Below are positions 1 through 64,000 of a DNA stretch of 64,000 bases, piece after piece; the stretch's first letter is position 1, and every line of letters begins with the position of its first letter. The notes below the pieces were generated by a model. It searched no databases and had not been told where the DNA came from. It worked only from the letters and a program-made list of their open reading frames with translations. The DNA is from Candidatus Multivoradales bacterium (GTDB lineage Bacteria > Acidobacteriota > Thermoanaerobaculia > Multivoradales > JAHEKO01). The stretch is taken from the NCBI GenBank assembly GCA_965248055.1, contig CBDFIJ010000004.1, positions 1,696,001-1,760,000 of the forward strand, given 5' to 3'. The translations under genes and the position numbers were made by a program.

Positions 1-329
1 CGCGCGACCGCGAGGTTGGCGTAGGTCAAGATGCCGACCGGAATCTCGGAGTGCCGTTGGCGGAAACGCGTCAATTGATCGAGGCAGTTCGAAACAGTGG
101 CTCCGGCCTCCAAGGCCCGGACTCCCGCTCTCTGAATCACCGGACCGTCGGCAATTGGATCGGAATGCGGGATACCCAGTTCCAGAGCGTCGGCTCCGCC
201 TTCGACCAAGGCGTCCAAGATGTGGTCAGAAGTTGGGCGATCGGGATCGCCCAAAACCACAAAAGGAACAAAGGCTCCCCTCCCTTGTTCGCTACAACGG
301 GTAAACAAATCAGCATAACGGTCGGTCAT
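1..329 (-). CDS. trpA: Tryptophan synthase alpha subunit (5' part; runs off window)
   Basis: Manual translation MTDRYADLF...[11 protein letters not shown]...[21 protein letters not shown]; ATGA overlap with the trpB stop. Confidence 0.95.
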
Positions 330-1513
330 GCTTGCGCCTCCCCCTCAGCAAGCGCCATGGCGCTAGGAACATCTTTATCGCCCCGGCCGGAGAGGTTGAC
401 CAGCAAATTGGCCTGACGATCTTCCGACCGCAACCGCTGGGCTTCTTGGGTTGCGAACGCCAGCGCGTGGGCCGATTCAAACGCGGGAATGATCCCCTCT
501 GACCGGGCTAGCAGATGAAACGCCTCGAGCGCTTGAGCATCAGTCGCTTCCACGTAGCGCGCGCGGCCGCTATCTTTGAGATCGGCGTGCTGCGGGCCGA
601 CCCCTGGATAGTCGAGGCCGGCCGACACCGAATGGCTCTCTGATATCTGTCCATCCTGGTCGTGTAACAAATAGCTAAACGCGCCGTGCAACACACCTGG
701 TCTGCCCCGGCTCAAGGTGGCACCGTGCTGTTCACCCATCCCCCCCGGTTCAACACCCACTAGCTGGACTTCGTCCTCCAGAAAGGCCTGGAAGATACCG
801 ATTGCATTAGAGCCTCCGCCAACGCAAGCGATCACCTGATCCGGCAGTCTTTCGGTTGCCGCCAAGATCTGAGCGCGCGCTTCCTCGCCAATCACCTTCT
901 GAAAATCAGCCACCATACTCGGATAGGGGTGCGGTCCGGCGGCGGTTCCCAAGAGATAGTGGCTCCCGTCATAGGAAGCAGACCAGTCGCGCAACGCTTC
1001 GTTGATAGCGTCCTTCAAGGTACCGCTGCCGCTATCCACTGGCACCACTTGGGCTCCCATCAAGCGCATCCGGTAGACGTTGGGCTGTTGGCGTTCAATG
1101 TCCTTGGACCCCATGTAGACCACCGTCTCAAGTTGCAGCAGAGCGCCGACTAGGGCACAAGCCACTCCGTGCTGACCGGCCCCGGTTTCGGCGATTACCC
1201 GGCGCTTGCCCATGCGCCGAGCGAGCAGTCCCTGCGCAAGCACTTGGTTGGTCTTGTGGGCGCCGCCGTGCAGCAGATCTTCGCGCTTGAGATAGATCTC
1301 GACCCCAGCACTCGACAAGTTGGCACAGCGGGTCAAGGGGGTTGGCCGTCCGGCGTAGTCGGTCAACAGCCGGCTGAGTTCAGCCTGGAATCCGGAATCG
1401 CGTCGGGCTGACAACCAAGCCTGTTCCAGTTGATCCAGAGCGGGCATCAAAATCTGTGGCACAAACTGGCCGCCGAACTCCCCGAATCGCGATGGGATGT
1501 GTGCGGCGCTCAT
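326..1513 (-). CDS. trpB: Tryptophan synthase beta subunit
   Basis: [15 protein letters not shown] (PLP Lys), [35 protein letters not shown]. Confidence 0.98.
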
Positions 1514-2955
1514 ACAGAAAGTCCCTCTTGAGTTTGGATATCAGAACGACAAGGCCGTCGTAGGGCTTGGTGCAAAGAACGAATCGCTTGAGGGTCTTTG
1601 ATCCCCGGCTGTGTTTCAAGACTTGAACTGAGATCAATGCCGTAGGGACCCCGATCCAGAATTGCTCTGGCGTTGCCCGCACCGATACCCCCAGCCACCA
1701 GGGTTTGGTCGAACCCTGGCAACTCCGCAACACCTTTGATGTCAAAGGCAACACCGGTTCCGCCGCTGCGGCCATTGACTTGCGCGTCCAGAACCAGTCG
1801 ATCGGCCATAGTCCTAGGTATTACCGTCAGTTGCTGATCCTCTTTGACACCAACTACCGACCAGATTTCAACTCCCGGCAATTGGCTACGCATCGAGTCG
1901 ATCTCACTCGCCGATAGCTTGTGGTGGATCTGAACTGTCTCAGCCCGCGCTAGCTGGGCTAGCCGGATGATCTCGTCAAGTGGTTGAGATCGGAACACCG
2001 CCACCGGATCTAGGCCGGTCTGCTCAGCGATCTCTCGGGCCCGTTGGACAGTGGTGCAACGCGGCGAGTTGGCAGCCAATACCGCACCCAGGCGCCACGC
2101 CCCAGCCTTGGTGGCGGTGATCGCGTCTTCGACGCGGGTCAATCCGCAGACCTTGAATCGCCCCGAGATCAGAGCGCAGGCGGCGCCACGCAAGTCATCT
2201 TCCATCATCAAAGAGCTGCCGACTAAGAACGCATCGACGCTCGAAGCCAGCCGCTCGACGTCGTTCACCGAACCGATGCCCGATTCAGTGATCAACACCC
2301 GGTCCGCAGGCACCTGGGAGGCCAGGCGCTCGGTGGTGGTGAGGTCGACATCCAGGGTCGCCAGATCACGGTTGTTGATGCCGATGATCGGTGCTTCTAG
2401 AGCCAAGGCTCGGTCGAGTTCGGTCTGATCGTGGACCTCCACTAGTGCGTCGAGGCCTAGCTCGCCGCACATTTCAAGACAGCGTGCAGCCTCGGAGTCA
2501 GCCAAAACGGAAAGCATTAATAGCACTGCGTCGGCGCCGTAAAGTCGCGCTTCAACCACTTGGTAAGGGTCGAGCAGGAAGTCCTTTTGCAACACTGGAC
2601 CCTCGAAAATCGACCGTACTCGTCCAATGTCTTCCGGACAACCGCCGAAGAAATTCGGCTCGGTCAGAACACTCACAGCGTCTGCCGTTCCACGGTAGGC
2701 CAAGGCAATGTCTTCGGGAGTGGCATCGGGACGCAGGTCACCGCGCGAGGGAGAGCGGCGCTTCATCTCCAACACAAAGCGGGCCCCGGATTGGCTCAAC
2801 GTCTTTTGCAAGCTGCGGTTACTCGGTTCGACCGAGTCGAGCATGCCCTCAACGGATTGATTGGCCTTGCGAACCTCCAGCCGTTCCCGACAACTGGCGA
2901 CGATCTCGGCGAGAACCGACTCGTTCTTACGCTTCTTTTGGCCTGGGCTAGGCAT
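1510..2955 (-). CDS. trpCF: Bifunctional indole-3-glycerol-phosphate synthase / PRA isomerase
   Basis: [30 protein letters not shown] (TrpC), then KVCGLTR, GGTG, AGGI, DLSS (TrpF). Confidence 0.95.
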
Positions 2956-3955
2956 GACTGATCACCGCATATCTTTCGACCACATCCAGCGGAGCGCCGG
3001 ACGCCAGCACCGTCATTGCCTGCGCGGTTCCCTCTGCAAGGGAGGACGCCCGTTCAGCGGTCCACAGCAGAGCCCCGGCATTGAGCGCTACCGCTGCGGT
3101 CTCCACCTCTGAGCCCTGGCCGCTGAGAATAGCTTTGAGCCGTCGCGCATTGGCGTTCGCGCCACCGCCTTCGAGTGCGCTGAGAGGCGCGCTCGGCAAC
3201 CCGGCGTCAGCGGGACTGAGCGTCATCGGCGCCAAATCTCCATCGACAATACGCACCGCCTGCGTCGGGCCGTGCAGAGCGATCTCATCGATGCCGCTGC
3301 CGTGAACCACCAAGCCTCGCTCTATACCTAAAGCCACTAAGGCCTCCGCCACCAAAAGAAGAATGCCAGGATCATAGACGCCTACCAGCAGGGTTGACGG
3401 CTGGGCAGGATTAACCAGTGGCCCAAGCAAATTCATTACGGTACGTACCCCGAGAGCAGTGCGCACCGGCATCGCGTGCTTGAGACCCGCGTGGTAACTC
3501 GGAGCGAAGAAAAAGCAAAACCCGGTTTCATCCAAGCCTCGACGGGCGACATCAGGAGTTGGGTCGACGCGCACGCCAAGCGCTTCCAAGACATCCGCAG
3601 AACCGCATTTCGAGGAAATCGATCGATTGCCGTGTTTGGCGATCGGTAGTCCGGCGGCAGCGACCGTTAAAGCGGCGGCGGTGGAGATGTTGATAGTTCC
3701 GGCGCCGTCACCACCGGTACCGACCAAATCGGCAAACGGGTAATCCGGCCGTGGAAACGGCTTGGCGTTGGCGACCAGTGCCCGAGCCGCACCGGCGATC
3801 TCTGCAGCGGTCTCGCCTTTGGTACGCAGGGCGGCTAGAAAAGCCGACAGTTGAACCGAGTCGAGATTGCCGACTACCAGATCAGCAAAGATAGCCTCAA
3901 CCGTTTCGGCGTTCAGGTCTTGCCTTCGGCACAGTCGATCCAACACATCACGCAT
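2948..3955 (-). CDS. trpD: Anthranilate phosphoribosyltransferase
   Basis: DLVGTGGDG, NISTA, KHGNRSISSKCGSADVLEALG, NLLGPLVNP. Confidence 0.97.
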   Translation of the reverse strand: MRDVLDRLCRRQDLNAETVEAIFADLVVGNLDSVQLSAFLAALRTKGETAAEIAGAARALVANAKPFPRPDYPFADLVGTGGDGAGTINISTAAALTVAAAGLPIAKHGNRSISSKCGSADVLEALGVRVDPTPDVARRGLDETGFCFFFAPSYHAGLKHAMPVRTALGVRTVMNLLGPLVNPAQPSTLLVGVYDPGILLLVAEALVALGIERGLVVHGSGIDEIALHGPTQAVRIVDGDLAPMTLSPADAGLPSAPLSALEGGGANANARRLKAILSGQGSEVETAAVALNAGALLWTAERASSLAEGTAQAMTVLASGAPLDVVERYAVISHA

Positions 3956-4541
3956 CGTAGAACCTCCGACTCAGGTCCAGACTGTTGGCGAGAATCGCAT
4001 CACCATACGGCGTCAGAATTGACTCCGGGTGAAACTGCAGACCCATCTGGCCGGTCTCCTTTTTTGAGGCTGCCATCACCATACCGTCGAGTTGAGCGTG
4101 AACTTGAAACGAACTCGGCAGCGAGGCGATGCACAAGCTGTGATAGCGACCGACCCGGATGGTCGAGGGCAGGCCGACCAACAGCCCTTCGCCATCGTGA
4201 TCGAGATAGGAAGCCTGTCCATGGACCGGCTGTGGTGCTGGAACCACCGGAACTCCAGAAACCTGACCGATGGTCTGTAAGCCCAGACAAACACCCAAGA
4301 TCGGTACTTTTCCCGCCGCGATCGCAGTCAGTTCCAAACAACAACCCGCGTCGTCCGGCCTCCCCGGTCCGGGAGAAAGCACAATCAGCGCTTGTTCACG
4401 AACCGCCAATTCCACCAAATGAGTGACTGAAGTGCAGTTACGGTAGGCAGACACTGGGCAACCCAGACGCCGAAAGCTGTCGACTAAATTGAAGGTGAAC
4501 GAGTCTCGATTGTCCACCAGAATCACCGGCATTGCTTTCAT
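3948..4541 (-). CDS. trpG: Anthranilate synthase glutamine amidotransferase subunit
   Basis: DNRDSFTFNL, LSPGPG, LGVCLG, RYHSL, QFHPES. Confidence 0.95.
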   Translation of the reverse strand: MKAMPVILVDNRDSFTFNLVDSFRRLGCPVSAYRNCTSVTHLVELAVREQALIVLSPGPGRPDDAGCCLELTAIAAGKVPILGVCLGLQTIGQVSGVPVVPAPQPVHGQASYLDHDGEGLLVGLPSTIRVGRYHSLCIASLPSSFQVHAQLDGMVMAASKKETGQMGLQFHPESILTPYGDAILANSLDLSRRFYDA

Positions 4542-6109
4542 AAAGCCGTCTCCGTCTTGCCGGGACGCAGCGCCAGAAGCACCGCCTCGGCTTTGCGGCG
4601 GGTCTCTTCCGCCTCCGACTGGGGGTCTGAGTCGCGCACCACTCCAGCCCCAGCTCGCACCTGAGCAACCCCATCTTTGACCTGAGCCGAACGGATTACT
4701 ATCGCGCTGTCAAAAACCGTCTGTGGACCGCCATCTCCCAGCAGGTACGCCACCGCGCCTCCATAGGGGCCCCTCGGTGTCGCTTCCAATTGAGCAATTA
4801 GCTCGGTCGCCCGCAGCTTGGGCGCCCCAGTCAAAGTCCCCATGTTCATGCAGGCTTGATAGGCATACAGAGCGTCAAGGCTGGGGCGCAGGTGACCCCG
4901 CACCTCCGACACCAAGTGGGACACGTGGGAATAGTGTTCGAGAGCCAAGAGGCGGGTGACCCGGCGGCTTCCCGCCTGACACACCCGCGCCACATCGTTG
5001 CGCGCCAGATCCACCAACATCATGTGTTCCGCCTGCTCTTTGCTGTCGAGCACCAACTCCGCGCTCAAGCGGTTGTCCAGATCGGCGATCAGCTCACCAT
5101 CCTGGTCACGACCGCGCGGTCGGGTTCCGGCGATCGGCCGCAGTGTGAGTTCGGGACCATCGGCAGAGGGAGTCACTTTGACGCAAGTTTCTGGCGAGGC
5201 GCCAAACAACACTTCCTGTTCGGAGCGCACAAAGAACTGGTAGGGACTGGGGTTGAGTCGGCGTAACCGTTGATAGGCGGAAAAGGAATCGCAGCACGGC
5301 ATAGTGAAACTGCGCGATGGCACCACTTGAAAAACTTCGCCTCGCTCGATCTCATGGCTGCACTGGCGCACCACTTGGGCAAAGGCCTGATCGTCAAGGT
5401 CAACCGCGACCTCGCCCTCCGCACTAGGTTTCTCAAACTCCGAGGGTTCCTCAAAATCCACCGGAGGACTGCCGCTGACAAACCCAAGCACCTTGGCCTC
5501 CAAGCTACGATCAGCGTCCTCCAGATCCACCACTTGCGTCCGACCAGAACTGTGATCGATGCGCACAAAGCGCTCCGCCAGTAGGAACTCAGCCCGGGCA
5601 GCATCGAGGTCCATCCCAGGAATGTCTTCAAAGGCGCCGATCAACTCAAAATTGAGAATACCGACCAAAAGTCGCTGATCGGCTGGCACCGGTTCCAGAA
5701 CACGCAGCAGGCAACGAGGTACGTCCAAAGGGCTGGGCTCGGTCAGTCGCTCCAAGTCTTCCAAATAGGGGTCGGGGTCGGGAAATCGCAAGGAGACGCG
5801 ATCTTCTCCGGTATCCTCGACAAAAGGTCGCAACGGCGATTCTTCGACCATCCTTCGACACAGCTCGCGGCCCAAAGCGGTGAGTGGAGAAATTTCTGCC
5901 GACCGATTGTGGATCTGAATACGCAAAGCTGCGCGTTCCAGAATCAAGCTCTGCCCCGGCTGCCCTTCAGTGCCATCACCCGACTCCAGCAGTGCCGTGT
6001 GGGGTCGATCTTCAGTCAAGAATTGATACAACCCACACGGCTCCGGGTTCACGTTGAGCTGGTAGCCGGACTTCCGTCCGTGGCTACTTCTGGAGCTACC
6101 GAGGCTCAC
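4538..6109 (-). CDS. trpE: Anthranilate synthase component I
   Basis: LLESG, FQVVPSR, NPSPY, GASPE, PIAGTRPRG, EHMMLVDLARND, GTLTGAPK. Confidence 0.95.
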   Translation of the reverse strand: MSLGSSRSSHGRKSGYQLNVNPEPCGLYQFLTEDRPHTALLESGDGTEGQPGQSLILERAALRIQIHNRSAEISPLTALGRELCRRMVEESPLRPFVEDTGEDRVSLRFPDPDPYLEDLERLTEPSPLDVPRCLLRVLEPVPADQRLLVGILNFELIGAFEDIPGMDLDAARAEFLLAERFVRIDHSSGRTQVVDLEDADRSLEAKVLGFVSGSPPVDFEEPSEFEKPSAEGEVAVDLDDQAFAQVVRQCSHEIERGEVFQVVPSRSFTMPCCDSFSAYQRLRRLNPSPYQFFVRSEQEVLFGASPETCVKVTPSADGPELTLRPIAGTRPRGRDQDGELIADLDNRLSAELVLDSKEQAEHMMLVDLARNDVARVCQAGSRRVTRLLALEHYSHVSHLVSEVRGHLRPSLDALYAYQACMNMGTLTGAPKLRATELIAQLEATPRGPYGGAVAYLLGDGGPQTVFDSAIVIRSAQVKDGVAQVRAGAGVVRDSDPQSEAEETRRKAEAVLLALRPGKTETAL

Positions 6110-7122
6110 GCCAGACTCCGTCCCAACCCAGCCAGCAGCGGAGGCAAGGCCTGCATCAGCTCCACGAATTGGTCAGGATAAAGAGATTGTTTGCCATCGG
6201 AGAGCGCTTCCCCGGGATCTCGATGGACCTCCACCACGATGCCGTCAGCACCCACAGCAGCAGCTCCCAATGTAGTAGGAATCACCAGCTCGCGCAGCCC
6301 GGTTCCGTGGGAGGGATCGACCACCACCGGCAGATGAGTGCGTTGTTTGAGGTAGGGCACTGCCGCCAAGTCGAGGGTGTTACGCGTTGCGGTCTCGAAA
6401 GTACGAATACCCCGCTCGCACAGAACGACTTGCGAGTTGCCCTCACTCACCACGTACTCGGCGGCGAGCAGAAGGTCGTCCAGTTTGGCTGCCATGCCGC
6501 GCTTCAGAATCACCGGCTTCTTGCTTCGCCCAACAGCCTTCAGTAGGCGAAAGTTCTGCATATTGCGAGCACCAATTTGAAAGCAGTCGGCATAGCGCTC
6601 CACTTCTTCAACGTCCTGCACCTCGACCACCTCGGTCACGGTTGGCAGATTAGTTTTCTGGGAGACCTGCTGCAAGATCTCCAGACCTTCGGTTCCCAAT
6701 CCCTGAAAACTGTAGGGGCTGGTGCGCGGCTTGAAAGCACCTCCGCGCAGCAAATGACCGCCACCGTCTCGAACCGCTTCTGCGGTGTCCTGGAGTTGGT
6801 CCAGACTCTCAATTGCACACGGACCGGCCACCACAACAAATGATCCACCGCCGATTTTGACCCCACCAATATCCACCGTTGAATCGGCTTGGTGGGCTTC
6901 ACGGCTAACCAACTGATAAGGGGCGAGAACCCGTTTGACCTCTTCGACCTCGGGGTGGCTCTCCAGGTGCAGACGCTCAAGCACCCGCTCGTCGCCCAGC
7001 GCACCAAGGACAACCCGTTCAGCGCCAGGCATGTGTAACGGGCGGCAACCCTCAGCCTCAATCTTGGCCATCAGCTCAGCCGCCACTTCCGGTGTGGCGT
7101 TGGGTTTGAGAATAATAATCAC
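6106..7122 (-). CDS. aroF: DAHP synthase, class I-beta with N-terminal regulatory domain
   Basis: AGPCAIES, RGGAFKPRTSPYSFQG, QIGARNMQN, LCERGIRTFE, DPSHGTG. Confidence 0.95.
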   Translation of the reverse strand: MIIILKPNATPEVAAELMAKIEAEGCRPLHMPGAERVVLGALGDERVLERLHLESHPEVEEVKRVLAPYQLVSREAHQADSTVDIGGVKIGGGSFVVVAGPCAIESLDQLQDTAEAVRDGGGHLLRGGAFKPRTSPYSFQGLGTEGLEILQQVSQKTNLPTVTEVVEVQDVEEVERYADCFQIGARNMQNFRLLKAVGRSKKPVILKRGMAAKLDDLLLAAEYVVSEGNSQVVLCERGIRTFETATRNTLDLAAVPYLKQRTHLPVVVDPSHGTGLRELVIPTTLGAAAVGADGIVVEVHRDPGEALSDGKQSLYPDQFVELMQALPPLLAGLGRSLA

Positions 7123-7170
7123 GTTCGAACTCCTTTTTCAAAAAGAGCCCGAAACCTGGCGAGCAACAAC

Positions 7171-7197
7171 AAAAAAGCCCGCCGGGTTGGCGGGCTC
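7171..7197 (-). terminator. Attenuator terminator of the aroF-trp operon
   Basis: Minus strand GAGCCCGCC-aaccc-GGCGGGCT-TTTTT between the leader ORF and aroF; GCGGGC inside the leader can pair with the 5' arm (antiterminator). Confidence 0.85.
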
Positions 7198-7222
7198 GGG
7201 TGGTCTGAGTATTTCTAAAAAA

Positions 7223-7300
7223 CTACGACAGCCAGCGGCCCGCGTTGGAGGGCCACCACCAAGATCCAGAAATTGCGAGTTGGATGGATGCGGTCGTCAT
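7223..7300 (-). CDS. trpL: trp operon leader peptide MTTASIQLAISGSWWWPSNAGRWLS (possibly starting at 7312 with MRLL)
   Basis: Three tandem TGG codons plus a fourth Trp codon, directly upstream of the terminator hairpin; below the ORF-track size cutoff. Confidence 0.88.
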   Translation of the reverse strand: MTTASIQLAISGSWWWPSNAGRWLS

Positions 7301-7310
7301 TAGAAGGCGC

Positions 7311-7339
7311 ATGCTAGACCATCTTTGATGGGGACACAA
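7311..7339 (-). promoter_or_regulatory. Putative sigma70 promoter of trpL
   Basis: Minus strand TTGTGT-N17-TAGCAT; the spacer contains palindrome CCATC-AAA-GATGG. Confidence 0.45.
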
Positions 7340-7357
7340 ACAAAGTATTGTGTCCCC
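7315..7357. repeat. Palindromic repeat, copy 1 (GGGGACACAA-ACAAAGTA-TTGTGTCCCC, REP-like)
   Basis: 26-nt core identical to 8131-8156; the preceding 15 nt are also similar. Confidence 0.85.
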
Positions 7358-7363
7358 CCTCCT

Positions 7364-8068
7364 CTATGGATGGCTATTCGACAGTAGACGGAAGCCATAG
7401 TCGTTGTAGCGCCGGTCGGGAGGAATCGAGGAACGGTGAGTGCAGGTTGAAACCGGCACTGCGTGACGCCAAGCACCTCCGCGCGACGCGCGGCGGCGAC
7501 CCTCGGAAGGGCCCTGCGGATTGTCGACTGGAGAAACCGCGTAGTAGCCAGCGTCAAACCAATCAGCACACCACTCGTGTACATTCTCGCCCAGACCCAA
7601 GAAACCCCAGGGATGTAGCGACGGATAGGCGTCCACGGGTTCGGGCCCGTCCTGCCAGCGTTGGTCGTAGTCGGGCAGGGCTTCCTCCGGCGACATGTCA
7701 CCCCATGGATAAAGGACATCGCGGTCGCCGCGAGCTGCCCGCTCCCATTGCGCCTCGGTCGGCAACCCCACCGGCTCGTTCCAGAGCTCACCTATCCAGG
7801 CGCAGAAGGCCATCGAGTCGTGCCAAGAAGGGCCAACTGCTGGCATCTTCGGGTGCCCGAACTTGGTCTCCTGCCAAAACTTCGGTTCCGGGTAACCGGT
7901 GGCATCAAAGAACGCCTGGTACTCCTCTCTGGTCACCGGTGCGCGGGCCAGGCGAAAGGCCGAGACGAAAACCTTGTGGCGGGGATTCTCCGCCGAGCTT
8001 GGCCCACCGCCCATCCAGAACTCGCCGGCGGGAACTTCGATCCAATAATCCTGAACCGCGCTCAACAA
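7364..8068 (-). CDS. Formylglycine-generating enzyme (FGE-sulfatase/SUMF1) family protein
   Basis: VPAGEFWMG, ENPRHKV, PVTREEY, LPTEAQWERAARG, GENVHEWCADW, RGGAW, YGFRL. Confidence 0.9.
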   Translation of the reverse strand: MLSAVQDYWIEVPAGEFWMGGGPSSAENPRHKVFVSAFRLARAPVTREEYQAFFDATGYPEPKFWQETKFGHPKMPAVGPSWHDSMAFCAWIGELWNEPVGLPTEAQWERAARGDRDVLYPWGDMSPEEALPDYDQRWQDGPEPVDAYPSLHPWGFLGLGENVHEWCADWFDAGYYAVSPVDNPQGPSEGRRRASRGGAWRHAVPVSTCTHRSSIPPDRRYNDYGFRLLSNSHP

Positions 8069-8115
8069 TCTGCTACCTCGTCCGCCTAGGTTGTCTGTAT
8101 CTCATGCGCAGCAAT

Positions 8116-8156
8116 TAGAACATCTTCATTGGGGACACAAACAAAGTATTGTGTCC
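8116..8156. repeat. Palindromic repeat, copy 2
   Basis: tagaacatcttcattggggacacaaacaaagtattgtgtcc vs tagaccatctttgatggggacacaaacaaagtattgtgtcc. Confidence 0.85.
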
Positions 8157-8166
8157 ACATCTCACC

Positions 8167-8290
8167 AAAAAGAGCCCGAAACCTGGCGAGCGCAAGAAAC
8201 AAAAATCCCGCCCCGGGGGCGGACTCGGGTGATCTTATGTATTTCTAGATAACTACGATAGCCAACTGCCCGCCTTGCAGACCTCCACTC
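8167..8290 (-). promoter_or_regulatory. Diverged duplicate of the trp attenuator without the WWW sensor
   Basis: Colinear with 7140-7260: 25-nt identical block, terminator TCCGCCC-ccg-GGGCGGG-ATTTTT retained, ORF end KAGSWLS* vs NAGRWLS*. Confidence 0.75.
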
Positions 8291-8486
8291 GTTCATCTCG
8301 CCTGAGAAAATCTCGACAAGTCATCGGCGAGCTAACCCAAATTGCACAGAAGGGATCTTTCATATGACAAGAGGTTTCGCGTGACAGAGAGAATACATGG
8401 CACCCCTGATGAAGCAAGCTCCAATGTGAATCCATTAATGAACGGTAATTGTCAGAAGCCGAAGAAGCGACCGTGAGGGAGGTCCG

Positions 8487-9230
8487 ATGAACCATCGAGA
8501 TATAACGTACGTGATTTTCCTTATTCTCCTCACCCTGGCAGGGCCAGTGCTCGCTGGGATCGTTGTCCAAGACGACAACGGTAACGATGAACAGGAGTCC
8601 CGACAGGGATCTATTCTGATCGCCGAGCCCACTTCAGGGATCGCGGGGAGCGCGGTCCAGTTGCAGGGATCTGGATTCATCAACAACTGCGGGGTCGGGA
8701 TCTATCTGAACACCCTGGATGGCGAACCGTTGGGCTTCGCCACGATGCGTAAGGACGGCGGATTCGTGACCCAGGTGACCATTCCGTCCGAAACACAACC
8801 AGGCAAGTACATGCTAATCGCCCAAGGTCTCGCCGAAGGAGCCAAGCCCTCGCACGAAACGCAGCTCTGTGGAGAACCGTCGAGTGATGTTGCGAGGGCT
8901 GGCTACGACGTAGGGCCCGCGCCGCCGATACTGGAGGTCTCGGCCTATGAAGGCCGTCCGGGAAGGACAGTGACCTTTAAGGGGCGTGGTTTCTGCGCCG
9001 CTACCAGATGCTCACCAGTCGACATCCTGATCGACGGGCTGGTCGTGGCCTTCGACGTCCCAGTCAATCCAGATGGGACGCTCAGCGCAGAAGGGATGGT
9101 GCCTGCGGTCTCCGCTTCGGGAGAAGTAAGGATCGAGGCAATCCAGCAAGGATCGACCGGCGAGCAGATCCGTTCCTTCGGAAGCCTTATCGTCACGGTA
9201 CGGCCCAACGTGCGAACTGGCCCGAACTAG
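8487..9230 (+). CDS. Secreted protein with two Ig/IPT-like repeats
   Basis: Signal peptide; repeated G-x-x-V-x-(L/F)-x-G-x-GF...DG...G-x-(F/L) modules; RBS GGGAGG. Confidence 0.65.
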   Translation: MNHRDITYVIFLILLTLAGPVLAGIVVQDDNGNDEQESRQGSILIAEPTSGIAGSAVQLQGSGFINNCGVGIYLNTLDGEPLGFATMRKDGGFVTQVTIPSETQPGKYMLIAQGLAEGAKPSHETQLCGEPSSDVARAGYDVGPAPPILEVSAYEGRPGRTVTFKGRGFCAATRCSPVDILIDGLVVAFDVPVNPDGTLSAEGMVPAVSASGEVRIEAIQQGSTGEQIRSFGSLIVTVRPNVRTGPN

Positions 9231-9243
9231 AGAGGAGGACGAG

Positions 9244-12200
9244 ATGAAAAAAAACGAGCAACTGACTCACATTCCCGCCATCGCCGTAATGGTACTCCTT
9301 GTTCTCGGCGGAGCGACGACGCTCCCGGCCCAGGTCACCGACGTGAATCCAGACGGCCTGCCAGGTGAGCCGCGTTTCGGTGGGCGCACCCTTGGAGTCA
9401 CTATTCATCCCCTGAACCGTAACGTGGTCTACGCTGCCTCCGAGCGAGGCGGATTCTACGTCAGCGCCGATGGCGGTACCACCTGGGCACACATCGACGA
9501 GATCCCGGTACCCCTCGCGCGTGACATCTTGTTCGATCCTCGCGATCCCAGCGTGTTAATCGCCAGTGGCCGGTCCAACACTGAGGTCCCAAATCGCGGA
9601 GGCATCTGGGTGAGTGGCAACGGCGGGGCGAGCTGGACCAAGCCCGCCACGTCAGACCCGGGTTGCTCAGGCCAGGTATCCACCTGGGGCATCGCAATCG
9701 CGGATCACCCCACCCGCCACCGCGATGTCTACGTGGCCACAGATTGTGGCATCTCGATCAGCAACGATTCCGGCGCTACCTGGAACCATGTTGACCCGTG
9801 CACCACGAGCGACGCCACTTGGTGCAACAACCGGACCATCTACTTCGACGTCGAGGCTCGTGTGGTAGGTGCCAATGTTCAGCTCGATGTCTGCGGTGAC
9901 GAGGGCTTCTTCCGCTCGACGGATGGCGGCGCCACCTGGAGCGCGCCTGATCCCAACTCGCCGGCTCGCCGAGTCAACAACGGATCGTTCAATCCATGTA
10001 ACGTGGCGACAGCCCCGCAGAACGCCGACACCGTTTATCTAGCGAACTACAGTGGCACTACCCCGGCCGGGTTTTGCCAGGCGCGGTTAATGGAGAATGC
10101 CTCCGGTGGCGCCGCTGGTGGATGGGTCAGCATGAACGTGGGTTCGCAGAACTGCCGCGATCCTTGGGTGGTGAACCAGCCCGACCCGGGCAACGCGGAC
10201 CGTTTCTTTGTCTACTACGGCGACAGCCAGCGTGTCCGTCGGCAGCGTTGCAACATCGGCAACTCTCCGCGTTGCTCGACCGGTGCTGCCAACTGGCCGA
10301 CCTTCGGCTCCGGTCTGCACTCCGACCCAAGCGACTGGGCCTTCGATCCGGCATCGCCGAATTGTGCGCTGGTGGCCTCCAACGACGGCGGCCTTGCCAC
10401 ATCGGTGGACTGCGGCGCGAACTGGCAGGATGGGAACCGGGGTCTACACGCCCTCGATGTCGTAGCCCATGCCGGCACGCTCCAGGGCGGTGGCACCACC
10501 GATCTCTATGCTGGGACCCAGGACAACGGCTTCTACGTAAGCGAGAACAACGCCGCCACCTGGACCAGGCCAGTGGGAGCCGACGGCTACGGCTTGATGG
10601 CAGACCTCACACCGCCGGCGAGGGTGTTCTTTCGAGTCTGCTTCGGCTGCAGTAATCATATTGCAGATCCTGGATTTTCTGGATCGGTAGGCTTCAACGA
10701 TCCTCCAGGCACCATCCCGTCCTTCGCGATCGCCACCCAGTTCGGGCCTGAGCGCTACGCCTTCTTGACCAACGACGGTGGCACTCCCGCCCAGTGGACC
10801 GCCTGGGTGACCACCAACGAGGGAACCAACTGGACTCAGCTCGGACCCAGCCCGCTGCCGGGCGGCGGCCAAATTAAATCGGCCGGTCCGGCCGCTTCGC
10901 CGACCTTCTATCTGCGGCTCGGGGTCGCAGGCCAGCCTCGGATGTTCCGGCTCTCTGGATCCCTGGACAGCACCGCCACCCTTACGCCCATCAATACGGG
11001 GCTAAGCTCGCCAAGTAATGTCTGGGACGTCGACCCCAGCGATCCAACTCGCCTGTATGTCTACGATAGCGGCTTCAATCAAATGAGGTTCAGCACCAAC
11101 AGCGGCGGTCAGTGGTTTGGCGACACGGAGCTCACGAGCCGGATCACGCAAGGGGGAAGTTTCACGATCAGCCCCACCGGCATCACGTTCGACCCATGGA
11201 GCTCGCAGATCGTAGTCGGCACACAGAACGCGGGTCTGGTGGTGTCGGTAAATGACGGCGAAACATGGAACAACCTTGAAAATACCGAGCTGCTCTCGCA
11301 CTTTACTCGCTTCTTCTTCGACCCAGACAACGAGCACATCTTCGGGTTCAGCAAAGGTCGCGGCATCTGGCAGATCGCCCTGACGGACGCCCAGGTCCAG
11401 GTGCCGGGCGACGTCGACCTGGGGGAGACTTGTCGGGGAGAGATCTCGACCGGAACGCTCGACGTCTGCAACACCGGCACTGACAACCTGAGCGTCTCCG
11501 GAATCGCTTCGTCCAACTCGCGTTTCGCGGTGACCGAGCCCTCGGCGGGCTATCCCGTGGCAATCAGCCCCGACTTCTGCTTTCCTTTTCAGGTGACCTT
11601 CGATCCGATACTCCAGGGTTCCCAGGCAGGGACCTTGGCTATCTCAAGTAACGATCTCGACGATCCCGAGGTCGAGATCGGAGTTAGCGGAGAAGGCACG
11701 GTGCAGGACATCCGGGTCACCGGTTCAACCAACTTCGGAGTGGGCTCCGCCTGGCGGGCGGACGAGCGTACGGTCTCAGTATGCAACGCTGGAGACTGCG
11801 ATCTCGCTGTAACCGCAGCCTCGGTCGGGTGCACTGACTTCAGCCTAATAGACAATCCTTTCCCGGCCAGCCTAGCCCCTGGTTCGTGTCTCGGTCTGAC
11901 GGCCCGCTTCACCTCGATCGTGCCGGGGAGCAAGAACTGCGTCCTCAGCGTCAACAGCAACGACCCCGACACGCTGGTGGTTCAACGCACGCTAACTGGC
12001 AAGACGCCACCGCTGTTTAGCCTCCGCTCTGGGCTGGCAGGCCCCCATGCCGCGCTCAGTGCGGTGGCCAGGCAGGGCTCGACCTTCAACCTAGGGTTCG
12101 TCTACCCGTTCTTGCCAAGATGGGCCTGGACTACCCAGCTGGGTCACTCGAGTTTTGACGGACGGGCCGCGGGCCCTGACGTTGACGTGTGGTATCTGTC

Positions 12201-12444
12201 AGCAAACACGAAGTTCACGGTCAACCCTGTGGCGCCAGCTCGTTTCTTCTTGAACGGCGGATTGGGTGTCTATCACCCCGATCCGGGTGACTTTGAGGGA
12301 GGTGGCAACCTCGGCCTCGGAGTGGACATACCAATCGGACAGCGCTTCATCTTCGAAGCAAGCTACGACTATCACTTGGCTTTCACAGCCTCACCTGACC
12401 TTGAATTTCGTCTGGCGCAAGCGGGATTCTTGGTGTCCTTCTAG
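9244..12444 (+). CDS. Large secreted Asp-box (BNR) beta-propeller protein with two Ig-like (choice-of-anchor D-like) domains and a C-terminal OM beta-barrel
   Basis: About 9 S-x-D-x-G-x-(T/S)-W boxes; CNTGTDNLSV...ISSNDLD and CNAGDCDLAV...VNSNDPD; amphipathic C-terminal strands ending in F. Confidence 0.8.
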   Translation: MKKNEQLTHIPAIAVMVLLVLGGATTLPAQVTDVNPDGLPGEPRFGGRTLGVTIHPLNRNVVYAASERGGFYVSADGGTTWAHIDEIPVPLARDILFDPRDPSVLIASGRSNTEVPNRGGIWVSGNGGASWTKPATSDPGCSGQVSTWGIAIADHPTRHRDVYVATDCGISISNDSGATWNHVDPCTTSDATWCNNRTIYFDVEARVVGANVQLDVCGDEGFFRSTDGGATWSAPDPNSPARRVNNGSFNPCNVATAPQNADTVYLANYSGTTPAGFCQARLMENASGGAAGGWVSMNVGSQNCRDPWVVNQPDPGNADRFFVYYGDSQRVRRQRCNIGNSPRCSTGAANWPTFGSGLHSDPSDWAFDPASPNCALVASNDGGLATSVDCGANWQDGNRGLHALDVVAHAGTLQGGGTTDLYAGTQDNGFYVSENNAATWTRPVGADGYGLMADLTPPARVFFRVCFGCSNHIADPGFSGSVGFNDPPGTIPSFAIATQFGPERYAFLTNDGGTPAQWTAWVTTNEGTNWTQLGPSPLPGGGQIKSAGPAASPTFYLRLGVAGQPRMFRLSGSLDSTATLTPINTGLSSPSNVWDVDPSDPTRLYVYDSGFNQMRFSTNSGGQWFGDTELTSRITQGGSFTISPTGITFDPWSSQIVVGTQNAGLVVSVNDGETWNNLENTELLSHFTRFFFDPDNEHIFGFSKGRGIWQIALTDAQVQVPGDVDLGETCRGEISTGTLDVCNTGTDNLSVSGIASSNSRFAVTEPSAGYPVAISPDFCFPFQVTFDPILQGSQAGTLAISSNDLDDPEVEIGVSGEGTVQDIRVTGSTNFGVGSAWRADERTVSVCNAGDCDLAVTAASVGCTDFSLIDNPFPASLAPGSCLGLTARFTSIVPGSKNCVLSVNSNDPDTLVVQRTLTGKTPPLFSLRSGLAGPHAALSAVARQGSTFNLGFVYPFLPRWAWTTQLGHSSFDGRAAGPDVDVWYLSANTKFTVNPVAPARFFLNGGLGVYHPDPGDFEGGGNLGLGVDIPIGQRFIFEASYDYHLAFTASPDLEFRLAQAGFLVSF

Positions 12445-12563
12445 CAACCACAGAGCAGGAAATTACTTCCTACGTTTGGGGCTTGTGCGCTGGGCATAGG
12501 CCGAGGAGTTGCCGCGAGAGACCTCCCAGAATCACGCCCGCAAAGCCAACTGCCGCTGGCAGT

Positions 12564-12653
12564 TGGCGGAGGGGGCGGGATTCGAACCCGCGGACGGCTT
12601 TCACCGTCGCTGGTTTTCAAGACCAGTGCTTTCGACCACTCAGCCACCCCTCC
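12564..12653 (-). tRNA. tRNA-Ser(TGA)
   Basis: GGAGGGGTGGCTGAGTGGTCGAAAGCA-CTGGT-CTTGAAA-ACCAG, long variable arm, GGTTCGAATCC, encoded CCA. Confidence 0.97.
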
Positions 12654-12808
12654 GGGGAGGTGAATCTTAGCTCCACACGGAACCTCTGGACCAGAAATAG
12701 ATGATTGTGGCCCAGAACATCTCTGGAGAAACTCATCTTCCGACCGACTGTTCTCCACATTCCCTAGTGCCCAACTGTGGAACTCAACGAATCATCCCGA
12801 ATTCGCCT

Positions 12809-13510
12809 CTACTCAGACTCCTGGCCCCAAGCAGCCTTCCACCATTTTCCTGGGAAGGTCGTCAGGGAAAAGATCTCGGATTCGGTCAGATACGACCTGC
12901 CGTCCTCTTCGACTTTGTAGTCGGCGTGGAGAGCTCCACTGTGATCTAAACTGGAGAACGTAGCCACCAAGCTCTCTCCGTCATCCCAGTCCTGGCTGAA
13001 CCAACTGCGCGCCCAGCGATCTCGATCCCGAGTCCACAAAGGATCATGCCAGGTGCCGTCGGTCCGAAGCCGCACTTCGGTTGGGCGCAACAGCTTTTGA
13101 TCGGAAGTCGTGTGACGTTGAAATGGTGGACTGGGTGGATCTTCGCTGCGCCACAAAACCACCCACACCTCTGGCCCAGCCATTTCCCGAGCCTTCTCCA
13201 CGTGCTCAGCCCAACTTTCATACAACTTCTTGCAGCGATGAGAGCGACCGTAAAGGTAGACCCGCAAGTAGGGTGGCAAGATCACCCCGCGTGGCCGATC
13301 TTCGCCCGGCTCCTCAAGCCACAAAGGACCGAGTACTTGGTGTCGATTACCGATCCCTTGGTAGTGCTCGATCGGATCGGCGCGACTACAGCCAGCGTTT
13401 ATTGTTGCTCCGATCTGAGCGTCGGTCATGACGGTTCCCTCAGCTCCAAGTCCACCGCTGGACAACAGAACAAGAAACACGCTGATGCCAGCGATTCGAT
13501 GCGCGATCAT
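12809..13510 (-). CDS. Hypothetical secreted protein
   Basis: ORF with GGAGG RBS before MIAHR and a hydrophobic signal peptide; no family recognised. Confidence 0.55.
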   Translation of the reverse strand: MIAHRIAGISVFLVLLSSGGLGAEGTVMTDAQIGATINAGCSRADPIEHYQGIGNRHQVLGPLWLEEPGEDRPRGVILPPYLRVYLYGRSHRCKKLYESWAEHVEKAREMAGPEVWVVLWRSEDPPSPPFQRHTTSDQKLLRPTEVRLRTDGTWHDPLWTRDRDRWARSWFSQDWDDGESLVATFSSLDHSGALHADYKVEEDGRSYLTESEIFSLTTFPGKWWKAAWGQESE

Positions 13511-13721
13511 CTTTCGTCCTCCCAGCTTCATTCCTATTGTCTTCCCGGTCACGAATCATAGCGGGCAGAGAGAAATGTGGCACAACCAACGTCACTGAAC
13601 GGTGGGCGTCCGTCCTACTGGCCATGGTTTATCACCAGGGTGAATTGCCCGACCGTAGACCTTCTACCGTTAGACTGGAAAACCTCGAGGCGCAGCTGAA
13701 GACCAAAACATTTCACTATCC

Positions 13722-15562
13722 ATGACCGCCATTCTCGGTATCTCCGCGTTTTACCATGACAGCGCCGCGGCGTTAGTGGTCGATGGCCGGATCGTCGCGG
13801 CGGCTCAAGAGGAGCGCTTCAGCCGCAAGAAGCATGATTTTCGTTTCCCCAAGCAAGCGATCGAATACTGCCTGCAGGAGGGAGGGTTGGACGCGGCAAA
13901 ATTGGATCACGTCGCGTTTTACGACAAACCGCTGAAGAAATTCGATCGACTGCTCGAAACCTATCTCGCCTACGCACCGGCGGGGTTCAACTCGTTTCGC
14001 CAAGCGATGCCCCTGTGGTTGAAGGAGAAACTTTGGCTGCCGCGACAAATGGATCGAGGCCTCGACAAGCGCTTTGAGGGTCGGTACATCTTTACTGAAC
14101 ACCACGAGTCGCACGCAGCAAGCGCCTTCTATCCCTCGCCCTTTGAAGAAGCGGCAATCCTGACCATGGATGGCGTCGGCGAATGGGCCACCGCCAGTTT
14201 CGGCTCGGGAGCAGGCAATCAATTCGAGCTGACCCATGAACTGCACTTCCCCCATTCCCTAGGGCTGCTCTATTCGGCGTTTACTTACTACGCCGGGTTT
14301 CGCGTCAACAGCGGCGAATACAAACTGATGGGCCTCGCCCCTTATGGCAGCCTCGATACCGAGATCTGATCTTGGAGCACCTGGTTGATCTAAAAGACGA
14401 CGGGTCGTTTGCTCTCGACATGTCGTACTTCAACTACTGCCAAGGGCTGACCATGACCGGTCGTAAGTTTGATCAATTGTTTGGCGGGCCGCCCAGGACG
14501 CCCGAGCAAGAGCTTCGACAACGCGACATGGATCTGGCGGCTTCGATCCAAGCGGTCACCGAAGAAATCATGATGCGCGTGGTGCGTCATGTTCACGCCC
14601 AGACAGGGCAAAAGAATCTAGTGATGGCGGGTGGAGTCGCCCTCAACTGCGTCGCCAACGGCAACCTCTTGCGCGAAGGGCCCTTTGAACACTTATGGAT
14701 TCAACCGGCTGCCGGTGATGCGGGCGGGGCTCTGGGAGCAGCATTGTTTGTTTGGCATCAATTGCTCAACCAGACCCGAACGGTGCAACCGACAAGTGAC
14801 TCCCAGATCGGGTCGCTACTGGGTCCAGCGTTCAGCGACCCAGAGATCCAACTCTTCTTGGAAGGCACCGAGGCCAACTACCAACAGCTCGACGACGACG
14901 CTCTGATGGACCAGGTCGCTGGGTTGATGGCAAACCAGCAGGTCATCGGCTGGTTCTCCGGGCGCATGGAGTTCGGACCTCGAGCGCTGGGTGCTCGCTC
15001 GATTATCGGAGACGCGCGCAGTCGCACCATGCAGCGCACCATGAACACCAAGATCAAGTTCCGAGAGTCGTTTCGACCCTTCGCACCGGTGGTTCTAGCC
15101 GAACACGCTGACCAATACTTTGAGCTGGCACCGGGAGAAGAGAGTCCTTACATGCTGATCGTGGCCGATGTCCGCGACGACAAACGAAGCCCTCTGTCAG
15201 AGGAGCAAGAAAGCCTGACCGGCCTAGCGCGACTTGACGTCGTTCGCTCCCAAGTCCCAGCGATAACTCATGTCGACTTCTCGGCAAGAGTGCAGACTGT
15301 CGACCGTATTCGGCACCCGCGCTTTCACCGCCTGCTCAACGCGTTCTACGAGAAAACTAATTGTCCAGTAGCGATCAACACTAGCTTCAACGTGCGTGGC
15401 GAGCCGATCGTCTGCACTCCCGAAGACGCTTATCGCTGTTTTCTGGCAACCGACATGGACGTCCTGGTGCTCGGCAACCATCTGCTGCTCAAGAAGAATC
15501 AACCTGAATCCCTGTCGAAAACCGAGGCCCGCGATTACGTAGAGAGTTTCGATCTCGACTAG
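13722..15562 (+). pseudogene. NodU/CmcH-family carbamoyltransferase split by a 1-bp frameshift near 14348 (pseudogene or sequence error)
   Basis: ILGISAFYHDSAAAL, EHHESHAASAF, GEYKLMGLAPYG in ORF1; AGGVALNC, EFGPRALG, KFRESFRPFAP, NTSFNVRGEPIV in ORF2; adding one base restores GxPRYRDLILEH. Confidence 0.85.
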
Positions 15563-15589
15563 CGATGAACCCTGACGAACGGAACTAAT

Positions 15590-16000
15590 GTGATCAAAGC
15601 CAATTGGAACCCCGGACTACGAGAGCTAAGACAGTTCTCAATCGGACTCTTGATTGCCTCATTGGTATGGGGAGGGATCCTGTGGTGGCGCCATGGATTC
15701 AACACCGCCTCATGGTGGATCTGGATCATCGGGCCGTTGCTGGCCGCAGTTGGTTGGCTGATGCCACGGTCGATGCGCTATCTGTACCTATTCTTAACCG
15801 CCCTGGCACTGCCGATCGGCTGGGTGGTGGGCAATCTGATGCTGGCATTGATCTACTTTGGGGTGATCACGCCGATCGCGCTTGTTTTCAAATTGATTGG
15901 CCGCGACCCACTAGCCCGGCGCCCTAACCCAAGTGCCGTCAGCTATTGGAAAAAACGTCAGTCTACACCATCGGCGGCCAGATACTTCAACCAGTTTTGA
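15590..16000 (+). CDS. SxtJ-family membrane protein
   Basis: ELRQF, TM helices, IGWV...LIYFGVITPIAL..IGRDPL, SYW...NQF; standard position after the carbamoyltransferase. Confidence 0.8.
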   Translation: MIKANWNPGLRELRQFSIGLLIASLVWGGILWWRHGFNTASWWIWIIGPLLAAVGWLMPRSMRYLYLFLTALALPIGWVVGNLMLALIYFGVITPIALVFKLIGRDPLARRPNPSAVSYWKKRQSTPSAARYFNQF

Positions 16001-16058
16001 CCTGAAACGACCGACGTCGTGGGGGGGAGGCGTACAATGATCCAGAACCGGGAGTGCT

Positions 16059-16250
16059 ATGCCAAAGTCCAACGAATTTGAACGCGAAGCGGAAAAGAAA
16101 CGGCATTCCTTATTCGCCGAGTTCCTTCAGTTCCTGAGAGAGAACAAGAAGTGGTGGATGACCCCGATCTTGATCACCCTGCTTCTGGTGGCGGTGCTTC
16201 TGGTGGCTGGCAGCATCGGTGCTGCACCCTTTATCTACACCTTGTTTTAG
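16059..16250 (+). CDS. DUF5989 / SxtK-like small membrane protein
   Basis: EFLQFLRENKKWWMTPI...APFIYTLF signature. Confidence 0.85.
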   Translation: MPKSNEFEREAEKKRHSLFAEFLQFLRENKKWWMTPILITLLLVAVLLVAGSIGAAPFIYTLF

Positions 16251-16312
16251 AGAGCCTGCTTTTTCACAGGGTCTGCCTCTTCAGAGGGTTGGCTTTTCAC
16301 AAGGCCTGCCGC

Positions 16313-17377
16313 TTAGGCGTCTTCCAGGCGTTCTTCGGTGCGAGCGATAAAGGCCTCCAGACGAGCCCGGCGCTCTTCAACACGGAGCTTTTCTTTCTCC
16401 AAGGCTTCGACTCGATCCTGATCAGCACTTTTCAATTCTTCCTCGACGCGATCCATCTGCTCAACCAATTGCCCGTGCGACAACTGCAGTTCGGCGAGTA
16501 GCGACGCTCTGTCCGCCTTATCAAACATCAAGTCTTCAGGAGCACTGGTCGGGGTGCTGAGCTCAGCAGCCGTTTGCCGAGGAATGAACTCTTTGGTTTC
16601 CGGGTAGCTACGCAAGCTATGGAAATTAGGCGAAAGAATCTCAATGCCAGCACCGTGCAGCGCGTCCAAAGCCGCGATGCGCAACTTGGAGCGGGTGGAG
16701 ACCAACTGCTTCAGGTCGGCCAACAGACCGGCGACGCGGTAGGTGATCGAGAAATCCCCTATATCCACCACCGAGACGAAGGGTTTTTCGAGATTCACTT
16801 CTACCGCTGCGGCCATCAAGGCCTGCCGCACGCTGCGATGACCCACGTCATAGCCCAGCGACAAGGTCGCCGAGACAATGGTCCCCGAAGCCGGAAATAC
16901 CGTGTGAGGATTGGCCACCAAATACAGATTCGGCAGCGTGGTGAGGTTGCGGTTCTCGGTCTGGATCTCGGTGTGGAACAAGCCGATCTCGCTGATCCGA
17001 CCAAAGTGATCGCCAACCCGCAGGAAATCGCCAATGCCCACGTTGTCGAAAATCTGTAACAGACCGCGCGCCATCGCGTTGCCCAACAAAGTGGTGGACG
17101 ACAAGGCGATCGCTGCGGAAAGCAGAATCCCCAACAAGGTTAGCAGCTGGCCGCGCAGGGTCGGATCCATCGGGATGGTGATCAGCGCCAGCAACAAGCT
17201 CAAGATCCAAATCGCGAACAAGCTGAGTTGGAGCCTCAAGCGGGCAGTAGCCACCGACTTCCAGCGCTTGTTCAGCAGCATGTGTACCAACAGCGCAACC
17301 GCGACAATCAGTATCGTCAACGCAATCCCCGGCAGTTGGCCGCGAATTCCTTCCAAGAACGGGGGCAGCGTCATCAA
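16313..17377 (-). CDS. MscS-family mechanosensitive channel with C-terminal coiled coil
   Basis: 3 TM helices, IGDFLRVGDHFGRISEIGLFHTEI, TLPN, SLGYD. Confidence 0.85.
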   Translation of the reverse strand: MMTLPPFLEGIRGQLPGIALTILIVAVALLVHMLLNKRWKSVATARLRLQLSLFAIWILSLLLALITIPMDPTLRGQLLTLLGILLSAAIALSSTTLLGNAMARGLLQIFDNVGIGDFLRVGDHFGRISEIGLFHTEIQTENRNLTTLPNLYLVANPHTVFPASGTIVSATLSLGYDVGHRSVRQALMAAAVEVNLEKPFVSVVDIGDFSITYRVAGLLADLKQLVSTRSKLRIAALDALHGAGIEILSPNFHSLRSYPETKEFIPRQTAAELSTPTSAPEDLMFDKADRASLLAELQLSHGQLVEQMDRVEEELKSADQDRVEALEKEKLRVEERRARLEAFIARTEERLEDA

Positions 17378-17414
17378 TCAACTCTAACCCAGCGAAAGAA
17401 CTCAGCAATAACAC

Positions 17415-17444
17415 TTGCATAATTGTGCAACTGTGCTATAGAAT
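17415..17444 (+). promoter_or_regulatory. Putative ArsR operator and promoter
   Basis: Palindrome TTGCAT-AATT-GTGCAA over a -35-like hexamer; TAGAAT 7 nt before ATG 17452. Confidence 0.5.
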
Positions 17445-17451
17445 CCTCTCG

Positions 17452-17820
17452 ATGACTACTTCAGCGCTCGACACCTCCGCTGCTCCAGAAGACGACTCCC
17501 GTATTTTTCGGGCACTCTCCGATCCTTGTCGATTGCTAATCCTGCAGGAGCTGGTGGGTTGTTGCGGCCAACCGCAGACGGTGAGCCAAACAGCGGGATG
17601 CTGCTCGGTCGATCTTTCCGTGGTCTCACGACACCTGGCGACGCTGCGCGATGCTGGAATCCTGGAATCCAAAAAAGTGGGACGCGAAGTCCACTACACC
17701 GTTCGATACCATGAGCTATCCAATTGGCTCAGAACCATGGCCGACACCCTTGATCGTTGCTGTCCTCAACCGGACGCGGGCTGTGCGACAACGACACAAC
17801 CTAAGGAGGCATGCGAATGA
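17452..17820 (+). CDS. ArsR/SmtB-family regulator, Cys-rich
   Basis: FRALSDPCRLLIL, SVVSRHLATLRDAGIL...GREVHY; three CC pairs. Confidence 0.9.
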   Translation: MTTSALDTSAAPEDDSRIFRALSDPCRLLILQELVGCCGQPQTVSQTAGCCSVDLSVVSRHLATLRDAGILESKKVGREVHYTVRYHELSNWLRTMADTLDRCCPQPDAGCATTTQPKEACE

Positions 17821-17867
17821 CTCGTTTCTTCATTCCGCGCACCGCACACTGCTGCGACGGCGCCTGA
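17817..17867 (+). CDS. Putative 16-aa peptide MTRFFIPRTAHCCDGA
   Basis: AAGGAGG 7 nt before an ATG overlapping the arsR stop (ATGA); followed by inverted repeat GGTCCTG-GG-CAGGACC. Confidence 0.45.
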   Translation: MTRFFIPRTAHCCDGA

Positions 17868-18010
17868 CTTCGGTCCTGGGCAGGACCCTAAACTGCCCGA
17901 CCCGCTTCCTTTCTGAAACAACCCTTTCTCACTCAGCGTACGGCTAATCAGGTGCTGACGCCCGATGGCTGGGTTTGTCTGCCGATGAAATTATCCAGAA
18001 AGGATCTGCC

Positions 18011-19150
18011 ATGGAGTCGCACTTTCCGGCCCAACAGTCTCAAACCACAACATCTCTAGGTAGGCAATTTCTATCAGCACTGGCCGGTGGCATTGGATCT
18101 CACAACCAGACCGACGACAACGACAGCTCCCACGACGCCTACGCTGAGCGCAACCTCAGCAGTCTGGGCGCAGTTCTACTCATCCCCGCGGTGATCGCCG
18201 TCTTCGGCGGTTTTGTCTTCGCTCGTTACCTGGGTGCGTCCTGGTGGTTGGCGGCACCTTTCGCCCTTCTGTGGGGACTGATCATCCTGGCGATTGACCG
18301 CCATCTGGTGTTGACCACCCCGGTGCCTCTGCCCAGAGTTACAGAGGAATCCGGGCGTGGTTGGAGCCGACCCTTGAGAACTTTGGGTCACGTCGGAATT
18401 CGATTATTGCTGGCGCTGTTTCTCGGAACCCTCAACGGTCACCTAGTTGGCCTGCGCCTGTTTGACGATGTGATCTCCGAGGAACTCCACGATCAGTTGA
18501 GCGCCGCACGAGCACAGGTTGATAGCAGCTTCGATCAGCAGCACAGCGACATAAACACCGGGATCACGACCCTCGAACAGCAACTGGAAACCGATCGCCA
18601 GAGACTGGCGCAACTCGACGCCACGGCAGCCGCGGAGATCGCCGGAAGCACCGATCTTCCCGGTACCACCGGGATTCGCGGCGCGGGTGAGGTCTACCAA
18701 CGTTATGAAGTCGCGCTCGACAATGCCCGCCAACAGGTCGCCCAACGACGCCAAGAATTGGAATCCCGACGCGCCGAGATCGCCCCGCAGGTCTTCTCGT
18801 TGGACGAGCGGCAACAGGCGGCGCTGGCGGAGGTGGACCTCACCTTTGGCACCGGGGTCGCAGCCCGCAGCAGCGCGCTAGTCGACCTGTCCCGTCGCGA
18901 GAGTCATATTGGGTTGTTGTTCGGCTTCTTATTGCTGATGCTGGTGACTATTGAAGTCCTGCCAGTGGTTCTCAAGCTACTCACCCCGGTCACCGCCGCC
19001 GACCAGCACTTCGCCTTAGCCAGTTGGGAGCGACAACAAGACATCGCAGTACACAAAGAAGCCGTGCTCTCGACTCACGACTTGCGTATCGCTAGTGCCA
19101 AAAGGAGAATGCAAGCTGAGCAGTTAGTCGACGAAATGGCTAATACATAG
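18011..19150 (+). CDS. DUF4407-like membrane/coiled-coil protein
   Basis: TM block with WGLIILAIDR and IRLLLA, long coiled coil with G..GAG..Y, second TM with IEVLPVVLK. Confidence 0.7.
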   Translation: MESHFPAQQSQTTTSLGRQFLSALAGGIGSHNQTDDNDSSHDAYAERNLSSLGAVLLIPAVIAVFGGFVFARYLGASWWLAAPFALLWGLIILAIDRHLVLTTPVPLPRVTEESGRGWSRPLRTLGHVGIRLLLALFLGTLNGHLVGLRLFDDVISEELHDQLSAARAQVDSSFDQQHSDINTGITTLEQQLETDRQRLAQLDATAAAEIAGSTDLPGTTGIRGAGEVYQRYEVALDNARQQVAQRRQELESRRAEIAPQVFSLDERQQAALAEVDLTFGTGVAARSSALVDLSRRESHIGLLFGFLLLMLVTIEVLPVVLKLLTPVTAADQHFALASWERQQDIAVHKEAVLSTHDLRIASAKRRMQAEQLVDEMANT

Positions 19151-19303
19151 AATTAGGCACGCTAACACTCAACTGATCGAGGAACCTCACACCGTCACCG
19201 CGAGCTGGGAGCACTAGCTTCGTTTGTTCGACCGGATTCCTATGCTTCCTATTTTCGGCTAGTAGTGCCTCTTTGAATCATCGGTCCAGTAACATCTGCG
19301 TCA

Positions 19304-22300
19304 GTGAAATACGCATCAGGCGGGAAAGCAAATTGGCTCGGGGCGAATTTCGAGAAGCGGGTTGCCACTGAATCGCTCATCACACTTCTCCTTGACGGAA
19401 GGGTATCCACTCAATCACTTGTCGCAGTGAGACTCCAAGCCGCCTCGCGCCCAGACGATATCCATCTCTTCTTTCACGATGGCACTGAACATAGAGTTTC
19501 CGTAAAGTCAGGAGCTCTCAGATACTCATGGAACTCTAATGAGCGGTTCGTTTCGGCCATTGACGAATTCATCGTCGCTTTCAATGATAGGAATCCGAAC
19601 TTAACTCGCTTGGTTCTCTCAACAGAAGCAGAACTCTGTAGCAGAAAGGTACATCACTTCGGGCGATGGCTCGACAAAGTGCGATGTCATCCAGACCTGT
19701 CCTCTTTGTCTGAATCTTCAACCTCGCAAGAAGAAAATCAGTTCTTGGATGACGTAAAGCGGAAACTCAGCGAAAGTGTCAATGATATTCACGATTTCCT
19801 AGCTCTGGTCCACGTTGAAGGGTCAATCGGCTACGAACAATGGTTTGACCAAACTGTAATTCGATTGGCTCAAACCTTGGGGATAAGTTCGGCGCGCGCA
19901 AAAGAGATATTGTTTTGTATTGAATCCTTGGTGGCAAAGTACTCAAGTCACGGCGGTCTCGTCAACAGAAATGCCCTCGACAGTGCCCTCGGAAACACTG
20001 GAGCCGCCAGAACAGCCGTTCCAGCACGGGTCCTTCGGGTCTTTCGACGAGAAGATCTGCACCAGCTTACTGACTATGTAGTTCAAGACCAGGCGTTGGG
20101 CTTACAGCTAATTGAGCGCCCCGAACTTATCTGCGCGGAGCCATCAACTCTCACTGTTGTGACCGGGAGGCCGGGAAGCGGGAAGTCGCGCGCACTAGCA
20201 ACGAGGTGTCTCAGTGACCACCCTGCAACTACGATCGTCGTCGGCCCCAGGTTTAGGGAAGAACATCTGCCTGCATTGCGCGAGGTTCTCGTCCGAGAAC
20301 CATGTGTCCTTCTTTGGGATGACGTGGAGGCAAACAACACATTGGTAACTGAAACCGTCGCGGAAGTGTGTGCGCTTGAGAATCACCGAATTTTGCTCTC
20401 TTGCTCTCAGCAGGAATCTCTCGAGTTGATAGACAACCTTCATCAATGGACCCCAAATCACTGTAGCCCAACATTGATAAAACTTGTCCCATTCGACTAC
20501 AAGTCTCTTCTCCGTCTCGTGACCGACCTCGAGCAAAGAATCGGTCTTGAGTTATGCGATGAGACAAGGAACGCTCTTGTGGATCACGCCTTTGCAGCCG
20601 ATGGCGGACCGCGCTTCGCTGTATCCCTTGGGCGGCTCGTAAAACAGAAAACTACTGGAAGAATTAGGCCGGAAGACGTTGCTAAACTGCCCAGTGATCT
20701 AGTACTAGTTTGGCGAAGTCTCTATAGATCTCTGAATTTCGATCGGACAGCTCAAACCGTTCTGAAGCTCTTCAGATTCTTTGCTCAACGAGGTATCCGC
20801 GTCGGTATTGCGGGAGCGGAAGCTGTTGCTGGTATCGCATTGGACATCCCCAACAACGACTTCGACTTGACCGTGGAGCGGCTCTTGGAATCGGGCTGGT
20901 TAGTAGGCCTTGACGAAGTCGAGCTGTGCCACGAGGTGTGTATTGCCGCAATCCCTAACTTCAGCTCTCATCGGCAAGACCGAATCGAAGGCACAATAGC
21001 CTTCAATGACAAGATCGATGGTGAAATTGGCCTTCGTCTTCGATGTGACCTGGTTTCATACCTCTTAGTGGCCTCAACCGTCGCGGTGAGTGAGAATGAG
21101 GCAACAAGCGCAGCGGTACGAGCGGCGACCGTCGGTATGTTAGCGATTGACAAGGTTGTCGGTTGGCATAATTCAGGAAGTTTTACCGAACTACAAATCA
21201 CCACAGCCACCGCTTGCAATGTCGCTGCTGCACAGGGACTTGATAGTGGTTCTATATTTGGATCCGCGACCGCAATAAAACTCAGCTGTGGAGAAGCTGG
21301 TCAGGAGCGGAGGAATTGGTTTCTCGAAAAGGGGGCGGAATTAGCTGGCGATTGTATTGCCCGAGTTATTTCCGAGACTGCGGTCAGTCCAGATTTGCTG
21401 ATTGCGCAGAGCGGACTAATCAAAGTTGAAAGTTGCTGGGCGCGGGCAATGCTGGGTACTAAGACCGGACAGGAAAGAACTGCACTGCTTGAAGAAGCAA
21501 GAAGTCTGGCAACCGAAGTTATCCGATTCTCCGAGAACACCCACAACTTAAGATATCTTGCCCTCGGTCTAATAACCCGTAGCAATACCCTCTTTTATCT
21601 TGCTTCGGAAGGTCCCGGAACATACCTATGGATGGCCTTTCGTGCCCATTTGGACGCCTCTAGAGCAATTGTCATCTGTCAATTAAACGGTTTTGTCCGA
21701 CTTATCGCTGCCGCACTTCTTCCTGCGGCAGCTTCAGAAGCTCGCATTTCAAGTTTTTCTGAGGGTGTAGCACGAAGTGAACTACTGGAGAGTTCACGCA
21801 CTCGTTCTTTGGAGGCAAGTAAGAGTTTCGAATATTTAGGATTAAGTGAACTTGAAGCCCATGCTCTATCAAACTGCGCAGACGCGACTTTTGAGCTCGG
21901 GGAGAATGAGCAAGAACAAAAAAGAGTTCAAATCGTTCGCCTCGGAGACGCAGCGATCTCTGCAGCTAAGCGTTCTGGCAACGGCATTGCTCTATTCGAG
22001 GCTCAAGTGGGGGCGGCTATTCGAAAAATGGAACTTGGCAAGCTCGATGAATCTCTTGTTCCGAGTGCTGTAGCACTCGCGAAATCTGCTCTTCATACGG
22101 CCCAGAACTACGGAAATACTAGAAATCTTGGCCGGGCCTACCTAGCGCTAACCCGAACAGTGGTCGTAGCTATGGAGTGTTCCAAGGAAATCGAGGAAGA
22201 GCAAAAGTGGCGTGCCTACGGCCTTGAGTTGGCCGAGAAAACAATCCAGGCCCACATCGATAGTGACTACTCGTCCCTACTTTCTTTGTCTCTCTTGTTG

Positions 22301-22498
22301 GCTCGTCTTGATGCAAAAACAGAAACCGAAACGGCACTCACGCTACTAATATCTATCGCTAAAGAAGCAATTGAACCCTCGCTCTCCGATCTTACCTACG
22401 ATATCGGAAGGAGCTTAACTGAAACTGGAACCGATACCGGTAGAGAACTAGGGATCTCATTGGTGATCGCTGCTCTTAATAGCACTTTCACCGAATAG
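19304..22498 (+). CDS. STAND-like P-loop NTPase with N-terminal PD-(D/E)xK-like nuclease and C-terminal helical/TPR-like region (candidate Avs-like defence protein)
   Basis: SGG..N..G..FE..VA, RLQ....PDDI, SVK; Walker A GRPGSGKS; Walker B VLLWDD; GGP sensor-like motif; visibly AT-richer than flanks. Confidence 0.65.
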   Translation: MKYASGGKANWLGANFEKRVATESLITLLLDGRVSTQSLVAVRLQAASRPDDIHLFFHDGTEHRVSVKSGALRYSWNSNERFVSAIDEFIVAFNDRNPNLTRLVLSTEAELCSRKVHHFGRWLDKVRCHPDLSSLSESSTSQEENQFLDDVKRKLSESVNDIHDFLALVHVEGSIGYEQWFDQTVIRLAQTLGISSARAKEILFCIESLVAKYSSHGGLVNRNALDSALGNTGAARTAVPARVLRVFRREDLHQLTDYVVQDQALGLQLIERPELICAEPSTLTVVTGRPGSGKSRALATRCLSDHPATTIVVGPRFREEHLPALREVLVREPCVLLWDDVEANNTLVTETVAEVCALENHRILLSCSQQESLELIDNLHQWTPNHCSPTLIKLVPFDYKSLLRLVTDLEQRIGLELCDETRNALVDHAFAADGGPRFAVSLGRLVKQKTTGRIRPEDVAKLPSDLVLVWRSLYRSLNFDRTAQTVLKLFRFFAQRGIRVGIAGAEAVAGIALDIPNNDFDLTVERLLESGWLVGLDEVELCHEVCIAAIPNFSSHRQDRIEGTIAFNDKIDGEIGLRLRCDLVSYLLVASTVAVSENEATSAAVRAATVGMLAIDKVVGWHNSGSFTELQITTATACNVAAAQGLDSGSIFGSATAIKLSCGEAGQERRNWFLEKGAELAGDCIARVISETAVSPDLLIAQSGLIKVESCWARAMLGTKTGQERTALLEEARSLATEVIRFSENTHNLRYLALGLITRSNTLFYLASEGPGTYLWMAFRAHLDASRAIVICQLNGFVRLIAAALLPAAASEARISSFSEGVARSELLESSRTRSLEASKSFEYLGLSELEAHALSNCADATFELGENEQEQKRVQIVRLGDAAISAAKRSGNGIALFEAQVGAAIRKMELGKLDESLVPSAVALAKSALHTAQNYGNTRNLGRAYLALTRTVVVAMECSKEIEEEQKWRAYGLELAEKTIQAHIDSDYSSLLSLSLLLARLDAKTETETALTLLISIAKEAIEPSLSDLTYDIGRSLTETGTDTGRELGISLVIAALNSTFTE

Positions 22499-22516
22499 CG
22501 ATCAACAAATACGCGC

Positions 22517-24586
22517 TCAAAACAACCTTCTCTGCTCAGTCTCCGGCGGTCGAAACGAAGCTACCGATAGCTTCGCCGCTCCCTTTTGCAGCCCCACTCT
22601 GCGCCGGTTGATCTCAAAAAAATCATGTAACTCAGTCGCCAGGTGACCTTGCCCCCGGCCACGGCTGGCAAAGTCAGATTGATTGAGACTTCCCTGTCGT
22701 AACTGCCGAATGCGCGATAGGACTTTGTCCTTGCGGGCGGGAAAGTGGCTGTCCAACCAATCAACAAAGATGCCTTGAACCGCTCCAGGAAGTTTGAGCA
22801 GGATGTAGTTGGCGCGCTCGGCACCGGCAGAAGCAGCGGCATCTAGGATCGCAGGAATCTCGTGGTCGGTGAGTCCCGGAATCGAGGGTGCGATCATCAC
22901 CGAGGTGGGGATCCCAGCAGCGTTGAGTTCGCGTACCGTTTTCAATCGAGATCGCGGATGAGAAGCGCGCGGCTCCATCACCTTGGCCAAGTCGCCATCC
23001 AGGGTCGGGATCGAGATCGCGACTCCCACCGCATTGTGGCTGGCCAACTCGGCGAGCAAGTCAAGGTCGCGGGTCACCAGTTGGTTTTTGGTTATCAACA
23101 TCACCGGATTGCGCGCCTCAGCGAGCACCTCCAGGCAGCCACGCGTGACCTTGAGTTTGCGCTCGATCGGCTGGTAGGGATCGGTGACCCCTGACATCCC
23201 GAGTGGCTTGGGCAGCCACTTGGACGACGCGAGCTCGTGACGCAGGAGATCGGCGGCGTTCTCTTTGACCAGGATCTTGGTTTCAAAGTCGAGTCCGGCG
23301 GAGAAGCCCAAGAACTCGTGGCTGTTGCGGGCGAAGCAATTATGACTCACAACTCCGTTGGCGATGAAATCGCCGGTGCCCGTTTCGATATCATAAAGGT
23401 GGCGCTCATCAGCCAGAGGCTCGATCGCAAGAATCTCTAAGTCGGCGCCACTTTTCAAGGCTTGACCTTCGATGCATTTTTTTCGGGAGATCGCTGGGGC
23501 GGTAGTATGCCAAAAGCGTAGACATTCTTTCAACCCGCCCAATAATCTGACTACTTGCAGTGGTTTTCCCTGTTTCCGAATTGGCCGCTCGACCACGCAT
23601 TCAAAACCGAATGCGGACATCGAGTCTAGGATCTGACGAATGATCTCTAGGTCCGTATTCGAAATTCGAAAAACTCTGCGGCTGTAGGAACCCTCGGCAT
23701 CAAAGATGCCAGCAAGAAATCCCTTCTGCCACATTGGCGAAGGCGACTGCGGCCATTCGACGACTTGCCTGATCACGTCGACCGCTTCACGAGCGCTCGT
23801 TCTTATTGCTCGCACTGGTCGAGAGGTGTCTGTCCCAGGCTGAAACTCGAATGAGTAAAGATCGAGCCCCAGGTTCTCGAGGTACTGACGGGAGCGATCC
23901 AAAGCCTGCTCGTCAGCCAGTGCGAGACGAAACTGATGCACGTTACCGCGCGTTCGCCCTTCTCTTTCATACTGGTATGACGCCAAGTGCCCATCGCCTC
24001 GTACCATCCCACACAGATACCCTCTCCGGTATTCGTGATCCGACTCATCTGGAGGAAACGTCGAGCCTCCTGTGCCCAAGAGTCGATTGTTCGTCGTCAG
24101 GTGCGGTCGGCGATGAGGTCCTTGCTCTTTGCCTACAACGTACTTCCAACCCCGCTCGGTCAGAAATCGATGGTTAGGTCCAGCGATGAGTTCCGTTCCG
24201 TCCGCCAGGATGATCCGGTAGGCGGGCTGCCTTGTGGCCCAATGGGCGTGAACCTGAGTCCTCGTGTATTTGCGGTAGTGGCCCTTGCGAGTCGTTCCGT
24301 ATATTTCATCTCCCGGACGTATCTCGGCCAACGAACGAGTTGACCCGTCCGCCATGAGAATCCGCGTTTCGCCATCCAGACAGTAGGAGCATCCGTGCTC
24401 GCAACCTCGATAAGGATTGATCGAAGCGTCAAAGGCGACATCGGGGCTTTTATTGGTGGCGATGATGCTCTTGCTGGAATCGACTAAGTACTGGGTCGAT
24501 TTCCGGTCGAGTCGAGGCTCGTCCCATTCAAGCGATAGACGCTCAAAGCGGTTAGCTGGGTTGTTGTCTACTCCTCGACCTTTCAT
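22517..24586 (-). CDS. Rv2578c/PA0069-family radical SAM protein containing an intein
   Basis: GRG..NNP.NRFE, SINPYRGCEHGCSY|intein|CFAR, TDPYQPIER, ITKN, MEPRA, IPGLTD; start placed downstream of the terminator at 24631-24666. Confidence 0.92.
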   Translation of the reverse strand: MKGRGVDNNPANRFERLSLEWDEPRLDRKSTQYLVDSSKSIIATNKSPDVAFDASINPYRGCEHGCSYCLDGETRILMADGSTRSLAEIRPGDEIYGTTRKGHYRKYTRTQVHAHWATRQPAYRIILADGTELIAGPNHRFLTERGWKYVVGKEQGPHRRPHLTTNNRLLGTGGSTFPPDESDHEYRRGYLCGMVRGDGHLASYQYEREGRTRGNVHQFRLALADEQALDRSRQYLENLGLDLYSFEFQPGTDTSRPVRAIRTSAREAVDVIRQVVEWPQSPSPMWQKGFLAGIFDAEGSYSRRVFRISNTDLEIIRQILDSMSAFGFECVVERPIRKQGKPLQVVRLLGGLKECLRFWHTTAPAISRKKCIEGQALKSGADLEILAIEPLADERHLYDIETGTGDFIANGVVSHNCFARNSHEFLGFSAGLDFETKILVKENAADLLRHELASSKWLPKPLGMSGVTDPYQPIERKLKVTRGCLEVLAEARNPVMLITKNQLVTRDLDLLAELASHNAVGVAISIPTLDGDLAKVMEPRASHPRSRLKTVRELNAAGIPTSVMIAPSIPGLTDHEIPAILDAAASAGAERANYILLKLPGAVQGIFVDWLDSHFPARKDKVLSRIRQLRQGSLNQSDFASRGRGQGHLATELHDFFEINRRRVGLQKGAAKLSVASFRPPETEQRRLF
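23339..24382 (-). mobile_element. 348-aa intein with LAGLIDADG homing endonuclease
   Basis: Block A CLDGETRILMADG; block B AGPNHRFLT; YLCGMVRGDG and FLAGIFDAEG; blocks F/G LYDIETGTGDFIANGVVSHN|C. Confidence 0.95.
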
Positions 24587-24630
24587 CTTGAACAGCTTAT
24601 CTTCGGTTTCGAGATCGAACCTCCAGATAC

Positions 24631-24666
24631 AAAAAGGCGGCTCTGGTCCCCCGACCAAGAGCCGCC
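24631..24666 (-). terminator. Intrinsic terminator after 24695-25486
   Basis: Minus strand GGCGGCTCTTGGTC-GGGG-GACCAGAGCCGCC-TTTTT. Confidence 0.8.
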
Positions 24667-24694
24667 CCTCCGCGTCCTCGCGGATGAAAACGCG

Positions 24695-25486
24695 CTACTC
24701 CCCTTCTTCTTCCTCTTCTTCCTCTTCTTCATCCATGCCCGGGCCGTAGATGATCCAATACAACTCGTCGCTGTGGCCACTGCGGTCCATCACTTCGGCC
24801 CGCGTAGCCCTGCTTTCCTCGCTACTAGCAGCTTCATAAGCTGCACCAATTGCATCATTTTTGTCGAGGCCCGAGAACGTTTGCCAGCCGCCATGAGTCC
24901 ACTCAGAGTTGGTGTGGTACTCCTGCGAGAAGGTTCCGTAACCACTGATCACGCCGTCGGCCAGTAGCTGAGCATCAATTCCATTACCACCGTCCATCCA
25001 TGCACTCGCTTCAGCGCGTTTTCCAGGCTGGGCTTTGAACACGGAAATCGACAAGAACTCCGCTGCGGGAGCATCGGCGTTGTACTCGAAGGTCGAGTGG
25101 CTAATGACCATTTCGTCCATGCCGTGGATCAGGTCTTGTAAGTCCTGCTGAGAGCTTTCGCCCTCTTCGCCTAACTCCTTAAAGTGAGCCTCAAATGCTC
25201 CAGTGGTTGCCTCCCACGCAGTCCAACTGGGGTAGGTAACCCAGGCCATATGAGTGTACTCAGGCCCGTCCAAGGTTCGATTGGCGATACCCCAACCCAT
25301 CACGTTTCCGGCGTCCATTTGGCCGTTTAGGACGTCGTTAAGACCATACTTTTTCATGTGATCAACCAAGCCGTTACCGTCTTGATCTTTGGCTTGGTAA
25401 TAGGTCACCAAGCTGATCGGATCGGCAGCCGCCACCACCGGAAATACCAATAACAAAGCTAATACAAGTAATCCAAACCGCTTCAT
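24695..25486 (-). CDS. Secreted hypothetical protein with duplicated alpha/beta module and poly-Glu tail
   Basis: Signal peptide MKRFGLLV..VAAA; two similar halves (Y/F.AK/Q...G.. and YTH/WTH); E9 tail. Confidence 0.7.
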   Translation of the reverse strand: MKRFGLLVLALLLVFPVVAAADPISLVTYYQAKDQDGNGLVDHMKKYGLNDVLNGQMDAGNVMGWGIANRTLDGPEYTHMAWVTYPSWTAWEATTGAFEAHFKELGEEGESSQQDLQDLIHGMDEMVISHSTFEYNADAPAAEFLSISVFKAQPGKRAEASAWMDGGNGIDAQLLADGVISGYGTFSQEYHTNSEWTHGGWQTFSGLDKNDAIGAAYEAASSEESRATRAEVMDRSGHSDELYWIIYGPGMDEEEEEEEEEGE

Positions 25487-25596
25487 TCAACCTCCTGTTT
25501 GCTCCGTTGCACAATGCAACTTCAAAAAAACTTGTGACAAAGATAGCACAGGGTGACAACCCTGTTGCACACAAATGTATGGTACGGTGTGCTGCT

Positions 25597-26214
25597 ATGG
25601 GCAAGACACCCCCCGGAGAAACTCGACACAGCGTCTTTAACTTCGTGCGCCAGCGATTACTCGCGGGAGAGCCTCCAACGGTGCGTGAGGTTCAAAAGGA
25701 ATTCGGTTTTCGTTCGGTACAGACCGCGCGCCAGCATTTGGAAACCCTGGTTGGCGAAGGTCGTTTGAGCAAAACGGCCGGTCATGCCCGAGCTTATCGC
25801 CTGCCACAACCGGTCCAGGTATCCCCCCGTTGGATACCGCTGTTGGGACGGGTGCAAGCAGGATCATTGACCACGGCCGTGGAAGACCTGGAGGGCTATT
25901 TGCCCCTGGACAATCGCTCTATGGGGCATGACGTCAGCGACGAATTGTTTGGTCTGCGAGTGCAAGGTGACAGCATGATCGGGGTCGGCATCCTGGATCG
26001 AGATGTGGTGGTCGTTCGTCGCCAGCCGACCGCTGATTCTGGAGCCATCGTGGTCGCTCTGGTTGGCGATGAGGCAACCGTCAAGCGACTTCATAAGCAC
26101 GGGGGACAACTCGAGCTTCGGGCCGAGAATCCGCGCTATGAGTCGATCATCCCGGATCCCAAAGAGCTGTCCATCTTGGGCAAGGTAATCGAAGTGCGGA
26201 GGTTCCTGGGGTGA
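25597..26214 (+). CDS. lexA: LexA repressor
   Basis: PPTVREV...FRS....HL..L; cleavage site GRVQAG; catalytic GDSM and ATVKR. Confidence 0.93.
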   Translation: MGKTPPGETRHSVFNFVRQRLLAGEPPTVREVQKEFGFRSVQTARQHLETLVGEGRLSKTAGHARAYRLPQPVQVSPRWIPLLGRVQAGSLTTAVEDLEGYLPLDNRSMGHDVSDELFGLRVQGDSMIGVGILDRDVVVVRRQPTADSGAIVVALVGDEATVKRLHKHGGQLELRAENPRYESIIPDPKELSILGKVIEVRRFLG

Positions 26215-26849
26215 ACTTAGTCGCCGCTCGGAAGCCTGCGTTGCACTACCAGGATTCGATCCGGCGTGGGGTTGATAGGCCGACAACCGCCACTGGGTGG
26301 TCCTTGCCAACCTTTTGCGGTCGCTTGGTAGAACTTTCCGCAGGACACGCCAGCGCAGTCTTGAGCCTGACCATGCGGTTGATTCGTGAAGCACAATTGC
26401 AAGGAGAAACCGTGGCCTGGGTGGCGCGCCCGGGAAGCTCCTTTTTCCCTCCCGACGCGGTGCGCTGTGGCGTAGACCTGGGCGCCTTGCCGGTGATTCG
26501 CCCACGACAAACCATGGACGCCTTGAGCGCTGCTGATCATTTACTGCGTTCGGGGGCTTTCGGCTTGGTCGCCATCGACCTTCAACCCAGAGCCTTCCTG
26601 CCAATGCGCGCCCAAACACGGTTAGCCTCGTTGGCCAAAAAGCATCTATCCGCCCTGTTGTTATTGACTGAGAAAGAGCAAACCCAAGCTTCGCTGGGAT
26701 CGTTGATCTCGCTACGAGCACATATTGAACGGCATGCCGACAGCAGCGGAAGACGCTACCGGTGTCGAGCTCAAGTATTGAAAGACAAGCAAAACGGACC
26801 GGGTTGGCAACACCTGGAGACCCTCAGTGGACCGCCTGGCTTGTCTTGA
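26211..26849 (+). CDS. imuA: ImuA (RecA-like mutasome subunit)
   Basis: GRLVELS, AWV, FFPPD...GVDL, LLRSGAFGLVAID; lies between lexA and imuB. Confidence 0.85.
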   Translation: MNLVAARKPALHYQDSIRRGVDRPTTATGWSLPTFCGRLVELSAGHASAVLSLTMRLIREAQLQGETVAWVARPGSSFFPPDAVRCGVDLGALPVIRPRQTMDALSAADHLLRSGAFGLVAIDLQPRAFLPMRAQTRLASLAKKHLSALLLLTEKEQTQASLGSLISLRAHIERHADSSGRRYRCRAQVLKDKQNGPGWQHLETLSGPPGLS

Positions 26850-28341
26850 TCTGCCCGCGTTTCCACTCCAACTGCAGTGCAATCGGCAACCGGAATGGCG
26901 GCAATTTCCTTGCGCGATCATTGACCATGACAAGCCGCAAGGCTGCCTGCTTTGGGTCAATGAAAAGGCTCGAGAGAAAAGAATCCTGCCGGGGATGCGC
27001 TATGCCTCAGCACTGGCGCTGAGCAAAGAACTCCGCGCCACAGAAATGGCTGCAGCTCAGGTCGAGCAGGCGATTGAACAACTATCCGAAGAAACACTAG
27101 CGGCATTCTCGCCGCGCGTCGAGATTTCAGAAAAAGAACCTGGGATCTTTTGGTTGGATCTTGCCGGCTTGGAGCGACTGTTCCCCGACTTGGAACATTG
27201 GGGTCAACGATTGCAGCGGCGCTTACAAAGCGCAGGCTATGTCGGCCGTATCGTTATCGGCTGGGATCGCTTTTGCACCTACGCACTGGCGAAGCAAGCG
27301 GGTAGGCAAAGCTCTGGTCACCAATTGCGGGTTGGCTCCTCTCCAGAGCAAGAAAGACAAGATGCCTCACAGGTACCACTAGCTCGCTTGCACCTCGACC
27401 CAAAGATCCGCGAAGCACTCAACGACTTGGGAGTCAGGACGGTCGGTGAGTTCATCACTCTGCCCCGACAAGGGATCGACCGTCGCTTTGGCACATCGGT
27501 CAGGAAACTCCATGAGTTAGCCTGTGGCGAACGAGAACCCCCTCTACAAGCCCATGTCCTCACCGAAGAGGTCTCGGAAGGGGTCTTCTTGGAGCAATCG
27601 ATTGTCGACCTAGAGCGATTGCTGCGATGGATTGAGTCGCTTCTCACGATGGGGCTAAAGACCATCCAAAGCCGGGGGGAATGCGCGCAAGCCCTGACTC
27701 TCGAACTGTGCTCGGAAAATGGTTCTGTTGCAACCCAACAACTCCGACCAGCCGAACCGACCAACGACCTGGGTCAATGGCTAGAACTGGTGCGATTGCG
27801 CCTAGAGTCGCAATCGATCGACAACGTTCAAGAGTTGCGAGTGGCGATCAACGGGCGGTGCGTGTCACCGGGTCAAATGGAGTTATTTGCCCGTGCTCCC
27901 CGACGCGACCTTGCGGCGGCCAATCGTGCTTTGGCTCGCATTCGGGCAGAACTGGGAGATCACCGTGTCTGTCAAGCCGAGATCCAAGATGGACATCTAC
28001 CGGAAGCTCGCTTTACTTGGCAGCCGGCAGGAAAACTGAGCGCCGCGCAACCTCCTTCTTTAGGCCAAGCGACCCTGGTTCGCCGCTTGTTCCATCGACC
28101 CAAAGCCTTGCCGCCTCGGACGCGACGAGAACCCGACGGCTGGTTGATGCGCGGCCTGGGCGATAGTTTGGCCGATAGCCCGGTGGATCGGGTGCGCGGT
28201 CCTTTCATCATTGCTGGAGGTTGGTGGCGTCGATTGGTTCATCGCGAATACCACTTCGCGGAAACCCGTAACGGCGAGTTGCTATGGACTTATTACGACC
28301 GTGTCCGTCGTCGTTGGTTTCTGCACGGACGCGTGGAGTAA
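26827..28341 (+). CDS. imuB: ImuB (inactive Y-family polymerase)
   Basis: LACLDLPAFPLQ, FSPRVE, LG..TVG.F..LP, RFG, GPFIIAGGWW, REYH, WFLHG. Confidence 0.9.
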   Translation: MDRLACLDLPAFPLQLQCNRQPEWRQFPCAIIDHDKPQGCLLWVNEKAREKRILPGMRYASALALSKELRATEMAAAQVEQAIEQLSEETLAAFSPRVEISEKEPGIFWLDLAGLERLFPDLEHWGQRLQRRLQSAGYVGRIVIGWDRFCTYALAKQAGRQSSGHQLRVGSSPEQERQDASQVPLARLHLDPKIREALNDLGVRTVGEFITLPRQGIDRRFGTSVRKLHELACGEREPPLQAHVLTEEVSEGVFLEQSIVDLERLLRWIESLLTMGLKTIQSRGECAQALTLELCSENGSVATQQLRPAEPTNDLGQWLELVRLRLESQSIDNVQELRVAINGRCVSPGQMELFARAPRRDLAAANRALARIRAELGDHRVCQAEIQDGHLPEARFTWQPAGKLSAAQPPSLGQATLVRRLFHRPKALPPRTRREPDGWLMRGLGDSLADSPVDRVRGPFIIAGGWWRRLVHREYHFAETRNGELLWTYYDRVRRRWFLHGRVE

Positions 28342-28359
28342 CAAGTACAGCTAGAACCC

Positions 28360-31300
28360 ATGAGCTATGCCAACCTTTGGACCAAGAGCAATTTCTCGTT
28401 TTTGGAAGGAGCGAGCCACCCCGAAGAGCTGATCGAAACCGCCGATCGCTTGGGGATTTCAGCGCTAGCTTTGACCGACCGCGACGGCGTCTATGGCGTG
28501 GTTGAAGCCCACACTGCGGCCCGGCGCCTTGGGATTCAACTCATTTTGGGCTCCGAGATCACCATCAGCGACAGCACCACTTTGGTGCTTCTGGCACAGA
28601 CCCAGGAAGGCTACGCCAACCTGTGCCGATTGATCTCCTCCGGTCGACTGCGTTGTGAAAAAGGATCGAGTCAAGTCGATTGGGGTGATGTCTGCGATCA
28701 CGCCAACGGATTGATCGGTCTCTGGGGTGGGGAAAGAAGTCTCTTGACCAGCAAGGTGAATCCCTTTTTCGTCGCCAACCGGTTGCGCGAAGCTTTCGAC
28801 GACCGACTCTATGCATTGGTTACTCGTCACCGACGGGTCGAGGAATCTGAGCAAGAACGGCTACTCCGACGCCGAGCCAAACGCTATCGCCTGCCACTGA
28901 TAGCCGGGGTCGAAGTTCTCTACCATCGTGCCAGTCGCAAACCATTGCAGGATGTCTTGACCGTTCTGCGTCACAAGACCACCTTGCCCCAGGCGGGTAG
29001 GCGGATCAAAGCCAACGCTGAACACGCGCTCGCCACCTTTCCGGCATTCCAAGACCTATTTACTGACGATCCTGCAGCCGTCGCCCGGACTTTAGAGGTT
29101 GCCCAACGATGCCCTTTTTCTCTCGGTGAAATCCGTTACCGCTATCCAGCAGAAGATCTCCCTGACGGGCAAACCAGTACCAGTTGGCTGCGGCACCTGA
29201 CCTTTGATGGCGCCAAGGGACGTTATCAGGGCGAGGTGCCGACAGCAGTCACCACCCAGCTCGACAAGGAATTGGCGTTGATCGAGGAACTGGATTACGG
29301 CGGCTACTTTTTGACCATGTGGGAGATCGTTCAGTTTTGTCGGCGCCAGGAAATTCTCTGCCAGGGGCGTGGTTCAGCCGCCAACTCGGCGGTTTGCTAT
29401 TGCCTGGGAATTACCGCGGTGGATCCGATTCGATTGGGGCTGCTGTTTGAGCGCTTCCTGTCGCGCGAACGAGCCGAGCCGCCCGACATTGACCTCGACA
29501 TCGAACACAACCGCCGCGAAAAGGTGATCCAGTTTGTCTACGCCAAGTACGGTCGAGAATACGCGGCGATGGTCGCCAATGTGGTGCGCTACCGCACCCG
29601 TTCGGCGGTCAGAGACGTCGGCAAAGCACTGGGGATTCCGGCAACCGAACTCGATCGACTGGCCAAGATCTTGCCCCATTACGGCGGGGTCGAAGCGGAT
29701 GCTTTTCGTCAATCGGGCTTCGATCCCCAAGCACCCACCTATGGCCATCTGTTGCGACTGACCCAAGAGATCCAAGACTTTCCCCGCCATCTGTCAATTC
29801 ATCCGGGAGGCTTCCTACTCGGCTATAAACCCGTGGCAACCCTGGTGCCGATTGAGAACGCCACCATGGAGAACCGCACCGTGATTCAGTGGGATAAGGA
29901 GTCTCTGGAAGAGCTGGGGTTGTTCAAAATCGATCTTTTGGGACTGGGGGCGTTGTATCAGTTGCACCTGGGTTTTGACCTGTTGCGCGAGGCCAAAGGT
30001 GAGCAATGGTCGATGGCCTCTATTCCATCTGATGACCCAGAAACCTTCGCCATGATCCAACAAGCTGACACTGTCGGCACCTTCCAGATCGAAAGTCGAG
30101 CACAGATGTCGATGCTGCCGCGCTTGAAGCCCAAGAACTACTACGACTTGGTGGTCGAGGTCTCGATCGTGCGACCGGGGCCGATCACCGGCGGCATGGT
30201 GCACCCTTATCTCAGGCGGCGTAACGGTGAAGAAGAGATCACCTATCCCCATCCATCTTTGGAGCCGGTCCTAAAAAAGACACTGGGCATACCACTGTTC
30301 CAGGAACAGGTGATCCGCTTAGCGATGGTGGCGGCCGACTACACCCCAGGTGAAGCGGATCAGTTACGCCGCGACATGGCTGCTTGGCGCCGCTCTGGAC
30401 GCATCGAACGTCATCGAGAACGGCTGATTCGGCGCATGACCGCCAAGGGCATCACCCTGGAATTTGCCGAGCGTGTTTTTGAGCAAATTCGCGGCTTTGG
30501 TGAGTATGGATTTCCGGAAAGTCACGCCGCCAGTTTCGCCCTAATCGCCTACGCCACCGCCTGGATGAAGTGTCACCACCCCGAGGTTTTTCTTTGCTCC
30601 ATCCTCAATGCCCAGCCGATGGGGTTTTACTCCCCAGCAACCTTGATTGAGGACGCCAAGCGTCATGGGGTTGAGGTCCTTCCTCTAGATGTTCTCTACA
30701 GCAAGTGGGACTGCACCCTGGAAGTCAACCCAGGAAAAGCGCATTCAGTGCGCATGGGAATGCGTTACGTCAAAGGTCTGCGCCAGGAGACTTGGCGGCA
30801 GGTTCAAGAGGTGGTTGATCAAAACCAACTTTTCGACTCTTTGGAGACTCTCATTCATGCAGCGGATCTGAATGAAGCCACCGTGGTTCGCCTCGCCAAG
30901 GCCGGAGCCTTTCAAACTTTGGAGAACCAAAGACGCTTAGCTCTTTGGCGGGGCCGGGGCGCCGCCCGCAGCGTGGTGATGGAGCTGCCCTTAATCGATC
31001 GTGAGCAGCCAGCTCAGCTGCAACCTTTGGATGCCTTCAGTGAAATCGGCTGGGACTATGCCACCAGTCGCCACAGCGCTCGGGGTCACCCGCTCAAGCC
31101 ATTACGCGGTGCTTTGGCCAAAGCCGGCTTGCCGCAGGCCAGTGATCTCAACCTCAAGGCGGACAAAGAACGGGTGCAATACGCCGGCATGGTGATTTGC
31201 CGCCAGCGTCCAGGGACCGCATCGGGGGTGTTGTTTATGACCCTGGAAGACGAATCCGGCTTCGTCAACGTTGTGGTCTGGGCCAAGACCTTTGAGCAAT

Positions 31301-31449
31301 TCGCCTTGTTGATCAAAACCACTTCTTTCCTGGGGGTTAAGGGACGACTACAAAAGCAAGATGGTGTAGTTCATCTGATTGCCGATGAATTCTGGCAACC
31401 GGATCTCGAGGCTCGCCCGGCCTCCGGCGGTAGCCATGATTTTCATTAG
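28360..31449 (+). CDS. dnaE2: Error-prone DNA polymerase DnaE2 (ImuC)
   Basis: SNFSFLEGASHPEEL, GRGSAANS, PDIDLD, GFPESHA, C-terminal SHDFH. Confidence 0.96.
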   Translation: MSYANLWTKSNFSFLEGASHPEELIETADRLGISALALTDRDGVYGVVEAHTAARRLGIQLILGSEITISDSTTLVLLAQTQEGYANLCRLISSGRLRCEKGSSQVDWGDVCDHANGLIGLWGGERSLLTSKVNPFFVANRLREAFDDRLYALVTRHRRVEESEQERLLRRRAKRYRLPLIAGVEVLYHRASRKPLQDVLTVLRHKTTLPQAGRRIKANAEHALATFPAFQDLFTDDPAAVARTLEVAQRCPFSLGEIRYRYPAEDLPDGQTSTSWLRHLTFDGAKGRYQGEVPTAVTTQLDKELALIEELDYGGYFLTMWEIVQFCRRQEILCQGRGSAANSAVCYCLGITAVDPIRLGLLFERFLSRERAEPPDIDLDIEHNRREKVIQFVYAKYGREYAAMVANVVRYRTRSAVRDVGKALGIPATELDRLAKILPHYGGVEADAFRQSGFDPQAPTYGHLLRLTQEIQDFPRHLSIHPGGFLLGYKPVATLVPIENATMENRTVIQWDKESLEELGLFKIDLLGLGALYQLHLGFDLLREAKGEQWSMASIPSDDPETFAMIQQADTVGTFQIESRAQMSMLPRLKPKNYYDLVVEVSIVRPGPITGGMVHPYLRRRNGEEEITYPHPSLEPVLKKTLGIPLFQEQVIRLAMVAADYTPGEADQLRRDMAAWRRSGRIERHRERLIRRMTAKGITLEFAERVFEQIRGFGEYGFPESHAASFALIAYATAWMKCHHPEVFLCSILNAQPMGFYSPATLIEDAKRHGVEVLPLDVLYSKWDCTLEVNPGKAHSVRMGMRYVKGLRQETWRQVQEVVDQNQLFDSLETLIHAADLNEATVVRLAKAGAFQTLENQRRLALWRGRGAARSVVMELPLIDREQPAQLQPLDAFSEIGWDYATSRHSARGHPLKPLRGALAKAGLPQASDLNLKADKERVQYAGMVICRQRPGTASGVLFMTLEDESGFVNVVVWAKTFEQFALLIKTTSFLGVKGRLQKQDGVVHLIADEFWQPDLEARPASGGSHDFH

Positions 31450-31519
31450 GGAACAGTAGTCAGTTGCCAGTGGGTAGTGAACTGGTCCGGAGATCGCAGC
31501 GAGGCCCGCCGCTCACCCA

Positions 31520-32575
31520 TCAGGGTGCCGGTTCGATCTTGCCCACCTTGATCTCGCCACTCAGCGTTGGCACGCCTCTCTGCATCACGAGCCTGAAAGA
31601 ACCTTCGCGCGCGCCGCGGTCGCCAATTTGCGCGCTATGAAATTCAGCTGAAATCTCTCCCGGGGCAAGTTCAATATCCTGTTCGTAGACCGGCTGAAAG
31701 AACAGGGTTCCGAGCGGCGGCCCGACCTGGAAAGCGTAGGTACTGGTGCCGACGCCAATCACCAGCGGCTCGGTGCCCAGATTGGTCAGTGCCACTTCGA
31801 GCACACGCCCATCGGTGTTGTCCGGTACGCGAAAATCGAAAGCAATAACTCCCCTTTGATAGGCCAAGGCAACGTTCAAACGCTTGGCCGCCGGTTGTGG
31901 CGAGGGGGCGGTTTGAGCCGGCGCTGATCGCGGCGTCTCCACCCCGGTACCAACTAGCATCGTCTCGAACGAATACTCTGCCGAATTCTGGCTGCGCGAG
32001 ACCGCCGACTCGTGGACCAGCCCGAAGGGTACTGCAGCACTCAAGCACAGTTCGCCACTGATGGTGCCCGGATTCGGCCCACCGAGGACCGCGTGAAACG
32101 CATACACGTCACATCCAATGCCGTCATGCACCGCACTCCCCTTCGCCTCAAACCCGCCCCCATACTCAGCCATCGACTCCCGCATAGCGGTCACCATCTG
32201 TTCCGGTTGCGGCATCGGCGGACGTCCGTCCATGACGAATGTCGCCCCTGACAGCGCCTTGCCGAAGCTCAGAAAGCGTCGCTTCCAGTCGAAGTCAGGC
32301 GACAGCGCAAAAATACTGGTTGAGCCTCCACCAGCACCAGGACCTTCCAGAAACTCGGTCACTATCTCGACCGCGAAGCCGCCAGTATGGTCGGTCATCC
32401 GTGTATAGGTCGCCATGGTCTCGCCACCGCTGGAGATCGAGGTTTGATATTTGGCCCAACTACCAGGGTTTGTTGCCTCGAAGTAGGGGTGCGGTAGGTC
32501 CTCAGCACCCGCAGTAGTACCCGCAGCAATGCCAAGCGAGAAGAACAAGATGGCGGTCAAGATCGTGGCTTTCAT
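31520..32575 (-). CDS. Hypothetical secreted protein
   Basis: Signal peptide MKATILTAIL..; WAKY, C.VY...LCLS.AVPFGLV; Pro-rich linker and a second domain. Confidence 0.65.
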   Translation of the reverse strand: MKATILTAILFFSLGIAAGTTAGAEDLPHPYFEATNPGSWAKYQTSISSGGETMATYTRMTDHTGGFAVEIVTEFLEGPGAGGGSTSIFALSPDFDWKRRFLSFGKALSGATFVMDGRPPMPQPEQMVTAMRESMAEYGGGFEAKGSAVHDGIGCDVYAFHAVLGGPNPGTISGELCLSAAVPFGLVHESAVSRSQNSAEYSFETMLVGTGVETPRSAPAQTAPSPQPAAKRLNVALAYQRGVIAFDFRVPDNTDGRVLEVALTNLGTEPLVIGVGTSTYAFQVGPPLGTLFFQPVYEQDIELAPGEISAEFHSAQIGDRGAREGSFRLVMQRGVPTLSGEIKVGKIEPAP

Positions 32576-32696
32576 GGTCCAAGGATAGTTGAAGTCAGGC
32601 GCTACAAAGTTTCTTGGCCCATACCAGTTTGACAAAGTCATCTTATATACTCTAAATTTCAGAGAACTCGCAAAACGCGAGCACAAGGAGTCAAGA

Positions 32697-33272
32697 ATGG
32701 AAACGTCTATTCCCCCAAGCCACGAACAGGTCGCCGACGACCTCAGCCACATTCGTCAGTCCATTGAGCGCTCGCGTTCTGGGACTCCTGCGCCGATCTA
32801 TGCCCTGTGGGGACTCATTAGCCTGGTGGGGTTTTCTTTGGTGGACTTTGCACCCGAGTGGGTCGGTCGCTTTTACTTGATTGCGGCGCCGCTCGGTTTT
32901 GTCGCCAGCATTTTTCTCGGGCGACGAGCGGCATTGCAATCCGGAGAGCGCAACCAGGGCTCAGGGCGCAAATACATGCTGCATTGGGGGTCTTTGCTGG
33001 CCGCCATCGCCATGACGCTACCGATGGTTTTTGCCGGCGACATCTCCTGGCCAGCGCTCGCCCGATTGTTCCTGATCTTTATCGCCCTGGTCTACTTCAT
33101 GGCTGGCTTGCACCTGGACCGCCGCATGTTGATTGTCAGCGGTTTGATCACCGTAGGCTATCTGGCACTTCTCTTTTCGCCTCCCTACGGCTGGACGTGG
33201 ACTGGCGTGGTTCTCGCCATTGGCTTCTGGGTACTGGCGGCAATGTCCTGGGAGAAACCGCACGTTGACTAA
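32697..33272 (+). CDS. Multi-pass membrane protein
   Basis: RBS AAGGAG; DDLSHIR..IE then about 6 TM helices; overlaps the following HTH gene. Confidence 0.75.
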   Translation: METSIPPSHEQVADDLSHIRQSIERSRSGTPAPIYALWGLISLVGFSLVDFAPEWVGRFYLIAAPLGFVASIFLGRRAALQSGERNQGSGRKYMLHWGSLLAAIAMTLPMVFAGDISWPALARLFLIFIALVYFMAGLHLDRRMLIVSGLITVGYLALLFSPPYGWTWTGVVLAIGFWVLAAMSWEKPHVD

Positions 33273-33621
33273 GCTACCGGGCGACTCTTCAACCGACCCA
33301 CCCAGCGAAACACTGTGGCAAGACCTGGGCGGGTTCAACCGGCTCTTGGAGCACCGCACCCGACTGGGGGTGTGCGTGCTGCTGGCGCGCAGAGACGAGA
33401 TCACCTTCAGTCGTCTGCGCGATCTGCTCGAAGAAACCGACGGCGCCATGGGTACTCACCTGCGCAAACTGGAGGAGGCCGGATTCACTGCGGTGCGCAA
33501 AGAATTTGTTGGACGACGACCGCAAAGTTGGTATCGCCTCACCAAGTCTGGGCGCACTCGTCTCACGCAACACTTAGACGCTCTTTCAAGCCTGGTCACC
33601 GGGATTGACCTCGGCACTTGA
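33265..33621 (+). CDS. Winged-helix transcriptional regulator (HTH_34/MarR-like)
   Basis: RLGVCVLL, FSRLRDLLEETDG.MGTHLRKLEEAG, RRPQSWYRLTKSG. Confidence 0.88.
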   Translation: MTKLPGDSSTDPPSETLWQDLGGFNRLLEHRTRLGVCVLLARRDEITFSRLRDLLEETDGAMGTHLRKLEEAGFTAVRKEFVGRRPQSWYRLTKSGRTRLTQHLDALSSLVTGIDLGT

Positions 33622-33655
33622 ATATCAACTCCGAAAAACCAAAAAAGGAATCAAA

Positions 33656-34219
33656 ATGACCAAGACAAGATTTTTCTCAATCTTCGCAGCTGTTTTCACT
33701 ACCGCGATCTCTCAACCGATGGCCGCACAACCCAATCCTGATATCAGCGCTCAACAGGAAGCCATGGCCGCCCTGTCGTTCATGGTCGGCACCTGGGAGG
33801 GTGAGGGTGAAATGCGGCGCGGACCCGAACCAGAATCAAGCCAGGTGCTCGAACAGGTGACGATGAAACTCGACGGTACGGCACTGCTGATCGAAGGCTT
33901 AGGCACTTACCTGTCTGAAGACGACGAAGTCAAAACCGCACACCAAGCGATTGGGCTGATTTGGTACAACGCTGCAGAGAATCGCTACCAGATGAAGGCT
34001 CTCACTCCGGGGCGCGAAACCGACGCCGATTTTGAGTTGACCGACAACGGAGTTGTTTGGGGTTTCTCCACACCCGGTGGAGAAGTTCGCTACACCGCTG
34101 AATTCACCGACGACATTTGGGCTGAGACCGGGCAATTTAGCCGTGATGGCGAAACTTGGACGCCGTTTTTCTCGATGCAGTTGCTGAAGGTAGGCGAGAT
34201 TGAAGAACCGTCGTCGTAG
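33656..34219 (+). CDS. Secreted DUF1579-like beta-barrel protein
   Basis: Signal peptide; MAALSFMVGTWEGEG, W.ETG.FSRDGETW..FF.M.L. Confidence 0.7.
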   Translation: MTKTRFFSIFAAVFTTAISQPMAAQPNPDISAQQEAMAALSFMVGTWEGEGEMRRGPEPESSQVLEQVTMKLDGTALLIEGLGTYLSEDDEVKTAHQAIGLIWYNAAENRYQMKALTPGRETDADFELTDNGVVWGFSTPGGEVRYTAEFTDDIWAETGQFSRDGETWTPFFSMQLLKVGEIEEPSS

Positions 34220-34253
34220 CTCTCAGTCCTCTGAGATTTTCAGCCTGAGTTGA

Positions 34254-34406
34254 AGTGAATCCGCACTCTGCCGACTCTATAGTCGAGATGATGATGCGCG
34301 GCGGCGTGAAATCGCGCGGCTGCTCGACATTGCTGAAAGCACCGTCAAATCGCGTCTTTACCATGCCCAAAGCCAATTGAAACAAACCTTGGAGGACCCA
34401 AATTGA
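34254..34406 (+). pseudogene. ECF sigma factor region-4 remnant
   Basis: Manual translation ...REIARLLDIAESTVKSRLYHAQSQLKQTLEDPN*; in-frame TGA at 34251, no start codon, no region 2. Confidence 0.75.
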
Positions 34407-34798
34407 ACCAAGAAGACAACAATTTGGATCGAATGATCCGCGAAGCAATGAACGAAGAAGAGGCCGCGTTTTATGACGCGCTCGACGAACCGTCAGTGCC
34501 ACAGATGGTCACCGAGGTTTTCAAAGGCCGCATGCGTTGGATCAATCGTGGGGCAGTGTTGATCGGCATCATCTACATGGTGCTCGGCGTGTGGAGCGCG
34601 CTCAAGATCATCGAAGTTGAGGACACCAAGCAATTGGTTTGGTGGACCGCCACCTTTTTCTTCAGCCTTGGTTCCATCTTCGCCATGAAGATCTGGTACT
34701 GGATGGAACTCAACCGCCACGCATTAACAAGGGAAGTCAAGCGACTGGAAATGCAGATCGTCAGTCTGCGGCGCCACCTGGAAAAACGACCCAGCTAG
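34403..34798 (+). CDS. DUF6768-like membrane protein (putative anti-sigma partner)
   Basis: LDRMIREA, 2 TM helices, KIWYWMELNRHALTREVKRLEMQI; TTGA overlap with the sigma remnant. Confidence 0.75.
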   Translation: MNQEDNNLDRMIREAMNEEEAAFYDALDEPSVPQMVTEVFKGRMRWINRGAVLIGIIYMVLGVWSALKIIEVEDTKQLVWWTATFFFSLGSIFAMKIWYWMELNRHALTREVKRLEMQIVSLRRHLEKRPS

Positions 34799-34811
34799 TG
34801 GCTACAGATTA

Positions 34812-35792
34812 TCAAGCGACACTTCCTTCGACGACCACTGCGCTGCCGTCTAGCTCTACCGTATGGCGGTACACGACCATATCCATGTGGACGGCGCACT
34901 CAACCGTACCACCGTAAAAGAGGTTATCTCCAATGGCTACATGAACATTGCCACGCGCCTTCTTCTCTTCTTCAAAATCGCCATTGCGACGGCAGCTCGA
35001 ATTGAGCCCTATTCCGATTTCAGCAATATTGTCAGCTTGTTCGATCCCAGTGACGATGTCTCGCAGCTCCTCGGCAGTACTGTCTTTACCTTCCACGGCT
35101 ACCACCCGGCCGTCCTTCACGAGTAGAGAAATAGCCTGTTTCGGCAATCCAAGGTGAGCAATCGGACCATCAATCACGAGTACTCCTTGCGTGGTCCCTT
35201 GCCTCGGCATCTGGGAAACCTCACCGTCGGAAAAGGCTGCTTCTTGTCCCGGCCGCGTGGCAAATCCACATTCGACAATCACCTCTTCACCGCCGATTTT
35301 CGCTTCTAGGTCAGTTCCAGAAGGAGACTGTATCCGAATACGATCAGCCTTTCGCCACACCTCTGCCAGCTTTTCACCATCGGCAAGTAGCGCTTCGTAG
35401 TCAGCTAAGGCACCGCCCGAAGTAAAGTTATTGAAATCGCGCATCACCATCGAGATGCTCCGCAGTTGCTCATCGTCAAGGAGACGTTTGACAACCTTGG
35501 CGTAGGTTGGAGCCCCTCCCGAACGAGTCAACCCAATAAGGCAGTCCGCTGCTTCGAGACCACGCTCAATCACAGGAGTTAGTTCATTCTTTCGAGAGGT
35601 GTCGCGTGAAGGCTGCTGCAAAATTGTGAACTCTGCTCCCAACGACTCGACGACGTCGGTGAGCGCCGCGACAATTCTCATCTCGCTTTCGCCATCGCAA
35701 ACAAGAGCAACTTGCTCACCAGCGCGCACCGCCAAAAGCTGTCGTACGACTAGTTCAGCACTCCGCTGTAGCGCCAACTCCGAGTAACCCAC
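34812..35792 (-). CDS. M29-like aminopeptidase / NicX-like metalloprotein
   Basis: GTDL, DGEV, G.LVIDG, IAEIGIGLN, EEEKK..G.VHVAIGDN, HMDMV. Confidence 0.8.
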   Translation of the reverse strand: MGYSELALQRSAELVVRQLLAVRAGEQVALVCDGESEMRIVAALTDVVESLGAEFTILQQPSRDTSRKNELTPVIERGLEAADCLIGLTRSGGAPTYAKVVKRLLDDEQLRSISMVMRDFNNFTSGGALADYEALLADGEKLAEVWRKADRIRIQSPSGTDLEAKIGGEEVIVECGFATRPGQEAAFSDGEVSQMPRQGTTQGVLVIDGPIAHLGLPKQAISLLVKDGRVVAVEGKDSTAEELRDIVTGIEQADNIAEIGIGLNSSCRRNGDFEEEKKARGNVHVAIGDNLFYGGTVECAVHMDMVVYRHTVELDGSAVVVEGSVA

Positions 35793-35804
35793 AAGTGTGT
35801 CCTC

Positions 35805-37040
35805 CTATTTCGCGCCAACAGAGGGGCTGGTCACGCCTTCGTTGCTTAGTTCCTCTATCTCCACTGCCGTACAGCCGAGAACTTCGGTCAGCACAGCCTC
35901 TGTATCAGCTCCCAGTAGAGGCGGTGCAGAACGTACCGCCGCCGGTGTATCTGAGAACTTGGCCACTGGCCCAACTAGATCAACTTTGCCCAACGTCGCA
36001 TGTTGTACGGACTGAATCATGCCCCTCGCTCGAACGTGTGGGTCTGCAAGAACCGCCGGAATATCGTTGATCGGGCCAACCGGAATCGAAGCGTCGGTCA
36101 GCATGTCGAGCCATTCGCTAGTCGGTCTAGTTTCGAACAAACGCTGTAGCTCCGGCACCAGCTCTTTGCGATGGGTGACGCGCTGACTGTTGGTTTGAAA
36201 TCGATCGTTGGCCCAAAGATCAGGACGGTCAACGGTTCGACAAAATCGCTCGAATTGCTCGCTGGTACCAATCGCCAGGGCCAGTTGGCCGTCAGCAGTC
36301 GAGAACGTCTCATAGGGAACAATATTGGGGTGTGCGTTGCCATGTCGTATCGGAGGCTCGCCCGTAGCTAGGTAGTTTTGAGCCACATTCGCCAACCAAG
36401 CGATTTGAGCGTCAAGCAATGCAACGTCGATATGTTGCCCAGTACCCGTCGTATTGCGAGACTGTAGAGCCGCAAGGATCGCGGTCGCAGCGAATAATCC
36501 AGCCGAAACATCGACGATCGCAACCCCAACTTTATGCGGCTCTCCGTCGCTGGGCCCGGTGATCGACATCAGGCCTCCTTGTGCTTGGATCATGAAATCG
36601 TATCCTGGCCGGTGACGATAGGGACCGGTCTGGCCATAACCACTTATCGAGCAGTAAACGAGTCCCGGGTTCTCGGCTTCTAGCGTCGCATAGCCGAGAC
36701 CTAGCCGCTCGGCTGTGCCCGGCTTAAAGTTCTCGATCAGCACGTCGCTCTTCTGGGCCAACCTCTGCGCGAGTTCGAGGCCTTTCGGCTTTGTCAGGTC
36801 AAGCTCGATACTTTTCTTATTGCGGTTGACACTCAAGAAATACGCACTCTCTGTTTCAACCCATGGAGGCCCCCACTGGCGCGTGCCGTCGCCCTCCCCC
36901 GGGCGTTCCACTTTGATTACTTCAGCACCGTAGTCAGACAAGACCATGGAGCAATAGGGACCGGCAAGAATCCGAGAAAGATCCAAGATGCGAATACCCG
37001 CCAGCGCGCCTTCAGGGCTCAATCCCTTCGCTTTGGTCAC
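35805..37040 (-). CDS. CaiB/BaiF family III CoA-transferase
   Basis: LAGIRILDLSRILAGP, NRNKKS, ENFKPG, GYDFMIQA. Confidence 0.93.
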   Translation of the reverse strand: MTKAKGLSPEGALAGIRILDLSRILAGPYCSMVLSDYGAEVIKVERPGEGDGTRQWGPPWVETESAYFLSVNRNKKSIELDLTKPKGLELAQRLAQKSDVLIENFKPGTAERLGLGYATLEAENPGLVYCSISGYGQTGPYRHRPGYDFMIQAQGGLMSITGPSDGEPHKVGVAIVDVSAGLFAATAILAALQSRNTTGTGQHIDVALLDAQIAWLANVAQNYLATGEPPIRHGNAHPNIVPYETFSTADGQLALAIGTSEQFERFCRTVDRPDLWANDRFQTNSQRVTHRKELVPELQRLFETRPTSEWLDMLTDASIPVGPINDIPAVLADPHVRARGMIQSVQHATLGKVDLVGPVAKFSDTPAAVRSAPPLLGADTEAVLTEVLGCTAVEIEELSNEGVTSPSVGAK

Positions 37041-37858
37041 CCATCCACCTCCCCAGAAAACCCCATCGTCCGCGAGATCTCACCGGCTGCTTCCTGCACC
37101 TGGGGCGCCAGCTCTTTCACCAGCCGTTGTCGAGAGATCGTACGCACGCTGCCGGTAGCATTGATCGCCGCAACCACCTGTTGGTCGTGGTCGCGAATCG
37201 GTGCAGCGACAGCGCGCAAGCCAATCTCCAGCTCTTGATCGTTGAGAGCGTAGCCACAACGACGGATTCGAACAAACTCTCGGTGCAACGCAGATATCTC
37301 TACGATGCTGCGTGAGGTGCACGGAACAAGGGTTTTCTCGTTCAGAAGCGTGGCAAGTTCCACTTCTGGTAAGTGGGCCAAAATCGCCTTACCCATCGAA
37401 GCACAGTGGGCCGGAATGCGGGAACCGAGTCCTAGGACGACGCCAACGATCGCGCGGTTGCGAACCCGATCAATGTAAACAATCTCCCGCCCATCGAGCA
37501 AACTTAAGCTCACGGTTTGCCCGGTTGTTTTGGCGAGACGCTCAAGATACGGGCGAGAAATTTCTCGGATTCCAAGATTGGAGAGTGCGGCGAACCCCAG
37601 CTTGAGAACCTTGAGGCCCGGACGATAGCGCTGGGTGTCCGCGTGCCGAATCAAGTATCCCGCGTCCTCCAAGGTTCTGACAATCCGGAAAGTTGTCGAC
37701 TTGCTTAGACCGGTTAGCCTGACCAGATCGGTCAACGACAGATCACCTGCCATTTCGTCGAATTGAGACAGCACCGCAAGCCCACGGGACAAAGCTTCAA
37801 CGTGATAACTCCGCGGCGGCGGCGCATTCGGAACAGATGAGGATGGCTGTTGTTTCAT
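37037..37858 (-). CDS. IclR-family regulator (PcaR-like)
   Basis: ALSRGLAVL, SKSTTFR, HCASMGKAIL, GYALNDQELEIGLRAVAAPI. Confidence 0.93.
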   Translation of the reverse strand: MKQQPSSSVPNAPPPRSYHVEALSRGLAVLSQFDEMAGDLSLTDLVRLTGLSKSTTFRIVRTLEDAGYLIRHADTQRYRPGLKVLKLGFAALSNLGIREISRPYLERLAKTTGQTVSLSLLDGREIVYIDRVRNRAIVGVVLGLGSRIPAHCASMGKAILAHLPEVELATLLNEKTLVPCTSRSIVEISALHREFVRIRRCGYALNDQELEIGLRAVAAPIRDHDQQVVAAINATGSVRTISRQRLVKELAPQVQEAAGEISRTMGFSGEVDG

Positions 37859-38046
37859 CTGATGAAACTTTGTATTGCGCTCTGAGACCGCATGCTACAC
37901 TTTTTGCGTAACAAGGTGTGTCGAGTCCTCTGCACTGACTCGACAGTACAAAAGGCATCACGCCTTCGCGTCGCTTTCGTATAGTGAGTCAGTCTGGTGC
38001 TGACGCGGCGATGCCAAACAAAGAACGACCGATGGGAGAACGACTG

Positions 38047-40503
38047 ATGAAAAACCTGCAAAAACTGGCCTGGGCCCTTTCAATCATTGGCGCCCTCTTT
38101 CTAGCCCAGACCTCTGCTGCCCAGCAGGATGAAGAGGCTACCGAAGAGACAGCTACCGAAGCCACGGCCACCGCAGAAGATGACGCAGCAGCCCAAGAAG
38201 CGCTGGAAGCCATCTCAGACTCGATCGTCGTCCTCGGCACGCGGAGTACTGAGCCGCGTTCGGTCGTCGATTCGCCGGTACCTATCGACGTAATCCAGGC
38301 TGAGGACTTCAATTCTCTTGGCAATTCGGCAGATCTGACCGACAATCTAAGAACGCTGGTGCCTTCTTACACGGCTACCCCAGCTACGGGAGACGGTAGT
38401 GCGTTTGTGCGCCCCACTTCTTTGCGCGGCCTAGCTCCGGATCAAGTTCTGGTCCTGGTTAATGGCAAGAGACGGCATCGTTCTGCCTTGGTGCATGTCT
38501 TCGCGCCAGCTGCGGGCAACGGGGCCCACGGCGTGGATGTCGGCATGATCCCTGGCATCGCCATCCGCCAGGTAGAAGTGCTGAGAGATGGTGCTGCTGC
38601 GCAATACGGATCGGACGCTATCGCCGGTGTCATGAACTTTGAGTTGAGGGACGATTCGGAAGGCACCGAAGTGCAGCTCCAGTTTGGCGAACATTACGAA
38701 GGTGAGCAGAGCTTGAAGGTCGGCGTCAATACTGGCTTCGCACTGCCCAACAACGGATTCGTCAACATCAGCCTGGAGTCGGTCGACAATGATGCGCTAT
38801 CTCGCGGTGTGCAGCGCCCCGACGCTCAAGCACTGATTAACGCTGGGGTTCCTGGAGTTGGTTCGGATGCGCCTTTCGGCGATGCCCCGTTGGTGCAGAG
38901 CTGGGGTCGTCCCGAAACCAGCGGCACCAGACTGTTTATCAATTCCGGTTGGTTGGTCGGCGACAACTCACAGTTCTACTTTCATGGTGGCTTGGGCGAC
39001 ACCGAGGGTCGATACCGGTTCTTCTATCGCCCGCCCAACCACTCGAGTTTGGCTCCGTTGCGCGCCCAAGGTTTTACCGGCCTGCCGGCTGGCTTCACGC
39101 CTTTCTTGGACGGCGATCAGACCGATCTCAGCCTAGTCACCGGGCTGACAGGTCTTTTTGGCAATGGCACCACCTACGATTTCAGCGTCGGTTACGGCAA
39201 GAACGAGTTGGATTATTTCCTCAATAATACGATCAACCCAGCGGTCGGCTTGTCGGGCGGACAGCCGGCTCAAATAGATTACGATGTCGGTGGTCTGGAG
39301 CAGGAAGAGCTCAATTTCAACGCCGATTTCTTCAGGTCGCTCGGAGACAACCTGGGCCTCGGCTTTGGAGCCGAGTGGCGGGAGGAGACTTTCGTCCTGG
39401 TGCCCGGTGAGCCAAACTCATACCTAGGCCCTGGCTCCAGTGGTTTTCGCGGGTTCTCGCCTGCGAACTCCGGATCATTCTCTCGCGACAACATTGCGGT
39501 TTACGCCGATCTCGAGCACGATGTCAGCGAGCAACTATTTGTACAGTACGCACTGCGCTTCGAGGATTTCTCCGACTTTGGTAGCACCGTCAACGGCAAA
39601 ATTGCTACCCGATACACCGTCAGCGACACCTTTACTTTTCGTGGCGCGGTGTCGACCGGGTTTCACGCCCCCACGCCAGGTCAGGCCAACTATCAGCAAA
39701 CCATCACCACCTTTGATGGCGCGACCGGTTTACAGGTTGAAGAAGGCTTAGTGCCTTCGACCAGTCCATTGGTAGCAGCAGTGGGTGGAGCGGCATTAAC
39801 CGAAGAAACGTCAGTCAATTTCAGCGCCGGATTCACCAAAAATATTGGTGAGCGAACCCTGCTCACGGTCGACGCCTATTTGATTCAGGTCGATGATCGA
39901 ATCTACCGCACCGGCGACATTCCAGTACCTGGAACAATCAGTCAGACGATCTCGTTTTATACCAATGCTCTGGAAATCGAGTCTCAGGGGATCGATGTAG
40001 TGCTCAGTTCAGGTTTCGACTGGGGCTCGAGCGCTCAGACGGACTGGACGTTAATCTTCAATCTGAATGACTTTGAAGTCGTCGGCCAGACACCCGTCTC
40101 GGGAGTCAACCCGGTCAGTGCCTCGACGATCGAAGACATCGAGAACAATTACCCAGGTGAGCGTTTTGTCTTAAGCGCCAATACCACCTTTGCCGAGGAT
40201 TGGAATGTGTTGGCTCGCGTCAATTACTACGGCAAGCACTTCGACGAGCGTGGAACCATCGGTGCGGCGGTTAACCCATCCTTTGAGATCGGCGCGACCT
40301 CGTACATTGACCTTGAAATCGGCTACAACATCAACGAAAACTTTCGCCTCGCTTTGGGCGCGGCCAACGTCTTCGATGAGTTCGTTGACGAGATCAATCC
40401 ACCATTCGCCAACCGGCAGAGCGTGGGCCTTCAATATCCACGGCGAAGCGCTGCTAACTATGAGGGCGGATCGTTGTACTTGAAAAGCACCTTCAAATTC
40501 TAG
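38047..40503 (+). CDS. TonB-dependent receptor
   Basis: TonB box-like DSIVVLGTR, LRGL.PDQVLVLVNGKR, EVLRDGAAAQYGSDAIAGV, terminal F. Confidence 0.93.
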   Translation: MKNLQKLAWALSIIGALFLAQTSAAQQDEEATEETATEATATAEDDAAAQEALEAISDSIVVLGTRSTEPRSVVDSPVPIDVIQAEDFNSLGNSADLTDNLRTLVPSYTATPATGDGSAFVRPTSLRGLAPDQVLVLVNGKRRHRSALVHVFAPAAGNGAHGVDVGMIPGIAIRQVEVLRDGAAAQYGSDAIAGVMNFELRDDSEGTEVQLQFGEHYEGEQSLKVGVNTGFALPNNGFVNISLESVDNDALSRGVQRPDAQALINAGVPGVGSDAPFGDAPLVQSWGRPETSGTRLFINSGWLVGDNSQFYFHGGLGDTEGRYRFFYRPPNHSSLAPLRAQGFTGLPAGFTPFLDGDQTDLSLVTGLTGLFGNGTTYDFSVGYGKNELDYFLNNTINPAVGLSGGQPAQIDYDVGGLEQEELNFNADFFRSLGDNLGLGFGAEWREETFVLVPGEPNSYLGPGSSGFRGFSPANSGSFSRDNIAVYADLEHDVSEQLFVQYALRFEDFSDFGSTVNGKIATRYTVSDTFTFRGAVSTGFHAPTPGQANYQQTITTFDGATGLQVEEGLVPSTSPLVAAVGGAALTEETSVNFSAGFTKNIGERTLLTVDAYLIQVDDRIYRTGDIPVPGTISQTISFYTNALEIESQGIDVVLSSGFDWGSSAQTDWTLIFNLNDFEVVGQTPVSGVNPVSASTIEDIENNYPGERFVLSANTTFAEDWNVLARVNYYGKHFDERGTIGAAVNPSFEIGATSYIDLEIGYNINENFRLALGAANVFDEFVDEINPPFANRQSVGLQYPRRSAANYEGGSLYLKSTFKF

Positions 40504-40522
40504 ACGGTCGAACTTATTGAAC

Positions 40523-40562
40523 AAAAGGCCGATCGTTGTATGGCGATCGGCCTTTTCTTTTC
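40523..40562. terminator. Bidirectional intrinsic terminator
   Basis: AAAAGGCCGATCG-ttgtatgg-CGATCGGCCTTTT between convergent genes. Confidence 0.85.
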
Positions 40563-40680
40563 GCCAAACGGCGATCGTCTTTCCACGGCTGCTTAGCGCC
40601 GAGCGCCTCCGGCACAGCTTGACGTGGTCTTGGTGACAGCCTCAAGTCCACCCGAGGATGGACCCACGCCGCCAATCAAA

Positions 40681-41214
40681 CTACCGTCGGCGCGAAAACA
40701 CACGACCCAGGCTACCTGGATTCTGGCGTCCAGCTTGACGCTGCATCTCTTCGATCGACTTGGGACGGTTAGGCGTTGCCGTTTCGCCCTGGGCTTGGCG
40801 CAGTTCCAAGGCATACTGATTCACTGCCCGCATCAAATCGCGCCGAGCCAGGCGACCAGTCAAGCGAGTTTCATTAACCACTGGAAGAGAGGCGAAATTA
40901 CAGCGCAGAAATACTTCGGTCGCTTGTCCTAGATTCATATCCTCACGGATGGTCTCGCGAGCTTCTGACATGAAATGGTGCACTGTGCCACTCTGGAATT
41001 GATCGTCGTAGGCGCCAGCGGTGAGCATTCGCAAGCAGTCCTTCTCGGTCAGCAGTCCCAACAACTGGCCTTCTGGGTTGACCACCGGAGCCGCAATCGC
41101 TTCTTTCTTGAGTAACTGATCCACCGCGTGGTGGATCTCTGTGTCCGGGTAAAGCACCAGACGAACCGGTGTGATTAACGGTTGGATCGAAGGGCTCGGC
41201 AGCTCAGCTTTCAA
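40681..41214 (-). CDS. CBS-domain protein
   Basis: APVVNPEGQLLGLLTEKDCL, LPVV..RLTG.LARRDL; TTG start overlapping the nqrM stop. Confidence 0.8.
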   Translation of the reverse strand: MKAELPSPSIQPLITPVRLVLYPDTEIHHAVDQLLKKEAIAAPVVNPEGQLLGLLTEKDCLRMLTAGAYDDQFQSGTVHHFMSEARETIREDMNLGQATEVFLRCNFASLPVVNETRLTGRLARRDLMRAVNQYALELRQAQGETATPNRPKSIEEMQRQAGRQNPGSLGRVFSRRR

Positions 41215-41420
41215 GCGGTGGTCTCCGACGCGGACTGTTCGCGCATCTCCGACAAGCCGCAGCCGCAGTTGCTGCACACGATGACTTCTCCGTCCGGTGC
41301 AACGATCCCTTCGGCGCCGCCGCATGAGCCCTGGAGTGGCCGACGTCCGAACATCACGCCAACAGCCATCGCTAGCATGATGACCAAAATCACACCTATT
41401 GTGAGTAGTACCAATGTCAT
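41211..41420 (-). CDS. nqrM: Na+-NQR maturation factor NqrM (DUF539)
   Basis: TM helix followed by MAVGVMFGRRPLQGSCGG...CSNCGC. Confidence 0.85.
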   Translation of the reverse strand: MTLVLLTIGVILVIMLAMAVGVMFGRRPLQGSCGGAEGIVAPDGEVIVCSNCGCGLSEMREQSASETTA

Positions 41421-41487
41421 AGTCCGCCCATCGTAACGGAACCTTCAGAGAACCGTTACGTTTCCAACACAATCGTCAGGAGTTTTT

Positions 41488-43209
41488 ATGGCCCGTTATT
41501 GGTCTTCAGTCTCTTGGTTTGCGTTATTAGCCTTGATATCGGTGGCCTCGGCCAGCGCGATCAGCGCTCAAGAGCACCTAGTTAGCTACTTCGGAATCGT
41601 AGGAGAGGATGCGGCATCTGGGCTATCGGTCTCAGTCAATACTGCGGCTCTGGCAGTGGACCCCGCTTTCCTGTTGATCGAGCTGCCGGACCACACCACA
41701 CGCACCGCAGTGCGCGATGGAGCGGAGAGAAGGTCCGCCACCAGCTTAGTTTGGCGCGGTCGATTCGAAGGTCAAAAATCGAGTAGAGTGGTACTGACCC
41801 TGCACGGAGAGCATGTGGTCGGTCGCTTTGACGGTCTTGATCCACTCTTTGTTCTCGAACCGACCCAAATTGGGCATCGGTTTGAAGCGGCAGGTCTACG
41901 CGCGTACGACCCGGCGGGAGAACCACTACCGGCTCGCACCAACTCCGGAATTCTCCAACCATCTCTAGCCAGCGTCGATCCGGTTGATGGCATCGATGTC
42001 ATGGTGGTTTATAGCCCAGAGGCACGAATTGGAGCTGGTGGCACCAACCAGATTGAAGCCATTGCTCAAGCAGCCGTGGACAACACCAATACCGCTTTTA
42101 TCGACAGCGACATGAATGCACGCTTCGTCTTGGTCCATACCTCAGAGACCGTTCGCTCCGAGGTCGGTGGCAGCCTAAGCGCTGATCTGGAATGGGTGGC
42201 CTCCAACGCCGGGGTCGCAGCGCTGCGCGATCTGCACAAAGCCGACATGGTCGGCCTGCTGGTCAACAGCGGCAGCTACTGTGGCCGTGGATACGTTATG
42301 CGCAATCCAGAGGCAGGATTTGAAGACTCGGCTTTTCAGGTGACCAAACGTAGTTGCGCAGTCGGCAACCTAACCTACGCCCATGAACACGGCCACAACC
42401 TGGGGTTTGAACACGACCCAGCCAACGGACCCAACCCAGCCAATGCCTCCTACCCGTGGTCTTTCGGCCACTTCGTCAACGGCTCTTACCGCACCGTAAT
42501 GTCGTACTCGAATCAATGTGGCTCGGGCTGCAGCCGGGCACCCCATTTTTCTAACCCCAGTGTCGCCCACAATGGAACCGCTACCGGCATTGCCAATCAG
42601 CGCGACAACGCCCGGAGCGGTGACTCGGTGGCACCCATCGTGACCGACTTTCGATTGAGGGACGCACCGCCTGATCTCATCGTCAATGGCTTGAACGTGT
42701 CGGACTCGACTCCAGCAACGGACCAGAGTGTGACCGTCAGCGCGACGGTGGAAAATCAAGGAGCCAGCAACTCCGACGCCACTACGCTGCGCTACTACCG
42801 CTCTAGCGACACCTCGATCTCGACCGCTGACACCGAGATGTCATCAGACTCCGTGGCCTCCCTCAACGCGGGTGACATCGCTTCTTTGAGCGACGTCAAC
42901 ACCATAGCCACGGCAGGAACCTACTGGGTGGGAGCCTGCGTGGACAGTGTTGTCAACGAAAGCGATACTGCCAACAACTGCTCACCCGGGGTTCAAGTCG
43001 TGGTTCACGACCCTTGCACCGAGGACATAACGGTCCAGAACGAAACCGTCTCCGGAGTTGTTAACCACCAGTCTTGCTCCATCCTTCGGGTGGGACCGGA
43101 CTGGACTGTGACCTCGACCGGCGATGCGACCCTACAAGCGAAAGGCCAGGTCATTTTGTACAACGGCATTTCTGTTCAGTCTGGAGGTCAGTTAACCGTC
43201 TCGGACTGA
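41488..43209 (+). CDS. Secreted reprolysin-like (M12B) Zn metalloprotease with CARDB domain
   Basis: HEHGHNLGFEH, Met-turn TVMSY, FSNP; PDL.V...V.NQG...YYRS...ESDTANN. Confidence 0.88.
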   Translation: MARYWSSVSWFALLALISVASASAISAQEHLVSYFGIVGEDAASGLSVSVNTAALAVDPAFLLIELPDHTTRTAVRDGAERRSATSLVWRGRFEGQKSSRVVLTLHGEHVVGRFDGLDPLFVLEPTQIGHRFEAAGLRAYDPAGEPLPARTNSGILQPSLASVDPVDGIDVMVVYSPEARIGAGGTNQIEAIAQAAVDNTNTAFIDSDMNARFVLVHTSETVRSEVGGSLSADLEWVASNAGVAALRDLHKADMVGLLVNSGSYCGRGYVMRNPEAGFEDSAFQVTKRSCAVGNLTYAHEHGHNLGFEHDPANGPNPANASYPWSFGHFVNGSYRTVMSYSNQCGSGCSRAPHFSNPSVAHNGTATGIANQRDNARSGDSVAPIVTDFRLRDAPPDLIVNGLNVSDSTPATDQSVTVSATVENQGASNSDATTLRYYRSSDTSISTADTEMSSDSVASLNAGDIASLSDVNTIATAGTYWVGACVDSVVNESDTANNCSPGVQVVVHDPCTEDITVQNETVSGVVNHQSCSILRVGPDWTVTSTGDATLQAKGQVILYNGISVQSGGQLTVSD

Positions 43210-43229
43210 ACAGACTGAATCGGAGAAAG

Positions 43230-44330
43230 CTAGGGTGTGCTTTCCGTTTGGGGCCATGAACCCACAGTCGTCTCGACATAGCCATCGCGAGAATGCTCGA
43301 CAAAAAGCGCGGTTAGCCCCTGTCTTGTTGCCAACACAGCCCCCTCTTGGGGACCGATCGCAAACAATGCGGTGGCCCAAGCGTCAGCGGTCATGCAATC
43401 GTCCGCCAAGACGCTGACCGACGCTCCACGATGTGCCACAGGTTTCCCAGATCGAGGATCAAAAACGTGCGCTACCTGCTGCCCGTGTACTTGACGGAAG
43501 TTTCGATAGTCACCGGAAGTGGCCAAGGCACGATTGTTCAGAGTGACTATTCGCTGGGCCGAACCAGAACCATCCGGCCGCTCGATCGCTACGCGCCAAC
43601 TCCGTTGCACGTCAGGCCTGCCTGACGCGCGCAACTCGCCACCCACTTCAACTAAGACTTCGGTGAAAGACAGCTCAAGAAGTGCTTTGTACACTTGATC
43701 CACGGCATAGCCTTTGGCGATCGCGGAAAGATTGACCGTCAACGCCGGATGCGCTTTACGGGCACGACTGTGGCCCGGATCCAACAGCAACTTGTCATAG
43801 CCAACGCGCTCGATCAGCTCGGCCAATCGATCCTTGTCGACCACTTCCGGCTCGCGGCCAAACCCCCAGGCTTCGATCAATGGCGCAACCGTGATATCAA
43901 AGGCGCCCTCGCTGGCTCTCGCTATCTCTTGGCTGCGTTGGAGAACGGTAAAAGTGGCCGCGGAAAAATCAAAGGGCTCCTGCGATAGCCATCGATTGAA
44001 CTGAGAAATCTCTGAGTCCGCCCGGTAGGTCGACATCTTTGCGTCGACCTCGGCGAGAGCATTGCCAATCGCTTGATCAACCTGTTCAAACTCCACAGCT
44101 TGGGAAGCTTGTGCTGATGGAGACACCACCACGCGATAGGTGGTACCCATGGTCGAACCAGAAAAAACCCAGGGTTCGCTGAATTTGAGATCAGCAGATT
44201 GTTGGGCGGTTTCTCGGTCGATGGCCTCAGATTGACTGCATCCTGCGAATACAAAAAACGCGGCGAGCATCGAGATACCGCCGCGCCGCAAGAGTCGTTG
44301 TGTCAACTCCCGAGAATCAACCAAAGTCAT
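43230..44330 (-). CDS. apbE: FAD:protein FMN transferase ApbE
   Basis: [41 protein letters not shown]. Confidence 0.93.
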
Positions 44331-45540
44331 CGAACAAGATGTTCTCTGGCTCCACTCCCAACCCGTCCAGCATGTTCATGCAAGCCTTGAGCATCATCGG
44401 CGGACCGCAAAGATAGTACTCAATGTCCTCGGGCGCCGGATGGTCTTTGAGGTAATTGTCATAGGCAACTTGGTGAATAAATCCGGTCAAGCCATCCCAG
44501 TTGTCTTCGGGCTGCGGTTCCGACATCGCCAAATGCCACTTGAAATTCGGATTTTCCCCAGCGATCGAATCGAAGTGATCTTGATAAAAGGCTTCTGTGA
44601 GACTGCGTGCGCCGTACCAAAAGGTCACCTTACGATCGCTGTGCAATCGCTTGAATTGGTCGAAGATGTGGGAGCGCATCGGCGCCATTCCTGCGCCACC
44701 GCCGATGAACATCATCTCGGCCTCGGTGTCCTTGGCAAAAAACTCGCCGAACGGACCGCTGATGGTGACCTCGTCGCCCGGTTTGAGGTTGAAGATGTAC
44801 GAAGACATCTTCCCTGGAGGTAAGTCCGGTGTTCTGGGAGGAGGTGAAGCGATGCGCACATTGAGCATGATGATGCCGCTTTCTTCGGGATAGTTCGCCA
44901 TCGAGTAAGCGCGGGTCACCGGTTCATCCACGTTGGATACATACCGCCACATGTTGAAGTGGTCCCAGGTACCCCGGTACTCGTCTTCGACGTCAAAGTC
45001 GGAATAATTGACCACGTGTTCCGGCGCCTCGATTTGAATATAGCCACCAGCGCGAAACGGCACTGCCTCGCCAGCGGGCAGCTCCAGCACCAGTTCTTTG
45101 ATGAAGGTGGCCACGTTGTGGTTCGAGCGTACATTGCAGTTCCAACGGCGCACCGAGAAGATCTCTGGTGGTAACGCTATTTTGAGGTCATTCTTAACCT
45201 TGACCTGGCAGGAAAGCCGTACTCCGTTTGCCGCCTCGGCGCGAGAAATATGCCCCTCTTCGGTGGCAAGAAGGGCACCGCCTCCTTCTTGTACTTCGAC
45301 GGTGCAGACACCACAACTGCCTTTGCCACCACACGCCGAGGGGATGAAAATCTTGTTCGCTGCCAAGGTACCCAGCAGCGTCGATCCGGCCTGAGTCTTG
45401 AGCGCTTTGTCCGGGTCGTCATTCACAGTGATGGTCACTTCGCCGGTGGAAACCAAGCGCGAACGAGCCGCCATCAACACCGCCACCAGGGCGAGAATGA
45501 TGCCGGTGAACATCAAGACTGCTAGCAGGATGGTATTCAT
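44317..45540 (-). CDS. nqrF: Na+-NQR subunit F
   Basis: [47 protein letters not shown]. Confidence 0.97.
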
Positions 45541-45558
45541 CGCAGTCTCACCGTCGGC

Positions 45559-46176
45559 TTAGAGTTGAACCCCAGCAAATGCCATGAAGCCAATCGCCAT
45601 CAGCCCGGTCAAGATGAACGCCATACCCAAACCGCGCAGCCCTTTGGGTACATTGGAGTACCGCATCCGCTCACGGATCGAAGCCAAAGCTATGATCGCC
45701 AGCGCCCAACCAATTCCTGAGCCGAAACCAAAGACAACACTTTCGCCAAAGGTGTAATCGCGCTCAACCATGAATAGCGAGGCGCCCAGGATCGCGCAGT
45801 TGACCGCGATCAACGGCAAAAAGACGCCCAACGCCGAATACAGTTTCGGTGCGTAGCGATCCAGCACCATCTCGACGATCTGCACCGCAGCGGCGATGGT
45901 GCCGATGTAGGTCAAGAATCCGAGAAAACCCAAGTCATACTGAGCCAAGCTCGGGCTGAGCCAAGCCAAGCCGCCTTCGCGAAGCAAGTAGTTGTAAATC
46001 AAGTTGTTCATCGGCACCGTCAGGCCGAGAACAAAAATCACCGCGGAACCCAGACCGATCGCGGTCTCAACCTTCTTCGACACCGCCAAGAACGAACACA
46101 TGCCGAGGAAAAAGGCCAAGGCCATGTTCTCGACAAAGATCGACTTCACCGCCAGGCTGAGGTAATGCTCAAGCAT
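45559..46176 (-). CDS. nqrE: Na+-NQR subunit E
   Basis: [29 protein letters not shown]. Confidence 0.96.
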
Positions 46177-46184
46177 GGCAAGCC

Positions 46185-46345
46185 TCGGTGATTCGGCCCG
46201 TTCGTCGCGAAAGTTCAAAGATGCTTCCAGTCGCAAGGCGACCGAGCGAGCCTGACGCAGGCGTATTCGCTGCAATACGTCGAGGAGGGCGAGTAATGGG
46301 CAACGCAGCGAATGGCGGCATATTCATCCTTGCAGTAAAACGCTG
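46185..46345. repeat. ERIC/MITE-like palindromic insert between nqrD and nqrE (ends approximate)
   Basis: Minus strand CTGCGTTG...CGTATT-gcagcg-AATACG...CGCCTTG layout; 185-bp gap where nqrD-nqrE are normally adjacent. Confidence 0.55.
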
Positions 46346-46361
46346 GTAGATCATCGAGGCC

Positions 46362-46982
46362 TCAGTCCTCCTCAACCTGTTCCGGCTTCCACACCCGGAG
46401 ACCCCAGATCAGGAAACCGATGATGAAGAACGCTCCGGGAGATAACACCATCAAACCATTCGGGTTGTACCAACCACCTTCAGAGTTGAGCGGCAGGAAT
46501 TGATAACCAAACAACGACCCAGAACCGAAAAACTCACGGATCGCAGCGGTGATCATTAGGATCAAGGAATAGCCAAGGCCGTTGCCGATGCCATCGGTAA
46601 TCGACGCCCCCGGCGGATTTTGCATGGCGAACGCTTCGGCCCGACCCATGACAATACAGTTGGTGATGATCAAGCCGACAAACACCGAAAGCTGTTTGGA
46701 AATATCGTAGACAAAGGCTTTGAGGATCTGGTCAGCGACGATCACCAAGGAAGCGATGATGGTCAGTTGGACGATGATTCGAATATTGGTCGGGATTAGG
46801 TTGCGCAGCACACTGACAAAAAAATTCGACAGCGTCAGGACAAAGATCACCGCCAGGCTCATCACCAAGGCGGTATCCATTTTGGTGGTTACCGCCAACG
46901 CCGAGCAGATCCCGAGAACCTGCAGGGCGATCGGGTTGTTGTTGAACAACGGATCGAGGAGGACGTCGCGCGACTTGCTCAC
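46362..46982 (-). CDS. nqrD: Na+-NQR subunit D
   Basis: [33 protein letters not shown]. Confidence 0.96.
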
Positions 46983-47785
46983 TAAACCGCCTCCTCAAGA
47001 TCGGTCGCTGATGTCTGTTGACGCTCCAGCCGCTCCAGGTAAGGGCTAAAGCCTTCCTCACTGAGCCAGAAACGAATGAGGTTGGTGACCCCACGACTGG
47101 TGATGGTGGCACCGGACAATCCATCGACGCGATGAGGATCTTGCTCAGCGCTCCCTGCGCGGCCCTTGATCACCTCAATGATCGCTTCACCACCTTGATC
47201 GAAGATCTGGCGACCGGGCCACAGGCTCTTCCAGCGTGGATTGTCGACCTCGCCTCCCAGTCCTGGGGTTTCGCGATGGTCGTAGAAAGTCAGCCCGCGT
47301 ACCGTGGAAAGGTCCGAGTCCAAAGCCACGAAGCCATACAGCGTTGACCACAGCCCTTTGCCTTCGACTGGCAAAATGACCATGTCGAGCGCGCCGTTGT
47401 CATCCAACAATTCATAGACCAGAGCGCTGTTGGGAAGGCGCTGCAGCTGCGCCCGGTTGGATGGCACCCGGTGGCTGGTGCTGGGGTCAGTGGTGGATTT
47501 CTTTTGGTCAAAAGTTCGAGGATCGATCTCGGGAGCTTCGTCGCCGGTCTCCAGATCGATCACTTTCATTTGGATCGAGGCGAAGCGTTGCTCAACCTGC
47601 TCAGCCGTCAGCTTTTCGTCTTCTTGTTTGAGACCCGCCGCCAGCAGCACGTTTTGTTGCTTGTCGAGGGTCGCGTTCTCATCTTGCCGGTCCTTGAGAG
47701 ACACCGCCGAGCCAGCAACGATCACCCCGCAAACAACGCACACCGCGGCGGCAAACAGCAAGGTATAGAGCACGCTACGCTGCAT
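46982..47785 (-). CDS. nqrC: Na+-NQR subunit C
   Basis: [21 protein letters not shown] site [10 protein letters not shown]. Confidence 0.96.
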
Positions 47786-48995
47786 AACGCGCCTTCCTCA
47801 GACGAATGTTGCGGCGAACCACAAAGTAATCAATGGTGGCGGCGAACACGTTCATCAACAGAATCGAAAGCATCATGCCTTCCGGATAGGCTGGGTTGAT
47901 CACCCGAATCAAGATTGCAAACACCCCCACCAGCACACCGTAGATCCAGCGACCACGCTGGGTCTGGGCTGCCGACACCGGATCGGTGGCCATGAACACC
48001 GCGCCAAAAGCCCAGCCGCCTAACACCACATGCCACCAGATCGGCATTTCAAAAAACGGATTGGTCTCAGAACCAACAAAGTTGAGCAATCCCGCGGTCA
48101 AAGTAGAGCCAATCAATACCCCGGCCATGATGCGCCATGAGCCGACTCTCGAGGCGATCAAAATCACTGCACCAACCAAACAGGCCAATGCAGAGGTCTC
48201 ACCCATCGACCCCGGAATCAACCCCAGGAAGGCGTCCCACCATTCGACTCCAGCGGTGATCGCTGCCTGACCGTTCTCAGCGGCAGTCGCCAGCAAGGTT
48301 GCGCCAGAAACCGCGTCTGTAGCCGTATTGGAGGCGATCCACACCCGATCCCCGGAAATCTCGGCCGGGTAAGCAAAGAACAAGAAGGCCCTGGCGGTCA
48401 GCGCTGGATTGAGAATGTTCATTCCCGTTCCACCAAAGACTTCTTTACCTATGACCACACCAAAGCTAATCCCCAGAGCGACCTGCCACAAAGGAATGGT
48501 CGGCGGCAGAATCAAAGGGAAGAGCATCCAGGTGACCAGGAAACCCTCGTTGATATCGTGCTTGCGTACCACCGCAAACACCCCTTCCCACAAGCCACCT
48601 GCAGCCAGGGTGACCAAAACCACCGGCAGGTAGTAGAACCCACCGTGAACCATGCAGGCCCAGAGATCGCTGGGGTCAAAACTCATCCCCATGCTGGTCA
48701 TCAAATCGGTACGCCAGTTGTCGAGCGGCTGGGCGCCGGCGGCGATCGCCCGGTGGATCTGGAATCCGGTGTTGTACATCGCCATCGCGACGCAACCCAT
48801 GAGTGCCACCACAACGACACTCATCATCCGCTTCAAATCCAGCCCGTCGCGAACGTGCGCAGCCCCCTTGGTTACCGAGCCAGGGGTGTAGAGAAAGGTG
48901 TCATTGGCTTCCCAGAACGGATACAGCTTGGCTAGCTTCCCGCCCGGGCGGAAGTGCTGTTCTTGGCCATCCAGCCAACGACGTAAGCCCTTCAT
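47775..48995 (-). CDS. nqrB: Na+-NQR subunit B
   Basis: [41 protein letters not shown]. Confidence 0.96.
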
Positions 48996-50351
48996 CTAGC
49001 CGTCCTTCTCCAGTTCAGTGAGCACCGAGCGCAAGGCATGACGATAGTCAATCTTTCCAGGACAGACGAAACTCCAGAGATCGACGTCCTCTTCCACTAG
49101 CTCCAGGCAACCGAGTTCTTCGCCGCGTTCGATGTCTTCCATCACGATTGCCTTGAGAAGAAAGGTCGGCTCGAAGTCGAAAGGCGACACTTTTTCGTAG
49201 AGACCAATCGGGACAATCGCGCGGGGCGAGCCGTTGGTCGAGGTGGTCATGGCGAAACGCTTACCGGGAGTCAAGGTAGAAGCGAAGGCGTTAGTCACCG
49301 AAAACACGTTGCCTCCAGGCTTCATCCAGCCCAAGAACTTACGCTCTCGATCTTCACTCAGCACTGAGATCTGACGATCAAAGCGCCCTAGAAAGGCAGT
49401 TTCAGCATCGGCCACCCCGCGTCCCGAAAGCACCGAACCGGCGATGGTGCGCGTCTGCTCGTCGTCCAGGCCATCGCCCGTAACCGAGGTCACCGAAGCT
49501 CCTCGCGCAATCCGTAATAAGCGCGGATCGGTCGCCGCTGGGCCACCGTAGGAGATAACTCGATGGCTGTCCAAGTTGCCAGTACGGCCGAGATGTCCGA
49601 TGGCAACTGCCTCTTGAGCATCTAGATAGAAAACCGTTCTCTGCCGATCCACCGGCGCGAGTCGATGAATTTGGTAGCCACAGGTACCGGCCGGATGCGG
49701 ACCGGAAAACTGTTCAGGACGAATCTGATCGCCTTGCGGCAAATCGAGGTTTACCCCTGGCTCCGTGGTCACGTACAGCGGTCCATCGGTCAGCTTGGCG
49801 AGCATCTCGAGACCGGCTTTCAGATCTTCCTCGCGACCGGCGATCGCGATGAGCGGATCGGCCGCCAACGGCTGGCTATCCATGCAATTGACCAAGATCG
49901 CGTCTGGCAGTGAGTTCGGTGCAGCCACCCGTCCAAAAGGTCGAGAGCGCAAGGCTGTCCATTCCCCGGATTCGACTAACAGGTCCCTAACTTGGTCGCG
50001 GGTCAGCTCGCTCGGGGCCTTGCCCTGGTAGGCAGCAAATGAAGCCGGATCCAGGTCATGATCCACAGTGATCACCAACGACCTAAACGCGCGGCGCTCG
50101 CCGCGGTTTACCGACTCGACGGTGCCACCAAAAGCAGAGGTGTAGAAAACGCCCGGGTTCTTTTTGTCTTCAAAGAGCTTCTGGCCCGCGCGCACCGAGT
50201 CCCCGAGCTGCACCAACATCGTCGGTTTGAGCCCAATCGACTCTTCCCCCAACAGGGCAACCGACTCAGGTGCTTCATTGATGCCAAGTTCCAACCTCGG
50301 TTGCCCGGTGATGGGCAAGCCGAGGCCATGTTTGGATCGATGTAGAGCCAC
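48996..50351 (-). CDS. nqrA: Na+-NQR subunit A
   Basis: GL.LPITG.P, LFEDKKNPGV, GPHPAG, GSVLSG, LGCLEL.EED....FVCPGK. Confidence 0.95.
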   Translation of the reverse strand: MALHRSKHGLGLPITGQPRLELGINEAPESVALLGEESIGLKPTMLVQLGDSVRAGQKLFEDKKNPGVFYTSAFGGTVESVNRGERRAFRSLVITVDHDLDPASFAAYQGKAPSELTRDQVRDLLVESGEWTALRSRPFGRVAAPNSLPDAILVNCMDSQPLAADPLIAIAGREEDLKAGLEMLAKLTDGPLYVTTEPGVNLDLPQGDQIRPEQFSGPHPAGTCGYQIHRLAPVDRQRTVFYLDAQEAVAIGHLGRTGNLDSHRVISYGGPAATDPRLLRIARGASVTSVTGDGLDDEQTRTIAGSVLSGRGVADAETAFLGRFDRQISVLSEDRERKFLGWMKPGGNVFSVTNAFASTLTPGKRFAMTTSTNGSPRAIVPIGLYEKVSPFDFEPTFLLKAIVMEDIERGEELGCLELVEEDVDLWSFVCPGKIDYRHALRSVLTELEKDG

Positions 50352-50424
50352 GGTGATATCGCCAGATTAAGCAGCAAACAAGGCAGCACCGTAGTTGGCC
50401 TACAGGCTGCCTTCGTTGGCCGAA

Positions 50425-50456
50425 AGTATAAGAGCTTGTGAATAACTTCACAAGCT
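50425..50456 (-). promoter_or_regulatory. nqr promoter overlapped by a Rex operator
   Basis: TTGTGAA-TAAC-TTCACAA (50436-50453) matches the Rex consensus; minus strand TTGTGA-N17-TATACT. Confidence 0.85.
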
Positions 50457-50533
50457 TACTGCATGATCCCTCGCAGAAGCTGGCGCTGAGTCCGTCGCAA
50501 AGAAAACAGCCGATTTCTCCGACAAAAATAGAG

Positions 50534-52378
50534 TCAGTTTGAAATCGCTTGTCGCAGGTCGAGAGCAGTACTTCGTAGTGCTCGTTCGTCCAAGGTCAGG
50601 ACTTCCGCGTTCTCTACCACTAACTCTCCGTCGACGATCACCGTGGTGACGTCGGAGGCCTTGGTCGAATAGACCAGCAGCGAATATGGGTCCGAGGCAG
50701 GAATCTGGTGTAAACCTGAAGTCTCAACCACGATCAAATCGGCGCGCTTGCCGACCTCGATCGAGCCCACCAGATGGTCGAGGTCGAGAGCGCGGGCACC
50801 GTCAATGGTCGCCATGCGAAATGCTTCGCGGGCGCTGATCACGGTCGGGTCGAACTGATGCACTTTGTGCAGTTTGGCGGCGGTATCCATCTCTTCCCAC
50901 AGGTTGAGGTCGTTGTTGCTGGCCGGACCATCGGTGCCCAATCCAATCGTCACCCCCGCTATGAGCATTGCCGGGACCGGAGAAATCCCGGCGGCCACCT
51001 TCATATTGGACTGCGGGCAATGGGCGACCCCCACCCCTCGCTCAGCCAAGAGATCGATCTCTTCTTCATCCGGCCACACCATGTGGGCCGCGATCACCCG
51101 GTCATCCAAAATTCCCAATTGATCAAGATGGCGCACCGGGGTGGTGTTGTATCGCTCTTGAATGGTGGTGATCTCTGCACGGTCCTCCGCCAAATGAATC
51201 AGCATCGGCGCATCCAACTCGGACGCCAATTGGTGGGCGGCAACCAAGTGCTCCGGTGCGACAGTGTAAGGGGCGTGAGGAGCCACTGCCGGAGTGATTC
51301 GTGGGTGATCACTCCAGCGCTCGATAAAGGTCCGGGTGTAGGAATAGGCTTCATCCCAGGTCGGGTGATCGGGAGCGGGAAAATCGATCAATGTCTCTCC
51401 CAGGATCGCTCGCATACCGCAGGCATCCACTTCCTCGGCCATGGCATCCTCGAAGTAGTACATGTCAACAAAGGTCGTCGTGCCACCACGCAACATCTCA
51501 GCGCAGGCAAGTTGGGTTCCGAGCCGGACAAATTCTTCGTTTACGTGCTCCTTCTCCGCAGGAAAGATGTGCTCTTGCAGCCACTCCATCAAAGGTAGGT
51601 CGTCGGCCAAACCGCGAAACAGGGTCATCGGTACATGAGTGTGGGTGTTGATCAGTCCGGGCAGGATCAGTCCACCGCGGGCGTCGATATGCCGCGCCTG
51701 CGGAAAGGCTTCCTCTAGCACCGCTTGCTCACCAACGGCGACGATCTCACCTGCCACGATCGCCACTGCACCGTTCTCGATCACCGTGTCTTGGCCGTCC
51801 ACCGTAACTACGGAGCCGCCGGAGATCATCAACGTCTCCGATTCTTCAGGAACCCACTCAACCGACTGCGGTTGCCAAGTCTCAGGGTTGGGCAAGATCT
51901 CATTGGCCGGATCGACCACCTCCAAACGCTGTGGATCAACCCTCACCAGCAGCAACGATTCTTCTCGGTCAGGCCAATGCGGAGCCCAACTCTCTTTCCA
52001 GTGTTCGACCTTGGCTTCTGGGTCATCCACCAGTGTCGCCCGCCCGTGCAGAGTGACGTAAGCCGGTGGCTCGGTACGAAAATAGTGAAGGGTGACCCGA
52101 GAGTCGCCTCGAATCTCTTCGACCTTGCGGCTTTTGGGATTGGTCGCCATCCAAATGACAAAGTCCTCATCTGGCGGATGAGGGTCCATCACTCGCGATC
52201 GCCCCCTCCCGGCGGCATCCTGGGTAATCAAGGTGACGAACCCAGCGCTCTCGACGATTTTGTTCGCAGCATCCAGCAGCACAGCCCGTTCCGTCTGCGC
52301 CTGTACAACCACCAACGATACCGCAACAAGAGCCATCCACAGCGTGATCAATCGAAAGTGCAAGATCTTGTAAATCAT
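50534..52378 (-). CDS. Fusion of a PNPOx-like (general stress protein 26) domain with an MtaD/SAH-deaminase-like amidohydrolase
   Basis: RSRVMDP, IWMATNPKSRKV, YVTLHGRA; then PGLINTHTH, APHAPYT, IHLAE, HCPQSNMK, GTDGPASNN. Confidence 0.85.
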   Translation of the reverse strand: MIYKILHFRLITLWMALVAVSLVVVQAQTERAVLLDAANKIVESAGFVTLITQDAAGRGRSRVMDPHPPDEDFVIWMATNPKSRKVEEIRGDSRVTLHYFRTEPPAYVTLHGRATLVDDPEAKVEHWKESWAPHWPDREESLLLVRVDPQRLEVVDPANEILPNPETWQPQSVEWVPEESETLMISGGSVVTVDGQDTVIENGAVAIVAGEIVAVGEQAVLEEAFPQARHIDARGGLILPGLINTHTHVPMTLFRGLADDLPLMEWLQEHIFPAEKEHVNEEFVRLGTQLACAEMLRGGTTTFVDMYYFEDAMAEEVDACGMRAILGETLIDFPAPDHPTWDEAYSYTRTFIERWSDHPRITPAVAPHAPYTVAPEHLVAAHQLASELDAPMLIHLAEDRAEITTIQERYNTTPVRHLDQLGILDDRVIAAHMVWPDEEEIDLLAERGVGVAHCPQSNMKVAAGISPVPAMLIAGVTIGLGTDGPASNNDLNLWEEMDTAAKLHKVHQFDPTVISAREAFRMATIDGARALDLDHLVGSIEVGKRADLIVVETSGLHQIPASDPYSLLVYSTKASDVTTVIVDGELVVENAEVLTLDERALRSTALDLRQAISN

Positions 52379-52475
52379 TGCCGGGAGTCTACCTTTCTCA
52401 TGCCAAATCCAGATCCAACCACTGCTACTCTCTGGTTGAGTCCGCCATCAACCTAACCAGAGGGAACGCCTACTT

Positions 52476-52856
52476 ATGTTCAAGAAACTAACCCCTTCCA
52501 TCACCGCCAACGATCTTCAAGCCAGTCAAGATTTCTACCAGAAAGCCCTGGGTTTCGAGATTCTAGACAGCTACGAGCAAGACGGGAAAGTCGTGGGGCT
52601 CCATCTGCATACCGCTGGAGCTGATCTATTTCTGTCTCAGGACGACTTCGCCAAAGGCCATGACCGAGAGAAAGGTGTTGGGATGCGCTTTTACATCTCT
52701 TGTGATGATGTCGATGCAGCAGCGAAGCGAGTTGATGACACAGGTGTCGACTTTTTTCAGCCGCTAGCCGACCAGCCTTGGGGGTCGAGAGATTTCGCGG
52801 TCAAAGATCCGGACGGCTTTGTTATTTCGGTTGGTACCGAAGCAGACGTCAACTAG
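52476..52856 (+). CDS. VOC/glyoxalase family protein
   Basis: [24 protein letters not shown]. Confidence 0.9.
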
Positions 52857-54847
52857 CGATCGAGTAGTCGTCGCGCTTGATCGACGAGGTTGGAAACTGT
52901 AAATCCGTAGTGCTCTGCCAGCTCGCTGGCCGGAGCTGAAGCGCCAAACCCGTCGATCCCAAGAATTGCTCCACGGTCACCAACGTAACGCTCCCAGCCC
53001 ATCGGGCTGGCCGCTTCAATCGCTAGCTTCTTGGCCGCTGCCGGAATCACGAACGCTCGGTATTCCGCGTCTTGGGCATCGAACAGTTCCCAGGAGGGAA
53101 GGCTGACCACCCGGGTCGCGGTTCCAGCGTCGTTGAGTTCTTGCGCTGCTTCAACCGCCAGAGAAACCTCCGAGCCAGTAGCAATCAACACCAACTCTGG
53201 AGCGCAATCGCACTCAAGCGAAACGTAACCGCCTCGACCGACACCTTCAGCCGCCCCAGTCAGAGACCCTTCGAGAATCGGCAGTCCTTGGCGGGTCAGA
53301 GACAGAGCCACCGGGCCGCCGCGATGGGTCACCGCGACTTTCCAAGCTTCAGCCGTTTCCACCGCATCCGCTGGACGCAACACAGTGAGATTAGGGATCG
53401 AACGCAACGACAACAACTGACTGATCGGTTGATGGGTCGGGCCATCTTCACCGAGAAAGATCGAGTCGTGGGTGAAAATGTACACCGTGTGCAACCCCAT
53501 CAAGGCGGCAATGCGAATCGCCGGACGCATGTAGTCGGAAAAGATCAAAAACGTCCCACCATAGGGAATGAAACCGGGGGTCAAGGCAAGGCCATTCAAG
53601 ATCGAACCCATCGCATGTTCGCGCACTCCGAAGTGCAAATTCGGAGCGTCACCGACCTCAGCAGAAAACACTGGCTGACCGTTGATAAAGGTTTTGTTCG
53701 AACCAGTCAAATCCGCCGAGCCGCCCACCAGGTCAGGAAGACTTTTCGCCAACCCGTTGAGTACCGCTCCGGACGCTTTGCGGGTCGCCATCGGTCCGTC
53801 TCCCGCAACAAAAGAGGGCACGTCGGCATCAACGTCACTGGGGATGGCTCCCGTCAAACGACGCTCCAATTCCTGACCCAAATCCGGGTGATCCGCCTGA
53901 AACTGAGCGCGTTGTTCGTTCCATTCCCCGCGCTCCTGGGCACCGCGGTGGGCGTTGGCGACAAACGGCTGGCGAGCGGCCGACGGCACTTGAAACACCG
54001 CGTTCTCCGGCCAGCCCAGCGTTTGCTTGGTCAGCTTGGTTTCCTCAACTCCCAAGGGAGAGCCGTGGGCACCTGCGGTGTCTTGCTTGTTGGGACTGCC
54101 AAATCCGATATGCGTCTTGACGACGATCATTGAAGGTCGATCATCCGATTTGGCTGAAACCATGGCGGCATCCAAAGCGTCCAGGTCGTTACCGTCGTCA
54201 ACCCCAAGCACTTGCCAACCATAGGACTGATAGCGAGCGCTAACGTCTTCGGTAAAGGCCAAGTCGGTTGAACCATCGATCGAAATCTGATTGTCGTCGT
54301 AGAGACAAATGAGTTTGCCCAGTCGTAAATGACCGGCCAAGGAACAGGCCTCCGAGGTCACCCCCTCCATCAGGTCTCCGTCACTGGCAATCACCCAAGT
54401 GCGGTAGTCAAACAGCCGACCGTCTTGATTGAAACGCGCCGCCAACATCCGCTCGCCGATCGCCATACCGACCGCAGTCGCCAGCCCCTGGCCCAGAGGT
54501 CCGGTAGTGGTCTCGATCCCCGCCGTGTGGCGGTACTCGGGATGACCCGGAGTCTTGGAATTCCACTGGCGGAAATTCTTGAGTTGATCCAAAGAAAGAT
54601 CGTAACCAGCCAAATGGAGCAATGAATAGATCAACGCTGAAGCGTGACCACAGGAAAGCACGAAACGGTCACGATTGGGCCAGTCAGGATTCTCGGGGTC
54701 AAATCGTAAGTGCTTTGTCCACAATTGATAAGCCATCGGCGATTGCCCCAACGGCGCCCCTGGATGACCTGAATTTGCCGCTTCAACCATGTCTACAGAC
54801 AAGAAACGGATGGTGTTGATGGCTAACTGATGATCCATATCTTTCAT
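52853..54847 (-). CDS. tkt: Transketolase
   Basis: [48 protein letters not shown]. Confidence 0.97.
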
Positions 54848-54865
54848 TTCCTTTAGGCGGCGTGA

Positions 54866-56890
54866 GTGACGAATATAGACCAAAGTCTCTCACCCGTGGC
54901 GACAGGATACGATCACCCGGTCAGAGATCGTCGACCGGAGGAGAGAAGTTTGTTCGAGAATTGGGTTTGGGCGGTTCCGTTGGCAATTGCTGGTGTTGGA
55001 ATGTGGCGGGCAAGATGGGGTTTGTACCTCTTTGTCGCCACTCTGCCTTTTTTTGGCTTCTCGCCAGGTGGTCCCTACTTGGAAGCGGTGACTGTTGGGG
55101 CAATCATCGTCATAGGCCTAGCGGTATTTCGAGGGTGTGAACCAAGTAGTCAATATTGGGCAGGAGCGGTAGCTGGCGGAGTATGGCTCTTAGTGGCAAT
55201 CGTTTCCCTCTGGCCCTTTCCCCGCATTCCCGCTTCCGGCTGGCGAAGCTGGCTTTCCATCTTCGATAACTTCTCGTATCTGCACGGGCAGGAACCCACC
55301 TACGGCTGGAGCGTTCTCTTCAACTTGGTCCTCGGGCTAAGTCTTGCTTGGGCTGTGCTACGACTGGTTCCCAGACAGAAACTCATAGAGCTAGCCGGTG
55401 CGATCGCGGTTGGAGTCGCCACCACGCTGGCGTTGGGCTTCCTCCACCGCATCGGTTGGATTGACCTCGGCCTGTTTCGCCCCAGCCCACGACCTCTGGA
55501 TGACCCCAGAATGCAGTCGGTATTGGTCGATTCACGCCGTTTTGCCGAATATCTAGTACTTGCTTGGCCATTCTCTTTCGCGTGGTCCGCGACCCGACGC
55601 CGCTTCAGTTTGTGGTCGGTCGGATTTTTGGTGAGTCTGTTGATTGGCCTTGCTTGGAGCCTGCAGCGTGGGGCTTGGATCACAGTGGCGGTGCAGTTTC
55701 TGGCTTTGGCAATCCTGTGCAGATCCCAGCTTCGACGCAGCTGGATCGTTGTTGTGGCTGCTTTGCTAGCGGCGGCGTTGATTGTTATCGCGATTCCCGC
55801 AGTCAGAGTTCCCCTGACAGACCGGGCGACCTCACTAGACGACTCTAGTCGAGTTCATCTGTTCGCTGTCTCGATAGATCTGTTTCGGCAACGTCCGATT
55901 CTTGGTTGGGGAGTTGGTTCCTTCGCTCGTGCCTACACGCTGACGGCCCCAGACCACGGTGGAGCGATTCGAGGCGCTGATAGTGCCCACAGCTTACCTG
56001 GGCAAATCTTGGCTGAACGAGGCTCCATCGGTTCTCTTGCTTTTCTGTTGGTTCTTGGCGTACTGGCGCTACGCAGACACCCCCGAGATAAAGACAACAA
56101 CCTGACATGGGTACTCACTGCGATCGCCGTTTCAGGGCTCGGATTTCTTGCCTATGGCGTCTTCCAGTACCTTCCCTATCTGAAGATCCTGGAATGGTTA
56201 CTCTGGATAGTAGCCGGCGCATGGATCGCGGCGACCGACAGTTCACGAGCTGAACAACGCATTTCACTATGGGGAGGTACCGCTTTGGTGGTAGCAGCCC
56301 TAGCAGCACTTCCCTTCCAACAGGCCAAGCCCTGGCAGCAGAATCCCAGCTGGGGTTTCTATGGCTGGGAGGGCTTTCGTCCTAGAAAGGAAAGCCCTCG
56401 AGCCGGAGTTCCTGGCCAGCGGAGGTGGATCAGTAACTATGCGGCGGTTTCGATGCCACGCCGCGGAGACTGGCTTTCCTTTTCCATGGTTGATGGTCAC
56501 CCTCAAGCCCGAGATCACGCCTCTTCAGTGCAAGTGTGGGTCAACGGCGATAAAGTCCTGGATCAGTCGATTCCCAACAGTTGGTCTTTGTGCAGAATTC
56601 CAGTGGCAGACGGAGGAGACGAAGTCTTAGTTGAATTCGAAGTCGACCCTGTATTTCGACCTTTCAACGGAGCAGATCCTTTGGGAGACCCACCCACCAG
56701 AAGCCGCGACGCGCGCCGGCTTGGGATGGTGTTGCGCAACGACTGCGGTTCTGACTTGTGCTGGGATTTACTTCGCGGTGAGCGGCGCGCAACTAGAGCC
56801 GGGACGCCTGACGTTGCAGCCTGCTACCCAGATCCGAAACCGAAAAAGCGGAACAAGACCAAAGCCAACTCACCCAAGAAAACACGTTAG
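54866..56890 (+). CDS. O-antigen ligase family membrane protein with periplasmic C-terminal domain (start uncertain)
   Basis: Many TM helices, QRGAW, R..LF...RPILGWG.GSF, AHSL..QILAERG. Confidence 0.8.
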
Positions 56891-56957
56891 CCTCGACACC
56901 CGTCCGATCAGCGAAGTCGGAGTAAGTTAGATCTGGGTGGTGAGGGCTAACAATACT

Positions 56958-57432
56958 GAGAATTTGGATGTGGCGGGTGCGCAACACAAGCCACTCTCTA
57001 GTCCCGGCCCCCCAGCCACCACTCTCCGGGATGACGATCAGGCAATTGCTGGACCAGCGTAGCGAAGATGAAAACGTAGGCGGGGATTCGAAACTGGCTT
57101 GCGCGCGGTACAAGTCATTCCTCGAAATCTTTCTCTGGGCTCCAACCAAGCAAAGTGGAAATGGTGAATAGGGGATTCGGATCTGGCTTGTGCGTAGCAC
57201 GAGCCAATCTCTAGGATCCTTCCCTCTCTAGCCGACCGAGCAAAGTGAAAATAATGGAAGTAGTGGGATTCGGACTCGGTTTGTGCGTAGCACAAGACAG
57301 TCTCCAGAATCCGTCGCTCTCAGACAATCGAACAAAGTGAAAATGGTGGAAGCAGGGGATTCGGATCTGGCTTGTGCGCAGCACAAGACACTCTTTAGGA
57401 TCCCTCCCTCTGCACCCCGAGCGAAGCTCGGG
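56958..57432. repeat. tRNA-linked degenerate tandem array, about 90-bp period, 4-5 units
   Basis: GATTCG recurs at 57085, 57174, 57267, 57358 and in the tRNA at 57448; units carry CTTGTGC-GYA-GCACAAG-type hairpins and CAAAGTGAAAATGG-like blocks. Confidence 0.85.
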
Positions 57433-57524
<92 letters not shown>

Positions 57525-57614
57525 CCGTAGGGCCGGTGATTGTACGTCTGCCCGTAAGGGCCGGTCAAAGTATTTCTACTTCGACCATCGATAAGATGGC
57601 GCCTGGACACCCTC

Positions 57615-58994
57615 ATGCAATCGATCAATCCGGCCACAGAGCAGCTAATTCAATCTTGGTCGGAGCATGACCAACAGCAAGTTGACGAGATCGTCGCGTC
57701 ATCCGCGAAGGCGTTTGCGCGATGGCGCCACGTCGACCTACATGATCGGCGCCAATTGCTCAGCACCCTGGCTGACTTGCTGCGCAAGCAACGAGAACAA
57801 CACGCCCAATTGATGACCGCGGAAATGGGCAAGCCGATTCGCGAGGCCCGAGCGGAGATTGACAAGTGCGCTTGGACCTGTGACTACTACGCCGAAAACG
57901 CTGATTCGTTCCTGGGTGCACAGACGGTGAATACTGACGCCAGCCAGAGTCAGGTCGAGTTTGCCCCGCTGGGGATCGTGCTCGGCGTCATGCCCTGGAA
58001 TTTTCCCTATTGGCAGGTGTTTCGATTCATCGCCCCCTCGCTGGTCGCTGGCAATACCTGTCTCCTCAAACACGCCTCCGCGGTCTGCGGCTGTTCCCAG
58101 GCAATAGAAGACTTGGTCACCGAGGCCGGCACTTCGTTGAAGATGGATCTACCGCTGCTGAAGGCGCTCAATATCTCCTCCTCGCGCGTTGCTGCCGTCA
58201 TTGAGCGGCCCGAGGTGGCGGCGGTGACTTTGACCGGCAGTGAAGAGGCGGGACGATCGGTGGCCGCGATTGCCGGCGCGGCTTTGAAAAAAGCCGTCCT
58301 GGAATTGGGCGGCTCCGACCCTTTCGTGGTCTTGGCTGACGCCGATCTGGAGCAAGCCGCCGACATCGCCGTGCTTTCGCGATCGATCAACGCTGGGCAA
58401 AGCTGTATTGCAGCCAAGCGGTTCATCGTCGAGCAATCTGTGTACGGCCAATTTGCTGATCTATTGGTGCAGCGGTTCGCTCAACTCAGAGTAGGCGACC
58501 CTTGTGCCGAAGACACCGACATGGGTCCGTTGGCGCGACCAGAGTTCGTCGACCAACTCCAAGGTCAAGTTGATCGATCGGTGGCAATCGGTGCCCAGGT
58601 GGCACTGGCTGGCGGACCTACCGAAACTACAGGCTGGTATTTCAAACCAACGGTTCTTACCGAAGTAACGCCAAACATGGCGGTGTTTGCCGAAGAGACC
58701 TTTGGCCCGGTCGCCCCGGTCGTCCGGGCTGCCAACGCCGACCAAGCCATTGACCTAGCCAATCAAAGCCGTTTCGGCCTCGGGGCTTCGCTGTGGACCA
58801 GCAACCCAGAGCGACACGCTGCCAGAATCGATCGTCTCGAGGCTGGGATGATCTTCGTCAACGGATTGGTTAAGTCCGACCCCCGCCTGCCCTTTGGCGG
58901 CACCAAGGCCTCCGGCTACGGCCGGGAATTGGCGGCGTTCGGCATCCGTGAGTTCGTCAATGTCCGTACGGTTTGGCGGGGACCAGAGGCGTAA
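57615..58994 (+). CDS. NAD(P)-dependent succinate-semialdehyde dehydrogenase (Sad/GabD-like)
   Basis: VMPWNFPYWQ, TLTGS, LELGGSDP, NAGQSC, EETFGP, PFGG.K.SGYGREL. Confidence 0.9.
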   Translation: MQSINPATEQLIQSWSEHDQQQVDEIVASSAKAFARWRHVDLHDRRQLLSTLADLLRKQREQHAQLMTAEMGKPIREARAEIDKCAWTCDYYAENADSFLGAQTVNTDASQSQVEFAPLGIVLGVMPWNFPYWQVFRFIAPSLVAGNTCLLKHASAVCGCSQAIEDLVTEAGTSLKMDLPLLKALNISSSRVAAVIERPEVAAVTLTGSEEAGRSVAAIAGAALKKAVLELGGSDPFVVLADADLEQAADIAVLSRSINAGQSCIAAKRFIVEQSVYGQFADLLVQRFAQLRVGDPCAEDTDMGPLARPEFVDQLQGQVDRSVAIGAQVALAGGPTETTGWYFKPTVLTEVTPNMAVFAEETFGPVAPVVRAANADQAIDLANQSRFGLGASLWTSNPERHAARIDRLEAGMIFVNGLVKSDPRLPFGGTKASGYGRELAAFGIREFVNVRTVWRGPEA

Positions 58995-59017
58995 GTTGTC
59001 AGACTCTGCCGACCCAG

Positions 59018-59680
59018 CTAGAGAACCCGTCGGATCTCATCCAAGAAAGTGTCGGCGATCGCTCGATGTCCCGAACTGGACGGATGGAAGCCATCAATGG
59101 CAAAGAAATCGAGATTAATCGGCATCATTGACAATGGAACCACATGAGCCGAATGCCTAGCAGCCGCGTTGGTGATTGCGTTGTTGAACGCGTTAACTCG
59201 AGCGGAGGTAACGTCGGGGTCGGGAGAGGCAAGAAAACGTGGAATGAGGGAGAGGTCGACCAAGTCACCGATGAAGATCTGGGCATCGGTTTGGGAGCGA
59301 AGATCTCCCAACATCTGATCCACATCGGCGGCAAAAGAACTCACCGCGTCCCCGCCTATGATGTCGTTGGAGCCGGTCCAGATGGTCACTAATCCGGGTG
59401 ATGCGCTGATTGCAGAACCGAGTTGTCGAGCGATCATGTCGAAGGAGTGAGCGCCGATCTCGCCAAGGTTGCGCAGGTCCACTTCGCGGTCCTCACCCAA
59501 ATCGTTGGCGATCAAGAATACGTAACCGGCGGTCAATGGAGAGGCTCCAATACCAACCGCGTCGGAAGCACCCAGCGCAGCGTAGACCAGCCGAACGCCG
59601 GGAGCGGTAGGCGAATCGCTGGAGCACGACCCTGCTGCCAAGAAAACAAGAATCAGGAGGAAGTGGGAGAATCTACGCAT
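59018..59680 (-). CDS. SGNH/GDSL hydrolase lipoprotein
   Basis: Lipobox-like LAAGSC, ALGASDAVG, GSND, DGFHP. Confidence 0.85.
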   Translation of the reverse strand: MRRFSHFLLILVFLAAGSCSSDSPTAPGVRLVYAALGASDAVGIGASPLTAGYVFLIANDLGEDREVDLRNLGEIGAHSFDMIARQLGSAISASPGLVTIWTGSNDIIGGDAVSSFAADVDQMLGDLRSQTDAQIFIGDLVDLSLIPRFLASPDPDVTSARVNAFNNAITNAAARHSAHVVPLSMMPINLDFFAIDGFHPSSSGHRAIADTFLDEIRRVL

Positions 59681-59853
59681 CGGGGAGCAACTTTACACAG
59701 CTACTGAGTTTTTCATAGCTATCAAGCTAGTAACCGAATTTCGGGTCACACTCTCTCCTTATTCCCTTTGGCTTGGCTCAATGGGCAGCCCCCGCCGATT
59801 TCGATTCAAAGTGATACCGTCCGCCGCTGGAGAACACCCCGTTGGAGAACACA

Positions 59854-61308
59854 ATGTCCAAGACAGACCTAACCAAAACCAACCTCAAAGGCCCCGTCAG
59901 GGTCCGATTCGCCCCGTCTCCAACAGGTTTTTTACACGTTGGCGGAGCCCGCACCGCGATCTACAACCAACTGGTGACCCAAAGCTTAGGCGGAGAGTTC
60001 ATCTTACGCATCGAGGACACCGACCGAGAACGGTCAGATGCATCGATGACCAAGCAGATTGTCAGCTCCTTGCAGTGGCTGGGCTGTCACTGGGACGAAG
60101 GCCCTTTCCATCAAGCTGATGGCGTTGAGCGTCATCGCGAGCGCGCCCAGGAACTGCTCGACAGCGGCCACGCCTATCGATGTTTTTGCACCCCGGAACT
60201 GATCGCCGAACAGCGAACTGTAGTAGAGAAAAAGGGTGAGCGCTTCCGCTACCCGCGCACCTGTTTGCGGCTCACCGAATCCGAAAACGAAGCCAAGATC
60301 GCTGCGAGCGAGTCGTTCGTGGTCCGGATGCGGATGCCCGATAAACCGATCGTGGTCCACGACTTAGTGCGTGGCGATGTCGAGTTTCCTCCCGAGGCGG
60401 TCGACGACTTCATCCTGTTGCGCTCCGATGGCACCCCGACCTACCACTTGTCGGTGGTCAGCGATGACATCGACATGGGCGTGACGTTGGTCATGCGCGG
60501 CGAAGATCATCTCTCCAACACCCCCAAGCACATCGCCCTGTTTCAAGGTCTGGGAGCGGAGTTGCCGCAGTTTGGTCACCTACCTCTCATCTTGGGGCCC
60601 AACAAAAAGCGCCTCTCCAAACGTACCGGTGCCACCTCGGTCGAGGAATTTCGCGATCAGGGCATCTTGCCCCAAGCGCTTTACAACCACCTGGCGCTAC
60701 TCGGTTGGTCCCCCGGCGACGACCGCGAAGTGATGACCCAGGAAGAGATGGTCGCCGCCTTCACCGTCGAGCGCCTCAACGACTCGGCAGCCGTCTTTGA
60801 CTACGAAAAACTCGCCTGGATCAATGGCAGAACGATCTCTTCTCTCGAATATGCAGATCTGCTCCCGCACCTCCAACCATTCTTGGAAGCGGCCGGGCTG
60901 GCTGATGTCGACCCAACCAGACTGCAAGCAGTGGTCGACCTACAACGCACCCGGGCCTCCACCTTGGTCGAACTCGCTGAGCGCTCCGTTCCCTACTTTA
61001 TCGACCAACTCGACTACAACCCGGAAGCCTGCGCCAAATTCTGGAACGACCCAGAACTGAAATCTGAACTCGAGCAACTGACCGAACGCCTCGCCGCCTT
61101 GCACCCCTGGACCGAAGAATCCATCGAGGCCACCCTGCGCACCTGCGCCGACGAGCTCGAAGTCAAAGCCGGCCGCCTCATCCACCCCGTGCGCATGGCC
61201 TTAACCGAAGCCAAAGCCGGCCCGTCATTGTTCGCGTTGGTGGAGGTTATGGGGAAAGACGCCAGTCTCAAACACCTGCGTAACTTCTTAGCCGGCTGCG
61301 TCGGCTAG
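59854..61308 (+). CDS. gltX: Glutamate--tRNA ligase
   Basis: RFAPSPTGFLHVGGART, RIEDTD, RGEDH, RLSKR, anticodon-binding domain. Confidence 0.96.
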   Translation: MSKTDLTKTNLKGPVRVRFAPSPTGFLHVGGARTAIYNQLVTQSLGGEFILRIEDTDRERSDASMTKQIVSSLQWLGCHWDEGPFHQADGVERHRERAQELLDSGHAYRCFCTPELIAEQRTVVEKKGERFRYPRTCLRLTESENEAKIAASESFVVRMRMPDKPIVVHDLVRGDVEFPPEAVDDFILLRSDGTPTYHLSVVSDDIDMGVTLVMRGEDHLSNTPKHIALFQGLGAELPQFGHLPLILGPNKKRLSKRTGATSVEEFRDQGILPQALYNHLALLGWSPGDDREVMTQEEMVAAFTVERLNDSAAVFDYEKLAWINGRTISSLEYADLLPHLQPFLEAAGLADVDPTRLQAVVDLQRTRASTLVELAERSVPYFIDQLDYNPEACAKFWNDPELKSELEQLTERLAALHPWTEESIEATLRTCADELEVKAGRLIHPVRMALTEAKAGPSLFALVEVMGKDASLKHLRNFLAGCVG

Positions 61309-61358
61309 GAATCAAAGAAAGTAAGCTGCACCGCCAAGCCATCTCAAAATAAGCGGGA

Positions 61359-61727
61359 TCACAAAACACCCTTCAACTGACGATAGAAGTGGTCGTTTCG
61401 TTTGTGAAAGAGTTCCCTAAGCTCAGAAAGTTCCTCGGGAGTGTGCAACAGACCCCATAATTCCCAAGAGTCAGCAATGACTGTTGTAGAAAGCCTCGGT
61501 ACTACTTTGTGCCTAAGATCCCACTCATCCAACCGACGCTCCGCATCTACCGCAACCCGCGTGGCTATGAATAATAGCGAGCTACAACGAATGAGTCGGC
61601 CGGAGGCAGGGATTAATGCACTAATTCGACAGGTCAGAGCTGTGTGTTCTACCACTGAATGACCTTCCAAGCGCCGCGCGGACGAACCCGGACCGCGAAT
61701 ACTCAGCAGCAACAAGAAAAGTGCCAA
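61359..61727 (-). CDS. Hypothetical protein, possibly a fragment
   Basis: ORF only, in an AT-richer segment; no recognisable motif. Confidence 0.3.
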   Translation of the reverse strand: MALFLLLLSIRGPGSSARRLEGHSVVEHTALTCRISALIPASGRLIRCSSLLFIATRVAVDAERRLDEWDLRHKVVPRLSTTVIADSWELWGLLHTPEELSELRELFHKRNDHFYRQLKGVL

Positions 61728-62126
61728 ATGACCCGTTCCTCCCTCCGCACCTCAACCGTGTGGGTTCCAAGACTTCTAGCTCTAGCCCATATGTGCCCTT
61801 AGAACCTTCGTTGATTTGGCGCACATACGGATCGGCACTTCACCTTCTAGGGCGGGAGGTCAGCGCTGGCGCACAAGTTCGTCTATTCTTCTGGGGCCAC
61901 CAATCTTAACTTCTTGTGTTTCTTTCCAACATATGGATCGACCAACTCTGGGCATGCAACCGGGGGAGCACCCGCCCCATCAGGCCTCCGCCTAATGGGG
62001 CCTCTCAGGGGTACTGGACAAATACAACCTCTTGGCAGTACACCTTTCGTCGTGATGTTGTGATAAGATTTTTGACTACTAGGAAAACTAGTCGCCCAGG
62101 GGGCGCCGACCAAAAGGAGGGGTTTT

Positions 62127-62903
62127 ATGCGACTTTGTCTGGCCGGGCTGTTAACCATCGTGTTGATTGTGATGGTGCCGCACTTGGGCGCTTCCGCTCA
62201 AGAGGTTCCAATGGAGATTGATGCTCCTGCGGCCTCCGCGCAACGCTTGGGGGTCGTAGGCTACACGGGGTATCAACGCGATGGCACCAACTTTGTTATC
62301 GAAGTTGAGACTAAGGCTGGCTTCTTTGACGTTGTGCTTTCGTATCTTGAAAACGGATCGACCGCTGTAAAAATAACCGATGGCCGAGACGTGTTAATAA
62401 TCGAATTCAACGGCCCGGAAGGTACCTTCTCGGTTGAGCATATCGGTTCGATGCGAGCCTATAAAAAGACCCTCGACAAGACAAGTAAGAAGTGGCGAGA
62501 ACACCCTGGAAGCGACAAGGGCCTACTTCGTCGATTTGATAAGCTAATCAAGGTTGGTGCTGAAACGGCGGCTGCTGTTCAGAACAGCCTGCTCGTCGAC
62601 TTAGATGAGCGCTCGACCGCCGACAAAGAGAGTCGCGGCGTGAATACCACTTCGTCATTGTCGCAGGGCGGATGCTACATTCCATGCAACGGTCCATGGG
62701 TGCGGGGTAGCGCGTCCATTTATTGGACCCGCTCTGCGTGTTGTGCTTCAGCTTTACAAGATGCCCACAATCAATGTTGGACGCAGTACTGTATCGGCTG
62801 CTGCGAGTTGCGCTCATGTGATGCAGCCTGCGGCTTTGATGACTACTTTTGTGCGACCTGTGGGGTCTCCGGTAGAAATTGTGGATTGTTGTGTTGCACC
62901 TAG
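62127..62903 (+). CDS. Secreted precursor with a 76-aa C-terminal domain containing 15 Cys
   Basis: RBS AAGGAGG, signal peptide ending ASA-Q, S/T linker, QGG|CYIPC...LLCCT. Confidence 0.75.
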   Translation: MRLCLAGLLTIVLIVMVPHLGASAQEVPMEIDAPAASAQRLGVVGYTGYQRDGTNFVIEVETKAGFFDVVLSYLENGSTAVKITDGRDVLIIEFNGPEGTFSVEHIGSMRAYKKTLDKTSKKWREHPGSDKGLLRRFDKLIKVGAETAAAVQNSLLVDLDERSTADKESRGVNTTSSLSQGGCYIPCNGPWVRGSASIYWTRSACCASALQDAHNQCWTQYCIGCCELRSCDAACGFDDYFCATCGVSGRNCGLLCCT

Positions 62904-62933
62904 TCAGGTGAATTTCGTTTTTCGCGGATTGTT

Positions 62934-63074
62934 GTGTTAGCTGCTGATATTGGTTTTACCGAAGTTGTCCTCGTGGTCTCGCTTGCGGTAGCGAAGCTGG
63001 GCTTATTTGCGGCCGTAGCGCTGTGGGTGGTCAGGGTGTTGAGAAAGAGAGGTTCGAGCCGAGAAAACCCTTGA
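62934..63074 (+). CDS. Putative 46-aa single-TM peptide
   Basis: GTG start, LAADIGFTEVVLVVSLAVAKLGLFAAVALWVVRVLRKR...; in frame with the upstream gene after its TAG. Confidence 0.4.
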   Translation: MLAADIGFTEVVLVVSLAVAKLGLFAAVALWVVRVLRKRGSSRENP

Positions 63075-63125
63075 GGCAAAGCGGTTTTTGCTGGGGTTCC
63101 TTCATTTGGCGCCGCTTGGGCCACC

Positions 63126-63494
63126 CTATATTTTTATTTTTCGGCGCCGATTTTCTTCGCGGCGCTTCTGTCTCTCCGGTGTATCTTCAAGCCGTTTTTC
63201 AAGGTGGTCGGCTAGTTCGCCGAAGACGTCATCAACTTTCTCAAATGGTATTTTTTTGATGAGAAGCTGCTTGCGAACCGCAGGGGGCGACAGGACCCAG
63301 GTGATTACTTGTTGGTCGTTCATGTTGGTCAAGCGAGTCAGGTCTTCACCCGAAAGGCCTTCGACCGCTTTTTCGTAGGCACCCTTAAACTCAGGGTCTT
63401 CAAGTTTCTCCAGAAGCTGTTTTGCTCCTTCGCGATTCTTTACTAGTTCGGCTGTTGTCGCTCCTGCTTCCTTCCATCCTCTACCTTGACTCAT
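63126..63494 (-). CDS. Hypothetical helical protein
   Basis: ORF with AGAGGT RBS; charged and helical; no family recognised. Confidence 0.5.
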   Translation of the reverse strand: MSQGRGWKEAGATTAELVKNREGAKQLLEKLEDPEFKGAYEKAVEGLSGEDLTRLTNMNDQQVITWVLSPPAVRKQLLIKKIPFEKVDDVFGELADHLEKRLEDTPERQKRREENRRRKIKI

Positions 63495-63533
63495 TTTTCA
63501 CTACCTCTTCTTCCTGGGTTTCCCTGGGCCTAG

Positions 63534-64000
63534 GAGCTTGCTGAAAAACCCCACCACCGGACCATAACGATTCTATAATTGGGAATAGGAGATTTTGATG
63601 CGTGGATCGGATCAAGGTCAGGGATCAATGTTCAGCTACGTTGACCTGGAACGGCGAATTCCTCGGTCTCATCCGTTGCGGCGGATCCGAAGTTTGATGG
63701 ACGAAGCTCTTGTAGAGCTATCGGAGCGTTTTGAGACGGTCTACGCTTCGAGTGGTCGTCCTTCGATTCCCCCCGAGCGTCTGCTCCGAGCATTGCTGCT
63801 TCAAGTGCTCTTCAGCGTGCGTAGTGAACGCCAGCTGATGGAGCAACTTGAGTACAACCTTCTATTTCGCTGGTTTGTCGGTCTTGGTATCGACGAGCGG
63901 GTGTGGGACGCGACGACGTTTTGCAAGAACCGAGAGCGCTTGCTCGAAGGTTCGATCGCGGAAGAACTGTTTGCAGCGGTGCTGTCTCAAGCCGAGGACC
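63534..64000 (+). mobile_element. IS element left end (IS5/IS1182-like), truncated by the window
   Basis: CTAG followed by GAGCTTGCTGAAAAA terminal-like sequence upstream of the transposase. Confidence 0.75.
63598..64000 (+). CDS. IS5-family (DUF772-type) transposase, 5' part
   Basis: Manual translation MRGSDQGQGSMFSYVDLERRIPRSHPLR...GRPSIPPERLLRALLLQ..SVRSERQLMEQL.YNLLFRWFVGL. Confidence 0.92.
   Translation, partial: MRGSDQGQGSMFSYVDLERRIPRSHPLRRIRSLMDEALVELSERFETVYASSGRPSIPPERLLRALLLQVLFSVRSERQLMEQLEYNLLFRWFVGLGIDERVWDATTFCKNRERLLEGSIAEELFAAVLSQAED

Follow-up and report, generated by a model that had tools for sequence, protein, structure and literature searches.

What does the long, AT-rich reading frame at 19304..22498 encode, and does its product act alone or together with the DUF4407-like membrane protein encoded upstream? 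The sequence-only reading had proposed a nuclease-STAND NTPase-helical sensor protein with a possible membrane partner. We examined this proposal within the window (the whole stretch of DNA that was analyzed, 64,000 nucleotides) and by comparison with other genomes. The favored reading, to which we give a probability of about 0.7, is that the STAND gene encodes a self-contained Avs-type (antiviral STAND/bacterial NLR-like) immune receptor of an unnamed and very rare family, acquired horizontally as a single gene. The features on which the argument rests are as follows.

19151..19303, + strand: upstream intergenic stretch, defined by comparison of the junction with a same-genus genome
19304..22498, + strand: whole STAND ORF (protein P0001), 1064 aa, GTG start, TAG stop
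19304..20008, + strand: predicted Cap4/DUF4297-type PD-(D/E)xK nuclease domain, residues 1-235 (AF2 model, structure matches)
19352..19354, + strand: E17 in helix 1, G..FE motif; E in 22 of the 23 rows not gapped at this site
19454..19459, + strand: D51-D52 (PDD), where strand 2 begins; D52 in 26 of 29 rows
19499..19507, + strand: S66-V-K68 in strand 3; K68 in 26 of 28 rows
20087..20971, + strand: probable STAND NTPase module (nucleotide-binding domain, helical domain, winged helix), residues ~262-556 (motifs, profiles)
20165..20188, + strand: Walker A, G288RPGSGKS295; K294 in 31 of 33 rows
20309..20323, + strand: Walker B/kinase-2-like, L336LWDD340; D339 in 29 of 29 rows, D340 in 27 of 29
20405..20407, + strand: S368 at a conserved-Arg site ('RVLAxxR', RNBS-B/sensor-1-like); R in 26 of 29 rows
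20603..20611, + strand: G434-G-P436, GxP (GLPL-like) motif of the helical domain; P436 in 30 of 31 rows
20930..20932, + strand: H543, winged-helix His (MHD-like); H in 29 of 30 rows
20972..22495, + strand: Ala/Leu-rich presumed helical sensor, residues 557-1064 (composition, profile matches)

The reading frame agrees exactly with the 1064-aa ORF first described, and the motifs picked out then (G13-ANFE17, P50-DDI53, S66-V-K68, G288RPGSGKS295 and L336LWDD340) all lie at the expected sites. The stop-free run extends over 1073 codons, compared with 135 ± 26 (maximum 258) in 1000 shuffles of 19000-22800. An in-frame TGA lies at 19274-19276, the GTG is the first start codon thereafter, and the starts of homologues align with the N terminus of P0001. 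The ORF is indeed AT-richer: GC is 0.49–0.53 in the four 1-kb windows of 19001-23000 against 0.55–0.64 in the 18 preceding ones, and its GC3 of 0.47 is the lowest among the window ORFs (0.634 ± 0.052 for the 41 others of at least 150 aa). Region 18500-23300 is bridged by one contig, with zero differences, in each of four runs of one sample; these contigs are a possible source of the assembly and do not constitute independent support. Among the sequencing runs listed as containing the region, none is of RNA. Scans for promoters and terminators around the gene gave no signal above shuffles, and no Rfam families were found within 15-27 kb.

Structure prediction was among the checks that had been suggested. 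The AF2 model of this domain (pLDDT 85.2) shows a Cap4-type PD-(D/E)xK nuclease fold, in which an alpha-beta-beta-beta-alpha-beta core (H15-30, E39-44, E53-57, E62-68, H81-94, E100-108) is followed by a C-terminal helical bundle at residues 114-229. The top PDB matches (Foldseek, VIA) were all defense effectors with a Cap4 nuclease: Cap4 (6vm5/6wam/6vm6), Avs3 (8dgc_A), HamA (8zue_A), LmuA (9hr5/9nxx) and HerA-DUF4297 (9c1m). The matches span both the core and the helical insert, and the nuclease claim is borne out at the level of the model. A search of viral folds in BFVD with the same domain returned 0 matches at E ≤ 1e-3. P0001 matches the fold of Cap4, LmuA, HamA and HerA-DUF4297, yet it has no match to Pfam Cap4_nuclease (PF14130) at E ≤ 0.01; in a six-frame search with PF14130 at E ≤ 0.001, four of 151 genomes matched and the source genome, one of the 151, did not. 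Another difference from these proteins lies in what accompanies the nuclease: a STAND NTPase in the same chain, with no SAVED fusion and no paired SMC or HerA protein.

The putative active site is a variant of the Cap4 site. Helix 1 carries G..FE.R, compared with G..F.YQ in Cap4, and E17 may be a Glu that acts in catalysis or binds metal. In the hhalign register, D52 falls on the Asp of the Cap4 'HED' motif; the alignment of the E17/D52/K68 region to Cap4 D...QxK is weak (E 0.025). Residues 66-68 read S-V-K in P0001, compared with Q-A-K as the family consensus and Q-x-K in Cap4. Position 66 is Q in 22 of the 24 true N-domain homologues and S in two (P0001 and P0012).

Sequence comparisons support the claim of a STAND-type NTPase in the middle of the protein. 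The STAND motif set is present and near-invariant in the family, and nSTAND_NTPase5, nSTAND3 and NB-ARC proteins have the same P-loop, 'LLWDD' (kinase 2), GxP and winged-helix His. A language-model look-up of residues 256-560 returned nSTAND3/NB-ARC/nSTAND5 clusters at 0.96 and 0.95 and WHD_MalT at 0.93, and hhalign of the NTPase against three nSTAND5 sequences gave a probability of 95.7. Across the members, the most frequent Pfam match is nSTAND_NTPase5 (13 of 20, best E 5.8e-8). P0001 itself scores 17.2 bits against this model (PF25199, E 0.0046) and relatives score 23–28 bits, all below the 34-bit cut-off; such sub-threshold matches are non-specific, occurring in 151 of 151 genomes sampled, in 14 of 14 control genomes and also in unrelated P-loop proteins. 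Against the PDB, the NTPase profile found no solved STAND protein, and the best hit was the SRP receptor FtsY (E 8.8e-6), a generic P-loop match. The exceptions to the family Arg at residue 368 are Ser in P0001 and P0016 and Ile in P0024. Judged by spacing and by R395 of SeAvs7, this Arg may correspond to sensor 1, which contacts the γ-phosphate.

The C-terminal 508 aa had been described as about 500 aa of Ala/Leu-rich helical repeats. The composition holds (residues 561-1064 contain 14.3% Ala, 13.1% Leu and 1.0% Pro), and the helical repeats receive indirect support from profiles and a look-up; BLAST detected no internal repeats, and no Pfam TPR match was found in the region. Its profile aligns with the TPR-like array of homologues in two registers (probabilities 86 and 78), and the homologues bear TPR_12 and related repeats. 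The language-model look-up returned TPR clusters at 0.89, which we treat as a lead only. When an alignment profile was compared with solved structures, only TPR proteins were retrieved (E ~1e-3); the single P0001 sequence matched none. A search with the sensor alone recovered solely P0001. From these sequence features the region is presumed to be helical and sensor-like.

The gene is of foreign origin and inserted on its own, and this bears directly on the proposed partnership with DUF4407. In a same-genus genome, DUF4407 (70% identity) occupies the same site directly beside the radical-SAM gene, the two are 231 bp apart, and the STAND gene is absent. This short gap identifies the STAND ORF as a clean single-gene insertion, and the adjacency without the STAND gene marks DUF4407 as a resident gene rather than a partner. 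The same-genus genome lacks the upstream intergenic stretch from about 19176 on, and this portion belongs to the insertion; the promoter and 5′ UTR of the STAND gene presumably lie within 19151..19303. The STAND gene was found in none of 40 relatives of the source genome and, among 401 genomes of the phylum sampled, in the source genome alone. Low GC3, the failure to find it in the 40 relatives and the clean junction together uphold the claim of horizontal acquisition. No target-site duplication was seen at the insertion, no tRNA adjoins it, and no relatives of the protein were found in viral contigs, phage records or plasmid records. A candidate flanking inverted repeat (19215-19236/22542-22563, 22 nt, 77%) was rejected as being of chance size, with one arm inside the conserved radical-SAM gene. 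The suggestion that the STAND gene and the upstream DUF4407 membrane gene form a two-gene system drew on their shared orientation. The two lie 153 bp apart; DUF4407 also has a weak ZorA-like PADLOC match (E 0.0041) and is accessory, being present in two of 26 genomes searched (the source and one of 25 relatives, E ≤ 1e-20). The same-genus arrangement contradicts it, as does the difference in GC3 (0.66 for DUF4407, 0.47 for the STAND gene), and neither DUF4407 nor any other conserved neighbor stands beside the family in the seven homologue contexts. We regard a two-gene system as hardly credible. Among the papers listed for DUF4407, none was functional.

The STAND gene sits in a core chromosomal region adjoining an SOS cassette that comprises LexA, an ImuA-like gene, ImuB and DnaE2. 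The 44 window ORFs scanned gave no specific PADLOC match. A plausible defense neighbor occurs in three of the seven homologue contexts (L006, L007 and L020, of which L006 and L007 are syntenic), and the other four have housekeeping surroundings; seven contexts are too small a sample for a statistical test of defense association. The relatives P0016 and P0035 lie on short contigs, of 7.1 and 4.1 kb. Many STAND clades are not defensive, and P0001 might instead be a signaling or regulatory protein unrelated to phage defense, with the N-domain serving as a DNA-binding module. The core site beside the SOS cassette and the four housekeeping contexts fit such a role. Nevertheless, the closest folds to the N-domain are all nuclease effectors of defense, matched across core and insert, and the family retains the putative catalytic E, D and K. 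Pfam detects no HTH or other output domain in P0001, the distribution is sporadic across domains of life and the insertion recent, and relatives match the PADLOC defense candidate PDC-M54A. A regulatory role is accordingly quite improbable.

The favored reading, a self-contained Avs-type receptor, places P0001 in a very rare family: a search of 1.84 billion representatives turned up 28 relatives, which come in a scattered pattern from MAGs of Anaerolineae, Phycisphaerae and the archaeal Methanotrichaceae. The earlier remark that the protein matches no nameable subtype proved accurate: P0001 exceeds no Pfam, NCBIfam or PADLOC threshold, has no NCBIfam match, and neither it nor any of its three parts matches a PADLOC model even at E ≤ 10. 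It shows no detectable sequence relation to the PADLOC Avs1-5 models, and its relatives reach only a chance-level Avs2 match (P0009, E 0.048). Six relatives (L007, L018, L019, L021, L022 and P0012) match the first ~370 positions, covering the nuclease and the start of the NTPase, of PDC-M54A (PDLC04702, 1621 positions; E 8e-9 to 7e-15). PDC-M54A is about 1.5 times longer than P0001, belongs to a multi-gene candidate and does not match P0001 even at E ≤ 10. No other PDC-M54 components were seen beside family members; the searched literature held no mention of PDC-M54 and, for nSTAND5, unrelated papers only. The STAND gene contributes a compact and very rare lineage, overlooked by the usual annotation libraries and shared by bacteria and methanogenic archaea.

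The layout itself is already known, and the STAND gene represents a rare and unnamed addition to an existing kind of system. Single-protein Cap4 STAND receptors are a well-described class, with at least 90 sensor families and 589 clades in the account of Lee et al. 2026 (PMC13581612), where the effector criterion alone suffices for Avs membership. Of the broad marks of Avs (Gao 2022; Lee 2026), P0001 has a probable STAND NTPase and, in the model, a fused Cap4-type effector; for the large C-terminal sensor (at least 400 aa, mostly TPR-like) its 508-aa Ala/Leu-rich region is a candidate; association with defense systems did not emerge from the 44 window ORFs and seven homologue contexts, and of the NB-ARC-like set the Arg after strand 4 is replaced by Ser368. 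The searched part of the supplements to Lee et al. 2026 (PMC13581612) contained no match for MBN1323336 or MBN1659375. SeAvs7, described there as a Cap4-STAND-TPR protein that uses K292, D358, R395 and H545, and SeAvs3 resemble P0001 in having, on one polypeptide and in the same order, a Cap4-fold nuclease and a STAND NTPase; their helical repeat sensor would correspond to the presumed one that follows in P0001. Even the numbering of K294 and H543 is nearly equal to that of K292 and H545, and the Cap4 deletion reported for SeAvs7 covers residues 2-225 (PMC13581612). P0001 is far shorter than the Avs3 chain in 8dgc (1064 versus 2028 aa). As a short candidate that is complete in itself, it could be useful in ligand-discovery screens. 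It also differs from SeAvs7 and SeAvs3 in its sensor, a type common only to P0001, P0016 and P0026/P0035 and hence to just two other known proteins, in its S-x-K in place of Q-x-K, and in Ser368, which replaces an Arg that would contact the γ-phosphate and may correspond to R395 of SeAvs7 (PMC13581612).

The architecture suggests an antiphage function, and by analogy with SeAvs3 and SeAvs7 P0001 would sense a ligand, oligomerize, act as a DNase and protect its host. At rest the NTPase would hold ADP, with the winged-helix His543 closing the module and the Cap4-like nuclease kept apart. Once the C-terminal helical sensor binds some conserved phage protein during an invasion, the NTPase would open, ATP would be taken up, and protomers would oligomerize through the NTPase. 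The Cap4-type nuclease domains could then dimerize and cut double-stranded DNA without sequence specificity, halting phage replication at the expense of the cell. Such a step has precedent, since dimerization of the DUF4297/Cap4 domain is described as yielding an active, promiscuous dsDNA nuclease (PMC11291478), and SeAvs7 as being activated by conformational change with no need for hydrolysis (PMC13581612). The general picture of how a STAND receptor works is unchanged by this gene.

The two substitutions in P0001 raise a further question, which is whether the protein still works. It could be a decaying or repurposed relic that has lost nuclease chemistry (Q66S), sensing of the ATP state (R368S) or both, and is now inert or confined to binding or scaffolding. 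Only P0001, family-wide, combines the two changes; its terminal branch is long (1.49 versus a median of 0.21), its scores against PDC-M54A and nSTAND5 are the lowest of the family, with no PADLOC match at E ≤ 10 where six relatives have one, and there are no defense neighbors among the 44 window ORFs. Yet the ORF is intact across 1064 codons and retains E17, D52, K68, K294, D339/D340, P436 and H543. S66 recurs in P0012/P0035 and S368 in P0016, and the presence of each substitution in an independent relative suggests that the variation is tolerated. Some functional restriction enzymes, Cfr10I for example, have an S-x-K active site. For the NTPase, degenerate Walker motifs are described in the Avs protein KpAvs8, and SeAvs7 is described as hydrolysis-independent (PMC13581612). 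On balance we consider a relic unlikely. A more specific version of the receptor, in which a compact Avs-like protein of an uncatalogued STAND lineage, in a little-studied group of bacteria, has an orphan sensor for a target outside the phage proteins mapped to date, and S-x-K and the missing Arg make up a working variant, is an idea we consider improbable. If it is correct, the variant mechanism could be a switch that depends on ATP binding only, or a change in how the nuclease cuts, for example by nicking or with another metal site. The natural pairing of Q66S with R368S could show how much canonical nuclease and NTPase chemistry these receptors need.

The gene under study is a single ORF encoding a protein of 1064 amino acids (P0001), and lies between two genes that are also found in the same-genus genome G001.

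18138-19081 (+): DUF4407 membrane gene, kept in G001
19304..22498 (+): STAND ORF, 1064 aa, GTG start
22578 onward: end of the radical-SAM gene, kept in G001

The stop-free run at this position spans 1073 codons, compared with 135 ± 26 (maximum 258) in 1000 shuffles of 19000-22800. An in-frame TGA (19274-19276) makes the GTG the earliest possible start downstream of it, and the resulting N-terminus, VKYASGGKANW, lines up with the starts of homologues (MERASIGGRANW). The sequence-only reading had the ORF exactly right, together with every motif it named: G13-ANFE17, P50-DDI53, S66-V-K68, G288RPGSGKS295 and L336LWDD340. It had also described the ORF as AT-richer; GC content is 0.49–0.53 across the four 1-kb windows of 19001-23000 versus 0.55–0.64 across the 18 preceding ones, and the GC3 of 0.47 is the lowest among window ORFs of at least 150 aa (0.634 ± 0.052 for the 41 others). 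The region 18500-23300 was bridged without differences by one contig in each of four runs from one sample; the assembly may itself derive from these runs, which do not count as independent support. The gene is single-copy in its own genome.

The N-terminal domain went unrecognised by the sequence libraries, with only a weak P-loop match in Pfam and no match in PADLOC, NCBIfam or PDB sequences. An AlphaFold2 model of residues 1–255 was made with 17 homologues as input (pLDDT 85.2, pTM 0.81). The model places a helix (15–30), three strands (39–44, 53–57 and 62–68), a second helix (81–94) and a fourth strand (100–108) ahead of a helical bundle (114–229); this predicted α-β-β-β-α-β core is that of PD-(D/E)xK nucleases. 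Foldseek returned 19 PDB matches at E ≤ 1e-3, the best being M. osloensis Cap4 (6vm5, 2.2e-6) and Avs3 (8dgc_A, 2.5e-6), with A. baumannii Cap4, HamA (8zue_A), LmuA and HerA-DUF4297 also near the top. A viral structure library gave no match at the same threshold.

VIA-align scores of the N-terminal domain model
6wam_A / 6vm6_A: 14.7 (6vm6_A: 195 residues, rmsd 3.6)
8dgc_A: 14.3 (197 residues, rmsd 3.3; model 10–231 on chain 10–244)
9c1m_G: 14.2
8zue_A and 9hr5_A: 13.4
Ordinary restriction enzymes: 5–7

Among family rows having a residue at the position, E17 is conserved in 22/23, D52 in 26/29 and K68 in 26/28. The Pfam family Cap4_nuclease (PF14130) was matched in 4 of the 151 genomes searched and not in the gene's own genome. 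When the domain profile was compared by hhalign with four Cap4_nuclease sequences from other genomes of the phylum, the match was weak (E 0.025) and in register, pairing P50-D-D with H-E-D and S66-V-K68 with Q-I-K. The N-terminal nuclease fold proposed from sequence is thus upheld by structure prediction, Foldseek and VIA-align, and its predicted fold is of the Cap4 type.

The central part of the protein carries a motif set that is near-invariant in the family. The Walker A lysine K294 is present in 31/33 family rows, and D339 and D340 of LLWDD in 29/29 and 27/29. A conserved RVLAxxR motif follows about 28 residues past Walker B, then a GGP motif (P436 in 30/31) and a histidine near the end of the module (H543 in 29/30). 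We take this order to be the P-loop, kinase-2, RNBS-B, GLPL and MHD series of an NB-ARC-type STAND protein. Pfam nSTAND_NTPase5 is matched by 13 of 20 family members (best E 5.8e-8), and a language-model atlas placed residues 256–560 with nSTAND3/NB-ARC/nSTAND5 clusters (0.96 and 0.95) and WHD_MalT (0.93). An hhalign comparison with three nSTAND5 sequences gave a probability of 95.7 over 115 columns. P0001 itself scores 17.2 bits against nSTAND5, below the cut-off of 34, and such sub-threshold matches are non-specific, occurring in all 151 genomes and in 14/14 controls. The NTPase profile found no solved STAND among PDB sequences; the best hit was a generic P-loop match to FtsY (8.8e-6). The family motifs, the nSTAND5 matches of other members, the atlas placement and the hhalign comparison support a STAND-type NTPase here, as the sequence-only reading held.

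P0001 carries two unusual substitutions, S66 and S368. Of the 37 rows in the family alignment, 28 carry a residue at position 66, including four (P0029–P0032) whose N-terminal region is unrelated and misaligned; these four were left out. Gln occupies the position in 22 of the remaining 24, and Ser in only P0001 and P0012, an N-terminal fragment of the gene of P0035. The S-x-K variant pointed out earlier is real and a minority state. The closest relative of P0001 is P0035, with which it shares 27% identity across 777 residues (E 7e-51); the two are sisters (support 100/99) in a tree restricted to rows of 420 aa or longer (24 rows; the 13 shorter ones were dropped). The second substitution affects the arginine of RVLAxxR, conserved in 26/29 rows; P0001 has Ser368 there, P0016 likewise Ser, and P0024 Ile. 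Judged by spacing, residue 368 would be the counterpart of R395 in SeAvs7. According to Lee et al. (PMC13581612), R395 touches the ATP γ-phosphate in the active tetramer and H545 touches ADP in the closed state. The same paper describes SeAvs7 activation as a conformational change that needs no hydrolysis, and the Walker motifs of KpAvs8 as degenerate (PMC13581612); for these reasons, the change to Ser368 need not disable P0001.

Residues 561–1064 contain 14.3% Ala, 13.1% Leu and 1.0% Pro, matching the Ala/Leu-rich stretch noted at first sight. BLAST detected no internal repeats there, and a word-indexed search using just these residues returned only P0001. In the exhaustive search, just P0016 (25% identity, 873 columns, E 2e-28) and P0026 reached into it; P0026 and the full-length cluster member P0035 align with it. 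A profile of these three C-termini matched, in two registers, the TPR-like array that is clear in the main family (probability 86, E 5e-6; probability 78, E 1.8e-5), and TPR clusters in the atlas (0.89) serve as a lead only. We read the region as a putative diverged helical repeat sensor. One Anaerolineales homologue of 449 aa (L021 7561-8910, equivalent to L005 3762-5111) has nuclease and NTPase, lacks the sensor and ends in unrelated sequence; truncation or a frameshift may explain this.

The best reading of the gene is an Avs-type receptor joining sensor, STAND switch and Cap4 nuclease in one chain. By analogy, ligand binding would open the NTPase, which would take up ATP and allow protomers to assemble, and the assembled nuclease domains would form active dimers. 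Each of these steps has precedent in SeAvs3 and SeAvs7 (PMC13581612), and HerA-DUF4297 offers precedent too (PMC11291478). Lee et al. (PMC13581612) count 589 STAND clades, of which 198 are linked to defence, and no fewer than 90 sensor families, so the receptor kind is already well known. Within it the gene is new, rare and compact.

A search of 5.8 billion clusters found four relatives, and searching 1.84 billion representatives exhaustively yielded 29 matches at E ≤ 1e-3 including P0001 (20 at 1e-10, 7 at 1e-30). The gene was found in none of 40 related genomes (same genus 0/1, same family 0/24, the remainder of the same order). The family profile matched 1 of 401 phylum genomes, its own; a match in G085 was confined to TPR positions. 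Two genomes with an unpublished flag (G063 and G088) are counted in the genome tallies for PF14130, nSTAND5 and the family profile; no other claim depends on them. Among named records, relatives occur in three Anaerolineae/Anaerolineales MAGs, one Phycisphaerae MAG and two archaeal Methanotrichaceae MAGs, and eight more metagenome loci carry them; viral contigs, phage records and plasmids yielded none. In one Methanotrichaceae MAG (L006), the member at 690-3791 (+) follows what looks like a tandem paralogue truncated where the contig ends: the C-terminal portion of another protein (49-693, +) that shares its TPR-like repeats.

Comparison of 13000-29000 with G001 shows a clean single-gene insertion: the distance from the DUF4407 gene to the radical-SAM gene is 231 bp in G001 versus 3497 bp in the window, where 18 bp separate the STAND stop from that of the convergent radical-SAM gene. 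The DUF4407 gene has matches at E ≤ 1e-20 in two genomes of the 26 searched, its own and G001, the latter being 1 of 25 relatives. It adjoins the radical-SAM gene in G001 without the STAND gene, is 70% identical there and has a GC3 of 0.66; it is therefore the older resident. Of the sequence-only reading, then, the nuclease-STAND-sensor receptor stands and the DUF4407 partner falls away. The insertion bears no recombinase, tRNA or target duplication mark. An imperfect 22-nt inverted repeat (77%; 19215-19236 / 22542-22563) flanks the gene, with one arm inside the conserved radical-SAM end and a match size expected by chance. The G001 spacer holds about seven tandem CACTAAC copies (L011, about 1325-1375), of which the window has a degenerate trace only, near 19160-19175. 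The DUF4407 gene pairs with an ArsR-type HTH gene (17425-19150, +), the pair being itself accessory, and has a weak ZorA-like PADLOC match (E 0.0041).

Neighbourhood analysis, proposed earlier as a check, revealed no conserved neighbour across seven homologue contexts (L002, L005 = L021, L006, L007, L018/L019, L020 and L022; L003, L004 and L023–L025 were too short and were dropped). L006 and L007 are syntenic: in both, the next gene downstream encodes a HEC-01A ATPase (E 7e-86 and 1.5e-82), and a DinG-like helicase is a further neighbour. Upstream, L007 has a PIN gene as well. L020 has a KAP-NTPase/trypsin protein (QatA, 4.6e-30) and a PIN/AF2212 pair, and L022 an IS200-type transposase directly upstream. 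These neighbours are plausibly defence or mobile genes. Apart from L006, L007 and L020, the contexts, four in number, are of a housekeeping kind (CO dehydrogenase, GH31, ABC transporters, histidine kinase); PADLOC matches there to mad3/AriA proved to be ABC-transporter ATPases. PADLOC gave no specific match for any of the 44 window ORFs scanned (12 + 32), and a defence-island association did not emerge from these neighbourhoods. One connection to defence catalogues comes from PDC-M54A, a PADLOC candidate whose first ~370 positions are matched by five locus homologues and P0012 (E 8e-9 to 7e-15); P0001 has no match even at E ≤ 10.

The gene's own surroundings comprise a trp operon, a TonB receptor and an SOS mutagenesis cassette (25507-31449).

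25507-26214 (+): LexA
26211-26849 (+): ImuA-like RecA-fold protein
26827-28341 (+): ImuB-like Y-family polymerase
28360-31449 (+): DnaE2

Between this cassette and the radical-SAM gene lies a 263-aa gene (24695-25486, -) with no assignment. The radical-SAM gene (PA0069/Rv2578c family, 22517-24658) contains an intein with a LAGLIDADG domain (23336-24385, -; residues ~92–441); the ~1049 bp stretch is missing from G001, where 23340-24389 has no counterpart. Elsewhere in the window, a NodU/CmcH-type carbamoyltransferase is split over two ORFs in different frames (13722-14369 and 14372-15562, +) that meet at a TGA (14367-14369). The first holds Carbam_trans_N positions 2–221 and the second positions 224–346 with the C-terminal domain; the gene is a frameshifted pseudogene or else the split is a sequencing error.
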